Assembly: GCA_014361195.1 (NCBI GenBank)
Contig: JACIWA010000007.1
Span: 3,346 to 67,345, forward strand
DNA from: Thermoplasmatales archaeon
GTDB taxonomy: Archaea; Thermoplasmatota; E2; UBA202; JdFR-43
Length of the DNA: 64,000 bases
Direction of reading: 5' to 3'
In this document: positions 1-64,000 of the stretch, in pieces
Position numbering within the stretch: position 1 is the first letter of the stretch
Layout: each line of letters starts with the position of its first letter
The notes under the pieces: generated by a model
Database searches by the model: none
Seen by the model: only the letters and a program-made list of their open reading frames with translations
What the model was told of the DNA's origin: nothing
Made by a program: the position numbers and the translations under genes

Positions 1-1
1 A

Positions 2-1432
2 AGCATTGGACCAGTTGGAGGAATTCTTGAAAAAGGAAGCGCTGCGGGCTCCGCGGGCTTTAAATATTTTTTGGTTCCTAAGGGACAGAGCATAGAATAC
101 AGGCTATTTGAAGAAAAAATTGGGCCATTGACGATATACAGGAGGAAAGCGGTTAATGTTTCTGAAGAGCTGAATAAGAAATACAATATAAGTGTAATAG
201 AAGTAGAAGATATAAATGAGGCAATGGGTTATTTCACAGGATATAAATTTAAGGAAGAAAAATCTGATAAGCAAATAATATCTTCAGATTTTTATGGAGG
301 AATAATGAAGCCGATGGCGGGTGAAATTATAGGAGAAGCTGAAGAGATGTATAAAGAGGCGGAGGAAAATTTAAGTAAGACAAATTTGCCTCTTGGATGG
401 CCATGGTATAATCCCCGTAGCATAATTCCAAATTCCCTGAAAAATGCTAAGGAAAATCTTGATGAAGCAAAAAATGCGATGTATAATGAATTTTATTACT
501 ATGCAATAAGTAAGGCATTTCAATCAAAAATAAACTCTCTTTTTGTAATTTATGCATGCAATTATTATAATGGAAAAAAAATTGAAGAAATAAAGGATGA
601 GGTAGAAGAAATTGTCAATAAAAGCATTTCTGAATTAAGGGAAGCAAAAATAAAGGGGCTTGAAAGCCTGCAATGCATTGGCTCCGCCCAAAAAAGAGTT
701 CTTGAAGCAGAAGAATATTTAAATAAAAGTGGTGGAGATCTTGAAATCCTTTATAATTTTGCATATGCTAGGGAGAGATGCTATACCGCTTATTGGTGGA
801 TGAATTTGAGCAATTATTTCAATGAAAGTTATAATGTTGATGAAACCTTGGTTAAGGAAATAGCGGAGGAATATTATAGCTATGCGGAAGATATTTTTTC
901 GTATGCAAATATTTTATCAGAGCAAACTGGCTATTCAAGCAATTTTATAAATAAGGCAAATGAGGCAATTTTAAGGGCTAAAGAGCAAAAAGAAGAATTC
1001 CCTTCCTCAAGTTTATTTAATTCTCTTGAAGCAATTGCTTGTTCAAATCTTGCAATAGAAACAATCGGAATAGATGATTTAAGCGAAAAGATGAATAGAA
1101 CAAAAGAAATGGCAAGTTATTCAATTCAGAAAGCAAGAGATATGGGTATAGAGCCAGTATTGGCAATTAGTTATAATGAATTTGCAAGAAGTGTTGAAAA
1201 AAATGATTCTTTAAATTCATTAATTTACTACAAGGATGCATATATAATTGCAAATACTCTTTGCCTTGCAAGGGGTTATAAAGGAGGGGATATAGAAAAA
1301 ATAAATGTAATTACTTCACCTCCAAACGAAATTAAGGAAGAAAATCAAAATCAATTTTTTGCGGTCGCCTTCATTTCCTTAATTGGCGGAATAGTAATTG
1401 GCTTTTTGTTTTCCTCAAGAAGAATGGATTGA
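2..1432 (+). CDS. Lon-type (S16) serine protease domain protein, 5'-partial, with long helical extension and C-terminal membrane anchor
   Basis: The frame is open from base 2, upstream of the listed TTG at 71. The first residues SIGPVGGILEKGSAAGSAGFKYFLVPKGQ resemble the Lon/S16 catalytic-Lys segment (GG..EK..AA..G). The C-terminus FFAVAFISLIGGIVIGFLFSSRR is a TM helix plus basic tail. Confidence 0.55.
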   Translation, partial: SIGPVGGILEKGSAAGSAGFKYFLVPKGQSIEYRLFEEKIGPLTIYRRKAVNVSEELNKKYNISVIEVEDINEAMGYFTGYKFKEEKSDKQIISSDFYGGIMKPMAGEIIGEAEEMYKEAEENLSKTNLPLGWPWYNPRSIIPNSLKNAKENLDEAKNAMYNEFYYYAISKAFQSKINSLFVIYACNYYNGKKIEEIKDEVEEIVNKSISELREAKIKGLESLQCIGSAQKRVLEAEEYLNKSGGDLEILYNFAYARERCYTAYWWMNLSNYFNESYNVDETLVKEIAEEYYSYAEDIFSYANILSEQTGYSSNFINKANEAILRAKEQKEEFPSSSLFNSLEAIACSNLAIETIGIDDLSEKMNRTKEMASYSIQKARDMGIEPVLAISYNEFARSVEKNDSLNSLIYYKDAYIIANTLCLARGYKGGDIEKINVITSPPNEIKEENQNQFFAVAFISLIGGIVIGFLFSSRRMD

Positions 1433-1484
1433 GATGGGTGGATATAATTAGCAAATATAAAATACAAATTTTTATTTACAAAGC

Positions 1485-2462
1485 ATGATTAAAGAATACC
1501 TCAAGCTATCTCGCTCATTTAATGTTGGATTAACCGCACTCGCTCCCGTGCTAGGGGCATTCTGTAATGGAGAGAGAAATTTAATTTATCTTTTCCTTTT
1601 CTTCCTTGTTGGATTTTTCGGGCATTGCTATGGCTTTGCCCTCAATGATATTGTTGATTATAGGGTTGATGCATTGTCTGATGAGCTTAAAGAAAGGCCT
1701 CTTGTAAGCGGGAAGATAAAGATTAGAGATGCCTGGATCTTTACCCTGCTGATGCTTTTTATATCCCTTTCCCTCGGTTTTTTTATTTCATATCTTTATT
1801 CAAATTTTTATGCTTTCTCAATTCTTGTTTTTTCAGCAATTTCAATAACAGTTTATGATTTCATAAGCAAAAAATATCCAGCAATGGACATTTTTGTTGC
1901 TTTAGGTATATTTTTGTTGATTCTTTACGGGGCATTTGCGGTAAATAAAGATATAAATGAAATAACATGGATTACCTCAGCCCTTGGCACAATTCAAGTA
2001 CTTTTCATGCAGTTTATAGCGGGCGGACTTAAAGATGCGGAGCATGATTATAAAGCAAAGGCAAAAACCCTTGCAATAAAATTGGGTGTAAGGGTGGAGA
2101 AAAAAATTTTCATTCCCCTTTCATTTAAATTCCTTGCATATTCTCTGCAATTCATTTATCTCTTCTTCATTTTCTATCCTTTTTACAAAATATTTGAGCA
2201 CGGCCTGATTCAAATCATCATCCTTTCAATCTTGAGCATTTTAATGCTTTACATAAGCCATAAACTTCTTTCAATAAAGAAATTTGTAAGAGATGAAGTT
2301 AGAAAATATATCGGGATGCACTATTATATAAACTTTTCTCTTGTTCCAATTATGCTAACCGCTATAAATCCATTCATTTTCTTTCTTGCATTTATTCCAC
2401 CTCTTGCATTCATAATTTCAAATATTGCAATACATAAGCAGATATTGCCAAAAACAATGTGA
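1485..2462 (+). CDS. UbiA-family prenyltransferase (candidate digeranylgeranylglyceryl-phosphate synthase-like enzyme)
   Basis: Asp-rich motif ALNDIVDYRVD (NDxxDxxxD) and a second motif GLKDAEHD. Polytopic hydrophobic protein. The substrate cannot be assigned from sequence alone. Confidence 0.8.
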   Translation: MIKEYLKLSRSFNVGLTALAPVLGAFCNGERNLIYLFLFFLVGFFGHCYGFALNDIVDYRVDALSDELKERPLVSGKIKIRDAWIFTLLMLFISLSLGFFISYLYSNFYAFSILVFSAISITVYDFISKKYPAMDIFVALGIFLLILYGAFAVNKDINEITWITSALGTIQVLFMQFIAGGLKDAEHDYKAKAKTLAIKLGVRVEKKIFIPLSFKFLAYSLQFIYLFFIFYPFYKIFEHGLIQIIILSILSILMLYISHKLLSIKKFVRDEVRKYIGMHYYINFSLVPIMLTAINPFIFFLAFIPPLAFIISNIAIHKQILPKTM

Positions 2463-2466
2463 TAAT

Positions 2467-3648
2467 ATGATAAGAGTAATAAGAAATAAGAAGGAAGCAA
2501 AAAAGGAAATGGAAAAGATAGGAGTTGAAAGTGAAGCAATAAAAATAATGCTACCAAAATTTTTTCATCTCAATATAAAATTAAAAGATGTTGCTCCACA
2601 GGATGCAATAATTATAAAGCAGGAAATGCTTTCATTGGGGGGAGATACCGCAATTTCGAAAAAAGCAATGCCTCCAAATTCTCAAAGAACGGATATTTTG
2701 ATCGGAGGAAGTGAGAAGCAGATAAGAATTCTGTTGAAAAAATTGAAAAATCAGTATAAAAGGCTTTATGAAATATCTGAAGAAATAGAGGAAATTATAA
2801 AAGAAAGCAGGATGAGCATAAAAATAGGCAGAAAAAATTTTCAGATAGGAAAAAGAACATATATAGTTGGTATATTAAATGTTACCCCTGATTCTTTCTA
2901 TGATGGAGGAAAATATTTTGATTATGAAAAAGCAATTGAAAGGGCAAGGCAAATTGAGAAGGAGGGGGCAGATATAATAGATGTAGGTGGCGCCTCCACC
3001 CGCCCTTTTGCGAGCGAGATTGATGCAAAAGAAGAGATGAGGAGGGTTTTGCCTGTCATAGAAGCGATTAAGGGGGAAATAAAAATACCGATTTCTCTTG
3101 ATACCTATAAGCCAGAGGTTGCGGAAAAGGCTGTTGGGAGAGGAGTGGATATGATAAATGATGTTTTTGCTTTGAGGAAAGAAGGAATGGCGGAATTGAT
3201 AGCGGAGCATGATTTGCCGGTTTGCATAATGCATATGAAAGGAGAGCCAAAAAATATGCAGATAGCTCCATATTATGAGGATGTTGTTGAAGAAATCTTC
3301 TATTTCCTTAAGGAAAGAATAAACTTTGCAGTTAAGAAAGGAATAGAAAAAGAAAGGATAATAGTTGACCCTGGAATTGGCTTCGGAAAAAGAACAGGAG
3401 AAATAGAGGATAATTTGGAAATAATAGCCCGCCTGCAAGAATTAAAGAGCTTGAAAAGACCAATTCTGATAGGCATTTCAAGAAAGAGCTTCATAGGAAA
3501 TATAACTAAAACTCAAGTCGAGGAAAGGCTGGAAGGAAGCCTCGGGGCGGAGGCAATCGCAATCGCAAATGGAGCTGATTTTATAAGATGCCATGATGTA
3601 ATTCAAACCAAAAGAATGGCAATGGTTGTCGATAAGATAGTTAGATAG
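2467..3648 (+). CDS. folP: Dihydropteroate synthase with ~150-aa extra N-terminal domain
   Basis: Pterin-binding DHPS motifs GILNVTPDSFYDGG, DIIDVGGASTRP and DPGIGFGK. I start it at ATG 2467, directly after the UbiA stop at 2460-2462. The listed 2425 start lies inside the UbiA gene. Confidence 0.85.
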   Translation: MIRVIRNKKEAKKEMEKIGVESEAIKIMLPKFFHLNIKLKDVAPQDAIIIKQEMLSLGGDTAISKKAMPPNSQRTDILIGGSEKQIRILLKKLKNQYKRLYEISEEIEEIIKESRMSIKIGRKNFQIGKRTYIVGILNVTPDSFYDGGKYFDYEKAIERARQIEKEGADIIDVGGASTRPFASEIDAKEEMRRVLPVIEAIKGEIKIPISLDTYKPEVAEKAVGRGVDMINDVFALRKEGMAELIAEHDLPVCIMHMKGEPKNMQIAPYYEDVVEEIFYFLKERINFAVKKGIEKERIIVDPGIGFGKRTGEIEDNLEIIARLQELKSLKRPILIGISRKSFIGNITKTQVEERLEGSLGAEAIAIANGADFIRCHDVIQTKRMAMVVDKIVR

Positions 3649-3679
3649 CTATTAGTATAGAGAGCTCTTAATAGTTAGA

Positions 3680-3738
3680 GCCACTCAGATCGCCCATCAT
3701 TCTTCATTTCTCAGATTTGCGTTCATCATCATTGTGGC
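3680..3738 (-). ncRNA. C/D-box sRNA candidate (2'-O-methylation guide)
   Basis: The minus strand reads GCCAC-A-AUGAUGA(C box, 3732-3726)-11 nt-CUGA(D', 3714-3711)-GAAA-UGAAGA(C', 3706-3701)-12 nt-CUGA(D, 3688-3685)-GUGGC. It has a 5-bp terminal stem GCCAC/GUGGC and is about 59 nt long. It lies in an intergenic region. Confidence 0.6.
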
Positions 3739-3837
3739 AATAATAAATGGTGGAGAAAATTAAAACTTTTTGAAAACTTTTTAAAAAAGTTAAAATCAAT
3801 TTTTAATAAATTTTAAAAATATTGAAAAAATATTTGC

Positions 3838-5211
3838 ATGAAAAAGATATTTGCATTTACTTTAACTTTATTACTGCTTACAATCACTCCCCCATCTCTT
3901 CCAAAAAGCTTTTCCTTTGAAATTTTTTATCCAAAAATGGGCTATCCCGCTATAGTTGAAAGAGGAGGAAGTTTTGAAATAATTATAAGTAAGGTTGATT
4001 TCAGCAGAATAGAGGCGAAGATTGAAACTTCATATGAACCAACTCCTGATGAAATTTATGTTGAAATAGAAAATGTCTCAATAGGAGAGAAAATATACAT
4101 CAAAGCAAGAATACCAGAGCTTGCTCCTCCTGAACTCTATAATATTACAGTCTTAATTGATGGGGTTGAGAAGAAAGAAGTGAGGGCAGTAAATGTTGTT
4201 GAAAATATATCACAGAATTTTAAAATCGCCCATATAAGTGATTTGCATGTTGGTGATCCAAGAGGGATAAGAATAAATTTAAAGGAAAAAATTAATTTGA
4301 GAGCAATAAAGAAATGTATAGAAGAGATAAATTTAATTCATCCTGATTTTGCTATAATAACAGGCGACCTTGTTTATGGAGCAAGATATGAAGAAGAATA
4401 TGAAAAATTATATGAAATACTGGAGGAGTTTGATGTTCCTTTTTATATTTGCCCTGGAAATCATGATGGATATTTTAAAGCGAGCGAGGATGGCTTTAAT
4501 TTCTGGGAAAATTATTTCGGACTTAAAAATTATTCATTTAGCTATGGAAATGCACAATTTATAATGGTAAATTCATATGATTGGGATAAAAAAGATAGAT
4601 TAGCTTTCTCCCTCATACCATTAAACTGGGGAGGAGCTATTAGTGATGAACAAATAAAATGGATTGAAGAAGAGCTTAAAGAGGAATATTCAATAAAATT
4701 TATATGCTTACATCACAATCCTCTCTGGGATACAAAAAATAACTCTCTTCTGGGGAAAAGCTACTATGGGAGGGAGAAATTGATTGATTTGATAAAAAAT
4801 TATAGTGTAAATTTTGTGCTGGCGGGGCATGTGCATGCGGACGATGTAACTGTTTTTGGGGCTACAACATTTATAACAACTACTACTCCTTCAAGCTCCT
4901 GCAGGGATTACTGGGGATATAGAATTATTGAATTCAGAAACTGGAGCTTTTATTCCTGTAATTATAAAGAGCCAAAATATTCAATTCCTTCCTACATGCT
5001 GAATATTACCCATGAAGGAGATAAAAAAATTTTTGTTGAAAACAATCTTGAAATAAATTTAACCCTTCATCTAAAATTTTTTGTTAAATCAGGAAATTAT
5101 AAAGTCATGAATGGAGAGGTTGAGCAAATAAGAGAAAAAGATGGATATATGCAAATATATGTGAGGAGCGAGGTGGAGAGGGAAAGCATTAAGGAAATAT
5201 ATTTAATCTGA
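3838..5211 (+). CDS. Secreted calcineurin-like metallophosphoesterase
   Basis: N-terminal signal peptide MKKIFAFTLTLLLL. Metallophosphoesterase motifs ISDLHVGD, GDLVYG, GNHD, LHHNP and GHVH. Confidence 0.8.
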   Translation: MKKIFAFTLTLLLLTITPPSLPKSFSFEIFYPKMGYPAIVERGGSFEIIISKVDFSRIEAKIETSYEPTPDEIYVEIENVSIGEKIYIKARIPELAPPELYNITVLIDGVEKKEVRAVNVVENISQNFKIAHISDLHVGDPRGIRINLKEKINLRAIKKCIEEINLIHPDFAIITGDLVYGARYEEEYEKLYEILEEFDVPFYICPGNHDGYFKASEDGFNFWENYFGLKNYSFSYGNAQFIMVNSYDWDKKDRLAFSLIPLNWGGAISDEQIKWIEEELKEEYSIKFICLHHNPLWDTKNNSLLGKSYYGREKLIDLIKNYSVNFVLAGHVHADDVTVFGATTFITTTTPSSSCRDYWGYRIIEFRNWSFYSCNYKEPKYSIPSYMLNITHEGDKKIFVENNLEINLTLHLKFFVKSGNYKVMNGEVEQIREKDGYMQIYVRSEVERESIKEIYLI

Positions 5212-5943
5212 CTCAATTCTTGGAGCAAGGAGATAAGTTATTTTTATTACTCCCAATGCTTCAAAATAGATTTTTACAGGATAATTATTTCCCAAATATA
5301 TTTTTGCTTCTTGGCTAGCATCTTTGGCAATCTTGATCATATCTCCTAGATAGTCTATTGGAAACATGCTCTTTACTTTATCATTGCATTTTATACTTAT
5401 TAACTCTTCTTTTGAAAGTCTCAACTCAACACTATCATTATCTCCTTCTGCTCTCATTTCAAAATAATCTTTATCTCCTTCAAGAATTATATGGTCAGAG
5501 ATTCCTTCTGTGCATCTTATTGTCTGATACAATTTTTCTGTTGGTGCAACAATTTCTGCGGGTAGCTCAAGAGATGGAACTTTTGTATCAGGCATTTCAC
5601 TTGCATCAAGCAATCCAATTTTCTTTGTTATATTTCCAATCCTTATTATAAGGCGAGCTTCTTCCTTACCATATTTTATCTCCACCATGTCATTGCTACC
5701 CGCTATTTTTAAAATTCCAGATAGTTTTTCAAGATCAAAAGCTATCTCTTCCTCATCATCAAGCTTGTATTCATCAAAAGCATCCTTTTCTATTTTGAAG
5801 TCAATCATTCCGACATGCGCGGGGTCAACCATTCTTCCATATATTCCATCTTCCTTTATTTTTATCTTTGCTTCATCAACAAGTATTTCTATTGCATTGG
5901 TAATCAGCTTCATAAAATCCGCTTTTATTTTGCCCTGGAACAT
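5203..5943 (-). CDS. pcn: DNA polymerase sliding clamp (PCNA)
   Basis: 246 aa. The N-terminus FMKLITNAIEILVDEAKIKIKEDGIYGRMVDPAHVGMIDFKI is the typical archaeal PCNA pattern, and the protein has two-domain length. Confidence 0.9.
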   Translation of the reverse strand: MFQGKIKADFMKLITNAIEILVDEAKIKIKEDGIYGRMVDPAHVGMIDFKIEKDAFDEYKLDDEEEIAFDLEKLSGILKIAGSNDMVEIKYGKEEARLIIRIGNITKKIGLLDASEMPDTKVPSLELPAEIVAPTEKLYQTIRCTEGISDHIILEGDKDYFEMRAEGDNDSVELRLSKEELISIKCNDKVKSMFPIDYLGDMIKIAKDASQEAKIYLGNNYPVKIYFEALGVIKITYLLAPRIESD

Positions 5944-5990
5944 TGTTTAAATAATACTTTTCTATTTAAAAACATAGCGATGGTGATAAA

Positions 5991-6500
5991 ATGTTAATTG
6001 ATATAATAAAAAATAGGAGAAGTGTAAGGGAATATGAAAGCAGAGATGTCTCGAATGAATTAATAATCGAGCTAATAGAGCATGCCCGCCTTGCCCCTTC
6101 CGCCAAAAATCTGCAAGAATGGAAATTTATAATTGTGAAAGATAAGGAAAAAAGGCAAAAGCTCAGCGAGGCGGCGAAAAACCAGAAATTTGTGAGCGAG
6201 GCGCCGGTTGTTATAGCGGGTGTGGCTACCTATACTGATTATGTGATGAGTAATGGAATACCCGCCTGCCACATTGATGTTGCCATTGCGATGGAGCATA
6301 TCGCTTTAGCTGCTGCTGAGAAAGGGCTTGGAACGTGCTGGATAGGGGCATTTTATCAAGATAAGGCAAAAGAAATTCTTAAAGTGCCGGAAAACTGTAA
6401 AATAATAGCTCTGATGACGCTTGGCTATCCAAAAGAGGATGGGAAGGAAAAAATAAGGAAAAGAATTGATGAAATAATCTGCTGGGAAGAATTTAAATGA
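5991..6500 (+). CDS. Nitroreductase-family oxidoreductase
   Basis: RRSVREY N-terminal motif, ~170 aa, and a GTCWIGAF segment typical of the FMN nitroreductase fold. Confidence 0.7.
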   Translation: MLIDIIKNRRSVREYESRDVSNELIIELIEHARLAPSAKNLQEWKFIIVKDKEKRQKLSEAAKNQKFVSEAPVVIAGVATYTDYVMSNGIPACHIDVAIAMEHIALAAAEKGLGTCWIGAFYQDKAKEILKVPENCKIIALMTLGYPKEDGKEKIRKRIDEIICWEEFK

Positions 6501-6850
6501 AAATCTGGCTTAAAATTCTGTTTATGCTTTTATCCATATTTTTGATTTGCTTATTTTTGGTATGGTGGATGAATTATGAGCCATTGAAAATAGAAATAAA
6601 AAATGAAAGGAATGAGACAGTAAGCTTGGAGATTCGCCTTTTAACGCTGGATAATTATTTGATTTTCAATAAAAGCATTTCATTGAATGAAAATGAAAGC
6701 ATAACAATTGAGAATGTTACTAATATGGCAAGAAATTACTATATTGAAGTAAGGGTTGGAAATGAAAGCAAAAGAGAAAAAATAACATATGGAAAATATC
6801 ATGAGAAGATAGAAATTTTGATAGGAGAAGAAATAAGTATAAAGAAATAA
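6497..6850 (+). CDS. Hypothetical membrane-anchored protein
   Basis: 4-nt overlap with the upstream gene. N-terminal TM helix LKILFMLLSIFLICLFLVWW. No recognisable domain. Confidence 0.4.
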   Translation: MKIWLKILFMLLSIFLICLFLVWWMNYEPLKIEIKNERNETVSLEIRLLTLDNYLIFNKSISLNENESITIENVTNMARNYYIEVRVGNESKREKITYGKYHEKIEILIGEEISIKK

Positions 6851-6873
6851 GAGAAAAAATATCAAAATAACAT

Positions 6874-8556
6874 TTACATCTCTTCAAGTGCTTCTATTCC
6901 GAGCAAATTCAGGCAATTCTTTAAAACTTGTCTGGTTGCATTTACAATAGCAATTCTCTCCTTTTCTTTTTCACTTCCAATAACCCTGCAATCTCTGTAA
7001 AATATGTTAAAGCGAGAAGCTAATTTGTAAGCGTATTCCGCTATAATTGAAGGATTTCTATTTTCTATGCTCTCTTTAACAATTTCCGGGAAATATGCAA
7101 TTGTTTTTATTAATTCTATTTCGCTACTATGCTCATATTTTGCCCTTAATTTTTCATATTTAGCCTTTCTCAATATTGAACAGCATCTTGCATGTGCATA
7201 TTGAATAAAAGGAGCACTTTCTCCTTCAAAATTCAGGGCTTCTTCCCATTTAAAAACTATTGCTTTATCTGGTTTAACCTTTATTATATTATATCTTATT
7301 GCTCCAACTGCAACATTTCTTGCAATATATTCAATTTTGCTTTCATCTTCCTTCCTTCTTTTTTTAACTTCTTCCTTTGCTCTTTCAATTGCTTCTTCAA
7401 AAAGATCATCTAAATAAATTACCCTCCCTCTTCTTGTTGACATTTTTCCTTCTGGAAGAGAAACAAAAGCATAAAATATATTTTCAGGAGTTTTTTTATT
7501 CAAAATTTTTAAAATTATCTCAACACATTTTGCCTCAAGTTTATGATCCTCTCCCAATACATTTATCATTATGTCCGCTCTTTCTCCTTTCCATATATGA
7601 TATGCAACATCTCTAAGGGGATAGAGAGAAGTTCCATCACTTCTGGTTAGGAAGAATTTATTGTCCATTCCAGAAATATTAAAAGATGTCAAGTCAAGAT
7701 AAAAAGCATTTTCCTCCTCCTTTATGCAATCTGAACCTGAAATTTCCCTGATTAATTTTTCAACACTTCCATCTATAACAAATCTTGATTCTTCAACAAA
7801 TTCATCTATCCTTATGTTTATATTTTCAAGTGATTCTTTTATTCCAGATAGAACTTTTTCATATACTTCTCTTATTTCCTCTAAAATTTTCTTATCCCCC
7901 CTTTCACATCTCCTTACTATTTCATTTATTTCATTTTTAACTTTCTCCTCTTTCTCCATTAATTCAAACGCTTTCTTGTAATATTCAACAAAAATATGAT
8001 CCATCTTTTTATTTTCTTCCTCAATCCTTAAATTTTTAACTCCCCAGAAAAGAATCGCCACCTGCTTCCCCATATCATCAACATAATATTGAGTTACAAC
8101 TTCATATCCTCCAAATTTCAGCAATCTTGCTATTGTATCTCCAATTATTGGATTTCTTGCCCTTCCAACATGCAATGGACCGTTTGGATTTGCGGAAGTA
8201 TGCTCAACAATAACCCTCTTTCCTTTCTTTTCAAAGCTTCCAAAATTTTCTCCCATTTCATCTATAAAATTTAAAGTTTCCTCCGCGAGCTTCTCTTCAT
8301 CTATATAAAAATTTACATAACCATTTATTGCCTCAACTCTCTTTATTAAATTTCCTTCTATGCTTTTACTTATCTCTTCCGCTATTTCAATCGGGCTTTT
8401 TTTAACCTCTTTTGAAAGGGAGAAACATGCAAAGGATGCATCCCCCACTTTTTGCTTTTCAATTTTCACCTCATACTCAATTCCATAAATTTTTTTAATT
8501 GCTTTCTTTATCCCATTCTTAACCTCTTCATAAAATCTTTCATATGTGTATTTCAT
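6874..8556 (-). CDS. argS: Arginyl-tRNA synthetase
   Basis: Class I motifs HTSANPNGPLHVGRARN (HIGH-type) and GKMSTRRG (KMSKS-type). 560 aa with a DALR-type C-terminal domain. Confidence 0.95.
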   Translation of the reverse strand: MKYTYERFYEEVKNGIKKAIKKIYGIEYEVKIEKQKVGDASFACFSLSKEVKKSPIEIAEEISKSIEGNLIKRVEAINGYVNFYIDEEKLAEETLNFIDEMGENFGSFEKKGKRVIVEHTSANPNGPLHVGRARNPIIGDTIARLLKFGGYEVVTQYYVDDMGKQVAILFWGVKNLRIEEENKKMDHIFVEYYKKAFELMEKEEKVKNEINEIVRRCERGDKKILEEIREVYEKVLSGIKESLENINIRIDEFVEESRFVIDGSVEKLIREISGSDCIKEEENAFYLDLTSFNISGMDNKFFLTRSDGTSLYPLRDVAYHIWKGERADIMINVLGEDHKLEAKCVEIILKILNKKTPENIFYAFVSLPEGKMSTRRGRVIYLDDLFEEAIERAKEEVKKRRKEDESKIEYIARNVAVGAIRYNIIKVKPDKAIVFKWEEALNFEGESAPFIQYAHARCCSILRKAKYEKLRAKYEHSSEIELIKTIAYFPEIVKESIENRNPSIIAEYAYKLASRFNIFYRDCRVIGSEKEKERIAIVNATRQVLKNCLNLLGIEALEEM

Positions 8557-9536
8557 TTTACTTCTTCAAACATTTTTTCCAAAAACTCTTCTCTTTTCCT
8601 GTACAATCTTTTATGTTTCCTCCTCATGTCTTTAACACTTGAAAAAATCAGGGGAGCAATTATTGTCGCATCACCATAAACAGTAACACATGTTTTTGAT
8701 TCTGCATCTATTTTTTTCCATGAAATCGCCTCCTGCGGGGTGGCGCCGGAGAGCCCGCCATAAGGTGGCACATCGCTCGTTATTTGGATGAAGTAGTTAT
8801 GTCCTCTTTCCTTTTTCTTGAATATCTGGCTTATCATCGGCTGGGTTTGCATGAAGAAATTTTTAGGTGCTCCTCCTCCAAGAATTATTGCCCCGCTCCT
8901 CCTGCTATTATATATTATTGCGGTTGTCTCAAGCACATCCCTTTCCACATCTGTATGAATTTTTTTGTTTTTCAGCCTTAAATAAGATAAATTCATTCCT
9001 ATTGAAGAATCTCCAGGAGAAGGGCAGTAAATTGGCACATCATATTTTGCACATGTTGCAAGAAGAGAGTTAGATGGCTTTTTTGAATTTTCAAGCAATT
9101 TTTTTCCTAGATAATTGTGTATTTCTGCGGTTGAAAAATTCCCTTCAATATCAAAATTCTCCTGTATGTAGGCATCTGTCTCAAAAAGGGTTTCAAGAGG
9201 AATAAATATATCATATATCCTGACTATCCCATTTTTTGCAAGCTCTCGATCATCCACATTAAAACTTCCCTTATAAACTGGCAAATCAAGGGCAAAGTGC
9301 ATGTCATGATATAAATTTGCTCCAGTAGAAATTATAAAATCAACGAGCCCGCGCTTCACCATTTCAATTATTGCTCCTCCAAGCCCAGCAGGAATAATTG
9401 CTCCCGCCAAAGTAAAGCATATTGTTGCATCATCCTCAATCATCTTTTTATATATCTCGCATGCCTCCGCCAGGCGGGCGGAATTGAAGGCATACCCATA
9501 TGGAGAGAAAATAGGAGTTATTTTCTTCATTTTCAC
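8553..9536 (-). CDS. dys: Deoxyhypusine synthase
   Basis: [27 protein letters not shown] and [17 protein letters not shown] match DHS signatures. 4-nt overlaps on both sides. Confidence 0.9.
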
Positions 9537-10090
9537 TCAACTATGAAAACCGCAGCAGCAACAACACTCGTCCATAGCCCGTGAATATCTCCTCTTGCGG
9601 TTTGAGTTATGTTGCTTGCTTTAACAATTTTTCCGCTCATCCTGAAAACCTGCTTTTTTTCATCCCATGCTTTATTCGGGTCAAATTCTATTCCAAGAGT
9701 TGTTGCAAGCATTGTTGCAGCTAAATCTTCCGCTTTTTCACCCGCTATTTTTGCACATTCTCCAAAGCTATGATATTCAGATAGGTAGCCATATAAACTT
9801 CTATCCTTAGGAATTGCAATTCCAACAGATGCAGCAATCAAGCGATTTGGCTCATTTGTTGAATTTCTTGCAATAACCACATATGTTATTTGTCCTGGAG
9901 AAAGTAATTCCTTTCCTCTCTCAGCGGATATAATTTTGCAATGGGGAGGAACTATGCTGGACACACTTACAAGATTGCAATGCTGTATTCCCGCATTTCT
10001 CAGTGCAAGCTCAAATGATTGTAGCTGGTCTTTATGCCTTCCAGCTCCTTTAGTCAGAAATAGTTTTGTGGGAATCACAAAGTTAATCAA
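9533..10090 (-). CDS. pdaD: Pyruvoyl-dependent arginine decarboxylase
   Basis: [35 protein letters not shown] contains the self-cleaving SS site context of PdaD. 185 aa. Confidence 0.9.
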
Positions 10091-10106
10091 TTTCCAATAT
10101 TAAAGT

Positions 10107-11048
10107 TTAATGTTTTTTTCCCAAAATCTCATTGTAATCTTCTTCCATTTCTTTTTTCAATTTATCCCATATTCTATTTCCAGTAAATGCATCCGCCCTG
10201 CAAGCAATTAAAATTTTTGAAGCCATCATTTTCGCTACTTTTCCCCTCTTGTTTTTAGGAGCTTTATTTACCATTTCATGCTGAAAAATTATGCCGTGTT
10301 TTGGTGGCGCCACACCCTCCTTTAAATGCCTGAAAAGAGCTCTTTCCGCCCCCAGCAGTTGTATCGTGCTCACGGGCTTTTTCGCAAGCTCATTTATGCC
10401 CCCCGCCCTTGCAACAAGCTTTGATGCTATCGAAGGACCAACAAGCTTTGTCAGATTTGGTGCAATTTCCTCCATCGATACCTCTATATATTTCTGCAGT
10501 TTTTCTCTTGCAATGTTTAAAGATTCTATTATTCTTGCCATGTTTTTCAGATTTTCCTCCTCTTCTCTATCCAGCTCCCCCTCCCCTATTTTTAGGTTAA
10601 AAATTCCATCTATTTCTTCATCAAATGAAAAATATTCATACCAGCTCCTCACTCTTTCAAGCAATATATTTGTAACTTTAATTATATCATCTATTGCATT
10701 AACCGCTTCCGCTATTCTCCTTTCCCTTTTTCTCTGCTCTTCCTCAATTTTTTTAACTGAAAACCTTATGCATACTTCTCTCAGCAAATTCTTTCCATAT
10801 CCAAATTTTTCTGCGCTTATCTTAATTTCTTTAAATTTTCCCTCTCTTCCAACAGCAAGCAACCTTCTTTCTTTAACTATTGGCTTATATTTTTCAAATT
10901 TCATTTCCTCTTCAATTATTCCTCCTTTTGAAATTCTATATAGCCTGTTTGCTATTTCATCCGCATTTTTTGGAAAAAGAACCTTTTCCCTTATCTCTTT
11001 CTCATCATATAAGAATACTCCAAACCATTTAGTTGTCATATAAAGCAT
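10107..11048 (-). CDS. nop5: Nop56/58 (Nop5) C/D-box RNP core protein, short form
   Basis: Nop domain signatures IAPNLTKLVGPSIASKLVARAGG, LLGAERALFRHLK and PKHGIIFQH. An alternative start is M at 11039. Confidence 0.85.
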   Translation of the reverse strand: MLYMTTKWFGVFLYDEKEIREKVLFPKNADEIANRLYRISKGGIIEEEMKFEKYKPIVKERRLLAVGREGKFKEIKISAEKFGYGKNLLREVCIRFSVKKIEEEQRKRERRIAEAVNAIDDIIKVTNILLERVRSWYEYFSFDEEIDGIFNLKIGEGELDREEEENLKNMARIIESLNIAREKLQKYIEVSMEEIAPNLTKLVGPSIASKLVARAGGINELAKKPVSTIQLLGAERALFRHLKEGVAPPKHGIIFQHEMVNKAPKNKRGKVAKMMASKILIACRADAFTGNRIWDKLKKEMEEDYNEILGKKH

Positions 11049-11110
11049 GAATATAAATCATTAATCATTCTTAAAATGTTTGCGCATAGCGATAAATTTT
11101 TATCCAACAA

Positions 11111-11120
11111 TTTTATATAT
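11111..11120 (+). promoter_or_regulatory. TATA-box-like element upstream of the ribosomal protein operon
   Basis: TTTTATATAT lies about 30 nt upstream of the rpl3 ATG (11150), in a 100-bp divergent intergenic region. Confidence 0.35.
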
Positions 11121-11149
11121 CTCCTCTCATATTTGGGTAAGGCGTTAAA

Positions 11150-12118
11150 ATGTCTCAGCATAGCAAACCTAAAAGAGGATCACTGGGCTATTCGCCCCGC
11201 AAGAGAGTTAGTTCGGAAAGGCAAGCGGTAAGAAGCTGGATGGGTAATGAGGGCTTGCTTGGTTTTGCTGGTTATAAAGCAGGGATGACACATGTAATGC
11301 TGGTTGATTATCGCCCTACTTCCCTTACATCAGGGCAGGAAGTTATGGTGCCTGTTACAATTGTTGAAACTCCCCCAATGAAAGTTGTTGGAATGAGGTT
11401 CTATGAATATACTCCATATGGAATGAGGAGCATTGGTGAGATCTGGAGCGATGACTTACAAGCTTTAAGTGAGCTAATTTGCCTTCCAAAGAAAAAAGAA
11501 AAGAAGGAATACACTAATTATGATGAAATAAGAGTAATTGCACATACCCAGCCATACAAGGTTACAGGTGTGCCAAAGAAAGTTCCAGAAATTTTTGAAA
11601 TTGGGGTTGGAGGTGAGCTAAAGGATAAATATTCTCTTGCTGAAAGTTTGTTTGGAAAAGAAATAAGTGTTAAAGATGTTTTTAAAGAGGGGGAAATGGT
11701 TGATATAATAGGTGTTTCAAAAGGAAAAGGATTTCAAGGGCATATAAAAAGGTGGGGAGTGAAGCTATTGCATCACAAAAACAGAAAGCACCGAAGAATG
11801 ATAGGAACCCTCGGCCCATGGCTTTCGTGGGTCCGCCCTTCTGTCCCGCAAGCAGGCCAGATGGGATTCCATAGGAGAACAGAGTATAATAAGAGAATAT
11901 TGAAGATAGGGGAGAAGCCTGAGGAAATAAATCCTCCAGGTGGTTTTATTCGCTATGGGTTTATAAGAAATGATTATGTAATATTACACGGGAGCATTGT
12001 TGGATGCACAAAAAGACTTGTTTTTATGAGAAAGGCAATTCGTTATCATGCTGGCGTAAAGGTTGAGAAACCAGAGATTGCATATATATCTACAACAAGC
12101 AGACAGGGTGTAAGATGA
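11150..12118 (+). CDS. rpl3: 50S ribosomal protein L3
   Basis: KPKRGSLGYSPRKR start and the FQGHIKRWGVK motif. First gene of the conserved L3-L4-L23-L2 order. Confidence 0.95.
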   Translation: MSQHSKPKRGSLGYSPRKRVSSERQAVRSWMGNEGLLGFAGYKAGMTHVMLVDYRPTSLTSGQEVMVPVTIVETPPMKVVGMRFYEYTPYGMRSIGEIWSDDLQALSELICLPKKKEKKEYTNYDEIRVIAHTQPYKVTGVPKKVPEIFEIGVGGELKDKYSLAESLFGKEISVKDVFKEGEMVDIIGVSKGKGFQGHIKRWGVKLLHHKNRKHRRMIGTLGPWLSWVRPSVPQAGQMGFHRRTEYNKRILKIGEKPEEINPPGGFIRYGFIRNDYVILHGSIVGCTKRLVFMRKAIRYHAGVKVEKPEIAYISTTSRQGVR

Positions 12119-12873
12119 AAGCAATCGTTTATGATATAAATGGGGAAATAAAGGAAGAAATTGATCTTCCAAAATGCTTCTCTTTTGAGTATAGACCAGA
12201 TTTGATAAGAAAAGCATTCAACATAATTCGCTCTAACTCTCGCCAGCCATATGGAACAGATAAAAGAGCGGGCCATTATGTTGCGGAATCTTTTGGTCCA
12301 GGTAGAGGAATTTCCAGAACACCTCGTATTGCATCTGGAAGAGGGGCTTTTGCACCTCAAACTGTAAAGGGAAGAGAAGCACATCCTCCAAAAGTGGAGA
12401 AGATATGGAAAAGAAAAGTTAATAGAAAAGAAATGATCCTTGCTAGAATTTCAGCAATTTCAGCAACTGCAAATGAAGAGCTTGTGAAGCAAAGAGGTCA
12501 CAAATTTAATACTTCATTACCCATAGTTCTGGATGACACATTCAATGATGTAAGCAAGGTAAAGGATATAATTTCTTTATTCAAGAAAATAGGGATTGGT
12601 GATGATATTGTAAGGGCAAAGGAAGGGAAGCATATAAGGGCGGGAATAGGAAAATTGAGGGGAAGGAAATATAGAAAACCAAAGTCAATCCTTATTGTTA
12701 CAGATAAAAAGGAAAAAATTAAAAAATCTGCTGATAATTTAGCTGGTGTGGATGTTGTAAGTGTGGATGAGCTAAATGTTGCGCACCTTGCGCCAGGAGG
12801 GCAGGCGGGCAGGCTTACGGTATATACTAAAGGAGCGATAGTTAAGCTGGGTGAGAGATATGAATCCATATGA
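12115..12873 (+). CDS. rpl4: 50S ribosomal protein L4
   Basis: Position after L3 with a 4-nt overlap. GRGISRTPRI and GKLRGRKY motifs. Confidence 0.95.
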   Translation: MKAIVYDINGEIKEEIDLPKCFSFEYRPDLIRKAFNIIRSNSRQPYGTDKRAGHYVAESFGPGRGISRTPRIASGRGAFAPQTVKGREAHPPKVEKIWKRKVNRKEMILARISAISATANEELVKQRGHKFNTSLPIVLDDTFNDVSKVKDIISLFKKIGIGDDIVRAKEGKHIRAGIGKLRGRKYRKPKSILIVTDKKEKIKKSADNLAGVDVVSVDELNVAHLAPGGQAGRLTVYTKGAIVKLGERYESI

Positions 12874-13117
12874 GATAATAAGGCATCCATATATAACTGA
12901 AAAGACAATGGTTCTTATGGAGAAGAATAATTCCCTTCAGTTCATCACAAAAATTGATGCAAATAAGAAGCAAATAAAGGAAGCGATTGAGAAAATATTT
13001 GCGGTTAAAGTGGAAAGTGTTAACACAAGGATAGGAAAAAAGGGAAAAATAGCAACTGTTAAGCTAAAGCCAGAGTATAGGGCAGAAGATGTTGCTACAA
13101 GAATTGGAGCGTTGTGA
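12851..13117 (+). CDS. rpl23: 50S ribosomal protein L23
   Basis: IIRHPYITEKTM and the KKQIKEAIEKIFAVKV pattern, plus operon position. M at 12860 is an alternative start. Confidence 0.95.
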   Translation: MRDMNPYEIIRHPYITEKTMVLMEKNNSLQFITKIDANKKQIKEAIEKIFAVKVESVNTRIGKKGKIATVKLKPEYRAEDVATRIGAL

Positions 13118-13126
13118 GGTGAAAAA

Positions 13127-13828
13127 ATGGGTAAAAGATTAAGGTTACAAAGGCGTGGAAGGGGGAGCATCTGGCAAAGTCCTTCATTCAAGCATAAGGG
13201 TCCAGTAGCATATCCTCCAGTTGGAGAGTATGAAGGAGTAATTGAAGATATAATTCATAATCCCGGCTCAACCGCTCCTGTTGTAGTAGTAAGACTTAAT
13301 GATGGAAGAGAAGCAAGAATAGTTGCAAATGAAGGAGCAATTGTTGGAGAAAAAATAAAATTTACTAGTGAGAGTATTTTTAAAGCGGGTAATGTATTGC
13401 CACTTTCCTCAATTCCTCAAGGAGCCCCAATCTACAATATAGAAGGAACGCCAGGAGATGGAGGAAAATTTGTAAGAAGTGCAGGCGCATATGCAACAAT
13501 TATATCTCACGAAAAGGACTTTGTAATAGTGAGGTTGCCTTCCGGAAAACATAAGAAATTCCTTCCTTTGTGCAGGGCAACGGTGGGGCTTGCGGCGGGA
13601 GGAGGAAGGAGGGACAAGCCGATATTAAAGGCGGGTAAGAAGTATCATATGGTGAGAAGCAGGGCAAAATTATTCCCGATTGTAAGTGGTGTTGCAATGA
13701 ATCCAGTAAATCATCCTCATGGAGGAGGGAGTCATCAGCATGTTGGAAGACCAAAAACTGTTTCAAGAGGTGCTCCACCTGGAAGGAAAGTTGGTTCAAT
13801 ATCCGCCAGAAGGACTGGTAAGAGGTGA
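13127..13828 (+). CDS. rpl2: 50S ribosomal protein L2
   Basis: GVAMNPVNHPHGGG signature. 233 aa. Confidence 0.97.
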   Translation: MGKRLRLQRRGRGSIWQSPSFKHKGPVAYPPVGEYEGVIEDIIHNPGSTAPVVVVRLNDGREARIVANEGAIVGEKIKFTSESIFKAGNVLPLSSIPQGAPIYNIEGTPGDGGKFVRSAGAYATIISHEKDFVIVRLPSGKHKKFLPLCRATVGLAAGGGRRDKPILKAGKKYHMVRSRAKLFPIVSGVAMNPVNHPHGGGSHQHVGRPKTVSRGAPPGRKVGSISARRTGKR

Positions 13829-13832
13829 TTAA

Positions 13833-14249
13833 ATGGCTAGAAAGAGGAAAATTGAAATTACAAGCAAAAAAGAATTCCTTTACAGAGGGCTTAAAATTGA
13901 TGATGTAACAAAGATGAGCATTGAGGATATTCTGCCATATTTGCCATCGAGGGCAAGAAGGAGTTTAAAGCGTGGCTTAACTCCTCGCCAATATAGATTT
14001 ATTCAAAAACTCAGGAAAACTGAAAAAGGAAAGGTTATAAGAACACATTTAAGGGATATGATTATCCTTCCAGAATTTGTTGGTCATACAATAGCAGTGC
14101 ATAATGGAAAAGAATTTTTACCAGTTAGTATTAAGCCGGAAATGATAGGTCATTATCTCGGTGAGTTTGCAATGACTAGGAAGGAAGTCAAGCACAGCGG
14201 GCCTGGCGTAGGAGCAACTCGCTCTTCAAAATATCTGCCATTGAAGTGA
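13833..14249 (+). CDS. rps19: 30S ribosomal protein S19
   Basis: [12 protein letters not shown] signature and operon position. Confidence 0.95.
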
Positions 14250-14253
14250 GAAG

Positions 14254-14694
14254 ATGAGGTATTCAATAGAGTTAGACCCGGAAAAAACTGCGAAGGCATA
14301 TGGAAAGGAGCTATATTGCTCTCCAAAGCATTGTGAAAATATAGCGAGAGCTATAAGAGGAATGAAAGTAAAAGATGCAAAGAATTTTTTGGATGATGTA
14401 ATCCAGCATAAAAGAGCATTGCCATTGAAAACCCATAACAAAAATCGCCCCCATCAACGTGGTGTAGGGCCGGGTTGCTATCCAGAGAAGGCCTGCAAAA
14501 TGATTCTTGAAGTTATAAAAAATGCAGAGAACAATGCAGAGTATAAAGGACTTAATGTAGAGAATATGTACATAGCTCATATTTCTGCGTATAAAGGGAG
14601 GGAAATAAAGGGATTCATGCCACGTGCTATGGGAAGAGCAACTGACTGGAATGAGCAAACAACAAATGTTGAGATAATAATTTCAGAGGAGTAA
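14254..14694 (+). CDS. rpl22: 50S ribosomal protein L22
   Basis: Operon position between S19 and S3. ISAYKGREIKGFMPRAMGRA pattern. Confidence 0.93.
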   Translation: MRYSIELDPEKTAKAYGKELYCSPKHCENIARAIRGMKVKDAKNFLDDVIQHKRALPLKTHNKNRPHQRGVGPGCYPEKACKMILEVIKNAENNAEYKGLNVENMYIAHISAYKGREIKGFMPRAMGRATDWNEQTTNVEIIISEE

Positions 14695-14695
14695 A

Positions 14696-15580
14696 ATGGC
14701 CATAGAAAGAAAGTTTGTTGAGGAAAATCAAAAGCGTGTCTTGCTTAAAGAATTTTTAGAGAAAGAGTGCGAAAGAGCGGGTTTTGGAGGAGTTAAAATT
14801 CAGCGAATTCCTATGGGTACGCTGATAACTCTACAAGTTGAAAGACCTGGCTTAATTATAGGAAGAGGGGGGAAAAGAATAAATGAAATTACAAATATAA
14901 TAAAGGAGAGATTTGGAATTGAAAATCCACAGATTGAAATAGAGGATATAGGTGGAAAGGCATTGCTCAATGCAACCCTTATGGCCCAGAAAGTTGCGGA
15001 CTCGCTTGAGAGAGGATGGCATTTCCGCAGAGTTGGTCATTCAACAGTCCGCAGGATTGTTGAGGCGGGCGCAAGAGGTTGCCAGGTAGTGATATCTGGA
15101 AAGCTAACAGGAGAGAGACATAGGTCTGAGAAATTTACTCTTGGTTATGTTAAATACTGTGGTGAGGTTGCGGAGCGAGTTATGGAAGAATCAATTGCGA
15201 GTGCAAAGACAAAACCAGGAATTATAGGAGTTAAAGTTAGGTTGATGAAACCTGATGTTGAGTTACCAGATGTTGTAAAGATAGTTGAAGAAGGAAGGGA
15301 GATTTTGCAAAAAGAAATTGAAAAAGAAAGGGAGGAAAAAGAGGAAAAACTCGAGAAATTGGAAAAAATAGATATTATGGATTTGCCAGAAATACCATCA
15401 AATGTTGTTGCTTCATTGAAGAAGGCGGGAATAAAAAATGCTCGTGAGTTATATGAAATGGATATAAATGATTTAATTGAAATTAAGGGAATTGGTATAA
15501 AAAGGGCTGAAAGAATTAAGGAAATATTAAAGGAGGTGCTTAAGAAAAATGAAGGCGAGGGAAATAAGGAAAATGAATAG
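14696..15580 (+). CDS. rps3: 30S ribosomal protein S3 with C-terminal E/K-rich linker and HhH-like extension
   Basis: KH domain LIIGRGGKRINEI and the S3 C-domain. An extra ~95 aa tail contains IPSNVVASLKKAGIKNARELYEMDINDLIEIKGIGIKRAERI. Confidence 0.93.
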   Translation: MAIERKFVEENQKRVLLKEFLEKECERAGFGGVKIQRIPMGTLITLQVERPGLIIGRGGKRINEITNIIKERFGIENPQIEIEDIGGKALLNATLMAQKVADSLERGWHFRRVGHSTVRRIVEAGARGCQVVISGKLTGERHRSEKFTLGYVKYCGEVAERVMEESIASAKTKPGIIGVKVRLMKPDVELPDVVKIVEEGREILQKEIEKEREEKEEKLEKLEKIDIMDLPEIPSNVVASLKKAGIKNARELYEMDINDLIEIKGIGIKRAERIKEILKEVLKKNEGEGNKENE

Positions 15581-15743
15581 AGAAGAGAGAATTAAAAAAC
15601 TTGATGAATTGAGAAATGAATTAATGCGGGAGTATGGGCGCTCTTCAATGGGTGGTTCATCACCCTCTCCTGGAAGAATAAGGTATATCCGTAAAAGCAT
15701 AGCAAGATTACTCACAATTATGAGGGAGGAAGGAGATATATAA
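15549..15743 (+). CDS. rpl29: 50S ribosomal protein L29
   Basis: MKAREIRKMNREERIKKLDELRNELM is the typical L29 start. It overlaps the S3 tail by 32 nt. Confidence 0.93.
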   Translation: MKAREIRKMNREERIKKLDELRNELMREYGRSSMGGSSPSPGRIRYIRKSIARLLTIMREEGDI

Positions 15744-16036
15744 TGGAAGTGTGCAAAGTTTGTGGTCTGCCCAGAGAACTTTGCGTTTGTGAAAAAATTG
15801 CAAGGGAGGGAAAAGAAATAAAGATATACACTGAAAAAAGGAGATATGGAAAGATTGTTACAATTATAGGAGGAATAGACTCAAGTGTTGATATATCTGA
15901 AATCGCAAAAGAGCTGAAGAAATGCTGTGCATGTGGGGGAACAGTTAAAAATAATCTTGTTGAGCTACAAGGCGACCATAAGGAGAAAGCAAAGAAGAAG
16001 CTTGAAGAAATGGGGTTCAACGTGGTGGTGGAATGA
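15743..16036 (+). CDS. Translation initiation factor SUI1 (aIF1)
   Basis: N-terminal CxxC..CxC knuckle CKVCGLPRELCVCE followed by the SUI1 fold segment GKIVTIIGG...ELQGDH. Confidence 0.9.
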   Translation: MEVCKVCGLPRELCVCEKIAREGKEIKIYTEKRRYGKIVTIIGGIDSSVDISEIAKELKKCCACGGTVKNNLVELQGDHKEKAKKKLEEMGFNVVVE

Positions 16037-16278
16037 AAAAATTTTTAAAGTCTGAATTTATTGGGTTGCCTATCAAAATAATTCAATGTACTGATAAAAG
16101 CCTTGAAAAAGTTGAAGGAAAAATAATAGATGAGACGAAGAATATGTTTGTGATAGAAACAAAAAAAGGAATAAAAAAGGTTGCAAAAAGCATTGCAAAA
16201 TTTGAAATAGATGGAAATGTTATCGATGGGAGAAAAATAGCATATGCTCCTCATGAAAGAATAAGGAGGATAAGATGA
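16033..16278 (+). CDS. rnp1: RNase P protein component 1 (Rpp29/Pop4)
   Basis: [33 protein letters not shown] matches the Rpp29 Sm-like core. It holds the conserved position between L29/SUI1 and S17. Confidence 0.85.
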
Positions 16279-16586
16279 TAGGAATAGATGTTAAAGAGCC
16301 AGAAAAAACATGCAGTGATAAAAATTGCCCTTTTCATGGGCACTTAAAGGTTAGAGGAATAATTTTAAAAGGAAAAATTGTTTCGAAGGCGATGCAAAAG
16401 ACGGTTGTTGTAGAAAGAGAAAGATTTCATTATGTTCCAAAATATGAGAGATATGAGAAGAGGACAAGCAGATATAAAGCACATTTGCCCCCTTGCATAG
16501 ATGTTGAAAAAGGTGATGAAGTAATCATAATGGAGTGTCGTCCTTTAAGTAAAACCAAGCACTTTGTTGTGGTGGGGAAAAAATGA
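16275..16586 (+). CDS. rps17: 30S ribosomal protein S17
   Basis: [11 protein letters not shown] and [13 protein letters not shown] signatures. Confidence 0.95.
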
Positions 16587-16981
16587 AAGGAGTAGCTGCA
16601 AAAATAACCCGTGGTTTGCCAACAGGAGCGGAGCTGGAGTGTGCAGATAATACAGGAGCACAAGTAGTGGAGATAGTGGCGGTTAAAGGGCTTAAAACAG
16701 TTCATAGGAGATATCCTTCTGCAGGTGTGGGAGACATGGTTTTTGTCACGGTCAAGAAAGGGAAGCCTGAGCTGAAGAGGCAGGTATTTCCCGCTGTAAT
16801 AATAAGACAGCGTATGCCCTACAGGCGCCCAGATGGAACAAGAGTGCAATTTGAAGACAATGCTGCAGTAATAGTAAATCCGCAGGGAGAGATGAAGGGC
16901 TCCGCCATAAAAGGGGCGGTGGCGAGGGAGGCTGCTGAAAGATGGCCGAGGGTGGCGGCTGCGTCCGCAATTATTGTGTGA
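16583..16981 (+). CDS. rpl14: 50S ribosomal protein L14
   Basis: [10 protein letters not shown] near the N-terminus. 132 aa. Confidence 0.97.
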
Positions 16982-16985
16982 GAAC

Positions 16986-17468
16986 ATGAGCAAGCAACCA
17001 AGAAAACAGAGGAAAAGGATTTATAATGCTCCTTTGCATTTGAGGAGGAAATTTTTGTCCGCACATCTTACAAGTGAGCTAATTGTGAGGTATAAGAGGA
17101 GAAGCATTCCAGTGGTGAGGGGTGATACGGTAAAGATAATGAGAGGCGAGTTTGCGGGTCAAACAGGGAGAGTAAGGAAAGTAAATTTGAAGGAGGGCAC
17201 TGTTGAAATAGAGGGGGTTACGATTACAAAAGCGGATGGAAAGAAAGTTTCGCGCCCGATTCATGCTTCCAATTTGCTCATAACAAAACTAAATTTGACT
17301 GATCCATGGAGGAGAAGGAAGATAAGTGAGAAGCTAACAGAGGAAGAGAAAATTGAAGTTGAAAAGGAGGCGGAAGAGCAGAAGAAGGAAATTGGGGAAG
17401 AAGAGAAGGAAGAAAAGGAGGAAAAAGAAAAAGAAGAAAAGAAGGAGGAAGGAAATGAGCCATCTTAA
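16986..17468 (+). CDS. rpl24: 50S ribosomal protein L24 with E/K-rich C-terminal tail
   Basis: KOW motif VRGDTVKIMRGEFAGQTGRV. Start chosen at MSKQPRKQRK (16986). The tail is encoded by a near-pure purine tract at about 17330-17460. Confidence 0.93.
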   Translation: MSKQPRKQRKRIYNAPLHLRRKFLSAHLTSELIVRYKRRSIPVVRGDTVKIMRGEFAGQTGRVRKVNLKEGTVEIEGVTITKADGKKVSRPIHASNLLITKLNLTDPWRRRKISEKLTEEEKIEVEKEAEEQKKEIGEEEKEEKEEKEKEEKKEEGNEPS

Positions 17469-18162
17469 AAGATTAAATGCGCCTCGTTCATGGCAAATAG
17501 AAAGAAAGGTAACAAAATGGGCGGTTAGGCCATCGCCTGGCCCACATGGAATAGAGGAATCAATTCCTCTGCTAAATGTTATAAGAGATTATCTTTCAGT
17601 TGCGGACACCGCAAGAGAGGCTAAGAAGTTGATATCCGCCAGGAAAATACTGGTTGATGGAAAAGCAAGAATTGACTATAGATTTCCGTGCGGGCTTATG
17701 GATGTAGTTACAATATTGCCCTTGGATGCCCATTATAGAGTTTTAATTGATTCAAGAGGTATTTTAAGGCTGGTTAAAATAGATGAAGAAATGGCAAAAT
17801 GGAAGCTATGTAGAATAGAAAATAAGACAACATTAAGGGGGGGAAAGACGCAGTTAAACCTGCATGATGGAAGAAATATTATTGTGAGCGAGGATAAATA
17901 TAAGACAGGGGATGTTTTAAAAATATCAATTCCAAAACAGGAAATAATCGAGCACATTCCATTGCAGGAAGGTTACATTTCATTGATAACTGGTGGTAGC
18001 CATATAGGAAAAATAGAAAGAATAAAAAAATTGATAGTTACAAGAACTCCTTTACCAAATATTGTTGAGCTCGAGAGCTTTTCAACCATAAAAGATTATG
18101 TATTTCCAGTTGGAAAAGATGAGCCATTGATAACTCTTCCACAGGTGAGTATATATGGATAA
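17455..18162 (+). CDS. rps4e: 30S ribosomal protein S4e
   Basis: MSHLKRLNAPRSWQIERK is the canonical S4e start, with a GGAGG Shine-Dalgarno just upstream. The listed K/R-rich 34-aa extension from 17353 is the alternate frame of the L24 tail. Confidence 0.93.
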   Translation: MSHLKRLNAPRSWQIERKVTKWAVRPSPGPHGIEESIPLLNVIRDYLSVADTAREAKKLISARKILVDGKARIDYRFPCGLMDVVTILPLDAHYRVLIDSRGILRLVKIDEEMAKWKLCRIENKTTLRGGKTQLNLHDGRNIIVSEDKYKTGDVLKISIPKQEIIEHIPLQEGYISLITGGSHIGKIERIKKLIVTRTPLPNIVELESFSTIKDYVFPVGKDEPLITLPQVSIYG

Positions 18163-18676
18163 TCGCAAGGATAATCCGATGAGGAGCATAAGAATAGAAA
18201 AAGTAGTTGTAAATATGGGTGTTGGAGAAGGAGGAGAGAAGCTAAAAAAGGCGGAGCAAGTAATGGAGCAACTTACTGGACAGAAACCTGTAAAAACTCT
18301 TGCAAAAAAGACAAACAGGGACTTTGGAATTAAAAAAGGTATGTCTATTGGATGCAAGGTCACTCTTAGAAAAGATAAGGCAATAGATTTTCTTAAAAAA
18401 GCTTTATGGGTTCGCGACTATAAAATTCCAAAATGGTCATTTTGTGATGGAACCCTCTCATTTGGAATAAAAGAGCATACAGAATTTGAGGGAATGAAAT
18501 ATCAGCCAGAAATAGGAATATTTGGACTGGATGTATGTGTTACATTTGAAAGGAAGGGATATAGAGTTAAAAGGAGGAGAATCGCAAGGAGCAATTTGCC
18601 AGAAAAAGAAAAAATAAAAAGCGATGAGATAATTGACTATATGAAAAAAGAATTTAATGTTGAGGTAATAGAATGA
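18155..18676 (+). CDS. rpl5: 50S ribosomal protein L5
   Basis: [19 protein letters not shown] start and the FGIKEHTEF motif. Confidence 0.95.
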
Positions 18677-18828
18677 AGATAAAGGAAAGGCAGAAAAAAT
18701 ACGGGCGCATAGACGGATGCACCAGATGCGGGCGCAGGCGAGGAATCATAAGAAGATATGGAATGCGTTTGTGCAGGCAATGCTTCAGAGAAATTGCAAA
18801 GGAGATGGGATTTAAGAAATTCAGCTGA
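18673..18828 (+). CDS. rps14: 30S ribosomal protein S14 (zinc-binding type); not in ORF track
   Basis: Manual translation gives [51 protein letters not shown] (51 aa). It has a CxxC...CxxC pattern and a 4-nt ATGA overlap with L5. Confidence 0.9.
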
Positions 18829-18832
18829 TTTT

Positions 18833-19303
18833 TTATTCCAATTTTTCTAGATAATCAAGAAGCATTTGAAGTGCGGAATTGCAAAAATTCTGTTTATTTT
18901 CTAACCTATCTCCTTTAAATAAAAATCTTTTTACCTCAGTTCCTTCTGGAGTTGCAAGGGCAATATAAACAAGTCCAACTGGCTTTTCTTCTGTTCCTCC
19001 TGTTGGCCCCGCTATTCCAGTTGTTGCTATCGCTATGTCCGCTCCTATAACTTTTTTTGCTCCTTCCGCCATCTCGCGGGCGGTTTGCTCTGATACCGCT
19101 CCATATTTCTTTAAAGTTTCTTCTTTTACTCCCAAAATTTTAGCCTTTATCTCATTGCTATATGCTACTATTCCTCCTTTATAATATTCAGAGCTTCCTG
19201 AAATGTTTGTTAGGGTATGAGCTATTAAGCCAGCGGTGCAAGATTCCGCGGTTGCAATCCATAAATTATTTTTTTTAAGCAGTTCAGCAATTCTTTCAAT
19301 CAT
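18833..19303 (-). CDS. CinA/PncC-type nicotinamide-nucleotide amidase domain protein
   Basis: ATAESCTAGLIAHTL, GGIVAYSNEIK and ATTGIAGPTGG signatures of the CinA C-terminal domain. Confidence 0.85.
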   Translation of the reverse strand: MIERIAELLKKNNLWIATAESCTAGLIAHTLTNISGSSEYYKGGIVAYSNEIKAKILGVKEETLKKYGAVSEQTAREMAEGAKKVIGADIAIATTGIAGPTGGTEEKPVGLVYIALATPEGTEVKRFLFKGDRLENKQNFCNSALQMLLDYLEKLE

Positions 19304-19349
19304 GAAAATATATTATGAAGATGTTTTTATGCTTATCTTTCATTTCCAC

Positions 19350-19745
19350 TTATGCGGAGGTAACAATATTAACTGATATAACTCCTTTTATACCACTTAT
19401 TTTTTTTAGCAACCCTTTTATTTTATTTGCTTTGCCTCTAAACGCAATAATCTCAAGACATTGCTCTTTGTTTAGATGAATATGCATTGCTGCATTTATT
19501 ACTTCATTGTATTTATGTTGTGCTTCCGTCAGCATCTCACTTGTTAAATTGCTATGGTTATAAGTAAATACTATTGCCCCCGCAACTATTCCTTTTTCCT
19601 TTAAAAATTCGTGGGAAGTAATATATTCATGGATCGCGGATGAGATTGCATTGCTCCTGTTTTTGTGGCCCATCTCTTTGTAAATTTCATCAAATTTTTC
19701 TAATAAATCATAAGGGAGGGTAGCACTAACCCTAATTTTTTTCAT
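19350..19745 (-). CDS. nikR: NikR-family nickel-responsive regulator (RHH + ACT-like metal-binding domain)
   Basis: RVSATLPYDLLEKFDEIYKEMGHKNRSNAISSAIHEY is the ribbon-helix-helix region. MHIHLNKEQCLE matches the NikR HxH..C nickel site context. Confidence 0.8.
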   Translation of the reverse strand: MKKIRVSATLPYDLLEKFDEIYKEMGHKNRSNAISSAIHEYITSHEFLKEKGIVAGAIVFTYNHSNLTSEMLTEAQHKYNEVINAAMHIHLNKEQCLEIIAFRGKANKIKGLLKKISGIKGVISVNIVTSA

Positions 19746-19766
19746 GGGATATCAACATTTTTTATT

Positions 19767-20453
19767 TTAAATACTTAATGCTTTCTTTATTTGGCCCAAT
19801 AAATATTCTTCCCTTACAGAGCCAACTATTTCAATTTTTTCATTTATGACTGTTTTTGGAACACCCATTACATTGTATTTATGGGCTAAATGAGGAAATT
19901 CAGCAATTTCTACCATATCCGCAATAATATTTTCATTTTCTATTGCCATCTGGTGAGCGAGATGTGTCATAGAGGGGCAATATGGACATGTAGGGGTGAC
20001 AAATACTTGTAAGTGAATTCTTTTATCTATTTTCCTCAACTCTTCCTTTGTTTCTTCTTTTAAATTACTTCTTCCCCTTGAAACAGATATTATATCTTCG
20101 ATCAGGGCGGAGAATTCATATCCTGAAGGAATTCCAAAAAACCTTATTCCATATTCCCTTTTTCCAAACAGCAGTGTTGCGGGTATTTTGTCCACTTTAT
20201 ATTTTTCAGCAATCTCCTTTTCTTTACTGAATTCATGTACTTCAATTTCTATTTTATCACTGAGAGATTTCAATTCTTCAAGAATTTCTCCAGTTTCTTT
20301 GCAGAAATGGCACTCAAAATCCTGGGTAAAATAAAAAATTTTAACATTTCCTTCCATTTCTCTTTCAAACTTCTCCTTAATATATTTTCTATCACTTTTA
20401 CCTATAATCGCCATAAGAATAAAAGAAAACTTATTTAAAATTTTCACTGCCAA
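19767..20453 (-). CDS. Protein disulfide oxidoreductase (two thioredoxin-fold units)
   Basis: Two CxxC sites, CHFC and CPYC, in tandem glutaredoxin-like units of Pyrococcus PDO-like architecture. An alternative start is at MAIIGKSD. Confidence 0.75.
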   Translation of the reverse strand: MAVKILNKFSFILMAIIGKSDRKYIKEKFEREMEGNVKIFYFTQDFECHFCKETGEILEELKSLSDKIEIEVHEFSKEKEIAEKYKVDKIPATLLFGKREYGIRFFGIPSGYEFSALIEDIISVSRGRSNLKEETKEELRKIDKRIHLQVFVTPTCPYCPSMTHLAHQMAIENENIIADMVEIAEFPHLAHKYNVMGVPKTVINEKIEIVGSVREEYLLGQIKKALSI

Positions 20454-20486
20454 AAACTTTTTTTATCAATGCGATTAATTATTTAA

Positions 20487-21731
20487 ATGAAAACAAAGCC
20501 AAAAGTTTTTGTTAGCGAGAAAGAAAGCATCTGTATAAGATGCAGGGGGGCAAAGCTTCTTTGTGGGAAAAAAAGATGCCCGGTGCTTTTGAAATATTAT
20601 AAGAGCATTGAAATTAAGCCATTTATTGAAAAGAAGATTATTTATGGCTCCTCTCCTCCTTCAGTTTTTGTTGGCAGGGTTGGCTATCCAAAAGTTTATG
20701 CGGGTCCGATGCTCCCGCCTTTTGGAGGAGATACTTCATTGATGGATACACCAGAAATGTGGTATGGTAAAAGCATAGATGAAATTGTTGATTTCAGGAT
20801 GAAGTTGATAAGGGGGAAAAGTGCGGTAAATGTTTTTGATAAAGATAAAATCGTTTCTTATTTGCATGAAATAGCAATGGCGAATAAACCAGTAGATATG
20901 GAAGTAGAATTTGAAAAAAAGCCCTCTGGAAAAATAGCATTATATGATGAAGCCTCTCCTCATGGCCCATCCGCCCCAATTAAAAAAATCTGGATTGAAA
21001 ATCCAAGAGTTAATCAAAAGCTGGAGAAGGTTTATTATGATGAAATGAAAGCAAAGGAAGCGGTAATCTGGCTTTACAATGAAGGGATATATGTTTCAGC
21101 AATTCAGCGAGCTCTTTCAGCTGGCCTGCTTGGGTTGGAGAAGAGGCTTGTTCCTACGAGGTGGGGTATTACTGCGGTTGATGATATGATAGGAAAAGAA
21201 ATTCTTGAGGAAGTGAAAAGGCAACCATGGATAAATGAATACAGGGTTTATTTTACAAAGAGTTTAGATAATTTTTGGGTTGTTTTTATGTATCCATCTT
21301 CCTGGCAATATGAGCTTATTGAAGCATGGTATCCAAACACAAGCTGGAATCCGACTGGCAAAAAAATAGTTCTGTATGGTGACCATGAATATTTTTATGG
21401 AAGAAGCAATTATGCAAGCATAGGAGGTTGCTACTATGCGGCACGCCTCGCAAGCCTGGAGTTGCTTAAAAAAGAAAGAAAGCAGGCGGGAGTGATTGTG
21501 CTGAGGGAAATTCATCCTGGCTATATTATGCCTGTTGGGGTATGGAATGTGAGGGAAAATGTGAGGCAGGCATTGAGAAATGAGGCAAAAAAATTCAGTG
21601 ATGCAAGGGATGCAATTCTTTTTATTTCTTCATTGCTTCATATTCCAATGAAAAGATGGATTGAGAGCAGTGAATTGCTCAAAAATATTCTCATGCAAAA
21701 AAAGCTAGATGAATATGGAAATATACTGTAA
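20487..21731 (+). CDS. Nre-family archaeal DNA-repair-associated protein (DUF650/DUF651, COG1602-like)
   Basis: N-terminal Cys cluster CIRCRGAKLLCGKKRCPVL and about 410 aa length. The C-terminal QKKLDEYG is a weak PIP-like motif. The family call is from recall of the Nre pattern. Confidence 0.65.
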   Translation: MKTKPKVFVSEKESICIRCRGAKLLCGKKRCPVLLKYYKSIEIKPFIEKKIIYGSSPPSVFVGRVGYPKVYAGPMLPPFGGDTSLMDTPEMWYGKSIDEIVDFRMKLIRGKSAVNVFDKDKIVSYLHEIAMANKPVDMEVEFEKKPSGKIALYDEASPHGPSAPIKKIWIENPRVNQKLEKVYYDEMKAKEAVIWLYNEGIYVSAIQRALSAGLLGLEKRLVPTRWGITAVDDMIGKEILEEVKRQPWINEYRVYFTKSLDNFWVVFMYPSSWQYELIEAWYPNTSWNPTGKKIVLYGDHEYFYGRSNYASIGGCYYAARLASLELLKKERKQAGVIVLREIHPGYIMPVGVWNVRENVRQALRNEAKKFSDARDAILFISSLLHIPMKRWIESSELLKNILMQKKLDEYGNIL

Positions 21732-22455
21732 GAGTGCATTGACTAAAACAAAATTGCCAGGAATAGATTATTCATTGAATCCTTATATTGGCTGCTCCTT
21801 TTCCTGCTTATATTGCTATGTCCCTTATTTATTTAAGATGAAAAGGGATGAATGGAAAAATGTAAAGGCAAAGATAAATATGCCAAATTTACTGAGGGAG
21901 GAAATAAGGAAAAAGGAAAAGGGAATTGTCGGGATTTCTTCTTCAACAGATGCATATCAACCATATGAAAGAAAATATGAAATAGCGAGAAAATGCATTG
22001 AATTGCTTTCAAAATATGGATGGAAAATAGATATTCTTACTAAATCAGATTTGATAATGAGGGATATAGACATTATTAAAAAGAGTGATGCGAAAGTAGG
22101 AGTAACAATAACAACATTTAATGAAGAGGTGATAAGGGAATGGGAGCCATTTGCTCCCTCGCCCTATAGAAGAATTGAAGCAATTAAAAAATTTTCAGAT
22201 GAAGGAATATTTACCTATATTTTTTTCGGGCCAGTTTTTCCATTTATAAGGGAGGAGGAAATTGAATACTGTATTGAAGAATTTATAAATGCGGGGGCAA
22301 AAGAAGTTATTGTTGATTCATTGCATATAAAGCAAGGAATGGCGAGTGAAATTGAAAAAATTTTTCCTAAAATAGATTTGCAGAGGTATGGAGAAATATT
22401 TGAAAAAGCAAAGAAGTTTGCAAAAGGAAAAATAGAAGTAACTAAGGCATGGTAA
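21709..22455 (+). CDS. Radical SAM protein (SplB/COG1533-like)
   Basis: NPYIGCSFSCLYCYV carries the CxxxCxxC cluster motif. It overlaps the Nre gene by 23 nt. Confidence 0.75.
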   Translation: MNMEIYCKSALTKTKLPGIDYSLNPYIGCSFSCLYCYVPYLFKMKRDEWKNVKAKINMPNLLREEIRKKEKGIVGISSSTDAYQPYERKYEIARKCIELLSKYGWKIDILTKSDLIMRDIDIIKKSDAKVGVTITTFNEEVIREWEPFAPSPYRRIEAIKKFSDEGIFTYIFFGPVFPFIREEEIEYCIEEFINAGAKEVIVDSLHIKQGMASEIEKIFPKIDLQRYGEIFEKAKKFAKGKIEVTKAW

Positions 22456-22503
22456 AAGGGAAATGAAAGCGAAAGATTATATAATTTAGATTATTAATTT
22501 TTG

Positions 22504-23049
22504 ATGAAAATTGTTGCTTTATTTGTTGCGGGGTTATTTATTTTATCCGCATTTGTAGGAGCTAAAAATAATAAAAGTGAAAAATTTGCTGGGAAAGATG
22601 ATATTAAAACTTTTAGCTGGTTTGTTTCCTCTCTTCCCTATAGTGTTTCATCCGTTGATAAAGAAAATTCCATGAGATATTCATTTTATTTCATAACTGG
22701 CCATTATATGTATGAAAAAGGTTTTCACGCGGATGGAATAATATTTCATTTTCCAAATATTTATGATGGAAAGGAACACTGGGCAAATCTGACAGGTTAT
22801 GCGGAGATTAAATTTCTTGATGGAGAATATTATAGAAATGATAATTATAAAGTTGTTACTCACTGGTGGGGGTCGCCTGGCTTTACCTATTATTCCATAA
22901 AAATTATTTTTTCTCGCAAAATTGAATTCATTCATCTGCATCTTGATTATAGTGAAGATGATAGATATATAAGAACAATTGATAGAACATTTTATGGAAG
23001 ATGGAGCGACTTTTTTATGATGAAAATGTTTATATACTCATGCCTATGA
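22504..23049 (+). CDS. Hypothetical secreted protein
   Basis: Signal peptide MKIVALFVAGLFILSAFVGA. Aromatic-rich with no recognisable domain. Confidence 0.45.
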   Translation: MKIVALFVAGLFILSAFVGAKNNKSEKFAGKDDIKTFSWFVSSLPYSVSSVDKENSMRYSFYFITGHYMYEKGFHADGIIFHFPNIYDGKEHWANLTGYAEIKFLDGEYYRNDNYKVVTHWWGSPGFTYYSIKIIFSRKIEFIHLHLDYSEDDRYIRTIDRTFYGRWSDFFMMKMFIYSCL

Positions 23050-23056
23050 TAATATT

Positions 23057-23425
23057 GTGAAAGGAAAATATCTGGCTTATGGTATAATTGCATTAATGAT
23101 GGGGGTAGCGATAACATCAGCATTTTCTTTTAAACCAGCTCATCCCTCGCCGATAAAAGTATATATTTTAGGAGGCATAGGTTGCAAAATGGGGGTAATA
23201 AATGATGCAAATTCCGCAATTACCGCAAATTATAGCATCATGTATTGGAATATGGGAAATCATCGTGTAGAAGGAACTTTTGATGTCCCTCCAAATTCTG
23301 TTGCTGAAAAAACATTTTATGTTTTCTCCGGTTTCTCGCCGATAATTGCAAGCATCAACGCTGGCGGTGAAGCAATGTCAAGGCAGGGATACATTTTGCT
23401 ATTCTTTGTCCTATTTCCAGATTGA
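23057..23425 (+). CDS. Hypothetical small secreted or membrane-anchored protein (GTG start)
   Basis: Signal/anchor YLAYGIIALMMGVAITSAFS. No recognisable domain. Confidence 0.4.
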   Translation: MKGKYLAYGIIALMMGVAITSAFSFKPAHPSPIKVYILGGIGCKMGVINDANSAITANYSIMYWNMGNHRVEGTFDVPPNSVAEKTFYVFSGFSPIIASINAGGEAMSRQGYILLFFVLFPD

Positions 23426-23460
23426 AGAAAAATCTTAAATAGCTACAATGTATTTCATGC

Positions 23461-25410
23461 ATGAATAGCTATGGGAGGCTTTTACTTGCCCTTTCCATAG
23501 GGCTAATGGTAGCGGGTTTTACTTCTATTTTCCAGGGAAAAGGAAATGAAAATTCTATTGAAAGAGGTTTAGGATGTATATTGGAAGAGATAACTCCTGA
23601 TAATAATGTAAATTTCGTGAATCTTGCTCCTCCTTCCTGGGATTGGAGAAATCAGGGGATAGTTACTTCAGTTAAAAATCAAGGGGGTTGTGGTTCATGC
23701 GTCGCTTTTGCTTGTGTAGGAGTTTTTGAAGCGGTTATAAAATGGAAAACTGGTTTGACAACTGATTTAAGTGAAGCACACCTATTTTTCTGTGCGGGAG
23801 GGAGGTGTGAGGTAGGAATGGCGATAAGCACCGCAATGGATTATTTAAAGAATTATGGGGTGAGTGATGAAAACTGTTTTCCATATGATGGTGCAATTTA
23901 CGGGCAAAATTTGCCATGTAATCCATGTGAGGGATGGGAGGAGAGTGCTTTTAAGATAGATTCATGGGGGACAGTAAGCGGGAGAGAGAATATAAAAAAC
24001 ACAATTTATAATTATGGGCCAGTTGCTGCTTCTTTTATTGTTTATGAAGATTTTTATCGCGAGTATCCGAATCCTAGCAGATGGCCAAATGATGTGTATT
24101 ATTATCAATATGGAAATTCAGTGGGGGCGCATGCGGTTGCAATTGTGGGATATGATGATGCCCAGCAATGCTGGATTTGCAAGAATAGCTGGGGAGCGAC
24201 ATGGGGACTACAGGGATACTTTAAAATAAAATATGGAGAGTGCGGAATAGATGACTGGGTATATTACATAACATATTCTCCTACTCTTGTTGCAAGTGCG
24301 GGTGGGCCATATAAAGGGAAACCAGGAGAGAGCATACAATTTTATGGTTCTGCATATGGAGGAGTAAATCCATATAGCTGGAACTGGAGCTTTGGAGATG
24401 GAAGTTATAGCAATGAGCAAAATCCAAGGCATGTATATACTAAAGCGGGAAATTATACAGTTAGATTAACTGTAAGAGATGCAAGAGGACAAACCGCTAG
24501 TTCAACAACTAACGCAATTATAAATAATCCTCCCTCAAAGCCAAATATAAAAGGGTCAAATGCGGGAAGAAAAAATATTCAATATACTTTCTATTTCGTT
24601 TCCACTGATGCAGATGGAGACAAAATAAAATATAAAGTTGATTGGGGGGATGGGAGTTCGTCTGAAACAGGATTTATTAAATCAGGAGAGAATGCAATTT
24701 TAACTCATGCATGGAAGAAAGAAGGGAAATATAACATAAGAGCAGAGGCGGAAGATGAAAGAGGAGAGAAGAGTGGATATTCAAGCTATTATATTGAAAT
24801 AGGGGAGAAGGAAGCACCATTTCCTCCAACGAATCCTTATCCAGAAGATGGAGCAACCTCTGTTCCATTAAATGTTGTTCTTTCCTGGGAGTGCTATGAT
24901 CCAGATAACGATACTCTATATTATACAATATATTTAGATGGAAAAAAAGTTGCGGAAAATATAACCGCAAATAAATATCAGTTGCATAACCTTGAGCCAT
25001 TCAAGGAATATACATGGGAAGTGCATGTAATTGACAGCGATGGCTTAACTTCACAAAGCCAAACATGGCATTTCAGAACAAAAGATATAACTCCTCCAGA
25101 TGTCAGCATAATTGAGCCGAAAGAAAATCATCTTTGCATTGGAAATTTTTCAATACCATTCTTCAAAACATTTTATATTGGAAAAATAAAAGTCATTGTA
25201 AATGCAAGTGATGAGCAATCTGGGTTGCAAAAAATAGAATTTTATGTAAATGGAAAGCTTGAAGCGACAATTTATGAAGAGCCATATGAATGGGTATGGA
25301 ATGAAGATACACTTTATGATTTGCATAAGCTTGAAGTAGTGGCATATGACAATGATGGAAACTATGCAAAAGACAGCATCGAAGCAATTGTTTTAAATCT
25401 CTTCCCCTAA
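23461..25410 (+). CDS. Secreted papain-family (C1) cysteine protease with PKD, FN3-like and C-terminal Ig-like domains
   Basis: Catalytic Cys context NQGGCGSCVAFA, His context GAHAVAIVGYD and Asn/Trp context KNSWGATWG. PKD motif WNWSFGDGSYSNEQNPRHVYTKAGNYTVRLTV. No I29 propeptide lies between the signal anchor and PPSWDWR. Confidence 0.9.
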   Translation: MNSYGRLLLALSIGLMVAGFTSIFQGKGNENSIERGLGCILEEITPDNNVNFVNLAPPSWDWRNQGIVTSVKNQGGCGSCVAFACVGVFEAVIKWKTGLTTDLSEAHLFFCAGGRCEVGMAISTAMDYLKNYGVSDENCFPYDGAIYGQNLPCNPCEGWEESAFKIDSWGTVSGRENIKNTIYNYGPVAASFIVYEDFYREYPNPSRWPNDVYYYQYGNSVGAHAVAIVGYDDAQQCWICKNSWGATWGLQGYFKIKYGECGIDDWVYYITYSPTLVASAGGPYKGKPGESIQFYGSAYGGVNPYSWNWSFGDGSYSNEQNPRHVYTKAGNYTVRLTVRDARGQTASSTTNAIINNPPSKPNIKGSNAGRKNIQYTFYFVSTDADGDKIKYKVDWGDGSSSETGFIKSGENAILTHAWKKEGKYNIRAEAEDERGEKSGYSSYYIEIGEKEAPFPPTNPYPEDGATSVPLNVVLSWECYDPDNDTLYYTIYLDGKKVAENITANKYQLHNLEPFKEYTWEVHVIDSDGLTSQSQTWHFRTKDITPPDVSIIEPKENHLCIGNFSIPFFKTFYIGKIKVIVNASDEQSGLQKIEFYVNGKLEATIYEEPYEWVWNEDTLYDLHKLEVVAYDNDGNYAKDSIEAIVLNLFP

Positions 25411-25466
25411 ACTTTTTTGGGAAAAAATTTATATACTCTTTTTCTATATACATTTGGAGGCAGAAA

Positions 25467-28400
25467 ATGACCGAAAAAAAATATAGGTTGGTAATAAGCG
25501 TGTTTGTAGCGATAGCAATGATAACAACAACAATACCAATGGCAATAACAGTTCCACCACCATCCGATACACAACAGGCAATTAATGAACCAATACCACC
25601 GACACCAGGTTATCAAGGACCACATGGACAGATAGTATTTGAAGAAACATTTGATGCAGATCTTGGTGTATTTACCGTAATAGACAACTCTGGAGATGGA
25701 ACATGGCAGTGGGATGGCACAGGAGCAGCAATGTGGGCGGATGGAGGAGAAACTGATGATGAGGATGACTATTTAAGCACAGATATAGAGTTACCAGATA
25801 TTGATACAACTTGCAATGCACTTACACTGCAATTTGACTACTGGGGAGAAGGCGGAGTATTTGAAGTACTCGCAGGCATTGATGTTTTGGGAACATTTAC
25901 CGCAGCAACACGGGCTACTGCAGATATTGATTTAACAAGCTATGAAGGAACAACAATAACCCTTGCTTTCCATGTTTACGCAACTGAAACAAGAACAATA
26001 TATATTGACAATGTTGTGATTGCACAGAACCCAAGAACTGATATAATAATAAATGGAATCGAAGGAATGGAAGATGGCGGAAGATACAATACATTCCCGA
26101 AGTGGATAGATGTTAATGTAACAAATGGAGGAACAGAGCCAATCACAGGAGCGGATTTCCATCTACAAATTTATCAGGAAGTACCATTTGAGCCAATAAT
26201 ATATAATTGCTGGGACATGGAGGAATGTTTCTTGCTTACATGGGATGTATTCAGCTGGGATGGAGATCAGGCAACATGGTATTGGACAGAAAAGAGGAGC
26301 CACAGCCCAACCCACAGCTATCACAGCCAGCCAGATTATCTGGCAACATATGAAGCGTACTCATTTGATAGCTTGGTACTGCATGACTATTTCGCAATTC
26401 CAACAACAATTGAAGTAGATGGACGTACACAGCCAGTAACAGGAGCATATCTGACATTCTGGCACTGGTGCGAAGGAGAGTTTGATGGAACAAACCCAAT
26501 TGATTATGGTGTAGTAAGGCTCGAGACCGCAGCCCCACCACCAGCAAGCGCAATTGTTGGCGGACCATATTATGATACAGATGGAGAATGGGTACAGGAA
26601 ACAATAGATATATCCGCATGGATTGGAGAGAGCTTCAAGATAAACTTCACATGGAGAAGTGACGGATACCTTAACTTTGAGGGATGGTATATAGATGATA
26701 TATGCATTGAATTGAGAGTTGGAAGCGCTCAACCATTAATATTCCAGGGATATGAATACGTAGATTTTGAAGCGGGAGAAACAAAGACATTCGGTTTCCC
26801 AATTCAATGGACAATTCCGCAACCAGGAACATATTATATAGAAGTCTATACTGACTATGAAGATTGCAATCCACTTGGAAATAGAATCAACTGGACAATA
26901 TGGTTTGGAGATGTATGCGATGGAGAAATAACAAACATAGAGGTTCCACCATTAGTACGAATGCCAAACGACCCATGTGGAGAAGAACTCAACTGGGTTA
27001 TAGTTCCAATAAATGTAACAGTTCATAACAATGGAACACTTGTCGAAGATATACCAGTTGAAGTAACCGCACGCCACAAGATAACAGAAAAATTGTGGTG
27101 GGATGATGTTGAGAGCGGAGACCTTGGATATAGATATGTAACCTGGGGTTCATCAATAAGTATGTGGAATATAGTTGGTGCAGATTTCTACAGCCCGTTC
27201 CATTCATGGCACTTTGGAGATTCCCCAACAACATATCCAGCAGGAGTTAATGGTGGATTTGCAGTAGTTCCATATGATACAATAGATTGGATCGACTTGA
27301 AGAACTATCCAGATGCAGATATAGTAATAAAGGCAAAGTGGGACTTTGTAGCACCTGATAGGGCGGTTCCAGTTTTAATTAATGGAAATACATGGTACTT
27401 CTTCATTGGTAGAAGCATGCACTTAACAGGAAATTCTGGAGGATGGCAGGAAGTAAGATTCAGTGATTTGCTGGAAGGATATGTAACATATTATGGATTG
27501 AACAACATCTTTGAATTGCCCGAATTATACGGATTTACAGACTTCAAAGGATTTGCAATAGGTGTATGTGGTCCAGGATTAGCCCCAACAGTTGGAGGAG
27601 GAGCGGGATTATACATTGATGATATACTCGTGTATAAGAGCTATGCAGGAGAAGTAGTATGGAGCGATACACTTGTAGCAGAAGATTTAGAGCCATGCCA
27701 GAGCAAGGTGTTGTACTTTGAATGGAATACAACAGAATATTGCGATTATATTATAACCGCAACAGTTAAACTTGATTGCGATATGGACCCAACAAATGAT
27801 GAGATGGGAGCACCAACAAGAATATATAAACAGATATATGAAGGAGATGACTTTGAGAAGTGGGAACAGGAAGACAATACATATGGCCTGCCAGATCACT
27901 GGCATATTGTAGAAGAATGCTCAATCTGCCCAGATGATCACATCTGGTGGAATGGAGACGAAGCAACTGGAATATATGTCAATGGAGTTGATGAAATCCT
28001 TGTAATAAATAGAACATTTGACTTCACAGGTGTAACAACCGCAACACTCAGCTTTGAAACATATTATTATATTGAAGCTGGATATGATTATGGCTATGTA
28101 GAAGTAAGCAATGACTGCGGTATGACATGGTTCAGAATAGAGAGCTATACAGGAAATACAGGAGGAGTATGGGTAACTGAAACATTAACACTTGAGGAAG
28201 GAGTAACAATATTGTATAGTGAATATACAGATTTGTACTTCACAATGCCAACTGGTTTCTTCACAGATAAGATGCACTTCCGCTTCAGATTTGTGTCAGA
28301 TGAATTGACTGCGGAGAAGGGATGGTTCATTGACGATGTTATGGTAGTTGCAGACGGAGATACACTCTTCTTCGATGATATGGAAGATGCGGCATTCAGT

Positions 28401-29942
28401 GCAGATGCATGGTATCATATGGCCTGGTATGCAGGATGCCACTGGCATGAAGAAGATACATTTGGAGCACCATATCCAAATCCACCTGTAGCCTTCTGGA
28501 ACGGAGAACCAAGAAATGTAATCGGAGAAGGAACACTATACACATTTGGAAACTATCCACCAGTAGGAAGTGCAATAAGCTTTGGTGCATGGACTTATAC
28601 TAAAGTATCACCTGGCCTTGGTTCATGGAATTACTGGTATGGAGTCTGGGGAGAAAGAACATACTGGGCACAGGCATCAGCGGGAGAATGGCAGGAGATG
28701 TGGCGCAACTATACAGTTGACTTCTCATCTGTTCCAGTAGGAGCAACAATAACGTTCTATCTGGATGCTATTGCATATCCCTCAACAGCCACATATTGGC
28801 TTGAGGCAAGAAGTGGAACAACAACAATGTTATATCCAATTCCAGGAGATGATAGTGGCGATCTACAATTATTCACATTTGATTTGTCACCATTTGCGGG
28901 AATGTCTAATGTAAGACTTGCATTCCATGTAAATCATACAACAGTAACCGGGCAGGAAGAATTCACACTATGGGATGGATGGATAGTCGGACAAGGACCA
29001 ATATGGCCATATGGCAGATACTATAACAAGGTTGATGAGAAATTAATACTCTACTTCGACTTGACACATGCATATGAAGCATTCCTCGAATGGGATCAAA
29101 TGTACAGCTTTGCAGATCCATATCCATATGACTATGGATTAGTTGAGATATGGACAGGAAAGGAGTGGAAGGCATTGTTCATAGTGCAGGGCAGCAGTGG
29201 CGGTGGATGGGGACACATGAAACTTGACATAAGCGAGTATGTTGGCGGAGACGAGCTGACAAAGATAAGATTCAGATTTATAAGCGATGAAGCAAACACT
29301 GACATTGGATGGCTCATTGACAATGTAACGATACAGGGCAAGATTGATTATAAGAAACCAAAAGCAAGCATATCATTAAGCCCAGCAGCACCAAATGGAT
29401 GCAATGACTGGTATAAGACAGGAGTAACAGTAACAATAACTGCAACAGACAATGTAAAGGTAGCAAAGATATGGTATCGCATTGATGGCGGAAGCTGGAA
29501 AGTATATACCGCACCATTTACAGTTGATGTAGATGGCTCACACACAGTTGACTACTATGCAGAGGATATTGTCGGAAACACATCACCAGTTGGAACAGTA
29601 AGCTTCAAGATAGATAAGACAGCTCCAACAGTAACAATAACCGCTCCACAGGCGGGATACATCTACTTAATGGGCAGACAACTCTTCAAGAACCCACTCG
29701 GAGGAACAGTAATAATTGGAGGAATCTACTTTGAAGCAACCGCAACCGATGCAATGAGCGGAGTTGACTATGTATCATTCAACATAAATGGCTATACATA
29801 TGACGATGCAAGCGCTCCATACAAGATATGGTGGCACAAGTTCGACTTAATGCCAAAGAAATACACATTGACAGTTTCAGCGTACGACGAAGCATGCAAC
29901 AAAGCAGCTGATGCAACACTAGCCTTTACACACTGGCTATAA
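25467..29942 (+). CDS. Giant secreted surface protein (1491 aa) built of repeated beta-sandwich modules plus C-terminal Ig-like domains
   Basis: N-terminal signal/anchor LVISVFVAIAMITTTIPMAI. Strong GGAGG SD at 25456-25460. Recurring module ends are IYIDNVVI, GWYIDDICI, GLYIDDILV, GWFIDDVMV and GWLIDNVTI. There is no HExxH motif. The protein is rich in W, Y, T, G and D and poor in K. Confidence 0.85.
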   Translation: MTEKKYRLVISVFVAIAMITTTIPMAITVPPPSDTQQAINEPIPPTPGYQGPHGQIVFEETFDADLGVFTVIDNSGDGTWQWDGTGAAMWADGGETDDEDDYLSTDIELPDIDTTCNALTLQFDYWGEGGVFEVLAGIDVLGTFTAATRATADIDLTSYEGTTITLAFHVYATETRTIYIDNVVIAQNPRTDIIINGIEGMEDGGRYNTFPKWIDVNVTNGGTEPITGADFHLQIYQEVPFEPIIYNCWDMEECFLLTWDVFSWDGDQATWYWTEKRSHSPTHSYHSQPDYLATYEAYSFDSLVLHDYFAIPTTIEVDGRTQPVTGAYLTFWHWCEGEFDGTNPIDYGVVRLETAAPPPASAIVGGPYYDTDGEWVQETIDISAWIGESFKINFTWRSDGYLNFEGWYIDDICIELRVGSAQPLIFQGYEYVDFEAGETKTFGFPIQWTIPQPGTYYIEVYTDYEDCNPLGNRINWTIWFGDVCDGEITNIEVPPLVRMPNDPCGEELNWVIVPINVTVHNNGTLVEDIPVEVTARHKITEKLWWDDVESGDLGYRYVTWGSSISMWNIVGADFYSPFHSWHFGDSPTTYPAGVNGGFAVVPYDTIDWIDLKNYPDADIVIKAKWDFVAPDRAVPVLINGNTWYFFIGRSMHLTGNSGGWQEVRFSDLLEGYVTYYGLNNIFELPELYGFTDFKGFAIGVCGPGLAPTVGGGAGLYIDDILVYKSYAGEVVWSDTLVAEDLEPCQSKVLYFEWNTTEYCDYIITATVKLDCDMDPTNDEMGAPTRIYKQIYEGDDFEKWEQEDNTYGLPDHWHIVEECSICPDDHIWWNGDEATGIYVNGVDEILVINRTFDFTGVTTATLSFETYYYIEAGYDYGYVEVSNDCGMTWFRIESYTGNTGGVWVTETLTLEEGVTILYSEYTDLYFTMPTGFFTDKMHFRFRFVSDELTAEKGWFIDDVMVVADGDTLFFDDMEDAAFSADAWYHMAWYAGCHWHEEDTFGAPYPNPPVAFWNGEPRNVIGEGTLYTFGNYPPVGSAISFGAWTYTKVSPGLGSWNYWYGVWGERTYWAQASAGEWQEMWRNYTVDFSSVPVGATITFYLDAIAYPSTATYWLEARSGTTTMLYPIPGDDSGDLQLFTFDLSPFAGMSNVRLAFHVNHTTVTGQEEFTLWDGWIVGQGPIWPYGRYYNKVDEKLILYFDLTHAYEAFLEWDQMYSFADPYPYDYGLVEIWTGKEWKALFIVQGSSGGGWGHMKLDISEYVGGDELTKIRFRFISDEANTDIGWLIDNVTIQGKIDYKKPKASISLSPAAPNGCNDWYKTGVTVTITATDNVKVAKIWYRIDGGSWKVYTAPFTVDVDGSHTVDYYAEDIVGNTSPVGTVSFKIDKTAPTVTITAPQAGYIYLMGRQLFKNPLGGTVIIGGIYFEATATDAMSGVDYVSFNINGYTYDDASAPYKIWWHKFDLMPKKYTLTVSAYDEACNKAADATLAFTHWL

Positions 29943-29951
29943 GCCAACCCT

Positions 29952-29966
29952 CTTTCCCCTTTTTTT
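29952..29966 (+). terminator. Oligo-T tract after the giant surface protein gene
   Basis: CTTTCCCCTTTTTTT lies immediately after the stop codon. Archaeal terminators are oligo-T runs. Confidence 0.4.
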
Positions 29967-30075
29967 ATATATTTTTAAAAATTTAATAAAAAAGAATGGA
30001 GAAAAGCTTATTTCCTTTTTTCCTCAAATTTAATCATTTCAAACAAGTTTATAAGCATATTTGCTTTTATTCTTG

Positions 30076-31809
30076 ATGAAAATAGTTCCTGATACAAGCA
30101 TAATAATAGATGGAAGGCTTAGTGAATGGATTAAAAGCGGAAAGATTCAAAAGGTAGATATAATAATTCCAAATGCGGTTTTAAAAGAGCTTGAGAGGCA
30201 GGCAAATGATGGCTTAGAAATAGGAATAAGCGGGCTTAATGAAATTGTTGAATTGCAGAAACTGAGCAAGGAAGGAAAAATATATCTTTATTTCCAGGGG
30301 AGTAAGGAAGGGAATGCGGATGAAATTATACGCGAGGTTGCAGAAACATTGCATGCAACTCTATTTACTTCAGATAAGATACAGGCAAAGGTTGCAGAAG
30401 CAAAAGGAATAAATGTTTATTATCTGCCATCATTGCATGAAGAAAAGGAGCTTAAAATTCTTAAATATTTTGATGAAGAAACAATGAGCATTCATCTCCG
30501 CCAGGATTGCAGACCAGTTGCAAAAAAGGGAAAGCCAGGAAATTTCAGAATAGTTGAAGTAGGTGAAATTTTAAGTGAGAAAGAGCTGGCAGAGATAGCA
30601 CATGAAATAATTGAATATGCAAAAAGAAATTCAGATAGCTTTGTTGAAATAGAGAGAAAGAATGCAACAATAGTGCAGATAAAAAATATGAGAATTGCAA
30701 TATTGAGGCAACCATTTGTTGATAAATTTGAAATAACCGCAACAAAGCCAATAGTAAAGTTGAGCATAGATGATTACAGCTTGGATGAGGAGCTTAAAGA
30801 AAGGCTAACAGATTATAATCGAGGAATTCTTATCTCTGGCCCTCCTGGCTCGGGAAAATCAACCTTTGCACAGGCAATTGCTGAGCATCTTTACAGCCTG
30901 GGAGCAATTGTAAAAACAATGGAAAATCCTCGCGATCTGTGGGTGAGAGATGAAATAGCCCAGTATGCACCTCTTGAAAAAAGCATGGAGCTCACTGCAG
31001 ACATTTTACTTTTGCTCCGCCCCGATTTTGTTGTTTTTGATGAAGTAAGGAGGAGCGAGGATTTCAAAATTTACGCTGATATGCGCCTTGCTGGAATCGG
31101 GCTTATTGGAGTAACTCATTCAAACCGTGCAATAGATGCTATACAACGTCTCATCGGAAGAGTTGAACTCGGGATAATTCCTCAAGTTGTTGATACGGTT
31201 ATTCATATTTCTTCGGGGAAAATAAAGGAGGTCCTTGAGCTTGATTTTACTGTAAAGATTCCTCATGGAATGGAAGAAGCTGATTTAGCCAGGCCAGTTA
31301 TAGTTGTCAGGGATTTCTATACCAAGAAAGCAATTTATGAGATATATACATATGGAGAGCAGGTAACTGTAATGCCAGTAAAGGAGAGAAGAGAAGAAAA
31401 TGTTGAAAATGTTGAAAGGGTTGTATCAAAATATATAGATAGCAAATTCAGGGTGGAGATAAATAGAAAAGTTGCAAATGTTTATGTTAATGAAAGCGAG
31501 ATACCCCATATTATTGGAAAGGGAGGAAAAACAATATCTGAAATTGAAAGGGAAGCGGGAATAAAGATAAGGGTTCATCCTTTGATTGAAGAGGAAATAA
31601 TTCCGGATATAATTAAAAGGAAGAAAGAAATTGTTATCAGGGTTGGAAAGGCATTTGCTGGAAAAGAATTAAAAATTTTCATTGATGGAAATGTAATATC
31701 TGCAAGGGTTGGAAATAATGGGGAAATAAAATTCAAAAGGAATAGTATTGAAGGAAGGAAAATAGTTGAGGCAATTGCATCAGGAAATAAAATATCTGTG
31801 AAATTATGA
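30076..31809 (+). CDS. PIN domain - PilT-like ATPase - KH domain protein (COG1855-type)
   Basis: N-terminal PIN IVPDTSIIIDG, Walker A GPPGSGKST, Walker B VVFDEVR and C-terminal KH IIGKGGKTISEIE. Start chosen at ATG 30076. Confidence 0.85.
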   Translation: MKIVPDTSIIIDGRLSEWIKSGKIQKVDIIIPNAVLKELERQANDGLEIGISGLNEIVELQKLSKEGKIYLYFQGSKEGNADEIIREVAETLHATLFTSDKIQAKVAEAKGINVYYLPSLHEEKELKILKYFDEETMSIHLRQDCRPVAKKGKPGNFRIVEVGEILSEKELAEIAHEIIEYAKRNSDSFVEIERKNATIVQIKNMRIAILRQPFVDKFEITATKPIVKLSIDDYSLDEELKERLTDYNRGILISGPPGSGKSTFAQAIAEHLYSLGAIVKTMENPRDLWVRDEIAQYAPLEKSMELTADILLLLRPDFVVFDEVRRSEDFKIYADMRLAGIGLIGVTHSNRAIDAIQRLIGRVELGIIPQVVDTVIHISSGKIKEVLELDFTVKIPHGMEEADLARPVIVVRDFYTKKAIYEIYTYGEQVTVMPVKERREENVENVERVVSKYIDSKFRVEINRKVANVYVNESEIPHIIGKGGKTISEIEREAGIKIRVHPLIEEEIIPDIIKRKKEIVIRVGKAFAGKELKIFIDGNVISARVGNNGEIKFKRNSIEGRKIVEAIASGNKISVKL

Positions 31810-32201
31810 AGGTTGTAACAGGTATTCTGCTTAATAAAGGAAAAATATTACTCCTTAAAAGAGGAAATAGAGTTAGAACATATAAGGGAAGATGGGCGTG
31901 CATTTCTGGCTATCTTGAAGAAGATGATCCATTGAGAAGAGTAATAAAAGAGATTGAAGAAGAAACTGGAATAAAGGAAAATGATATAAGAATTTTGAGG
32001 AAGGGGGAGCCAATAAAATTTTATGATGAGGAGGAGAAAATTGAATGGGAGGTTTATCCCTTTATATTTGAAACAAATAGGGATGAGATAAAAATTGACT
32101 GGGAGCATGTTGAATATAGATGGGTTGGAATAGATGAAATTGATAAATATGATACGGTTCCAAAATTAAAAGAAACAATTAAGAAACTTTTAAATCAATA
32201 A
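31806..32201 (+). CDS. NUDIX hydrolase
   Basis: Nudix box GYLEEDDPLRRVIKEIEEETGI. 4-nt overlap with the upstream gene. Confidence 0.85.
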   Translation: MKVVTGILLNKGKILLLKRGNRVRTYKGRWACISGYLEEDDPLRRVIKEIEEETGIKENDIRILRKGEPIKFYDEEEKIEWEVYPFIFETNRDEIKIDWEHVEYRWVGIDEIDKYDTVPKLKETIKKLLNQ

Positions 32202-33159
32202 CTCCATGTATTATTCCTGGAGCATATGACTTTATCTTTTTTGATAAAATCATTTCAAGCTTTTTACCATTTTTTATCGCAACTTTCTTTAATTTATCAA
32301 AAATTTTATCTGGAAAATCCTCTTTCTTGCATTTCTGATGAAAATGAATCACTCCTTCATTATTTAAAATTTTTAAAGAATGCTCAAAAAAATCAAAAGA
32401 GTTGAGATAACCCATTATAATGCGATTTGCTATATTTTTAGGAGCAACTTCTCTACAATCCCCTAGCAATGGAGTAACCAAATCAAAGACTTCATTCAAA
32501 ATTATATTCTCTTTTAGATAATTATATGCAACTTTATTTATTTCACATGCATAAACCCTTGCTCTTCCATAAACTGCAATTGGCAAGCTAAAGTAGCCAA
32601 TACCAGCAAACATATCAACAACCACTTCATTTTTATTCGCCACTTTTGCCATCCTTATCCTTTCATCAATATTTCCAGAAGAAAACATTATCTTCTGAAC
32701 ATCAAGCTTATATTTTATTCCATTTTCAACATGAATTGTTTCTGTGCTATTTCCATAAACAAGCTTGAAGCATGGTATTCTTTTAACTCCTTTTATTCCT
32801 CCAATATCCTCAACAACAGATTTACATTTTAGCACTTCTGCATAAACTCTTGCAATTTCCTCATTCCCATTAATTCCATTTAAAATTAGAACATCTCCTA
32901 TCTTTTCCCATTTTCTTGGAATATCTTCCTTCCCTATTATTTTTTTAATCTCTTCAAAAGGAGTGGGTTGCTTAAAAACTGGCTCTTCTTGCTCAATAAT
33001 TTCATAATTAAAGTTACCCAAACCCGCAGAATCTTTTAAAGGCAATTCTACCTCTCCATCCCTTCTCTTTACTTTCCTCCTTTCATCAATTAGCCCTTTT
33101 TCATAAAGCATTCTTTTAACTTTTTCCGCCTCGCTTTTCTTAACAACTAGAGCAAGCAT
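32179..33159 (-). CDS. trm5: tRNA (guanine37-N1)-methyltransferase Trm5 / Taw22-like
   Basis: Met-10+ domain with the SAM motif VVDMFAGIGYFSLPIA. 326 aa. Confidence 0.8.
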   Translation of the reverse strand: MLALVVKKSEAEKVKRMLYEKGLIDERRKVKRRDGEVELPLKDSAGLGNFNYEIIEQEEPVFKQPTPFEEIKKIIGKEDIPRKWEKIGDVLILNGINGNEEIARVYAEVLKCKSVVEDIGGIKGVKRIPCFKLVYGNSTETIHVENGIKYKLDVQKIMFSSGNIDERIRMAKVANKNEVVVDMFAGIGYFSLPIAVYGRARVYACEINKVAYNYLKENIILNEVFDLVTPLLGDCREVAPKNIANRIIMGYLNSFDFFEHSLKILNNEGVIHFHQKCKKEDFPDKIFDKLKKVAIKNGKKLEMILSKKIKSYAPGIIHGVIDLKVS

Positions 33160-34145
33160 TTTAATGCAATCTTAAATGCTTTAAAAGGATGTTTTATTAA
33201 AAAATTCTTCGCAAATTTCCAGTGATAGTCAAAATCCGCATTCCTTACTTCTATTTCTTCAAGAGCATCATATCTATGCCATTTCAAAAAAATTTTTCTC
33301 AGCAATAAGCATCCTTTCAGCTCCTCTCCATATGCACGCATAAATTCCCTTTCATATGCAAAGAAATCATCAAAATTTTTAGCAATTATCTCGCTAGCCA
33401 GCAATCCCGCATATAATCCACCTCCGCTTGTTGCCTTTACCTGCCCTCCTGCATCCCCCACTATTGCACATTTTTCCTTTGCAAGCTTTTTTATTCCATA
33501 TGGAATTAAAGCATATCTTTCATTTTTTACCTCATATCCCACCATTGATTTAAATTCCTCAAATTTTTTCCTCAGCCCTTTTTCATTTGTTCCCATCCCA
33601 ATCCTCAGCTCATCTCCAGCAGGAATTACCCATCCAAAGAAGCCAGGAGCAAATTTTCCAAAATATACCCTAACATATTCTCCATTTTCTTCGCTATTTG
33701 CAATTCCCTGAACCGCATTTATATAATTTATCTTTCCTTTGAAATCCCTTGCAATATTGCTCCTTGCTCCATCCGCCCCTATCAAGCGCTCGCATTTCTT
33801 CTCAATTTTTCTGCAATTCAAAAAATATCTTGCTCCTTCGCTCATCGCCTTTTCCGCAAGGCAAATATCAAATTTTTTCCTGTCTATCACATATGCATAT
33901 GTCTTATCTCCTCCAATAAAAATTTTCTTTCCATTTGGGAGAAAAATTTCCGCTCCCTTTATTTCATTTACCACCGCCTCCCTGCAATATTTTATTACCC
34001 TCTCGCTGACAAGTCCCCCGCAAACCTTATTTCCTATTTCCTTATTTTTTTCATAAACCGCAACCTTATATCCTTTTTTTGAAAGAAGCCAGGCAATCGT
34101 GTTTCCAGTTGCTCCCGCTCCTATAATTGCAATATCAAAACGCAT
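33147..34145 (-). CDS. Geranylgeranyl reductase-family FAD-dependent oxidoreductase
   Basis: DIAIIGAGATGNTIAWLLSKKGYKVAVYEK dinucleotide fold, VCGG and IVGDAGGQVKATSGGG motifs. It is shorter (332 aa) than typical archaeal GGR. Confidence 0.75.
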   Translation of the reverse strand: MRFDIAIIGAGATGNTIAWLLSKKGYKVAVYEKNKEIGNKVCGGLVSERVIKYCREAVVNEIKGAEIFLPNGKKIFIGGDKTYAYVIDRKKFDICLAEKAMSEGARYFLNCRKIEKKCERLIGADGARSNIARDFKGKINYINAVQGIANSEENGEYVRVYFGKFAPGFFGWVIPAGDELRIGMGTNEKGLRKKFEEFKSMVGYEVKNERYALIPYGIKKLAKEKCAIVGDAGGQVKATSGGGLYAGLLASEIIAKNFDDFFAYEREFMRAYGEELKGCLLLRKIFLKWHRYDALEEIEVRNADFDYHWKFAKNFLIKHPFKAFKIALKCLL

Positions 34146-34176
34146 TATATTTAAATCCTTTTCATATTTAATATTA

Positions 34177-34425
34177 ATGCCAAAAAAACTTGATTATATT
34201 GCAAGATTTGTTATTGATTCAGAGGGAAATAGAATAGGAGAAAGCATCTCTGTCTATAAAGATTTGCTTATAATAAAAAAAGATAATGAATATTACGCAA
34301 TCCCATTCCGCCACATAGAAAAGAAAGATGAAAATATTTTAGTAAAAGGAGTGATTCAGTGGGAAAATGCAAAAAAGCTTGCGGAGGAGTGGAAAAATGT
34401 TAAAAATGGTCATAGTAGTGAATAA
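34177..34425 (+). CDS. Small PRC-barrel-like protein (hypothetical)
   Basis: Start moved to ATG 34177, because the listed upstream part is antisense to the reductase gene. The pattern VIDSEGNRIGESISVY...AIPF resembles PRC barrels. This is a weak call. Confidence 0.4.
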   Translation: MPKKLDYIARFVIDSEGNRIGESISVYKDLLIIKKDNEYYAIPFRHIEKKDENILVKGVIQWENAKKLAEEWKNVKNGHSSE

Positions 34426-34741
34426 AATAGAAATGTCCCCAGGAAAGATGGCAGCGCAGGTGGCGCATGCAGCGGTTGATTGTGCAATAAAGGCATGGAA
34501 AAAAGATAAAAAAATTGTCAAGAAATGGATTGAAGAAGGGCAAAAAAAAGTTGTTCTTGAAGCAAGTGAGGAAGAAATTCTGAATTTGCAGAAAAAGGCA
34601 AGCAAGGAAAAAATTTTCAACTCCCTTATAAGAGATGCTGGCTTAACAGAGCTTAAAGAAGGAACCCTTACCGCACTTGCAATAGGGCCAGGTGAAGAAG
34701 AGAAAATAGATAAGATAACGGGGCATCTCCCATTAAAATGA
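34397..34741 (+). CDS. pth: Peptidyl-tRNA hydrolase, archaeal type (Pth2)
   Basis: KMVIVVNKIEMSPGKMAAQVAHAAV and the IRDAGLTE..GT.TALAIGP signatures. Confidence 0.9.
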   Translation: MLKMVIVVNKIEMSPGKMAAQVAHAAVDCAIKAWKKDKKIVKKWIEEGQKKVVLEASEEEILNLQKKASKEKIFNSLIRDAGLTELKEGTLTALAIGPGEEEKIDKITGHLPLK

Positions 34742-35307
34742 AAAAAGAAATAAGAATAATCGGAATAGATGATATGCCTTTCTCATTTAATGATAGTTTC
34801 ACTGATATTGTTGGGGTGGTTATGAGGGGCGGGAAATATCTTGAAGGTGTTTTGAAAACAACAATAGAGGTTGATGGGAAAGATGCAACAGATAAAATAA
34901 TAGATATGATTCAGGCAAGCGGGCACAGAGGGCAGATAAAAATAATAATGATAAATGGCGTTGCTTTGGGTGGGTTTAATATAGTTGATTGTGAAAAATT
35001 ATTCAATGCTACAGATATTCCTGTTATTACAGTTGCGAGGAAAAAGCCAAATATTGATAAAATAGAAGAAGCTTTAAAAAAGCATTTTGATGATTGGAGG
35101 GAGAGAATCGATTTGATAAATAAGGGAAGGACAGAGGAAATTAAATTGAGGTATCCTATATATATAAAATATTTTGGAATTGGAAAAAAATCTGCAATAG
35201 ATGCAATAAAATTATCTATTATAAGAGGGGCAATTCCAGAACCAATAAGAGTTGCTCATTTAATAGCGACTGGAATAAAAAAAGGAGAATCAAGGGGTAG
35301 ATGCTGA
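34738..35307 (+). CDS. DUF99/UPF0215 family protein (EndoV-like fold)
   Basis: IRIIGIDDMPF start and about 190 aa length are typical of the archaeal DUF99 family. 4-nt overlap with pth. Confidence 0.65.
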   Translation: MKKEIRIIGIDDMPFSFNDSFTDIVGVVMRGGKYLEGVLKTTIEVDGKDATDKIIDMIQASGHRGQIKIIMINGVALGGFNIVDCEKLFNATDIPVITVARKKPNIDKIEEALKKHFDDWRERIDLINKGRTEEIKLRYPIYIKYFGIGKKSAIDAIKLSIIRGAIPEPIRVAHLIATGIKKGESRGRC

Positions 35308-36018
35308 CTTTATCGCCTTTATTATATCCTTAATTCCTTCAATTTTTTCTTCAACAATTGAGCCAGTTACAATTACATTTGCTCCCGCTTCTATTTTTCT
35401 TCTTGCCTGCTCTGAATTTTTTATTCCCCCTCCCACTATTATAGGAATGCTCACAACTTTCCTTATTTCTCTTATCATTTCATCTGGAACAGGTTTCTCC
35501 GCACCTGAGCCAGCATCAAGATATATGCAATCCATACCCATGCATTCCGCATATGCTGCATACCTTATTGCCTTTTCATAGTCATTCTCACCTATTCTAT
35601 CCAGCATTGTTTTTGTTTCAACTGTTGTTGGCTTAGCGCTTGTGCTTATAACCATATACCCCATAGGAATTGGCTTTATCCCAATTTTTTTAACTATCAC
35701 CCCTCCTTTGAGTTGCTCTCCCCTTACATGCTCATATACCAATGAATTGAGAAATTCCATGAAGAAAATATAATCCGCATTTTCAACAATACTATTTGCT
35801 GAATTCGGAAATATTATAACCGGCAAATCACATCCTTTCTTTATTTCTTCAACACATCTCCTTATCTCCTCTCTTTTTGCGGTTGATCCACCAACCATTA
35901 TTGCATCGCTACCATATTCTTCACAAATTTTTGCCATCTCACCCGCTTCCTCCGCACTCTGCTTATCAGGATCTATAAGGGAGAAATGCATTTTTGCTTT
36001 CCTCATTTTTTCAATCAT
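35290..36018 (-). CDS. Geranylgeranylglyceryl phosphate synthase (PcrB/GGGPS family)
   Basis: HFSLIDPDK, AIMVGGS, IYLDAGSGA and IIVGGGI signatures of a TIM-barrel GGGPS. Confidence 0.88.
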   Translation of the reverse strand: MIEKMRKAKMHFSLIDPDKQSAEEAGEMAKICEEYGSDAIMVGGSTAKREEIRRCVEEIKKGCDLPVIIFPNSANSIVENADYIFFMEFLNSLVYEHVRGEQLKGGVIVKKIGIKPIPMGYMVISTSAKPTTVETKTMLDRIGENDYEKAIRYAAYAECMGMDCIYLDAGSGAEKPVPDEMIREIRKVVSIPIIVGGGIKNSEQARRKIEAGANVIVTGSIVEEKIEGIKDIIKAIKSASTP

Positions 36019-36100
36019 AAAAAGAGAATTTCTCTAAAGCTTTAAACTTTTTCTTTTGAAAATTTAGCAGATTATATATACAATGAAAAAATAATTAAGG

Positions 36101-36170
36101 AGGCGAGAGGAGCAAGGCGGAGGCAAGGGGGAGAGTAAAAAAGAGTTTCACCTTGCTCCTCTCTTTGCCT
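36101..36170 (+). other. Long hairpin in divergent intergenic region (possible small RNA or protein-binding element)
   Basis: GAGAGGAGCAAGG (36105-36117) pairs perfectly with CCTTGCTCCTCTC (36151-36163) across a 33-nt loop. An outer AGGC/GCCT pair adds to the stem. The 5' arm sits in a ~40-nt purine tract. TTATATATAC at 36072-36081 lies upstream and a T-run downstream. Confidence 0.4.
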
Positions 36171-36407
36171 ATATTTTATAAATTTTTTCTTATTAATAAT
36201 AAGAAAAGTTCTATATAAATTTTTTGGTACAGGCATTGTTATTTTCAATTTACAAATGCGCTTTCATGCTTCCATACAAGAATATTAATCATTCTGGAAT
36301 ATTCTTTCTACCCGCTTCTATTACTTAATGGCAATCTTTCAATCTTTTTCAGCAATGCTTTCCTTGCAGGCATTCATTGGTTAAATACTTATATTATTTT
36401 TCTATTT

Positions 36408-37397
36408 ATGGATTGTATGCCGGAAGAAATCATTGACTTTGAGCGATTTTTCAAGGATACGCAAGCGGAAATAAGAAAGGAAATTGAGAGAAGGTTTAAT
36501 GATGAAGATATAAGATATTCATTGCTCGGTGGAAAACTACTTCGTCCTGTAATGCTTATCTTATCATTTAAAGCATGCAATGGAAAAAAAGAAAAATATA
36601 AGAAAGCAATTGAAAGTGCTATAGGAGTTGAGCTTGCCCATTCCGCTTCCTTAATTCATGATGATATTATGGATGGTGATATGGAAAGGAGAGGAAAGCC
36701 CGCCCTTCATACAATTAAAGGAATAGGACCCGCAATACTTATAGGGCATAAAATGATAAATGAAGCATTCAGAATCTCTCTTGAGCATGGAGAAAACAAT
36801 GCAAAAATATTTCTGGATACCTGGAATGAAACGCTAAACGGGCAACTAAAGGATATAGATTTTACTTCTCATATAGAAAATTTACTCATGAGCGGAAGGC
36901 CGGAAAATTTACTCGAAGAATATTTCAAAATAATAGAGATGAAGACCGCCTCCCTGTTTGCTGCCGCCTGCAGGGCGGGGGCAATAGAGGCAAACTCGGA
37001 GGAGGAAGTGATTATGCTCATGAAGGAGTATGGGAAAGAGGTTGGTATTGCTTATCAGCTTGCGGATGACTTGGTTGATATTGTTGAAGGGAAGAAGATA
37101 GAGGAAGGAATAATAATGCCGATAGTAAGAATGTATGGAAAGAATGTTGATAAAAGAATTCTGGAAAACATAAAGGTAGAGGGAAAAAAGCTTATAGAAG
37201 AAATGCTCAGCAAGAGGGGAAAGAGTATAAAGGGGATATATGAGGAAGAGATAAACAAGCACATCAAGAAAGCGGTTGAGCTCGCATCCTCTCCTATGCT
37301 TGAAGAAACAATTTATAAGAAATTACTCAAGGGGGCGCCATTTTATATTGTAAATGAAATGATAAAAGAAATCGGGATGAGGATAGAATGGGAATAG
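36408..37397 (+). CDS. idsA: Polyprenyl (geranylgeranyl) diphosphate synthase
   Basis: First Asp-rich motif LIHDDIMDGD and second motif YQLADDLVD. Confidence 0.9.
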   Translation: MDCMPEEIIDFERFFKDTQAEIRKEIERRFNDEDIRYSLLGGKLLRPVMLILSFKACNGKKEKYKKAIESAIGVELAHSASLIHDDIMDGDMERRGKPALHTIKGIGPAILIGHKMINEAFRISLEHGENNAKIFLDTWNETLNGQLKDIDFTSHIENLLMSGRPENLLEEYFKIIEMKTASLFAAACRAGAIEANSEEEVIMLMKEYGKEVGIAYQLADDLVDIVEGKKIEEGIIMPIVRMYGKNVDKRILENIKVEGKKLIEEMLSKRGKSIKGIYEEEINKHIKKAVELASSPMLEETIYKKLLKGAPFYIVNEMIKEIGMRIEWE

Positions 37398-38050
37398 AGA
37401 AAAAGGGAATGCTTTCTCCATTTACAATATTTACATGCATAATTACGGGTGGATTTTTCCCCTTACTCGGCTCTTTCTTTTATTCCCTTTTTAATGAAAA
37501 AATATACTGGGAGGGAGTTATATTAACAAGTGTTGGTGGCTTCATTGCCCACTATTTTCTTGCACATACAATTCATGATTTAATTCATCTAAAAATTGAA
37601 AAAAGAGTGACAACAAGTGAAAGAACTCTTAAAATTCTCTTTGTAATATCCGCAATAATTCTTCTTTCAATAGCAATATATCTTGCATATTATTCAGGAT
37701 GGCCTGTAATTGTTTTTTCAATAATTGGAGCAATAACATGCTTATATGCGGAAGGGCTTATACATCATGAATCGCAGATGGCATTTGGTGCAATGTTTCT
37801 TGTAATCGGCTCTTTCTATGTCCAGTATGGTTATTTTAATAAGCATTTCAGCGTCTCAATCCCGCAAAAAGCATGGATTGAAGTAGTTTTACTTTCTCTC
37901 TTTGCATTTTTCAGCCAATATGGATGGCTACTTTTCTATAGAATAGACGATTACGGTTGGAGTGTTAGGAAGAAAAATGAAAGCATATTAATAACAAAAA
38001 TTGGATTAATATTTCTAGTTCTTTTATTCTTTATTCATTCCATTCTTTAG
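37388..38050 (+). CDS. Hypothetical polytopic membrane protein, translationally coupled to GGPP synthase
   Basis: 10-nt overlap with idsA. About 6-7 hydrophobic helices. His-rich segment HYFLAHTIHDLIH. No canonical UbiA Asp motifs. Confidence 0.5.
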   Translation: MGIEKKGMLSPFTIFTCIITGGFFPLLGSFFYSLFNEKIYWEGVILTSVGGFIAHYFLAHTIHDLIHLKIEKRVTTSERTLKILFVISAIILLSIAIYLAYYSGWPVIVFSIIGAITCLYAEGLIHHESQMAFGAMFLVIGSFYVQYGYFNKHFSVSIPQKAWIEVVLLSLFAFFSQYGWLLFYRIDDYGWSVRKKNESILITKIGLIFLVLLFFIHSIL

Positions 38051-38068
38051 ATATATTCTGCTTTATAG

Positions 38069-38251
38069 CTATATCTTATTCGCTTTCATTACTTTATTCC
38101 AGCAATCCTTGCATAAAGGCAATCTTTTAACAGAGCAACAAGCCCTGTAATTCAGATAATTTGCATCCTTTTCTTCTATTTCCTTCCCGCATCCGTCACA
38201 TTTCATTTTATCCGTCTTTATGAAAGATTTTGTTAATTTAAATTTTGTCAA
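38069..38251 (-). CDS. Small zinc-ribbon protein (hypothetical)
   Basis: CDGC...CKDC four-Cys pattern in 60 aa. It could start at the internal MKCDGCG. Confidence 0.4.
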   Translation of the reverse strand: MTKFKLTKSFIKTDKMKCDGCGKEIEEKDANYLNYRACCSVKRLPLCKDCWNKVMKANKI

Positions 38252-38400
38252 AAATGTACCATCTTATAAACCCTGTTAAACACTTTTTATTCAGAGAAAT
38301 ATGAAGAGATGAATATTGCTCGCTTACCAATTTCTAACTCTGGGTAAAGCATTTTATTCTATCAGAAGGAGCAATCCTAGAAAAGATTAATCTGTTTTTT

Positions 38401-38963
38401 CTATAATTTATTTTTCAAATCTTTTTCAATCATTTCCTTTATTTCATCCTTGCCAGCTACTCTTCCCATTATTTTTATTTCTCCATCTATTGCTATTGCA
38501 GGCGTTGCCATTACTCCGCGGGCTGTTATTTCCCCTATATCTTCTATTTTCACAATTTCTATGTCTTCTCTTTTAATTTCCTCCACCGCTTCTTTAACTC
38601 TTTTTTCAAGCAATTTTAGCATTTCTCTACCTTCTTCAGTTAATGAATATATTGTAAAATTTCCAATTTTTTTGCCTTTACAATTCCTTCCTCCTTTAAT
38701 TTTGAAATATGATATGAGCATTTTGAATAAGGGGAATTAGTTAATTTTGCAAGCATGCAAACACACATCCTCTGTTTATCGAGAACATAAATTATTTTTA
38801 ATCTTTTTTCATTTGCTATTGTTTTTATAAAACTAACAAACCTCTTGCTAATTTTTTTCTCAACCATTGAAGCAATTTTCTCAAATCCTCCTTTTTTATT
38901 CACTTCTTTCTTAATTTTTTCAGGAATTTCAATCATATTCATCATTTTATTCAACCTATTCAA
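38401..38963 (-). CDS. ArsR/SmtB-family regulator fused to a Cys-less thioredoxin_3-like domain; interrupted by a -1 frameshift at an A7 run
   Basis: ORF 38640-38963 carries the HTH with the CVC motif (RMCVCMLAKL...SYHISKLKEEGIVKAKK). ORF 38401-38721 continues with the wing IGNFTIYSLTEEG and then GVMATPAIAIDGEIKIMGRV. The frames join by -1 at A7 (38667-38673). Confidence 0.7.
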
Positions 38964-39994
38964 CTTATCACCCCAAATATATATCCAATTAAAGTAGATA
39001 AAGCAACAACAAGAGAAATATAAACGAATGTTTTCTTCACCCCGATAATCCTTGAAAGAACAACCATACTTGGCAAGCTTACAGATGGACCAGAAAGAAG
39101 TAAAGAGAGTGCGGGACCAGAACCAATCATTCCTGAGCTATAGCCAAATAAATCATTTAAAATAGGCACTTCAAGGAGTGTTGGCATATAAAGTAATGCT
39201 CCTATTATTGATGCAATAAAACAGCTATAAATGCTATTGCTTCCCACATAATTTTTAACAAGCGTGCCAACCGCTATATCTGGCTTTTCTCCAGTATATT
39301 GAGAAGCTATTCCTCCTATGATTCCGACTAAAAATACTCCCACAATTAAAACAGGAAAAATCTTTTTTACAAGCCACCATGTCTCATATCCCCAGTTTTT
39401 AACCTCCTCCTTCTCATAATAAAAAATCAAAGCGTAGGAAATTAAAATTGTAAGCAAATATATTACAGGAAATTTTATATACCAACTGGCGGGGAATGTT
39501 GCCATGATCAAGATTAAAATAAGAGCCACGAAGACAAAAATTTTATCCCATCTTTTCCTTCCCTTATACTCATGACTACTACTTATCTCTCTTTCATCTG
39601 AAAAATCATGCGGAATCGAAAAAATTGCTCGGGCAATTCCTATATCAAAGCCAAGAACTCTGGCAGTAAAAACTATCGCAAGCACATTTATCGCGGGGCC
39701 CGAATAAAGAAACGCCACCGCGGGCCCGATTCCCCCGCCTCGCCTGTATATGCCAGAGAAGATTGGCAAAATTGTGCAACTGCAAACCGCTAATATAGCG
39801 CCTGAAACAGATGCAATAGGGTATGAAATATACTTTTTTGTTTTTGAACCAAAATATCTTAAAATGCTTTCCTTTGATATGAATGCGGATATTGCACCCG
39901 CAATGAAAAAAGCGGGAATTAGGCAAGTCAATACATGCTCAGAAAGATAACCTGCTAACGCATCTAACCCAGCCATTAATATTTCATAAATCAT
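38960..39994 (-). CDS. ArsP-like permease (COG0701/DUF318 family)
   Basis: Polytopic membrane protein with the ILAVCSCTILPIF Cys motif typical of this permease family. 4-nt overlap with the ArsR gene. Confidence 0.75.
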   Translation of the reverse strand: MIYEILMAGLDALAGYLSEHVLTCLIPAFFIAGAISAFISKESILRYFGSKTKKYISYPIASVSGAILAVCSCTILPIFSGIYRRGGGIGPAVAFLYSGPAINVLAIVFTARVLGFDIGIARAIFSIPHDFSDEREISSSHEYKGRKRWDKIFVFVALILILIMATFPASWYIKFPVIYLLTILISYALIFYYEKEEVKNWGYETWWLVKKIFPVLIVGVFLVGIIGGIASQYTGEKPDIAVGTLVKNYVGSNSIYSCFIASIIGALLYMPTLLEVPILNDLFGYSSGMIGSGPALSLLLSGPSVSLPSMVVLSRIIGVKKTFVYISLVVALSTLIGYIFGVIS

Positions 39995-40004
39995 ATTATT
40001 ATAT

Positions 40005-40026
40005 TATTTCAAATTTTTTTGAAATA
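40005..40026. promoter_or_regulatory. Perfect 9-4-9 palindrome, candidate operator in divergent promoter region
   Basis: TATTTCAAA-TTTT-TTTGAAATA lies 11 nt upstream of the permease start codon (39994, minus strand) and 65 nt upstream of the NSS transporter ATG. Confidence 0.35.
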
Positions 40027-40090
40027 TCAAATTAAAGAATTATATAAATTTTGTTATGCCAAATTTTTTAAATTAAGAAACAATAAAGGC

Positions 40091-41374
40091 ATGGAAAGAT
40101 GGTCATCTAAGCTCGGTTTTGTTCTAGCAGCAATTGGCTCTGCAGTTGGTATTGGGAATATATGGCGTTTTCCATCTGTTGTTGGGCAGAATGGAGGAGG
40201 TGGTTTTCTTTTTCCTTATCTTATTGCTGTTTTTATGTTTGCCCTTCCTCTTATGATACTCGAACTGGCTATAGGAAGAGGACTAAGAAGGAATGTTGTT
40301 TCATCCTTTGAAATATTAGGGAGAAAATATATGGCTGTTGGGTGGGCAATATGGCTTATGGTTTTGATGATTCTAAGTTATTATTTGGTTATAACAGGAT
40401 GGACACTTGGATATTTTATTTTTTCATTGTCTGGTATAAATATTTCATTTGATAGTTTTATTTCATCATATCAACCTATTGTGTATTTCTTCTTATCCGC
40501 AGTCATAGTTGGCGTAATTATCTCTATAGGAGTAAGAAAAGGAATTGAAAAAATTGTAAAATTTATGATGCCATTTTCTATAATAATATTACTTCTACTG
40601 GCCTTTTACTCTCTAACCCTCTCAGGTTTTATGGAAGGAATCAGATTTCTTTTTAGACCAGATTTTAGTGTTTTAAAAAATCCTCTCGTATGGGCCTCCG
40701 CTTTTGGACAGGCATTTTTTTCACTTTCGGTGGGTTTCGGAATTCTTATTACTTACGGAAGCTATATGGACAAAAACACTAATATACCTTCTTCTTCCAT
40801 CATAATAACTCTTGCAGACCTTTCCATTGCAATTTTAGCAGGATTTGTTATATTTCCAATTGTGTTCACATATGGATTGCATCCAGGTGTGGGAGCGGAA
40901 CTCGCCTTTTCTACTCTTCCGAAAGGTTTTGAAATGATGCCTTTTGGTCAACTGATGTCTGCATTATTTTTCCTCACTCTATTCTTTGTGGCTATTACTT
41001 CAGCAATTGCAATGATGGAAATGAATTCTTCTGTAATAATTGAACGCAAAAAAATATCAAGAAAGAAAGCAAGTTTTATCTTAACAATTTTTGTAATTAT
41101 TCTTGGTTTACCATCCGCTATGAGTTATAGCAATCTCAATATAAATTTCCATGGTGATAGAATCCTGGATATTATGGATAAAACAATAGGTACGTTAGCA
41201 CTCCCATTATCTGGTTTGATGATTGCCCTTATTTTTGGCTGGTTTTTTAAAAAAGAAATTTTAAAGGAAGAGTTAAATTCTAATTACTGGTTTTTATTTG
41301 TTAGTTTGGTTACTAAATTTATCCCTATTATTCTTTTTGTAAATATTATTTTTACAATTTTACAGATTTTTTAG
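40091..41374 (+). CDS. Sodium:neurotransmitter symporter (NSS/SNF) family transporter
   Basis: WSSKLGFVLAAIGSAVGIGNIWRFP is the NSS signature. Start chosen at MERWSSK (40091). Confidence 0.9.
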   Translation: MERWSSKLGFVLAAIGSAVGIGNIWRFPSVVGQNGGGGFLFPYLIAVFMFALPLMILELAIGRGLRRNVVSSFEILGRKYMAVGWAIWLMVLMILSYYLVITGWTLGYFIFSLSGINISFDSFISSYQPIVYFFLSAVIVGVIISIGVRKGIEKIVKFMMPFSIIILLLLAFYSLTLSGFMEGIRFLFRPDFSVLKNPLVWASAFGQAFFSLSVGFGILITYGSYMDKNTNIPSSSIIITLADLSIAILAGFVIFPIVFTYGLHPGVGAELAFSTLPKGFEMMPFGQLMSALFFLTLFFVAITSAIAMMEMNSSVIIERKKISRKKASFILTIFVIILGLPSAMSYSNLNINFHGDRILDIMDKTIGTLALPLSGLMIALIFGWFFKKEILKEELNSNYWFLFVSLVTKFIPIILFVNIIFTILQIF

Positions 41375-41411
41375 CATCCCAAAAAATATATATTTTTTAT
41401 CTTATCCTTTT

Positions 41412-42947
41412 GTGCATTGGGCGGATATAGTGGCGGAAAAACTCTATGAGCAGAAAAGAGAGCATGTTTTAGCTACCGCTATAACTCCTTCTGGGCCGAT
41501 TCATGTTGGAAATTTAAGAGAAGTGCTTACAACAGAGGCGGTTTATAGAGCACTAAAGGAGAGGGGAGGAAATGCAAAGCTTATATACATAGGAGATACC
41601 TTCGACCCTTTAAGAAAAGTTTATCCTTTCTTGCCCGAGGATTATGAAAAATATGTAGGGATGCCTTTATCAGAAATTCCATGTCCCTGCAACGGGCATG
41701 CCAGCTATGCCCATCATTTCCTTGAGCCATTTCTTGAGAGTATAGAAAAATTGGGAATTAAGCCAGTAATATATTATGCACATGAGCTCTATGGAAAAGG
41801 TGTTTATAATGATGCAATAAAAACATCTCTTGAAAATTCGGAAAAAATAAGAGGTATTTTATCAAGCATATCTGGCAGAGATTTGCCCCCCTCTTGGGCG
41901 CCGGTGAATATAAAATGCGAGAGATGTAAAAAACTTGCGGGAGAATTAACTTCTTATGATCATCCTGATTTAAGCTACAAATGCAAATCCTGTGGCTATG
42001 AAGGTGTTCATGATGTAAGGAAAGGAGGAATTGCAAAGCTTCCATGGCGAATTGACTGGCCTGCGAGATGGAAAATTTTTGGAGTAACTTTTGAGGCATT
42101 TGGAAAGGATCATGCTGCTGCTGGTAGCTCCTGGGATACAGGTAAGGTAATTTCAAAGGAAGTTTTTGGATACGAGCCGCCGATGCCCCTTGTTTATGAA
42201 TTCATAAATTTAAAGGGAAAGGGGGCGATGCATGGCTCAACAGGCATAGCAATATCTGCGGAAGAAGCGCTAAAAATCATTCCACCTGAAGCCTTTCGTT
42301 TCCTCTTTATGAAATACGAGCCACATCGTCATATAGATTTCGATGCTACATATGGAATTATCAATCTTATGGATGAATATGATAAATATGAAAAAGCATA
42401 TTTTGAGGGAGAAGGCGAGTTTAAGGAATTCAAAAGAGTTTATGAGCTTTCCCAGCCATATGAAATTGCAAAAAGAAAGCCAATTACAATACCCTATTTA
42501 CATCTTGCAATTGTTGCACAGATAGGAAAAAATTTTGAGGAAGTTGTTGAAATACTGAAAAGAAAACATGATTTGCGGGAATTTGATCTGGAAAGATTGA
42601 AGGAGAGATATGAAAAAATAAGTTATTGGCTCAAAAAATATGCTCCAGATGAGATAAAATTTGAGCTTGTAGAAAATTATCCAAGTTTAGAGCTGAGTGA
42701 TGAGGATAAAAAATTTTTAGATGCATTGATTAAAAATTTTGAAACCTTAGAATGGGAAGCAGAAAAAATACATTCCATGATTCATGAAACCGCAAAAAAT
42801 AACAATTTTTCAGCAAGAAGAGCATTTGAGCTGATATATTTAATAACACTCGCAAAAACAAGAGGGCCGAGGGCTGGCTATTTCCTCCAGTCTCTTGGAA
42901 AAGAATTTATATTAAACAGGATGAAAAACTATTTAAATATTGCATAG
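41412..42947 (+). CDS. lysK: Lysyl-tRNA synthetase, class I (GTG start)
   Basis: (M)HWADIVAEK start, PSGPIHVGNLRE (HIGH-type) motif and a Zn-binding CERC...CKSC insertion typical of archaeal class I LysRS. Confidence 0.92.
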   Translation: MHWADIVAEKLYEQKREHVLATAITPSGPIHVGNLREVLTTEAVYRALKERGGNAKLIYIGDTFDPLRKVYPFLPEDYEKYVGMPLSEIPCPCNGHASYAHHFLEPFLESIEKLGIKPVIYYAHELYGKGVYNDAIKTSLENSEKIRGILSSISGRDLPPSWAPVNIKCERCKKLAGELTSYDHPDLSYKCKSCGYEGVHDVRKGGIAKLPWRIDWPARWKIFGVTFEAFGKDHAAAGSSWDTGKVISKEVFGYEPPMPLVYEFINLKGKGAMHGSTGIAISAEEALKIIPPEAFRFLFMKYEPHRHIDFDATYGIINLMDEYDKYEKAYFEGEGEFKEFKRVYELSQPYEIAKRKPITIPYLHLAIVAQIGKNFEEVVEILKRKHDLREFDLERLKERYEKISYWLKKYAPDEIKFELVENYPSLELSDEDKKFLDALIKNFETLEWEAEKIHSMIHETAKNNNFSARRAFELIYLITLAKTRGPRAGYFLQSLGKEFILNRMKNYLNIA

Positions 42948-43558
42948 GGTATTTCAAAGCATTCTTCATTTATAATGCGAAAGGCCCTCGCCTCCTTATT
43001 AATCGGGTCAATGACAATTGATGCATGAAATCTTTTATTAAAATAATTTTTTTGAGTATCTAAATCAGTGCCTGACATAAATGAGGAATAGCCTGGGTGG
43101 GAGTGATACCATCCAACTATTATATAATCTCCTTTTATCTCGTCTAATTTATCAAAAATTTCTCCAAATGCATCTCTTTTGAATTTTACATTAAATGAGG
43201 AAGAATCGAGAGGGGCGGTTATTATATCAAATGCAATAGTATATTCCTCCTCCCAGTAAAATAAATCACCTATTATGAATCCCATCGCCTCTTTTTCTTC
43301 TTTTGCCATTTCATATGAATGAAAAACCATTTTCTTGAATGCCTCATTTTTTATGTAAAAGTTTAATTCATCCAGAAAAGGATAATCAAATTGCTTCTCA
43401 TTCCTGCTAAATCCTATTTCTTCTAAATTTCTCTCCCTATATATTTCCCCAATTAGCCTTTTTATATCATCTTTCGGATAATGAAATAATATCTGTGATG
43501 GAGGCGGAGCTATCTTCCTCTCTTTCTTTTCTTCTCTTTCTATTTTAACCATCTTCAT
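42929..43558 (-). CDS. JAMM/MPN+ metalloprotease (Rpn11/desampylase-like)
   Basis: Complete JAMM motif: Glu in EEKEAMGFIIG, then GWYHSHPGYSSFMSGTDL (HxHx7Sx2D). 14-nt overlap with the E2 gene. Confidence 0.9.
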   Translation of the reverse strand: MKMVKIEREEKKERKIAPPPSQILFHYPKDDIKRLIGEIYRERNLEEIGFSRNEKQFDYPFLDELNFYIKNEAFKKMVFHSYEMAKEEKEAMGFIIGDLFYWEEEYTIAFDIITAPLDSSSFNVKFKRDAFGEIFDKLDEIKGDYIIVGWYHSHPGYSSFMSGTDLDTQKNYFNKRFHASIVIDPINKEARAFRIINEECFEIPYAIFK

Positions 43559-44051
43559 CTATTATTCTAGGCCTGCTTCTTATTTGCTGTGGAACAAATG
43601 GATTTTTGTTGAAATATTCTGCAGCTCTTGTGCATGTATCGCTTTCAAAAGGATTTTTAGGATTTGGATAAGAGAGCAATGTTTCTATACCTTTTATAAA
43701 TGCAAGAAGGTTTGATTTTATCGACCAGTTATCAAGCAATTTTGTGCATACATATCCTCCTTCTTCCGGTGGCATTATATTTGGATGAAATATTTCGCTT
43801 TTCCACCTTACAATTGGAGTTTGGTATGGATAATCAGGAGTTATTATTATCTTCAATTTATGGTTGTATTTTGTTAAAATTTTTCCATCGCTGAGAACAG
43901 GGCCAGGTGTATTTACAAGTGTAACATTTATTTCAATTGGCAATTTATTTAAATTTTCATCTGATAGAACAAAGTGGTGGGCGGTCTTTTTTCTGCATTC
44001 CGCAATCTCATTTTTAATTCTCTTTATCAATATCTCCTTTGGTAGGGGCAT
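43545..44051 (-). CDS. Ubiquitin-conjugating enzyme (E2/UBC fold) homologue
   Basis: PDYPYQTPIVRWKSEIFHPNIMPPEEGGYVCTKLLDNWS...LLSYPNPKNP shows the YP..P, HPN triad, catalytic Cys102 (codon 43746-43748), the conserved W and the LL..PNP..P pattern of canonical E2s. Confidence 0.85.
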   Translation of the reverse strand: MPLPKEILIKRIKNEIAECRKKTAHHFVLSDENLNKLPIEINVTLVNTPGPVLSDGKILTKYNHKLKIIITPDYPYQTPIVRWKSEIFHPNIMPPEEGGYVCTKLLDNWSIKSNLLAFIKGIETLLSYPNPKNPFESDTCTRAAEYFNKNPFVPQQIRSRPRIIDEDG

Positions 44052-44284
44052 TTTCCTCCAACAGGATCAGGTATAAGCTCAATCATATCCCCATCTTGCA
44101 GGAGCGCTTCTTCAACAGTTAATTCTGCTTGAAGAATTTTCTTTCCTATTCTCAAAACATATGCCCCGGGATTTTTCTTCCAATAATTTGCTGCCTCCTC
44201 TATAATTTCCTCTATAGTATTTTCCTTATTTACATCCATTTTAAGTTTATTTCCGGTTTCAACATCTTTAACAACTATTTTCAT
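44027..44284 (-). CDS. Ubiquitin-like beta-grasp protein precursor (diglycine followed by 8-aa tail)
   Basis: MKIVVKDVETGNKLKMDVNKENTIEEI...LRIGKKILQAELTVEEALLQDGDMIELIPDPVGG-KCPYQRRY lines up with the ubiquitin pattern MQIFVK..G+...+V....TIE...G+.L.....L.......+.L. GG is at residues 76-77. Confidence 0.75.
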   Translation of the reverse strand: MKIVVKDVETGNKLKMDVNKENTIEEIIEEAANYWKKNPGAYVLRIGKKILQAELTVEEALLQDGDMIELIPDPVGGKCPYQRRY

Positions 44285-44297
44285 CTCTTTTAATTTT

Positions 44298-44885
44298 TTA
44301 AAAATTTATAAATTTTTCCACAATCTCCATTGTAGCTTCTCTCAATTTCTCCGCTTCCCTTCCCATTTCATCAATTTTTCTCCTCATTTCACTTTTGTAA
44401 ATTTGATCTTCAATGCAAGAAAGATTTATTTTTACATTCAAGATTGCTGAATTAAAAGAGGCATTTGCAAAAAGCATCGCAACTCCCGCATCACTTATCG
44501 AATTTTTATTCCCTTTCTCCGCAATTTCCCTTATTTCCCTCATTAAAATGAAGCATTTCTCAGCGGTTTTTGCTGGAACCTCACAAGCTTTCTTATATGC
44601 TTCCTCAATTCCCTTTTTTTCCCTTATTGCCTTAATGACTTCATTGAAAGCATTTGCATCTTCCTCAACAAGCAAGAGAAATTCCTTCCTCATGTTTTTC
44701 AATTCATAAAGCCTCGCTTTCATTTCTTCCTCAACGCTTTCATACTTCTTTTTCCCTATGGTAAGATTGCAGACCATCTCCGCCAGCCCGCATGCAATTG
44801 CCCCACCAAGCGCGGACGCACTGCCTCCTCCTGGAGCGGGAGAAGCACTTGCCAGTTCCTCAAGAAATTCTTCCATGCCCTTCAT
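44298..44885 (-). CDS. Formiminotetrahydrofolate cyclodeaminase (FTCD C-terminal domain family)
   Basis: LASASPAPGGGSASALGGAIACGLAEMV is the family signature. 4-nt overlap with the upstream transferase gene. Confidence 0.85.
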   Translation of the reverse strand: MKGMEEFLEELASASPAPGGGSASALGGAIACGLAEMVCNLTIGKKKYESVEEEMKARLYELKNMRKEFLLLVEEDANAFNEVIKAIREKKGIEEAYKKACEVPAKTAEKCFILMREIREIAEKGNKNSISDAGVAMLFANASFNSAILNVKINLSCIEDQIYKSEMRRKIDEMGREAEKLREATMEIVEKFINF

Positions 44886-45784
44886 TTGCTCACCTCCAAT
44901 AACCTTTTCTCTATTACCTGCTCCGGTTTGAAATTATCGAGTTGCAGATAAAAAGAAGCGACATCAATCAATGCATCAAGTGGAACCATCCCAACAATTT
45001 CGCTTGAAAGGACATTTACTCCATATCTCTCCGCCTCTCTTTTTATTGTCTCAAAAACTCTGAAAAGAGGTGTTTGCTTGTAATTTGTCATGTTCATTGA
45101 TACCTGCACAATATTTTTCTCTTTTATTTCAAATCCCATCGCTTTTACATATCTATACCCTCCACTGCTATGCCTTACTGCTTTCGCAATTTTTTTTGCG
45201 ATTTCAACATCATTTGTTGCAAGATTTACATTAAAAGCTATGAGAATTTCTCTCGCCCCCACAGCGGTAGCCCCAGCAGTTGGATGTATTGAATTCGGTC
45301 CATAATCAGGCACCTTTTCCGGATTTTTTCCTATTTCTTCTTTTAGTCCTTCAAATTCTCCTTTTCTTACATCCGCAAGATTTCTTCTGCTCTCTTTTTT
45401 TGCAGCTTCTTCATATAAAAAGCATGGAACTTTTGTTATTCTTGAAAACTCCTCCGCAAATTCATTTGCAATTTTTATGCATTCTTCCATTTTTGTATTC
45501 ATTATTGGAACAAATGGAACAACATCCATTGCCCCCATTCTTGGATGCTCTCCCTTATGTTTGTTCATATCTATTAGCTCAACCGCTTTTATTGCCATAT
45601 CAAGAACCGCTTTTTTAACTTCCTCTGGCTCACCAAGAATTGTTACATCTGTCCTATTATGGCTTTCATCAGAATGAATGTTTAATATTTTCACATTGTA
45701 TTTTCTTACTTCATTGATTATAGCATCTATTACTTCCTTATTTCTTCCCTCACTAAAATTTGGGACACATTCAATCAATTTCAT
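44882..45784 (-). CDS. Glutamate formimidoyltransferase
   Basis: MKLIECVPNFSEGRN start. 300 aa with two subdomains. Confidence 0.88.
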   Translation of the reverse strand: MKLIECVPNFSEGRNKEVIDAIINEVRKYNVKILNIHSDESHNRTDVTILGEPEEVKKAVLDMAIKAVELIDMNKHKGEHPRMGAMDVVPFVPIMNTKMEECIKIANEFAEEFSRITKVPCFLYEEAAKKESRRNLADVRKGEFEGLKEEIGKNPEKVPDYGPNSIHPTAGATAVGAREILIAFNVNLATNDVEIAKKIAKAVRHSSGGYRYVKAMGFEIKEKNIVQVSMNMTNYKQTPLFRVFETIKREAERYGVNVLSSEIVGMVPLDALIDVASFYLQLDNFKPEQVIEKRLLEVSK

Positions 45785-45915
45785 AAAAGGATATATAAGA
45801 AAGGGTTTTAAGGATTGCTATCAGATACTTTTTATATAAAATTGAAAATCAACAAACTTGTTTTAATCAAAAAGTTTATTTATATCTTATTAATTTACTT
45901 TAGGAGGCTGATAAA

Positions 45916-47577
45916 ATGGAAGGAAAAAAGATGTTGGCAATAATTTTGGCGACAATAGTGATTACTGGAGCGATGGGAGCAATTGCTGCAGACAAAACAA
46001 AAAACAGCGAGATAAAAAAAATAGAAAAAGTGAAATTAGAAAAAGCGGGAATAAAACCGCACATGGAAGTATGCAAAGAAGTAAAAACAGTGGAAAAGAA
46101 AATTATACCCATGCCTCTCGGAGATGTGCAAATAACCGCATTTGAAACAGATGAGATGCACCCCGCAATTGCAAGCGATGGCGCAGGAAACATATTGCTT
46201 GCATTTGAAGGCGATTTAAGAGGAGAAGGGACACCAAATGTATGGTTTACTTATGGAACAGGCGGAGGAACTTACTGGTGGGAAAATGCGGTTGCATGGA
46301 ATATAGAAAGTCCTCCAGAGAGACCTTCTCTTGATTACTGGGGAGGAAAAATATTCTTTGGGACAATGGTTCCGAGCCCATATGACCACGAAGGAGGTGC
46401 TCTTTATTTATTCTCTTGTGAAGATCCAACAGACTTTGAGACCTATATGTTGGTATATTGGGCTGTAGAAAACCTTGGAGCGGGTTACTATGGATTTGTG
46501 GATGTTGATATAGCATGCGACAATGCTTTCGAGAGCTGGGCATATGGAGGAATTTCAATACTCGGAGATCATGGAAGAGGAGGAGAAAAATTGACAGGAA
46601 CACCAATGTTTTCCTATCAATTCACAGAAGACGGATATGCATGGTTCTATTATTTCAGCAGTGCAGATGATCCATTCAGAATAGAAAAAGGACAATCAAC
46701 CGCATTTGATATTGACCCAGTAACTCATCTTGCATATCCAATATGGAATTATTTAAATGCAGAAACAGGTGTGCTTGACATGTATTTCTGTATATTTGAC
46801 TTCGGAAAATGGGATGAGTACCAAGGATATCCAATTCATCCAGATGTCAGAGACGGATTCATAAATACAACTGGAATAAATGACATGAACATAGATATTT
46901 CCGCATATAACAATAACATAATAATTGTCTCACAGACAGATGAATATGGAAGCCAGGATATAACATGCTACTATTCAAAAGATGGACTTCGAACAATTAA
47001 GAAGGCGATGATAGCGAATACAGGAGCAGATGAAATGTATCCGAGAATAATGCATGTTGGAGAAAATACTGCAATATGCATATTCGTAAAGAATGGAAAT
47101 CTATACTTCTCTCAAACTGAAGACGGAGGGGCAACTTGGTCAGAGCCAGTGAAAGTTAATGATGTTGATGGAACTGTTGCGGAAGAATATGATACCGCTG
47201 ATGTTTGCAAAGCGGGAGTAATATGGATGGATAACAGAAATGGAAACTATGACTTATTCTTTGATACCGCTGGGGCATTCCCAATTATTGGAATCCAGGA
47301 TATTTCTGGTGGGTTTGGTGCAAAAGCAACAATAGCAAATATTGGAAACGCACCCGCAAAGAATGTTGCATGGAGCATTGACTTAGAAGGAGGACTTGTT
47401 TTGTTAGGAAAGCATAAGGAAGGAATAATTTCAGAAATTCCAGCGGGAGCAACCACAACAATAAGCACAGGCTTAGTTCTTGGAATTGGAAAGACAACGA
47501 TAAAGGTAAAGGCAGGAGATGCTCTGGCGACAGCGAGTGGCTTTGTACTCGGCCCATTTGTGCTGGGCGTGAGCTAA
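45916..47577 (+). CDS. Secreted BNR/sialidase-like beta-propeller protein with C-terminal CARDB-like domain
   Basis: AGGAGG SD at 45902-45907. N-terminal anchor MLAIILATIVITGAMGAIAA. BNR motif SQTEDGGATWSEP. Composition is rich in W, Y, G and D, like the giant protein. Confidence 0.7.
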   Translation: MEGKKMLAIILATIVITGAMGAIAADKTKNSEIKKIEKVKLEKAGIKPHMEVCKEVKTVEKKIIPMPLGDVQITAFETDEMHPAIASDGAGNILLAFEGDLRGEGTPNVWFTYGTGGGTYWWENAVAWNIESPPERPSLDYWGGKIFFGTMVPSPYDHEGGALYLFSCEDPTDFETYMLVYWAVENLGAGYYGFVDVDIACDNAFESWAYGGISILGDHGRGGEKLTGTPMFSYQFTEDGYAWFYYFSSADDPFRIEKGQSTAFDIDPVTHLAYPIWNYLNAETGVLDMYFCIFDFGKWDEYQGYPIHPDVRDGFINTTGINDMNIDISAYNNNIIIVSQTDEYGSQDITCYYSKDGLRTIKKAMIANTGADEMYPRIMHVGENTAICIFVKNGNLYFSQTEDGGATWSEPVKVNDVDGTVAEEYDTADVCKAGVIWMDNRNGNYDLFFDTAGAFPIIGIQDISGGFGAKATIANIGNAPAKNVAWSIDLEGGLVLLGKHKEGIISEIPAGATTTISTGLVLGIGKTTIKVKAGDALATASGFVLGPFVLGVS

Positions 47578-47579
47578 TC

Positions 47580-47600
47580 TTTTCCCTTTTCTTTTTTGTA
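47580..47600 (+). terminator. T-rich tract after BNR protein gene
   Basis: TTTTCCCTTTTCTTTTTTGT lies directly after the stop codon. Confidence 0.35.
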
Positions 47601-47821
47601 TTTTGAAATTTAGAATAATTTAACGGAACTTTTTATAAGATGCGATTGCAGTTCCAGCAAGGATTGCATTAATTCAAATCAGGAACACCTTTTCTATCCT
47701 TTGCCCTTGCTATAGCATTTCTATTTTTAAAATCAATTTTTTCTGAAGCACCTTAAGCCAACAAATTGAAACCGCTGTAATCGCTTTTGAAAATATTCAT
47801 ATATCTTTTTTGTTTAATATT

Positions 47822-49138
47822 ATGCCAGTTGCATTGACAATTGCGGGGAGTGATAGTAGCGGTGGAGCAGGATTGCAAGCGGATTTGAAAACCTTTTCAG
47901 TTTTTTATGTACATGGAGTTTGTGCGGTAACCGGAATTACAGTTCAAAATACCTCTAAGATAGAGAAAGTTTATGATTTATCTCCCTCGCTGATAAAAAA
48001 ACAAATAGTTGCCCTTGCAGAAGATTTAGAAATAAATTCAGCAAAAACTGGAATGCTCAGGAACAGTAAGATAATAAAAGAAGTTGCAAGAACTCTTTCA
48101 GGATATGATTTTCCTGTTGTTGTTGACCCAGTTATTCTTTCAAAAAGTGGATATGAATTGCTAAAAGAAGATGCGATAGAAGATTTTATAAATTTTATTT
48201 TCCCTATTTCCTATCTCATAACACCAAACAGGTATGAAGCGGAAAAACTGAGCAATATAAAAATAAAAGGGAAAAAGGATGTAGAAAAAGCTTTAAAGAT
48301 TTTGAAGAAAGAAGGAGCAAACTCAATTTTGATAAAAGGAGGGCATTTTCCAAATAAGACAGATTATCTCTATCATGAAGGAAAAATTTTTGAATATAAA
48401 GGAAAGAATATAAAAGGATGCACACATGGAACAGGTTGCAGTTTTTCAGCAGCAATCACCGCAAATCTCGCAAAAGGAATCGAGTTAAGGGAAAGCATAA
48501 GAATAGCAAAGAATTTCATAGAATCCGCAATAATGTATGGAGAAAAAATTGGAAAAAGATGTCCGGTAAATCAAATTTCATGGTTAGGAAAGGATGCGGA
48601 AAGATGGAGGGTTTATGAAGAGCTGAATTTTTATTTGAATGAGCTTTTAAAAGAAAATATTTATGATTTAATTCCTGAAGTTGGAACAAATTTTGCATAT
48701 GCACTGCCAAAAAATTTTTTGAAGGATAAAAACGATATTTTAGCTATTGAAGGAAGAATAATAAAAGCGGGAAAAAGTTTAAGAGTAGGAGAAATAAAAT
48801 TTGGCACATCAAGGCATTTAGCAAGTGCAATAATGAAAGCAATGGAGTATGATGAAAGCAAAAGATGCGCAATAAACTTCAAATATGATGAAAATTTAAT
48901 AAGAAAAGCTGAAAAATTTTATAGAGTAGCTGGGTATGACAGAAGGAAAGAACCAGAAAATATAAAAAAGGAGGAGGGAAAAAGCATTTCCTGGGGAACA
49001 GAGGTTGCAATTAAAAAAGCGGGAGAGGTGCCAGATATAATTTTCCATAAAGGTGATGTTGGAAAGGAAGCAATGATAACAATTCTAGGAAAAAATCCAA
49101 AAGAAATAATTGAAAAAATAAGAAAAATAATTTATTAA
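47822..49138 (+). CDS. thiDN: Bifunctional hydroxymethylpyrimidine/phosphomethylpyrimidine kinase and ThiN-type thiamine-phosphate synthase (ThiDN)
   Basis: ThiD N-terminus ALTIAGSDSSGGAGLQADLKT and GTGCSFSAAI. C-terminal ThiN domain EVGTNFAYALP. Start chosen at ATG 47822. Confidence 0.88.
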   Translation: MPVALTIAGSDSSGGAGLQADLKTFSVFYVHGVCAVTGITVQNTSKIEKVYDLSPSLIKKQIVALAEDLEINSAKTGMLRNSKIIKEVARTLSGYDFPVVVDPVILSKSGYELLKEDAIEDFINFIFPISYLITPNRYEAEKLSNIKIKGKKDVEKALKILKKEGANSILIKGGHFPNKTDYLYHEGKIFEYKGKNIKGCTHGTGCSFSAAITANLAKGIELRESIRIAKNFIESAIMYGEKIGKRCPVNQISWLGKDAERWRVYEELNFYLNELLKENIYDLIPEVGTNFAYALPKNFLKDKNDILAIEGRIIKAGKSLRVGEIKFGTSRHLASAIMKAMEYDESKRCAINFKYDENLIRKAEKFYRVAGYDRRKEPENIKKEEGKSISWGTEVAIKKAGEVPDIIFHKGDVGKEAMITILGKNPKEIIEKIRKIIY

Positions 49139-49151
49139 TTTATATTTCTCT

Positions 49152-50498
49152 CTATTTCCCTCCATGCTTTGTTTCTCTTATCCTTACTTCCACAAATAGC
49201 GGGCAGGCAAGCGGGGAGCCAGCAACGATAGCAACCCCTACGGGAAGCATTTGAATTTCATTGGAAGAAGACGAATCAAGTCCTTCAACGCTTGAAGTGA
49301 TTGCTTTAAGGTCATTTGGATTGGTTGTTTTGAGGATTATGTGTGTGTTGCATTGAGATATAACATTTTTATCTATTCTTGCGGGGCGCTGTGTTAAAAT
49401 TGCTAATCCTATGCCAAACTTTCTTCCCTCTGAAGCTATATTTTTTATTATGTTACTTGCCATGCTTTTTCCCTGTCCTCTTTCCGGACAATATCTGTGA
49501 GCTTCTTCAATAACTATAAGCAATGGAGGAATTGAATTATTTTTCCTTTCTTCAAATATTCTTGTAAGGAGTATTGAAACGAGCATTTCCTGAATATAAG
49601 GCGGTACACCTTTCATATTTATTATTGAACATCTCCCATTTTTTACAATTTCATCCAATGGTGTATAATATTTAGAGAAAATTCCCATTGATTTTATCTG
49701 CTCCATTTGATTTATTAGTCCCCATTTAGCACTGCTTTTTGCATCCCTTATTTCTTCAAGAATATCATCTATTGTATATATTCTCCTCTGGCTGGCATTT
49801 TTCCATGCTTCATATAGCAATCCTTTCTGAACTTGAGTTGCCTCAGGAAATAAATAAAGAACGTCTTGAAATGATAAATTTACTTCATCGAGCAAGAGAG
49901 GAATTGCATCTCTGTTATTACTGCAAACAGGAGAGTATTCAAAAACATTTTTTGCATAACTTTTTGGGCTAACATCAAATTTCTTCATCAAATCTATCTC
50001 TTCAAAATTTGGATGGCGTAGCGATGTATATTCTCCATGTGGATCTATTATTAAGATTGCATTCTCCCTTTTTATAAATCCCTCTACAATTACTCCCATT
50101 GTATAGCTTTTTCCACTTCCGCTTTTTGCAAGTATGCATAAATGCTTTTGAATGAGTATTTCTGGAGATAGAAAAATTTTAATATTCATATCTTTAAGAA
50201 GACCTATATATATTCCCTCATCTCCTAACCCAATTATCTTCTTTATCGTTTCTTCATCCGCTCTATAAACTTTTTCACCAACGCTAAAAGGTGTTCTTAC
50301 CATATATCTTTCTTCAGTTGAGCCAATTATGTTTGCTTTTGCAAAAGTTCCATCGCTTCTATTAAAAATTTCCCATACTTGAGATAAAATTTTCTTTTCA
50401 TGAAAGACGCATACATAATCGAGCTTCTTTATTTCTTTACTTGCCTTAAATGTAAAATAAGAAGTAGTTCCCTCTACTATTTCACCAATTTCCTCCAT
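49152..50498 (-). CDS. HerA/DUF87-like P-loop ATPase
   Basis: Walker A ILAKSGSGKSY, Walker B LLIVIEEAHRY and an N-terminal barrel-like ~90 aa. No NurA-like gene is adjacent. Confidence 0.75.
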   Translation of the reverse strand: MEEIGEIVEGTTSYFTFKASKEIKKLDYVCVFHEKKILSQVWEIFNRSDGTFAKANIIGSTEERYMVRTPFSVGEKVYRADEETIKKIIGLGDEGIYIGLLKDMNIKIFLSPEILIQKHLCILAKSGSGKSYTMGVIVEGFIKRENAILIIDPHGEYTSLRHPNFEEIDLMKKFDVSPKSYAKNVFEYSPVCSNNRDAIPLLLDEVNLSFQDVLYLFPEATQVQKGLLYEAWKNASQRRIYTIDDILEEIRDAKSSAKWGLINQMEQIKSMGIFSKYYTPLDEIVKNGRCSIINMKGVPPYIQEMLVSILLTRIFEERKNNSIPPLLIVIEEAHRYCPERGQGKSMASNIIKNIASEGRKFGIGLAILTQRPARIDKNVISQCNTHIILKTTNPNDLKAITSSVEGLDSSSSNEIQMLPVGVAIVAGSPLACPLFVEVRIRETKHGGK

Positions 50499-51268
50499 TA
50501 TCCTATATACCTCAAATCTTCTCTTTCACTCTTCTCCTTTTCAATCATCGATCTTTCAATGCTTTTTATTTTCTCAGTAATTCTTCTCAGCTCCTCTGCT
50601 TTTTTATCCAAACTTGAAAGACTAATTTTTAACCCGAGAATTTTTGAAAGCACACTCGCAACTTCTCTTGCTGAATTTGGATCAACAATATATCCAGATG
50701 TTTCTCCCATAAGGCACGCCCCCCGCATCCCGCGCATTTTTCCCAGGCCCAAGAGCAAGCCAGAGGCGCCCACTATGCCCCCGCCCTCATCTTCCTTGAA
50801 TACAATCCCGTGTTTCTTAAGTTCTTCGACAATTTCAATGTCTGTTGCTGCACCTGTAACTCTTGGATGTTCTACTTCTACGCCAAGTCCATATCCTCCA
50901 AGGGTAAAAATCATTTTCACTCCAAAATTTTCTGCAATGTCGAGTATTTTTTCTGCAAGCAAATATTGTCCGTGAGGTGAAAGAGCCTGATAATCGCCTG
51001 TAAGGAGAATTAAATCTTTCTCTCCTTTATAGTAAAAAAATTCATTTTTTACCATTCTTACCACACCATTTGAGCCAATTATAACTTGAGGTGGAAAATC
51101 TGTAGAATATAGTTCCGCAAATTTCTTTGCTTTCATCTCCTCTATTAAATGCTCAACCGCCAGTTTTCCAACATTTCCTATTCCTGGCAATCCTTCAATT
51201 AGTATCGGATCCTTTAGCTGGGGTTTTTCCAAATATATTATTTTTATTTCTTCAAATTTTTTTGCCAT
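50498..51268 (-). CDS. PAC2-family (proteasome assembly chaperone-like, COG1938) protein
   Basis: PILIEGLPGIGNVGKLAVEHLIEE is the typical PAC2/PbaA-B N-terminus. It holds the conserved position after Nop10. Confidence 0.8.
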   Translation of the reverse strand: MAKKFEEIKIIYLEKPQLKDPILIEGLPGIGNVGKLAVEHLIEEMKAKKFAELYSTDFPPQVIIGSNGVVRMVKNEFFYYKGEKDLILLTGDYQALSPHGQYLLAEKILDIAENFGVKMIFTLGGYGLGVEVEHPRVTGAATDIEIVEELKKHGIVFKEDEGGGIVGASGLLLGLGKMRGMRGACLMGETSGYIVDPNSAREVASVLSKILGLKISLSSLDKKAEELRRITEKIKSIERSMIEKEKSEREDLRYIG

Positions 51269-51414
51269 ATTTTTTCCTCCTTTAACATCCTCCTATATTT
51301 TCCATATTTATCTTGAGGGGAGAAACGGGGAGGTTCCTTTCTTTGAGTTTCTGAATTGCAAACAGTACAATATTTTTTTAGGGTATATCTTCTGCATTTC
51401 TTACAATATTTCAT
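51244..51414 (-). CDS. nop10: H/ACA RNP protein Nop10; not in ORF track
   Basis: Manual translation gives MKYCKKCRRYTLKKYCTVCNSETQRKEPPRFSPQDKYGKYRRMLKEEKIWQKNLKK (56 aa). It has a zinc ribbon CxxC..CxxC plus the PPRFSPQDKY..YRR signature. ATGA overlap with the aIF2-alpha stop. Confidence 0.88.
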   Translation of the reverse strand: MKYCKKCRRYTLKKYCTVCNSETQRKEPPRFSPQDKYGKYRRMLKEEKIWQKNLKK

Positions 51415-52184
51415 TTCATTTCCCTTATGAATTTTCCATCCCCTTTATGCTTCTTTATATATTCAATTGCTTTATTTACATTTTCTTTTAATTTCTTCTC
51501 CGCTATCTTGTAATCAGGCGCAGTTACTTCAATTCTATATAGCGGGGCGGATATATACTTTACTCTAATTTTCAATTCATTCTCCTCCTCTATCTTTTCA
51601 AGAGCCTTTATTATATGATTTATTCCATCGCTAAGAGGGCATGTTAATTCAACATATCCGCTTATCTCCACAAAAGGAACTACTATATTTTGCTTTGCAA
51701 CCTCTATAAATGCATCAACCCACCCCGCATCGAATTCTTTCCTGAATTTTTTCTCATTTTTAACCGCTTCTTCAAATGCTCTATACAAATTATTATATTT
51801 TTTTATCAATTCCTCCTCTACTTCGTTATAAAATTCATCAAAATTCTTGCCTATTTTATTTGCAACTATTTCAAGCAATTTTTTTGCTTTTTGCTCATTT
51901 TTCCACTTCTCTATTTTTTCCCTTTTCTGATGCTCTGTAACTCTTTTCAATGATAAATCAACATATCCCTTTGATGGATCTACATTCATTACCTTACAAA
52001 CTATCCTTTGCCCTTCTCTCACATACTCTCTTATATTTTTAACCCATCCAGAAGCCACTTCTTTTATATGTAAAAATCCTTTCTTATCTGGATATTCTTC
52101 AAGCTTAACAAAAGCCCCAAATCCCTTTGCCTGTGTTACAGTACATATAACTAAATCACCCTTCTCAGGCAGATCTTTTGGCAT
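51411..52184 (-). CDS. eif2a: Translation initiation factor aIF2 alpha subunit
   Basis: S1 domain GDLVICTVTQAKGFGAFVKLEEYP...GFLHIKEV. 257 aa. Confidence 0.92.
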   Translation of the reverse strand: MPKDLPEKGDLVICTVTQAKGFGAFVKLEEYPDKKGFLHIKEVASGWVKNIREYVREGQRIVCKVMNVDPSKGYVDLSLKRVTEHQKREKIEKWKNEQKAKKLLEIVANKIGKNFDEFYNEVEEELIKKYNNLYRAFEEAVKNEKKFRKEFDAGWVDAFIEVAKQNIVVPFVEISGYVELTCPLSDGINHIIKALEKIEEENELKIRVKYISAPLYRIEVTAPDYKIAEKKLKENVNKAIEYIKKHKGDGKFIREMK

Positions 52185-52356
52185 ATTTTAACTCCGATAA
52201 TATTTCACCTTTTATTTTAGCCTTTCCACCTGTTGGATTAGCTAATATGCTCCCACAAACCTGGCACTGCACAGTTATGCTTGCTCTGCTGAATACTATC
52301 TGCACATTTCCACAATCCTTACATTTAACTTTATAAAAGCTGGACGGCATATTCAC
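52165..52356 (-). CDS. rps27e: 30S ribosomal protein S27e
   Basis: [40 protein letters not shown] carries the C4 zinc ribbon of S27e. Confidence 0.93.
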
Positions 52357-52631
52357 CTCTTTATTTCAAATTTTTTAGCCCTTATTCCTTCTTTTTGATG
52401 AGCCTTTCCACATTCCTTGCATCTGTAGCGAAGATGGACTCTCTTTGTTGGCTTTTCTCTTCCCTCTGGCTTTGGTCTGGGATAGCCCCTATAACCAGCA
52501 GTGACACGCCTAAATCTTCTCTGTCCCCACTTAAGCTCGGATGCTTTCTTTTTCTTAACCCTCTCTATCGCATGCTCTGTATGATGCTTGCAATAGGGGC
52601 AGTATGTTTTTATTATTGCAGGTCTTATCAT
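52353..52631 (-). CDS. rpl44e: 50S ribosomal protein L44e
   Basis: [11 protein letters not shown]...[11 protein letters not shown] zinc-binding pattern and GQRRF..., 92 aa. Confidence 0.93.
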
Positions 52632-52660
52632 GATGGTGTAATTAAGAAATAATATATAAA

Positions 52661-53914
52661 TTATATTGATTTCTTTCTTATCTCTTCAAGAATTTCCATT
52701 GCCCTATCCATTCTTATTTTTCCCTCATCAACCATCCTCTTTGCTACAATATCTATTTCCTCTCCTTTTGCTCCCGCCATTATTGCTATGTTTTGAGCAT
52801 GCAATTTCATATGTCCCGCCTGTATTCCTTTTGTTGCAAGAGCATATATTGCTGCAAAATTTTGAGCAAGTCCGACAGATGCCATTATTTCCGCAAGCTC
52901 CTTTGCTGTTTTTACCCCCATTATTTTAAGACATATCTTTGCCATCGGATGAACTTTTGTTGCTCCTCCAACTATCCCAACTGCAAGGGGCAACTTTATT
53001 TTTCCATATAAATCTCCATCCTCATTTTTACTCCAGGTTGTGAGTGGCTTGTATCCATGCATGCTTGCATATGCATGAGCTCCCGCCTCTATCGCCCGCC
53101 AGTCGTTGCTGGTTGCTATTGCCACCGCATCTATTCCATTCATTATTCCTTTATTGTGTGTTGCAGCTCTGAAAGGATCAAGGCATGCAAACTCATAAGC
53201 TTTCAAAACCCCATCAATTGCATCTCCTATTTCCTCTTTCTTGTAAATCACTTCCGCTTCCGCCATCCTGTAAATTGCAAGATTTGATATTATCCTGAGC
53301 AATGCTTTCCCGCCTGTTATTTTCTCTATTAATGGAGCGGTCGCCTCCGCCATTGTATTTACCGCATTTGCACCCATTGCATCCCTAACATCAACGAGCA
53401 GATGAACAACAAGCATATCATTGCTTAGCCATCTTACTTCAACATCTTTTGCCCCTCCTCCAAATTCAACCAGCACCTTATCCTGAGCATTTGCAAGCTC
53501 CAAAATTTCATCCTTCCTTTCAATTATTTTTTGCTCCGCATCACTGCAAGGATTTAAAATCTGTATCTGCCCTATCATTATTGGCTCGCTTGCCCTCGCT
53601 TTGAAGCCCTCAGGGCGCGCCATCCTCGCCGCATTTGAAGCAGCAGCCACAACAGAAGTTTCTTCAATTGCCATCGGAATAAGTACTTCTTTACCATTTA
53701 TAATGAAATTTGTTGCAATTCCTAAAGGTAGTTGCATGCATCCAACAACATTTTCAATCATTCTATTTGCTATATCTTTTGGAAGAGCATTGAAAGAAAT
53801 CAGCTTTTGAGCTTCTTCCTCGCTTAGCTCAGCAAACTCCTTCAAAAATTTAATTCTTTCTTCTAGATTCATTTTATAAAACCCAGGTATGCGAGATGAT
53901 TTCATGAGAAACAA
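52661..53914 (-). CDS. hmgA: HMG-CoA reductase, class II-type
   Basis: [18 protein letters not shown] start, short soluble form with no membrane domain, and [23 protein letters not shown] and GGATK motifs. The likely start is M at 53905. Confidence 0.88.
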
Positions 53915-54047
53915 TTTTATTTTAGTATAAATAATTAACCAATTTCTAGTCCTTCATTTTTTTTATTTTTTAAATTTTCTTATGGATCTGCCCATAGCAT
54001 TCCATTAGTTATATCATAATCTATCAAGGCATTATAGAAAAGATACT

Positions 54048-54420
54048 TTATGGAACATGTTTTCTAGCAGGTGCATATTCTCCAAATTTACGTTTGACCG
54101 CAGAGAAAGTGCTCTCAGCATACCATCTCTTCCTAGTTTACGGAAATCACATGCATACTTTTTGTTTTTTATTTTTAAATGTAGCACATGCATTTCTTCT
54201 GATTTTTATTCCTGCCATACAACGCTTTCAAGTTTTTGAAAATTATGAACTTTCCATTTATGTCGCATCTACTCACCTCTTCTTTTTCCTCTTATTGGGT
54301 TAAGGTGTTTCTTATTTGGAGTTTGCTTCAAATCGTAGAATAGTCTAGCACCTAAACTCACTAACTTAGATACCACTTAAAAATCCTTTCAGACCCTGTA
54401 ATCTACTTTTTCTTTTCATA
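54048..54420 (-). mobile_element. Degenerate IS transposase remnant (DDE, IS4/IS5-like C-terminal fragment, multiple stops and frameshifts)
   Basis: The minus strand encodes (T)RKRWYAESTFSAVKRKFGEYAPARKHVP-stop, matching the Y..RW.vE..FS..KR.FG motif of IS transposase C-termini. Upstream pieces (KIRRNACATFKNKK and LVSLGARLFYDLKQTPNKKHLNPIRGKRRGE) lie in other frames and are broken by stops. Confidence 0.5.
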
Positions 54421-54532
54421 TTTCCATCCCAAAAGTAAATAGGTTTAGGCTATTTTAATATTTATGCAAAAAAGCACAAAATGAAACAATTTTAAACCGA
54501 CAATTTTATATCTTCCTTCTCTTTTTCCAAAT

Positions 54533-54694
54533 ATGGCAAAGAAAAGCAGAAGCGGATTTCAGTCCGCTGCGGGTTTAGTAAGATATTTTGAAGAAGAAAA
54601 GACAGGTTTAAAAATTGATCCAAGAGTAATAGTTATTGTCTCAATTCTCACAGTAGTAGTTGTCAGTTTATTTAAAATCTTTTTCCCTCTCTAA
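54533..54694 (+). CDS. secG: Preprotein translocase subunit Sec61-beta (archaeal SecG); not in ORF track
   Basis: Manual translation gives MAKKSRSGFQSAAGLVRYFEEEKTGLKIDPRVIVIVSILTVVVVSLFKIFFPL (53 aa). It has the GLVRYFEEE motif and a single C-terminal TM helix. The stop abuts the next ATG. Confidence 0.85.
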   Translation: MAKKSRSGFQSAAGLVRYFEEEKTGLKIDPRVIVIVSILTVVVVSLFKIFFPL

Positions 54695-55390
54695 ATGTAT
54701 GTTATAATTCTCGGCCCCGCAGGCGCAGGCAAAACAACAATGGCAAGAGCTCTCTCTGAATACGGGTTTTTGATAAATCTGGACCCAGCAACGCCTTGCG
54801 AAGCAAATGTTGATATAAGGAAATGGGTAAAAGCGGAGGAAATTCAAAAAAATTATTCTCTTGGAATAAATGGGGCTCTTCTAAAAAGTATGGAAATTAT
54901 AAGCAATATGGATGAATGGATAGTTAAGGATAAAGATAAGATCAAGATTGTCGATACTCCTGGGCAACTTGATATTTTTTTACATCATGATTATGGAATA
55001 AAAATTGTTAAAAAATTAGCTGAAAATGACATTGTTTCTTCTGTTTTTGTTATAGATGCAAATGAAATTCTCTCAGTTGAGAATTATCTTGCGATGCTTG
55101 CTCTGAATGCAATTGTAAATTTGCGTCTCTCAATTCCATCTATAAGTGTTATAAATAAAATAGATATGGTTGATGTAAATCAGATAAAAAAATTTTTTGA
55201 TAAAAAATATTTGGATAATGAAATCAAGAGAGGAGATGCTATTGTTTCCCTTGCTTCTGGTTTAATTGATTATATTGAATATACAAGCATTTATTCTCGT
55301 CCAGTCCTTGCTTCTGCAAAAAATGGCGAAGGGATTGAAGAGCTATATGATTTGATTCATGAAATTCATTGCTCATGCGGTGAGCTATAA
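54695..55390 (+). CDS. GPN-loop GTPase family protein
   Basis: P-loop ILGPAGAGKTT, NLDPA segment, DTPGQLDIF and NKIDM motifs. Confidence 0.85.
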   Translation: MYVIILGPAGAGKTTMARALSEYGFLINLDPATPCEANVDIRKWVKAEEIQKNYSLGINGALLKSMEIISNMDEWIVKDKDKIKIVDTPGQLDIFLHHDYGIKIVKKLAENDIVSSVFVIDANEILSVENYLAMLALNAIVNLRLSIPSISVINKIDMVDVNQIKKFFDKKYLDNEIKRGDAIVSLASGLIDYIEYTSIYSRPVLASAKNGEGIEELYDLIHEIHCSCGEL

Positions 55391-55440
55391 TTTTATGATT
55401 GAACCATACATTTTATAAATAAAAAAACATTTCTTTTGCT

Positions 55441-57753
55441 ATGAGAAAGACGCAAATATTTGTTGTATTAATTCTGCTGGCTTCTTTATTCAGCCTGCCA
55501 GGAAAAGCATATACTAGCGAAGGGGAGTTTGGAGGAGTAGCAAAGGCGGATGATGGAAATATAATTGTGGTTGGGTACGTGCTTGAAAGCAGTAAATATG
55601 TGATGACTGTTGAAAAATATGATGCTAAAACAGGCTCCTTAATCTGGAACAAGAAATTTAGCAGATATTCTCAGAACATTGGAAAGGCGGTTGTAGTTGA
55701 CGCAAATGGAAACATTTATGCGGGCGGGGTCAGCGGAAGCGAGTTTGCGGGAATTGAGATTCCATCAACTGACTATTTAATAGTTAAATATGATAAGAAC
55801 GGGAGAGAAATATGGAATAAAACATATGATAATGGATTTGCGGACTTTTTAATGGATATGGCAATAGATGAGGATAATAATGTTTATGCAACTGGAATGA
55901 CTCTTTATTTTGATATTGGAAACAAAAATCTATCTAATATAGATTTCTGGACAATAAAAATTGGTGAAGATGGAAAAATAATTAAGCAGGATAAGTTTGA
56001 TGAAAAAATAGATGCGGGCTTTGGTATAGATGTGAGAGGAAATAAAGTTATTGTTACTGGAACTGTACAAAAAGAAGAGGAGCAGAGCAAATATTGCACA
56101 CTTATTTATAATAAGGATTTATTTTTGATTTCAACAATATATTATGAAACAGGAATATGCTCTGCATCAGATGTAGCAATTTTTAGTGATGGAAGCTTTG
56201 CGGTTACAGGTAGCAAAGACGATGATATATTAACGGTCATCTATGATAGCAACGGAAATAAAAAGAAAGAATTTGTTGAAGGAGGAAGTAAAAAAGATGA
56301 TGCATTGGCTATTTCGTCTGATGGAATCAATTTTGTTATAGGTGGCTTAACAACAGAGAATGTTAAGAAGAGATGGTATATTGCAAAATATAATCAAACT
56401 TCAAGATTATGGGTTAATGGAACTGATGTTGAAGGAGAAGTGAAAAGAGTTTTGATGGATGCCAGCGGTATATATGCAGTTGGCTATAAAAAAATTCAGG
56501 AAGGAGTAGAAATTCCATGCATAAGAAAATACTCATCAGATGGAGCTTTTTTATGGGAAGGAAAAGCAACTCAGCCCCAGAGGCCATTGAGCGCTGATTT
56601 CAGATGGCTTCCTTCTAATCCAACAAGAGCGGATGTAGTGAATTTTTATGATTCATCAACTGGAGAAATAAATTCATGGCATTGGGATTTTGGAGATGGT
56701 TCAACAAGCAATGAGAAAAATCCAAAGCATCAATATTCTGCAATTGGAAAATTTAATGTAACTTTAACTGTAAGAGGGGCTAGCGGTGAGGACACCATAA
56801 CAAAAGAAATTTATATATCAAATTCTCTGCCATTTGCGGATTTTGACTGGAATCCAAAAAATCCTGTAGAAAAGGAAAATATAACCTTTGATGCGAGCAA
56901 GAGCTATGATTTAGATGGATATATAGTAAATTATACATGGCAATTTGGAGATGGAAGTGTTGGTTATGGAAAAGAAGTTATTCATGCTTATAATAGCAAA
57001 GGAAATTATACGGTAAATTTAACTGTATTGGACAATGATGGGGGAGAAAAGAAAATAACTAAACCAATTATTGTGAGCGAGGTAGGAGCAAATCCGCCTT
57101 CCGCGTCTTTCACAATTAAGGAAAGGGCGGGTAAGGGAGAAGTTGTTATAATTGATGCAAGTGATAGCTATGATATAGATGGCTACATAGTTAATTATAC
57201 ATGGTATTTTGGAGACGGAACAAATGCAACAACAACTCAGCCAATAATTTCTCATACCTGGTATAAAGATGGAGAATATAATGTTACACTTATAGTAGAG
57301 GATGATGAAGGATATAAATCTTCTTATTCAAGAGTAATAATAATAGGTGGTCCTCCGGATCTAAGGATTTATGCACCAAATGAAATTAAATGCGAGAAGA
57401 ACAAAGAAAAATCCTTCAAAATTAATATTTCCTGTGCTTACCAACCTCTATACTATTTGAATTTTTCCTTTGATATTGAAGGAGATATTGAAGTAATCCC
57501 AAAAATAGAAAACTTCAATATTTCTGCTGGTAGCTCATTGGAAATTGAAATAAAAGTTATTGCAAAAGAAAAAGGAGAAATAAAAATAAAATCGATTGGA
57601 AAATATATAGATATAGAAAATAATATAGAAAATGAGATCGAAAGTAATGAAGCCATAGTAGCAATTAATTTATCAGAAAAGACACCATCCTTCGAGCTGA
57701 TTGCATTTATATTTGCAATAATTGCTATTTTGATAATAAGAAGAAGGAAATGA
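55441..57753 (+). CDS. Surface protein: signal peptide, beta-propeller repeats, four PKD domains, C-terminal P-S-F/TM/RRRK anchor
   Basis: Signal peptide IFVVLILLASLFSLPGKA. Recurring GN.YA.G / VTG strands are propeller-like. There are four WxFGDGS..-type PKD repeats. The C-terminus is PSFELIAFIFAIIAILIIRRRK. Confidence 0.85.
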   Translation: MRKTQIFVVLILLASLFSLPGKAYTSEGEFGGVAKADDGNIIVVGYVLESSKYVMTVEKYDAKTGSLIWNKKFSRYSQNIGKAVVVDANGNIYAGGVSGSEFAGIEIPSTDYLIVKYDKNGREIWNKTYDNGFADFLMDMAIDEDNNVYATGMTLYFDIGNKNLSNIDFWTIKIGEDGKIIKQDKFDEKIDAGFGIDVRGNKVIVTGTVQKEEEQSKYCTLIYNKDLFLISTIYYETGICSASDVAIFSDGSFAVTGSKDDDILTVIYDSNGNKKKEFVEGGSKKDDALAISSDGINFVIGGLTTENVKKRWYIAKYNQTSRLWVNGTDVEGEVKRVLMDASGIYAVGYKKIQEGVEIPCIRKYSSDGAFLWEGKATQPQRPLSADFRWLPSNPTRADVVNFYDSSTGEINSWHWDFGDGSTSNEKNPKHQYSAIGKFNVTLTVRGASGEDTITKEIYISNSLPFADFDWNPKNPVEKENITFDASKSYDLDGYIVNYTWQFGDGSVGYGKEVIHAYNSKGNYTVNLTVLDNDGGEKKITKPIIVSEVGANPPSASFTIKERAGKGEVVIIDASDSYDIDGYIVNYTWYFGDGTNATTTQPIISHTWYKDGEYNVTLIVEDDEGYKSSYSRVIIIGGPPDLRIYAPNEIKCEKNKEKSFKINISCAYQPLYYLNFSFDIEGDIEVIPKIENFNISAGSSLEIEIKVIAKEKGEIKIKSIGKYIDIENNIENEIESNEAIVAINLSEKTPSFELIAFIFAIIAILIIRRRK
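56590..57350 (+). repeat. Four tandem PKD-domain coding repeats (~85 aa each)
   Basis: WHWDFGDGSTSNEKNPKHQY..NVTLTV, WQFGDGSVGYGKEVIHAY..YTVNLTV and WYFGDGTNATTTQPIISHTW..YNVTLIV, plus a flanking copy. Confidence 0.8.
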
Positions 57754-58385
57754 GCTACATAGAAATAGCGAGACTAGTTATAGGGGCTATAATCCTTGCA
57801 TATGCTTCATATACAGATATAAAAACAAGGGAAGCAAGCAACTTATTATGGATTTCCATGGCTGTTATCGGATTTATATTCCTTTTTTCTTACAAATCAT
57901 ATGATTTTTTCAAAATTATTTTCTCAATTCTTATATCTTTTTTAGTTGGTATATTGCTCTATTTCTCTGGCATGGGCGGAGCGGATGTAAAAGCCATTTG
58001 GGCGATATCGCTTCTCCGCCCAGTTTCAGATGAAATTTTTTTTATTTTTCCTATTAGTGTTCTTATAAATTCTCTTTTCCTTGTTTTGCCTCTTCCATTG
58101 ATTTTTTTTGTGTATAACATTTTGAATAAAAATTTTGAATTCCCATATTGCCTATTTGGATATAAAATGAGAGCAAATGTTGCAAAAAATAGTTTTGTGT
58201 GGGCAATGGAAAAAAATGGAAAAAAGAGCATAAACCCCCAAAAAGATGTTGATCTATCTTTACTCGGGGAAAAAGAAATATGGGTTACTCCCCAGCTACC
58301 ATTTCTTCTATTTATATTTTTTGGTTACATAACCTCTTTTATATTTGGAAATTTCCTATTCCTTATCTTTTCTTTCTTTAAGTAA
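57750..58385 (+). CDS. A24-family aspartic signal peptidase (prepilin/preflagellin peptidase-like)
   Basis: First Asp context SYTDIKTREASN and second Asp context GMGGADVKAIWA. Polytopic. 4-nt overlap with the upstream surface protein gene. Confidence 0.8.
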   Translation: MSYIEIARLVIGAIILAYASYTDIKTREASNLLWISMAVIGFIFLFSYKSYDFFKIIFSILISFLVGILLYFSGMGGADVKAIWAISLLRPVSDEIFFIFPISVLINSLFLVLPLPLIFFVYNILNKNFEFPYCLFGYKMRANVAKNSFVWAMEKNGKKSINPQKDVDLSLLGEKEIWVTPQLPFLLFIFFGYITSFIFGNFLFLIFSFFK

Positions 58386-58973
58386 TCTCTCTATTTCCTT
58401 CGCCCTTTTTTTCATTGCATTAATAAATCTTTTCTGGCTTGCAACAACATTTTTTAATGAGTGTTTAAATTCTTCAGTCGCACAATCTATAATAACTTCA
58501 ATTAATCTTGTATGCCTGTTTATTGATTTAACAATTTTTAAATATTCTTCCGCAATATCTTCCCCGAGCTTTGTTTTCAATTCTTTATAAATTTCCTCCG
58601 CCTCTTTTTCCTTTTCAAAAATCTCCTCTATTTTCTTCTGTAAAGTTTTTTTCGTAAATGGTTTAACTATGTAATTTTCTATCTTATCTAATGGCTTATC
58701 TTTCGCATCTAAGGGAGTTAGCGGAAGAGCGGTGAGCATCGAAACTGGTATATTTTTCAATTTTTCATCTTCTTTCAGCTTTTTTAATGTCTCCCATCCA
58801 TCCATTTCAGGCATCATTATATCAAGAAGAATTAAGTTAGGCATCTCTTTCCTCGCTTTTTTAATACATTCCTCCCCATTATATGCCTTTATTACAATGT
58901 ATTTATCTTTTAACATGTTTTCAACAAGCTCAACAATTTCTTTTTCATCATCAACAACAAGTATTTTCTTCAT
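58356..58973 (-). CDS. Orphan response regulator: receiver domain + helical C-terminal domain
   Basis: KILVVDDEKEIVEL, phospho-acceptor context LILLDIMMPEMDGWE and KPF. The C-terminal ~85 aa are helical with no DNA-binding motif recognised. Confidence 0.85.
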   Translation of the reverse strand: MKKILVVDDEKEIVELVENMLKDKYIVIKAYNGEECIKKARKEMPNLILLDIMMPEMDGWETLKKLKEDEKLKNIPVSMLTALPLTPLDAKDKPLDKIENYIVKPFTKKTLQKKIEEIFEKEKEAEEIYKELKTKLGEDIAEEYLKIVKSINRHTRLIEVIIDCATEEFKHSLKNVVASQKRFINAMKKRAKEIERLLKERKDKE

Positions 58974-59620
58974 TTGAGAGCCTCCTCCAGTTTAACAAGA
59001 ACTTCTCTTATAGTGGAGGAAGATTCTACAATATCTTTAACAAGCTGCTTCCCAAAGGGCTGGAAGTCCTCGCCCCCGCCTGCCTCTATCCTCTTTCTTA
59101 TCATTTCCATTAGCTCATCCAGGGGCGGCATCTCGAGATAAACTTTTTCTATATCCCTTTCCTTAAAATATTCTTTAATTTCGTTTATTAATTCTACAGA
59201 GGAAAATATTATTGATATATTTATTCCCTCATCTAACTTGCTCAGCAAATATTTGAAAATATTTTCATCTTTGACATGCTCCACTTCATCTATCATTATT
59301 ATTAATGGCCTTTCAGAATATTTCTTTTTGGAAAACAATCTGGAAAAAAATGATGCCTTTAATTCTTTCTCTATTTTGCCCTTAAAATCCTCAAAATTTA
59401 TCTCTCCTCCATGAAAATATATTGCTTTAACCTTGTATAGAGGAGCAAATTGATTTATCCATAGTAAAAAGGTTGTTTTTCCAATTCCAGTTTTTCCAAG
59501 AAGCCAGAAAAAATTGCCTTTACCCCCCAACGCTTTCAATATAATTTTTCTTGCTTCATCTTTATAAACCATAAAATTCGGATTCGGCTCATTTGGATTC
59601 AAAAATAATTCTTCTGGCAT
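58970..59620 (-). CDS. Small AAA+/P-loop ATPase with Orc1/Cdc6-like N-terminal layout
   Basis: Walker A LLGKTGIGKTT and Walker B LIIMIDEVEH. 216 aa. ATGA overlap with the receiver gene. Confidence 0.65.
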   Translation of the reverse strand: MPEELFLNPNEPNPNFMVYKDEARKIILKALGGKGNFFWLLGKTGIGKTTFLLWINQFAPLYKVKAIYFHGGEINFEDFKGKIEKELKASFFSRLFSKKKYSERPLIIMIDEVEHVKDENIFKYLLSKLDEGINISIIFSSVELINEIKEYFKERDIEKVYLEMPPLDELMEMIRKRIEAGGGEDFQPFGKQLVKDIVESSSTIREVLVKLEEALK

Positions 59621-59703
59621 CCCAAATAAATATTTTTAAAATATATATTTCTTCTGCTTTTCTCAAATCCCAAAGATTATAAAATTCATAAATATAATTT
59701 TTC

Positions 59704-60786
59704 ATGGATTTGCTCGATGAATTAAGGAAAGCAAGAGAAAAAGATTCAAAATTTAAAAATATAATTGGCTCAATGTGCACAGCTCCTCATCCAATTGCAA
59801 AGAAGGCATTCAAAATGTTTATAGAAACAAATCTTGGTGATTATGAACTTTTTTCTGGCACTAAAGAAATTGAAGAAAAAGCGGTAAAATGGGTTGCAAA
59901 TTTGATGCATGCTCCTCATTCCTATGGAGGAATCTCCACTTCAGGCGGAACTGAAAGCAATATAACATCTTTATGGATATTTAAAAAATTGGGTAAGGGA
60001 AATGAAGTAATTCTGCCAAAACAAGCCCATTTCTCTTTTTTAAAAGCTGCTAGTTTGCTTGATTTGAAGCTTAAATTTATTGATTGCAAATTTTTTATGA
60101 GAGCTAAAGATTTGAATAAAAAGATATCTAAAAAAACTCTATGTGTTGTAGCAATAGCGGGCAATACAAATTTTGGATATATTGATGAAATAGAGGAGAT
60201 AGCGGAAATATGCAATAATGAGAACATATTTATGCATGTAGATGCAGCATTTGGGGGATTTACTGCACCATTCGTAAGTAATAAAAAAATTGATTTCAGA
60301 AGCAAGATAAGTAGCATTTGCCTAGATGCCCACAAAATGGGAATGTCTTGCATTCCATGCGGTTTTTTAATTTTTAAGGAAAGAATATGGCTCGAAGAGA
60401 TAAAAATAAGAAGCAAATGCACCCACACAAGATTTCAAGTGAGTTTGCTTGGCACGCGCCCTGGGGCAAGCGTTGCATCCGCTTATGCGGTAATGCGATA
60501 TATGGGGAGAGAAGGCTATAGGAAGGTGGCAAAGGATTGTATGGAAAAAACTTTTTATTTAGCGGATTTGCTTTGTGAGGCGAATCTGGAATATTTTGAG
60601 CCCGAATTGAATATAGTTGCGATAAAGGTTAGGGAGCCATTTAAAGTTGCAAAGGAACTTGCTGAAATAGGGTGGTATGTTGGAATAGATGAGGAAAATG
60701 GGACAATAAGATGTGTTATTATGCCACATGTAAGCAAGAGAATGATTAATAAATTTGTTGATGATTTAGAAAAGGTGGTAAAATGA
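59704..60786 (+). CDS. mfnA: PLP-dependent tyrosine/aspartate decarboxylase MfnA
   Basis: IGSMCTAPHPIAKKAF, GGTESN and the PLP-Lys context LDAHKMG. Confidence 0.88.
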   Translation: MDLLDELRKAREKDSKFKNIIGSMCTAPHPIAKKAFKMFIETNLGDYELFSGTKEIEEKAVKWVANLMHAPHSYGGISTSGGTESNITSLWIFKKLGKGNEVILPKQAHFSFLKAASLLDLKLKFIDCKFFMRAKDLNKKISKKTLCVVAIAGNTNFGYIDEIEEIAEICNNENIFMHVDAAFGGFTAPFVSNKKIDFRSKISSICLDAHKMGMSCIPCGFLIFKERIWLEEIKIRSKCTHTRFQVSLLGTRPGASVASAYAVMRYMGREGYRKVAKDCMEKTFYLADLLCEANLEYFEPELNIVAIKVREPFKVAKELAEIGWYVGIDEENGTIRCVIMPHVSKRMINKFVDDLEKVVK

Positions 60787-61325
60787 ATTTGTTGGAAAAA
60801 TCATTAAAGGAAGCACCGATTATCAAGAAAGGAGAATACAATTATATTATCCATCCGATAACTGATGGAATACCTTTTGTTGAACCAAAAATTATCGAAG
60901 AAATTGTAGATGAAATAATAAAGGAAATGCCTTCTTGTAATAGAATTTTAACCATTGAAGCGATGGGCATACCAATAGCAACCGTATTGTCATTGAAAAC
61001 AGGGTTACCTTTTACAATTGTTAGAAAAAGGAAATATTCTTTGCCGGGAGAGAAAGAAGTTATACAGAAAACAGGCTATTCAGAAACGAGGTTATATATA
61101 AATGGAATAAAAAAAGGAGATGAAGTTTTAATTGTTGATGATGTGATAAGCACTGGAGGCACGCTTATTGCAATTGTTGAATCATTGAAAGAAATTGGAG
61201 CAAAAATAAAGGGAATATTCGTTGCAATAAATAAAGGAAATAAGGAGGAGATTGAGAAAAAAATAGGAATGAGAATAAGAACACTTGTGAATATAGAAGT
61301 GAATCATGAAGTTAGGATATTATAG
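60783..61325 (+). CDS. hpt: Purine (hypoxanthine/guanine) phosphoribosyltransferase, archaeal type
   Basis: PRPP-binding motif VLIVDDVISTGGT. 180 aa. Confidence 0.8.
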   Translation: MNLLEKSLKEAPIIKKGEYNYIIHPITDGIPFVEPKIIEEIVDEIIKEMPSCNRILTIEAMGIPIATVLSLKTGLPFTIVRKRKYSLPGEKEVIQKTGYSETRLYINGIKKGDEVLIVDDVISTGGTLIAIVESLKEIGAKIKGIFVAINKGNKEEIEKKIGMRIRTLVNIEVNHEVRIL

Positions 61326-62289
61326 AATCGATGAAAAGAAATTGGTTGAAGAAGCAAAAGATGGAAAAACAGGAAAAATAGGAATTAAATTGCCTGAAGG
61401 GCTGTCTAAATATGCAAGTGATATAATTGATTTTTTAAAAAAGCATGGAATAGAAACAATTTTTATCTCTGACTCATGCTATGGGGCATGCGATTTTTTT
61501 GAATATGAAGGAATAGACAAAATAATATTTGTTGGGGAGGTAGAGATGCCGTATTTGAAGAAAAGATATAGAATCGGAGCAATTGAAGCAATTTTTGATT
61601 TTGACGAAAATTTTCTTGAAATGGCAATGCCTTTTATAAAAGAAAAAAAAATCGGGCTGGTGAGTATAACCCCCTTCATACATAAAATAGAAGATTGCGG
61701 GAAATTTTTTGAAAAAAAAGGATATGAAGTTTTTGTTGGAAAAAAAAGCAGGAGAACAAAGTATGATGGGCAAATACTTGGATGTGATTTTTCATCCGCT
61801 AAAATTGTTGCTGGAAATGTAGATTGTTTTGTTTTTATCGGAGATGGTTTCTTTCATCCAGTTGGATTATATATAGCAACAAAAAAAGATGTTATTTGTG
61901 CAAATCCCTTAGAAATGAGAGTTTATAAAGATGAAATAAAAGAGATGGCTGAAAAGATAATTAAGAAAAGGCATTCTGTTATTTATAAAGCGATGGATTC
62001 AAAAAATTTTGGAATAATTGTTGGGAGGAAAATCGGGCAGAAAAGGTTAGAGTTAGCAAAAAGATTGAAAAGAAAAATAGAAGAAAAGGGAAAGAAAGCA
62101 TATTTAATATGCATGGATGAGATTGATGAAAGAATAAATTATTTAGATTTTGATTGCTATGTTTCTACCGCTTGCCCTAGAGTTGCTATTGATGATGCGG
62201 AAAAATTTAAAAAACCATTACTCACCCCTTTTGAATTAGAAATTTTATTTGGGGAAAGAGAAAGCTACCTGATGGATGAAATATATTAG
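61306..62289 (+). CDS. dph2: Diphthamide biosynthesis enzyme Dph2
   Basis: Three conserved Cys contexts: SCYGACD, GCDFSSA and STACPRVAIDD. 327 aa. Confidence 0.88.
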   Translation: MKLGYYRIDEKKLVEEAKDGKTGKIGIKLPEGLSKYASDIIDFLKKHGIETIFISDSCYGACDFFEYEGIDKIIFVGEVEMPYLKKRYRIGAIEAIFDFDENFLEMAMPFIKEKKIGLVSITPFIHKIEDCGKFFEKKGYEVFVGKKSRRTKYDGQILGCDFSSAKIVAGNVDCFVFIGDGFFHPVGLYIATKKDVICANPLEMRVYKDEIKEMAEKIIKKRHSVIYKAMDSKNFGIIVGRKIGQKRLELAKRLKRKIEEKGKKAYLICMDEIDERINYLDFDCYVSTACPRVAIDDAEKFKKPLLTPFELEILFGERESYLMDEIY

Positions 62290-62307
62290 TTAAGAGTCAT
62301 TTCTTGC

Positions 62308-64000
62308 TTATATGTGGATTATGCAGACTGTTTTTTCTGCTGAGGCTGTGTTTCCATCAAAATCGCTTGCAATAACCTTTATTGAATGCAAACCAAAAAC
62401 TTTTTCATCCCATATCCATTCATATGGATAAGAATATTTTGTCTCTCTAAATTCATTGTCTATATAGAATGATACCCTTGATATACCTACATTATCGCTT
62501 GCATCAGCCTCTATTGTTATATCGGTTCGATTAACTTAATTGTTGGAGGAACTGCATCTGGCAGAATTCTAAATGGTGCATCGGATATATCCTGTGCAGT
62601 GTTTACAGCATCGCATATTGCATGTATAGGCATTTTCTTTTATGTCCATTCCTATTGGTATCCAATTTTCACCATTATCTGCTGAGAGCATAACATCAAA
62701 AGTCAGTTTATCTCCATCTATATCATATGCATTCCATCTTATTGTGCAATTTCCTGGATAAATTTCTTCACCACCATTTGGGTATACTACAGTTACAACG
62801 GGTGAATTTTCGCTAACTATTTTTTCCGCTAGAACATTTCCTTTTGCATTTCTTATCTGGATTATCTTTGTTCCATATACCCAAGGTATTCTAAATGCAA
62901 ATGGATTAAAATCAACAATCTCTTCAGAACCTTCTGGTCCAATAAATGAAATACTGAAGTTTATTACAGAGAGAATACTTTCCACTTTTTGAAAGTAAAA
63001 CGATGCAATAGTTGCCATCTTCTTCCCCTGGCATGAGATCAATCCATCCTTCCGGCATGTAGAATATACTGCTTAATATTACTGTATCATTCTTATATAT
63101 TTTTCCACTGATAAAAAGTATTTCTGGATCAGCACCTTGTAATCTTGCAATTAAATTTTCGTAGCACTCTATACACACCCCTCTCTGGCATACATTATTT
63201 AGTCCCCGAGGCGCTGTTCCCATAAAGCAAATTGTATTATCTTTAGCCTCTTTTTCATTAACCCAGAAACCGTAAGCGAGGTTTCCATTTGAAGTATTGC
63301 TGTATTCTTCTCTACCTAATCTTAGTCCAAAAGTATGACCAATTTCATGGGTTACCGCTGTAGGGAATGGATATAATAGATGTAATGAAACGATGTATTA
63401 AATTACTTCTCGGCCAACAGATACCAGCAGTATTTCTATAAGTGGGGTTAGTATAATTGGCCATATGGTCACGGAACCAATTATCTGGGAAAAATGCAAC
63501 AGCTCGTTTATATCCATTTTTAGTAGCTATCTCACCTATTTTGTTTATTGTATCCGCTAACTTATTAAGGAATTGACCTTCATTTCTCGGGCGGTCGCTA
63601 AAATCTAAAATATTAAAATTTTTTATAAAGTACCAGGGATCCCAGGGAAATGCTACTCTTCTCGGATAACACAATATACCTCCTTCTCTTACTGGGTAAC
63701 ATCCTTCCATGAATTCATCAGATATCTCTACCATATCTCCGATTTCTTCTGCCCCTAAATAATCATGTGTGTTTAACCTTATAGGAACAAACAGTACATT
63801 AAAATCATTTGTTTTATTTAATGTAACATTTACTGTTACCTTATTGCTATTAAGTGGTAAAGTTGAAATAGCTTCTAAGTCAATGCTTCCATTTCCCTCA
63901 TTCCTCCATTTAAAGGGTATATCTGGAATTCCTCTTGATGTGTTTATTGTAATATTTATGGTTTGTCTTCCTGATATTGTTATTTCCGGATGAGTATATA
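62308..64000 (-). pseudogene. Secreted zinc metalloprotease (HExxH) gene, 5'-partial and disrupted by at least four frame changes
   Basis: Five consecutive minus-strand segments lie in different frames. The first runs from the window edge to 63345. The second carries TAVTHEIGHTFGL and runs to 62924. The third is 63042-62569. The fourth is a short AVNTAQDISDAPFRILPDAVPPTIKLIEP piece. The last, Ig-like segment ends at the stop at 62308-62310. Confidence 0.75.

Follow-up and report, generated by a model that had tools for sequence, protein, structure and literature searches.

How can a ubiquitin-like modifier (Ubl), an E2 enzyme and a JAMM protease operate together when neither an E1 nor an E3 is encoded beside them? 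To our knowledge, the discussion of ubiquitin systems in archaea has been confined almost entirely to Caldiarchaeum and the Asgard archaea, where they are treated as forerunners of the eukaryotic pathway, and the question is raised here by a compact locus of a Thermoplasmatales archaeon, located in a stretch of DNA of 64,000 nucleotides that was analyzed at its full length (hereafter, the window). Three minus-strand genes succeed one another at this locus and encode a pro-ubiquitin-like modifier of 85 aa (44027-44284), an E2 of 168 aa (43545-44051) and an Rpn11-like JAMM/MPN+ metalloprotease of 209 aa (42929-43558). The overlap is 25 nt between the Ubl and E2 genes and 14 nt between those of the E2 and the JAMM protease, the ORF list being in exact agreement with the layout given in the first-pass annotation of this DNA. 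The 3' end of the JAMM gene runs 19 nt into a class I LysRS gene of convergent orientation.

Regarding the identity of the three proteins, profile and structure searches (Pfam and PDB profiles, AF2 models, Foldseek) confirmed both the UBC E2 fold and the ubiquitin fold that had been read from sequence motifs. The E2 matches Pfam UQ_con (2.6e-15), its closest PDB sequence matches are Rad6 (UBE2A) and UBE2E1 (~1e-10), and the top Foldseek matches of its AF2 model (pLDDT 89.6) are all canonical E2s, with a probability of 1.0. It carries the motifs YPYQTP and H89-P90-N91, the catalytic C102, W109 and the PNP loop; across 39 homologues, H89-P90-N91, C102, W109, P129 and N130 are invariant, as is C140, and C19 is at least 90% conserved. 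The Ubl of the window reaches E=0.0016 against Pfam ubiquitin, a score below the curated cut-off, and 21 of 31 orthologues match the same model (best 1.5e-7); the family profile also matches ubiquitin in the PDB. Its AF2 model (pLDDT 82) lies at ~1.2 A rmsd from ubiquitin and NEDD8 and aligns with the Caldiarchaeum ubiquitin at 28% identity (Foldseek), all of which agrees with its description as a ubiquitin-like protein with a diglycine at residues 76-77. This diglycine closes the sequence ELIPDPVGG, the corresponding C-terminus ELIPDPEGG being conserved among the Ubls of the family, and is followed by a non-conserved 8-aa tail, KCPYQRRY, which overlaps the start of the E2 gene. The third protein was likewise correctly recognized as a JAMM/MPN+ enzyme: it matches Pfam JAB (5.5e-14), finds Rpn11 as its closest PDB match (2.4e-15) together with the Caldiarchaeum Rpn11-like protein (2.8e-11), and has an intact E...HxHx7Sx2D metal site, made of a Glu within EAMG followed by HSHPGYSSFMSGTD, in addition to an N-terminal extension of ~65 aa. 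No NCBIfam equivalog reaches its cut-off for any component of the cassette.

The absence of partners from the window was equally upheld. When the 64 kb were searched by tblastn with four cognate E1s, the lowest E-value was 0.59, and a 128-sequence E1 HMM, run against every ORF of >=45 aa, found no match at E<=10. RING regular expressions retrieved nothing, either from the window itself or from up to 10 kb of DNA flanking the related loci examined, and no RING or U-box Pfam match occurs among the window ORFs or the gene calls of relatives. Pfam annotation of ~70 window ORFs, essentially all the large ones, returned housekeeping genes only, in line with the earlier view that the cassette does not sit in a defense island; Rfam families and tRNAs were sought in the window and none was found.

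Comparison with relatives places this cassette in a large family. Indeed, HPN-type E2s had been supposed to be rare in archaea, which does not hold for Thermoplasmatota, at least 537 species genomes of this phylum (GTDB species representatives) having this E2 family. Ubl, E2 and JAMM genes are adjacent in 60 of the 67 loci with enough flanking sequence to be informative, so that the triad is conserved among relatives. A ThiF-type E1 gene lies directly upstream in 38 of these 60 full-triad loci and 1.2-2.4 kb upstream in three more, and is absent from the locus in the other 19. The commonest arrangement in Thermoplasmatota is thus a four-gene E1-Ubl-E2-JAMM unit without E3. The window has the family hallmarks, i.e., the Ubl C-terminus ELIPDP[EV]GG, the E2 signature WxSxIFHPNI...GGY[VI]CTKL and a tightly coupled JAMM gene directly downstream. 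It shares the Ubl-E2-JAMM-<LysRS synteny with loci L010-L019, L022 and L096-L100, of which only L096, L099 and L100 keep the upstream ThiF gene, and it falls in a hydrothermal clade that has kept this synteny and misses the E1 at the locus, the triad-only arrangement being conserved in at least 10 of its species-level genomes. Judged by the gene content of these operons, the lack of any E3 seems to be genuine and to hold for the family as a whole, although the genomes may encode a RING or U-box protein at another site.

Which E1, then, would serve the triad of the window? The E1s of relatives consist of a single compact ThiF domain that spans nearly the whole protein (256-277 aa, without rhodanese domain). 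They show a GxGxxG motif, an Arg finger and a zinc site of the form CxxC...CxxH, and the Cys of their crossover loop (RFSCTG) is invariant. Stand-alone orthologues, 65-72% identical to the operon-linked E1s, are found in sister lineages. In two of them (L091, L092) the ancestral left flank (MetRS/PAS/PHP/PvlArgDC) is still in place but the Ubl-E2-JAMM genes are not, and another (L090) comes from the MAG JAGGYX01, which also contains the E2-JAMM-LysRS contig L022, an association that depends on correct binning; further examples are L093-L095 and L103. JAGGYX01 is the only MAG of this kind, and no single assembly with both a stand-alone E1 and the triad was found in the closest clade. When the ancestral MetRS/PAS/PHP left flank was sought in the window, only a PvlArgDC homologue was detected (9533-10090), in a rearranged context. 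On the comparison of related loci and of their E1 genes, it is quite probable that the window holds the Ubl-E2-JAMM core of a widely inherited ubiquitin-type system of Thermoplasmatota and that the E1 was split off in the hydrothermal lineage, where a rearrangement would have separated the E1 gene from the Ubl-E2-JAMM operon. The cognate E1 of the window lineage is, judging from its sister lineages only, probably encoded in trans. The E1 that seems to be missing is best explained by an operon split and not by a new kind of pathway, and the cassette, once thought to be a minimal system differing in kind from E1-bearing operons, is rather a split version of the E1-Ubl-E2-JAMM operon seen in 38 of 60 loci.

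The first-pass annotation had proposed another source of activation, namely that no cognate E1 exists and that a housekeeping UbaA/MoeB-type E1, which normally activates SAMP/MoaD proteins, activates the Ubl and charges the E2. The expectation of a ThiF/MoeB/UbaA-sized E1 in trans was sound; the borrowing itself we judge unlikely. It would account for the lack of E1 in the 64 kb and for the 19 full-triad loci without E1 in cis, and cross-reactivity is conceivable, the cognate E1 family sharing the architecture and size of UbaA and MoeB. However, E1-Ubl pairs are normally specific, and the Ubl is of the ubiquitin family and not of the ThiS/MoaD one. Since some LysRS-syntenic relatives (L096, L099, L100) keep the E1 and operon-type orthologues persist as stand-alone genes in sister lineages, the relocation of a cognate E1 is simpler and more parsimonious than the borrowing of a foreign one.

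With a relocated cognate E1, the cassette can be understood as a working Ubl-conjugation module, charged by this trans-encoded enzyme and probably independent of any E3. The JAMM protease would first trim the pro-Ubl after Gly77, a step needed in the window lineage because a lost stop codon added eight residues: in a comparison of 80+ loci, the sister clade reads GGAGGTTAAATG where the window has GGAGGAAAATG, the change from TAA to AAA having created the tail. Such extensions are frequent in the family, 49 of the 85 Ubl ORFs listed ending exactly at GG and the remainder having tails of 1-15 aa. The cognate E1 would then adenylate the GG terminus and form a thioester through the crossover-loop Cys of RFSCTG, before handing the Ubl to Cys102 of the E2. 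The latter would move it directly onto lysines of target proteins, without a RING E3, and the JAMM protease may also remove the tag. A bolder proposal, which we regard as plausible though short of probable, is that a complete pathway of this type (Ubl, single-domain E1, HPN E2 and Rpn11-like protease), devoid of any E3, has been inherited vertically across Thermoplasmatota. Against such a mechanism speaks that we know of no way in which a compact E1 without a ubiquitin-fold domain (UFD) recruits a canonical UBC E2.

Among known systems, the cassette is best read as a variant of the archaeal ubiquitin systems of the Caldiarchaeum/Asgard type. In Caldiarchaeum subterraneum and Asgard, operons encode ubiquitin, E1, E2, a small RING finger protein and Rpn11, and the system has been reconstituted, the Caldiarchaeum ubiquitin being made as a precursor whose 9-aa tail is removed by Rpn11 (Hennell James et al., 2017; PMC5654768); structures of the Caldiarchaeum ubiquitin and Rpn11 homologue are available (PDB 6fnn and 6fjv). 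Common to both are a ubiquitin-fold modifier with a GG and a precursor tail (8 aa in the window, 9 aa in Caldiarchaeum), an HPN/Cys UBC E2, an Rpn11-like JAMM protease and an operon placed among housekeeping genes. In contrast, no RING E3 occurs at any Thermoplasmatota locus examined, three domains described for the Caldiarchaeum E1 (a second Rossmann domain, a Cys domain of its own and a ubiquitin-fold domain at the C-terminus) are lacking from the family E1, the window has no E1 at the locus, the JAMM gene is the last gene and putatively co-transcribed instead of divergent, and the host phylum is Thermoplasmatota and not TACK/Asgard. By their published description, the "Cluster III" Ub/E1/E2/(RING)/JAB clusters of archaea, and related ones of bacteria (PMC5654768, Supplementary Note 4; also Burroughs, Iyer and Aravind), would resemble the family too, since in these the E1 has no C-terminal ubiquitin-like domain and the Ubl, E1, E2 and JAB are variously combined. 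Thermoplasmata are mentioned neither in this study nor in its supplement (PMC5654768). A literature search pairing Thermoplasmata or Methanomassiliicoccales with a ubiquitin-conjugating enzyme found nothing except one preprint, whose accessible text places a "Ca. Thermoplasmatota E2" clade of PF00179 proteins deep in the archaeal E2 clade of an E2/UEV tree (bioRxiv 10.1101/2023.07.25.550441). This clade is most likely the same protein family as the E2 of the window; it figures in that text as a tree clade only, and the operon, the Ubl, the compact E1, the JAMM protease, the missing E3 and the split form are not described there.

The four-gene set of relatives (E1, Ubl, E2 and JAB, no E3) also resembles that of BilABCD and CBASS Cap2/Cap3, in which a JAB protease processes or removes the Ubl, and one may ask whether the cassette is an antiviral system that puts the Ubl on virus or phage proteins or on a defense effector. 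Weak matches of the JAMM protein to PADLOC JAB models, and of the relatives' E1s to the E1 part of Cap2 models, would fit this idea, which we nevertheless consider very improbable. PADLOC gave no match for the Ubl and, for the E2, one marginal partial match (E=0.0087, 28 residues), i.e., nothing meaningful for either protein, and the defense assignment was rejected on this ground. Moreover, the E2 is of the Pfam UQ_con type with an HPN motif, unlike the CEHH type of Bil or the Prok-E2, and the family, with its at least 537 species genomes, is not patchy in the phylum. The locus is vertically conserved and syntenic across species, its neighbors being housekeeping genes such as those of aminoacyl-tRNA synthetases and ribosomal proteins; no defense genes lie nearby, nor is there a defense-island or mobile context.

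That the triad is a decaying remnant, non-functional or being lost after the loss of its E1, is scarcely tenable: the E1 is absent in cis and the Ubl stop codon has given way to a tail, but none of the three ORFs is broken and no catalytic residue has been lost, the triad-only form persists in at least 10 species-level genomes, post-GG tails are common even in E1-containing operons (L020, L096), and dN/dS values of 0.05-0.11 against L010 (Ubl 0.089, E2 0.047, JAMM 0.106), equal to that of LysRS (0.097), largely refute decay. These ratios, calculated between loci whose proteins are 92% (E2), 88% (Ubl) and 80% (JAMM) identical, indicate that the triad is under strong purifying selection.

Sampylation (SAMP1-3, UbaA, HvJAMM1) and the Sulfolobus Urm1 system provide a last comparison. 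Like them, the family has a small E1 of the MoeB/ThiF kind, in which a Zn site and a Cys in the crossover loop are found, a protease resembling the JAMM desampylase (weak match to NCBIfam desamp_Halo, 3.7e-5) and no E3. Both nonetheless work without E2, whereas an invariant catalytic E2 is central in the Thermoplasmatota family, and they differ further by their modifiers, of the ThiS/MoaD and not of the ubiquitin family, and by their E1, the E1s of relatives scoring 75-104 bits against the SAMPActivE1UbaA equivalog, whose cut-off is 450. It is hardly credible, despite the likeness of the compact E1 to MoeB and ThiF, the dual roles ascribed to SAMPs and Urm1 in a review and weak ThiS matches for 4 of 31 Ubl orthologues, that the Ubl is chiefly a sulfur carrier like ThiS, MoaD or Urm1, with E2 and JAMM as accessories, because its top fold and profile matches are ubiquitin and NEDD8 and not ThiS/MoaD, the short E1s of relatives are ThiF over almost their whole length without rhodanese domain, and a strictly conserved catalytic E2 with an isopeptidase makes sense only for protein conjugation.

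The four-gene ubiquitin-tagging operon of Thermoplasmatota is largely unstudied. If the reading preferred here is true, eukaryote-type E2 conjugation would extend further than has been known: a module present throughout the phylum and kept by purifying selection would unite a canonical E2, a genuine ubiquitin fold and an Rpn11-like protease, served by a minimal E1 and lacking an E3. Should the E3-less pathway also prove true, UBC-type E2 conjugation would be an older archaeal trait and not an Asgard/TACK specialty, a MoeB-sized E1 without ubiquitin-fold domain could charge a canonical E2, and the module would tolerate physical separation from its E1 in lineages like that of the window. With its three or four small proteins, part of them of thermophilic origin, the module would offer a very compact system to reconstitute, with which E2 charging without the UFD domain of the E1 and substrate choice without E3 could be addressed.

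Finally, the nucleotide sequence gives hints on the expression of the triad. The two Gly codons that end the mature Ubl read GGAGGA on the minus strand (44054-44059), 3 nt upstream of the E2 ATG within GGAGGAAAATG; this Shine-Dalgarno-like motif implies that the translation of the Ubl and E2 may be coupled through these very codons. Upstream of the Ubl gene, a 33-nt block (44291-44323, minus strand), which takes in the last part of the cyclodeaminase gene lying upstream and continues just beyond it, is 100% identical to the orthologous L010 locus, the flanking coding DNA being clearly more diverged. This block contains TTTATAAA (44305-44312), ~24 nt upstream of the Ubl ATG, and is a putative TATA promoter of the archaeal type, from which the Ubl-E2-JAMM unit may be transcribed.

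The Ubl, E2 and JAMM (JAB) genes on the minus strand of the window (42929-44284) constitute the core of a widespread ubiquitin-type system of Thermoplasmatota, which is probably E3-independent, has a compact E1 and, in this lineage, probably has its E1 gene unlinked. The first-pass annotation had correctly placed the three minus-strand ORFs, at 44027-44284 (Ubl, 85 aa), 43545-44051 (E2, 168 aa) and 42929-43558 (JAMM protease, 209 aa), with overlaps of 25 nt and 14 nt, and the identities that it proposed are all borne out by Pfam, by structure matches and, for the Ubl and the E2, by AlphaFold2 models combined with Foldseek. The E2 matches Pfam UQ_con (2.6e-15), with Rad6 (UBE2A) and UBE2E1 as its top sequence matches among solved structures (~1e-10), and its AlphaFold2 model (built on 39 homologues, mean pLDDT 89.6) retrieved only canonical E2s as top Foldseek matches, at probability 1.0. 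H89-P90-N91, C102, W109, P129 and N130 are invariant in the 39-sequence alignment. Apart from the catalytic C102, two cysteines are conserved across the 39 family members, C140 in all of them and C19 in at least 90%; canonical E2s are not known to have such a pair, which might form a disulfide, bind a metal or act as a second acceptor site. Regarding the Ubl, the window protein by itself stays under the Pfam cut-off (ubiquitin, E=0.0016); 21 of 31 orthologues match Pfam ubiquitin (best 1.5e-7) and the family profile gives a full-length match to ubiquitin. Its AlphaFold2 model (pLDDT 82.4) overlays both ubiquitin and NEDD8 at ~1.0-1.8 A, and Caldiarchaeum ubiquitin (6fnn_C, 28% identity) is within the Foldseek top ten. 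The protease matches Pfam JAB (5.5e-14) and Rpn11 (2.4e-15), as well as the Rpn11 homologue of Caldiarchaeum (2.8e-11), and its JAMM motif, Glu...HSHPGYSSFMSGTD, is intact.

The E2 has ~100 close homologues, every one from uncultured Thermoplasmata or Thermoplasmatota. When GTDB was scanned with a single genome for each species, at least 537 genomes encoded a relative, and among the best 80 matches of that scan every record with a lineage name is a Thermoplasmatota, Thermoplasmata or Methanomassiliicoccales MAG. Gene calling at the loci of distant homologues (45-57% identical) revealed an operon encoding a ThiF-family E1 (265-277 aa), Ubl (62-82 aa), E2 and JAB. When HMMs of the four proteins were run over 80 loci, 67 of which had enough flanking sequence, Ubl, E2 and JAB were adjacent in 60/67, and among these 60 triad loci the E1 gene was directly upstream in 38, at 1.2-2.4 kb upstream in three, and absent within up to 10 kb in 19. 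Neither RING patterns nor gene calls disclosed a RING gene in any of the related loci examined. Some loci of the same E2 family depart from this arrangement: L057 (9198-10303) carries a tandem pair of E2 paralogues and neither Ubl nor JAB close by, and in L073, L074 and L080 the E2 is followed by a much longer JAB (~260-360 aa), with no recognisable Ubl.

That neither an E1 nor an E3 is encoded within the window, as originally reported, was upheld by tblastn, an E1 HMM, RING patterns and Pfam. Four cognate E1 proteins gave no tblastn match in the window (best E=0.59), the 128-sequence cognate-family HMM yielded nothing at E<=10 when run over every window ORF of at least 45 aa, and regular expressions detected no RING. 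Pfam, applied to nearly all sizeable window ORFs, returned housekeeping genes only, including a ribosomal-protein operon, PCNA, ArgRS, LysRS, deoxyhypusine synthase, Nop5, eIF2-alpha, HMG-CoA reductase, GGGP synthase, ThiD/ThiN, formiminotransferase and cyclodeaminase.

The earlier reading of an orphan, minimal cassette borrowing a SAMP/UbaA-type E1 is revised to that of a split four-gene operon, on the basis of E1-linked relatives and stand-alone E1 orthologues. An arrangement of Ubl-E2-JAB with a class I LysRS gene convergent to it downstream is common to the window and to the relatives' loci L010 (92% identical to the window), L011-L019 (a clade at 70-73%), L022, and L096, L099 and L100 (66% for the E2). 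In L096, L099 and L100, E1 is immediately upstream. Upstream, the window and L010 have the genes for formiminotransferase and cyclodeaminase, and the 72% clade has a NiFe-hydrogenase operon, divergent across a ~470-nt intergenic region. Stand-alone E1 orthologues, 65-72% identical to the operon-linked E1s, exist in relatives (L090-L095, L103). The MAG JAGGYX01 holds one of them (L090) together with the E2-JAB-LysRS contig L022, and L091 and L092 have kept the L099-like left flank (MetRS, PAS, PHP, PvlArgDC), which is ancestral, while Ubl-E2-JAB is absent. Rearrangement breakpoints between E1 and Ubl are therefore documented, and E1 survives them. The missing E1 is best explained by such an operon split.

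Regarding selection, dN/dS between the window and L010 is 0.089 for the Ubl, 0.047 for the E2 and 0.106 for the JAMM protease, with 0.097 for LysRS, and ranges from 0.02 to 0.07 inside the E1-less clade. The catalytic residues of the triad are all intact, and the triad is predicted, on sequence grounds, to be functional.

In four relatives, Pfam ThiF spans nearly the whole of the cognate E1 (256-277 aa), and no NCBIfam equivalog was reached (UbaA, 75-104 bits versus a cut-off of 450). Its conserved features, namely GxGxxG, R71, D126, C167xxC170...C251xxH254 and an invariant C186 in RFSCTG, match those of a MoeB/UbaA/Uba5-like minimal E1, whose catalytic Cys would be located in the crossover loop. 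Among solved structures, the adenylation domains of eukaryotic UBA3 and SAE2 score higher (77-81 bits) than E. coli ThiF and MoeB (56-60 bits). The protein has no ubiquitin-fold domain; the E1s of the Cluster III systems, which are compared here together with bacterial Ub/E1/E2/JAB clusters, are likewise described as lacking one (PMC5654768). One E1 homologue (P0177), labelled 'Candidatus Thorarchaeota archaeon', is 53% identical to the operon-type E1; the family may reach Asgard archaea, or the P0177 contig may be mis-binned.

The Ubl C-terminus, ELIPDPEGG, is nearly invariant across the family, and 49 of 85 Ubl ORFs end exactly at GG, the rest having tails of 1-15 aa. In the window, the two Gly codons are followed by 3 nt and then by the E2 ATG (GGAGGAAAATG), the same junction reading GGAGGTTAAATG in the sister clade; the 8-aa window tail, KCPYQRRY after Gly77, shows no sequence conservation and therefore stems from the loss of a stop codon (TAA to AAA). 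Given how many family members have GG as their very C-terminus, the JAMM protease probably has deconjugation as its conserved role, and trimming of a pro-Ubl would be required in some lineages only, that of the window included. Trimming of a 9-aa tail by Caldiarchaeum Rpn11 has been shown experimentally (PMC5654768). Upstream of the triad, a 33-nt block (44291-44323) including TTTATAAA is 100% conserved with L010, the neighbouring coding DNA being clearly more diverged, and is a candidate triad promoter.

The closest experimentally characterised systems are the Caldiarchaeum and Asgard operons (PMC5654768), which have a ubiquitin fold, an HPN E2 and an Rpn11-like protease in common with this one but differ by their RING E3 and multi-domain E1. 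Bil/CBASS operons have the same gene content, with a different E2 type and a defence context that is not found here, whereas sampylation operates without E2. In the literature searched, neither the operon nor its split form was found described, the sole prior mention found, in a 2023 preprint, being of a 'Ca. Thermoplasmatota E2' clade placed deep among archaeal E2s (bioRxiv 10.1101/2023.07.25.550441). The system bears on both the evolution and the mechanism of ubiquitin systems.

Several further features were observed in the window, in which searches for tRNAs and Rfam families returned none. About 5 kb from the cassette, a HerA-like DUF87 ATPase gene has immediately downstream of it one for a PAC2-family protein (proteasome assembly chaperone/PbaA-like; Pfam 3e-59; 49152-51268, minus strand), and there may be a link to the ubiquitin-like system. 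Formiminotransferase (300 aa) and cyclodeaminase (195 aa) are encoded by separate genes with a 4-nt overlap (44298-45784, minus strand), and likewise two genes on the independent contig L002; in L010 (333-1817) the region is a single 494-aa ORF. Divergent from the formiminotransferase gene, a 553-aa ORF (45916-47577, plus strand) has an N-terminal hydrophobic segment and no Pfam match at E<=1e-4. What seem to be large secreted or surface proteases, fitting a protein-degrading lifestyle, are encoded at 23461-29942 (plus strand), where a papain-family C1 peptidase (649 aa, PKD and Big domains) precedes a 1491-aa protein carrying InhA-like MAM and Ig-like domains, and at 55441-57753 (a 770-aa PKD-repeat protein).

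In relatives, a large STAND ATPase (NB-ARC/AAA_16 and TPR) is encoded a few kb from the E1-Ubl-E2-JAB operon in L004 (CP070767.1, 1-3733) and in L006, L007 and L008 (1-1337). L004 also encodes a 291-aa Arf/Ras/Roc-family small GTPase, a type unusual, to our knowledge, in a Thermoplasmatota genome. Finally, aminoacyl-tRNA synthetase genes repeatedly flank the cassette across many loci, with LysRS convergent downstream in the group of the window, MetRS upstream in L099 and L091, TrpRS/TyrRS-type synthetases upstream in L004 and L006-L008, and PheRS too in L006-L008; these recurrent neighbours may be a coincidence or a hint about targets.
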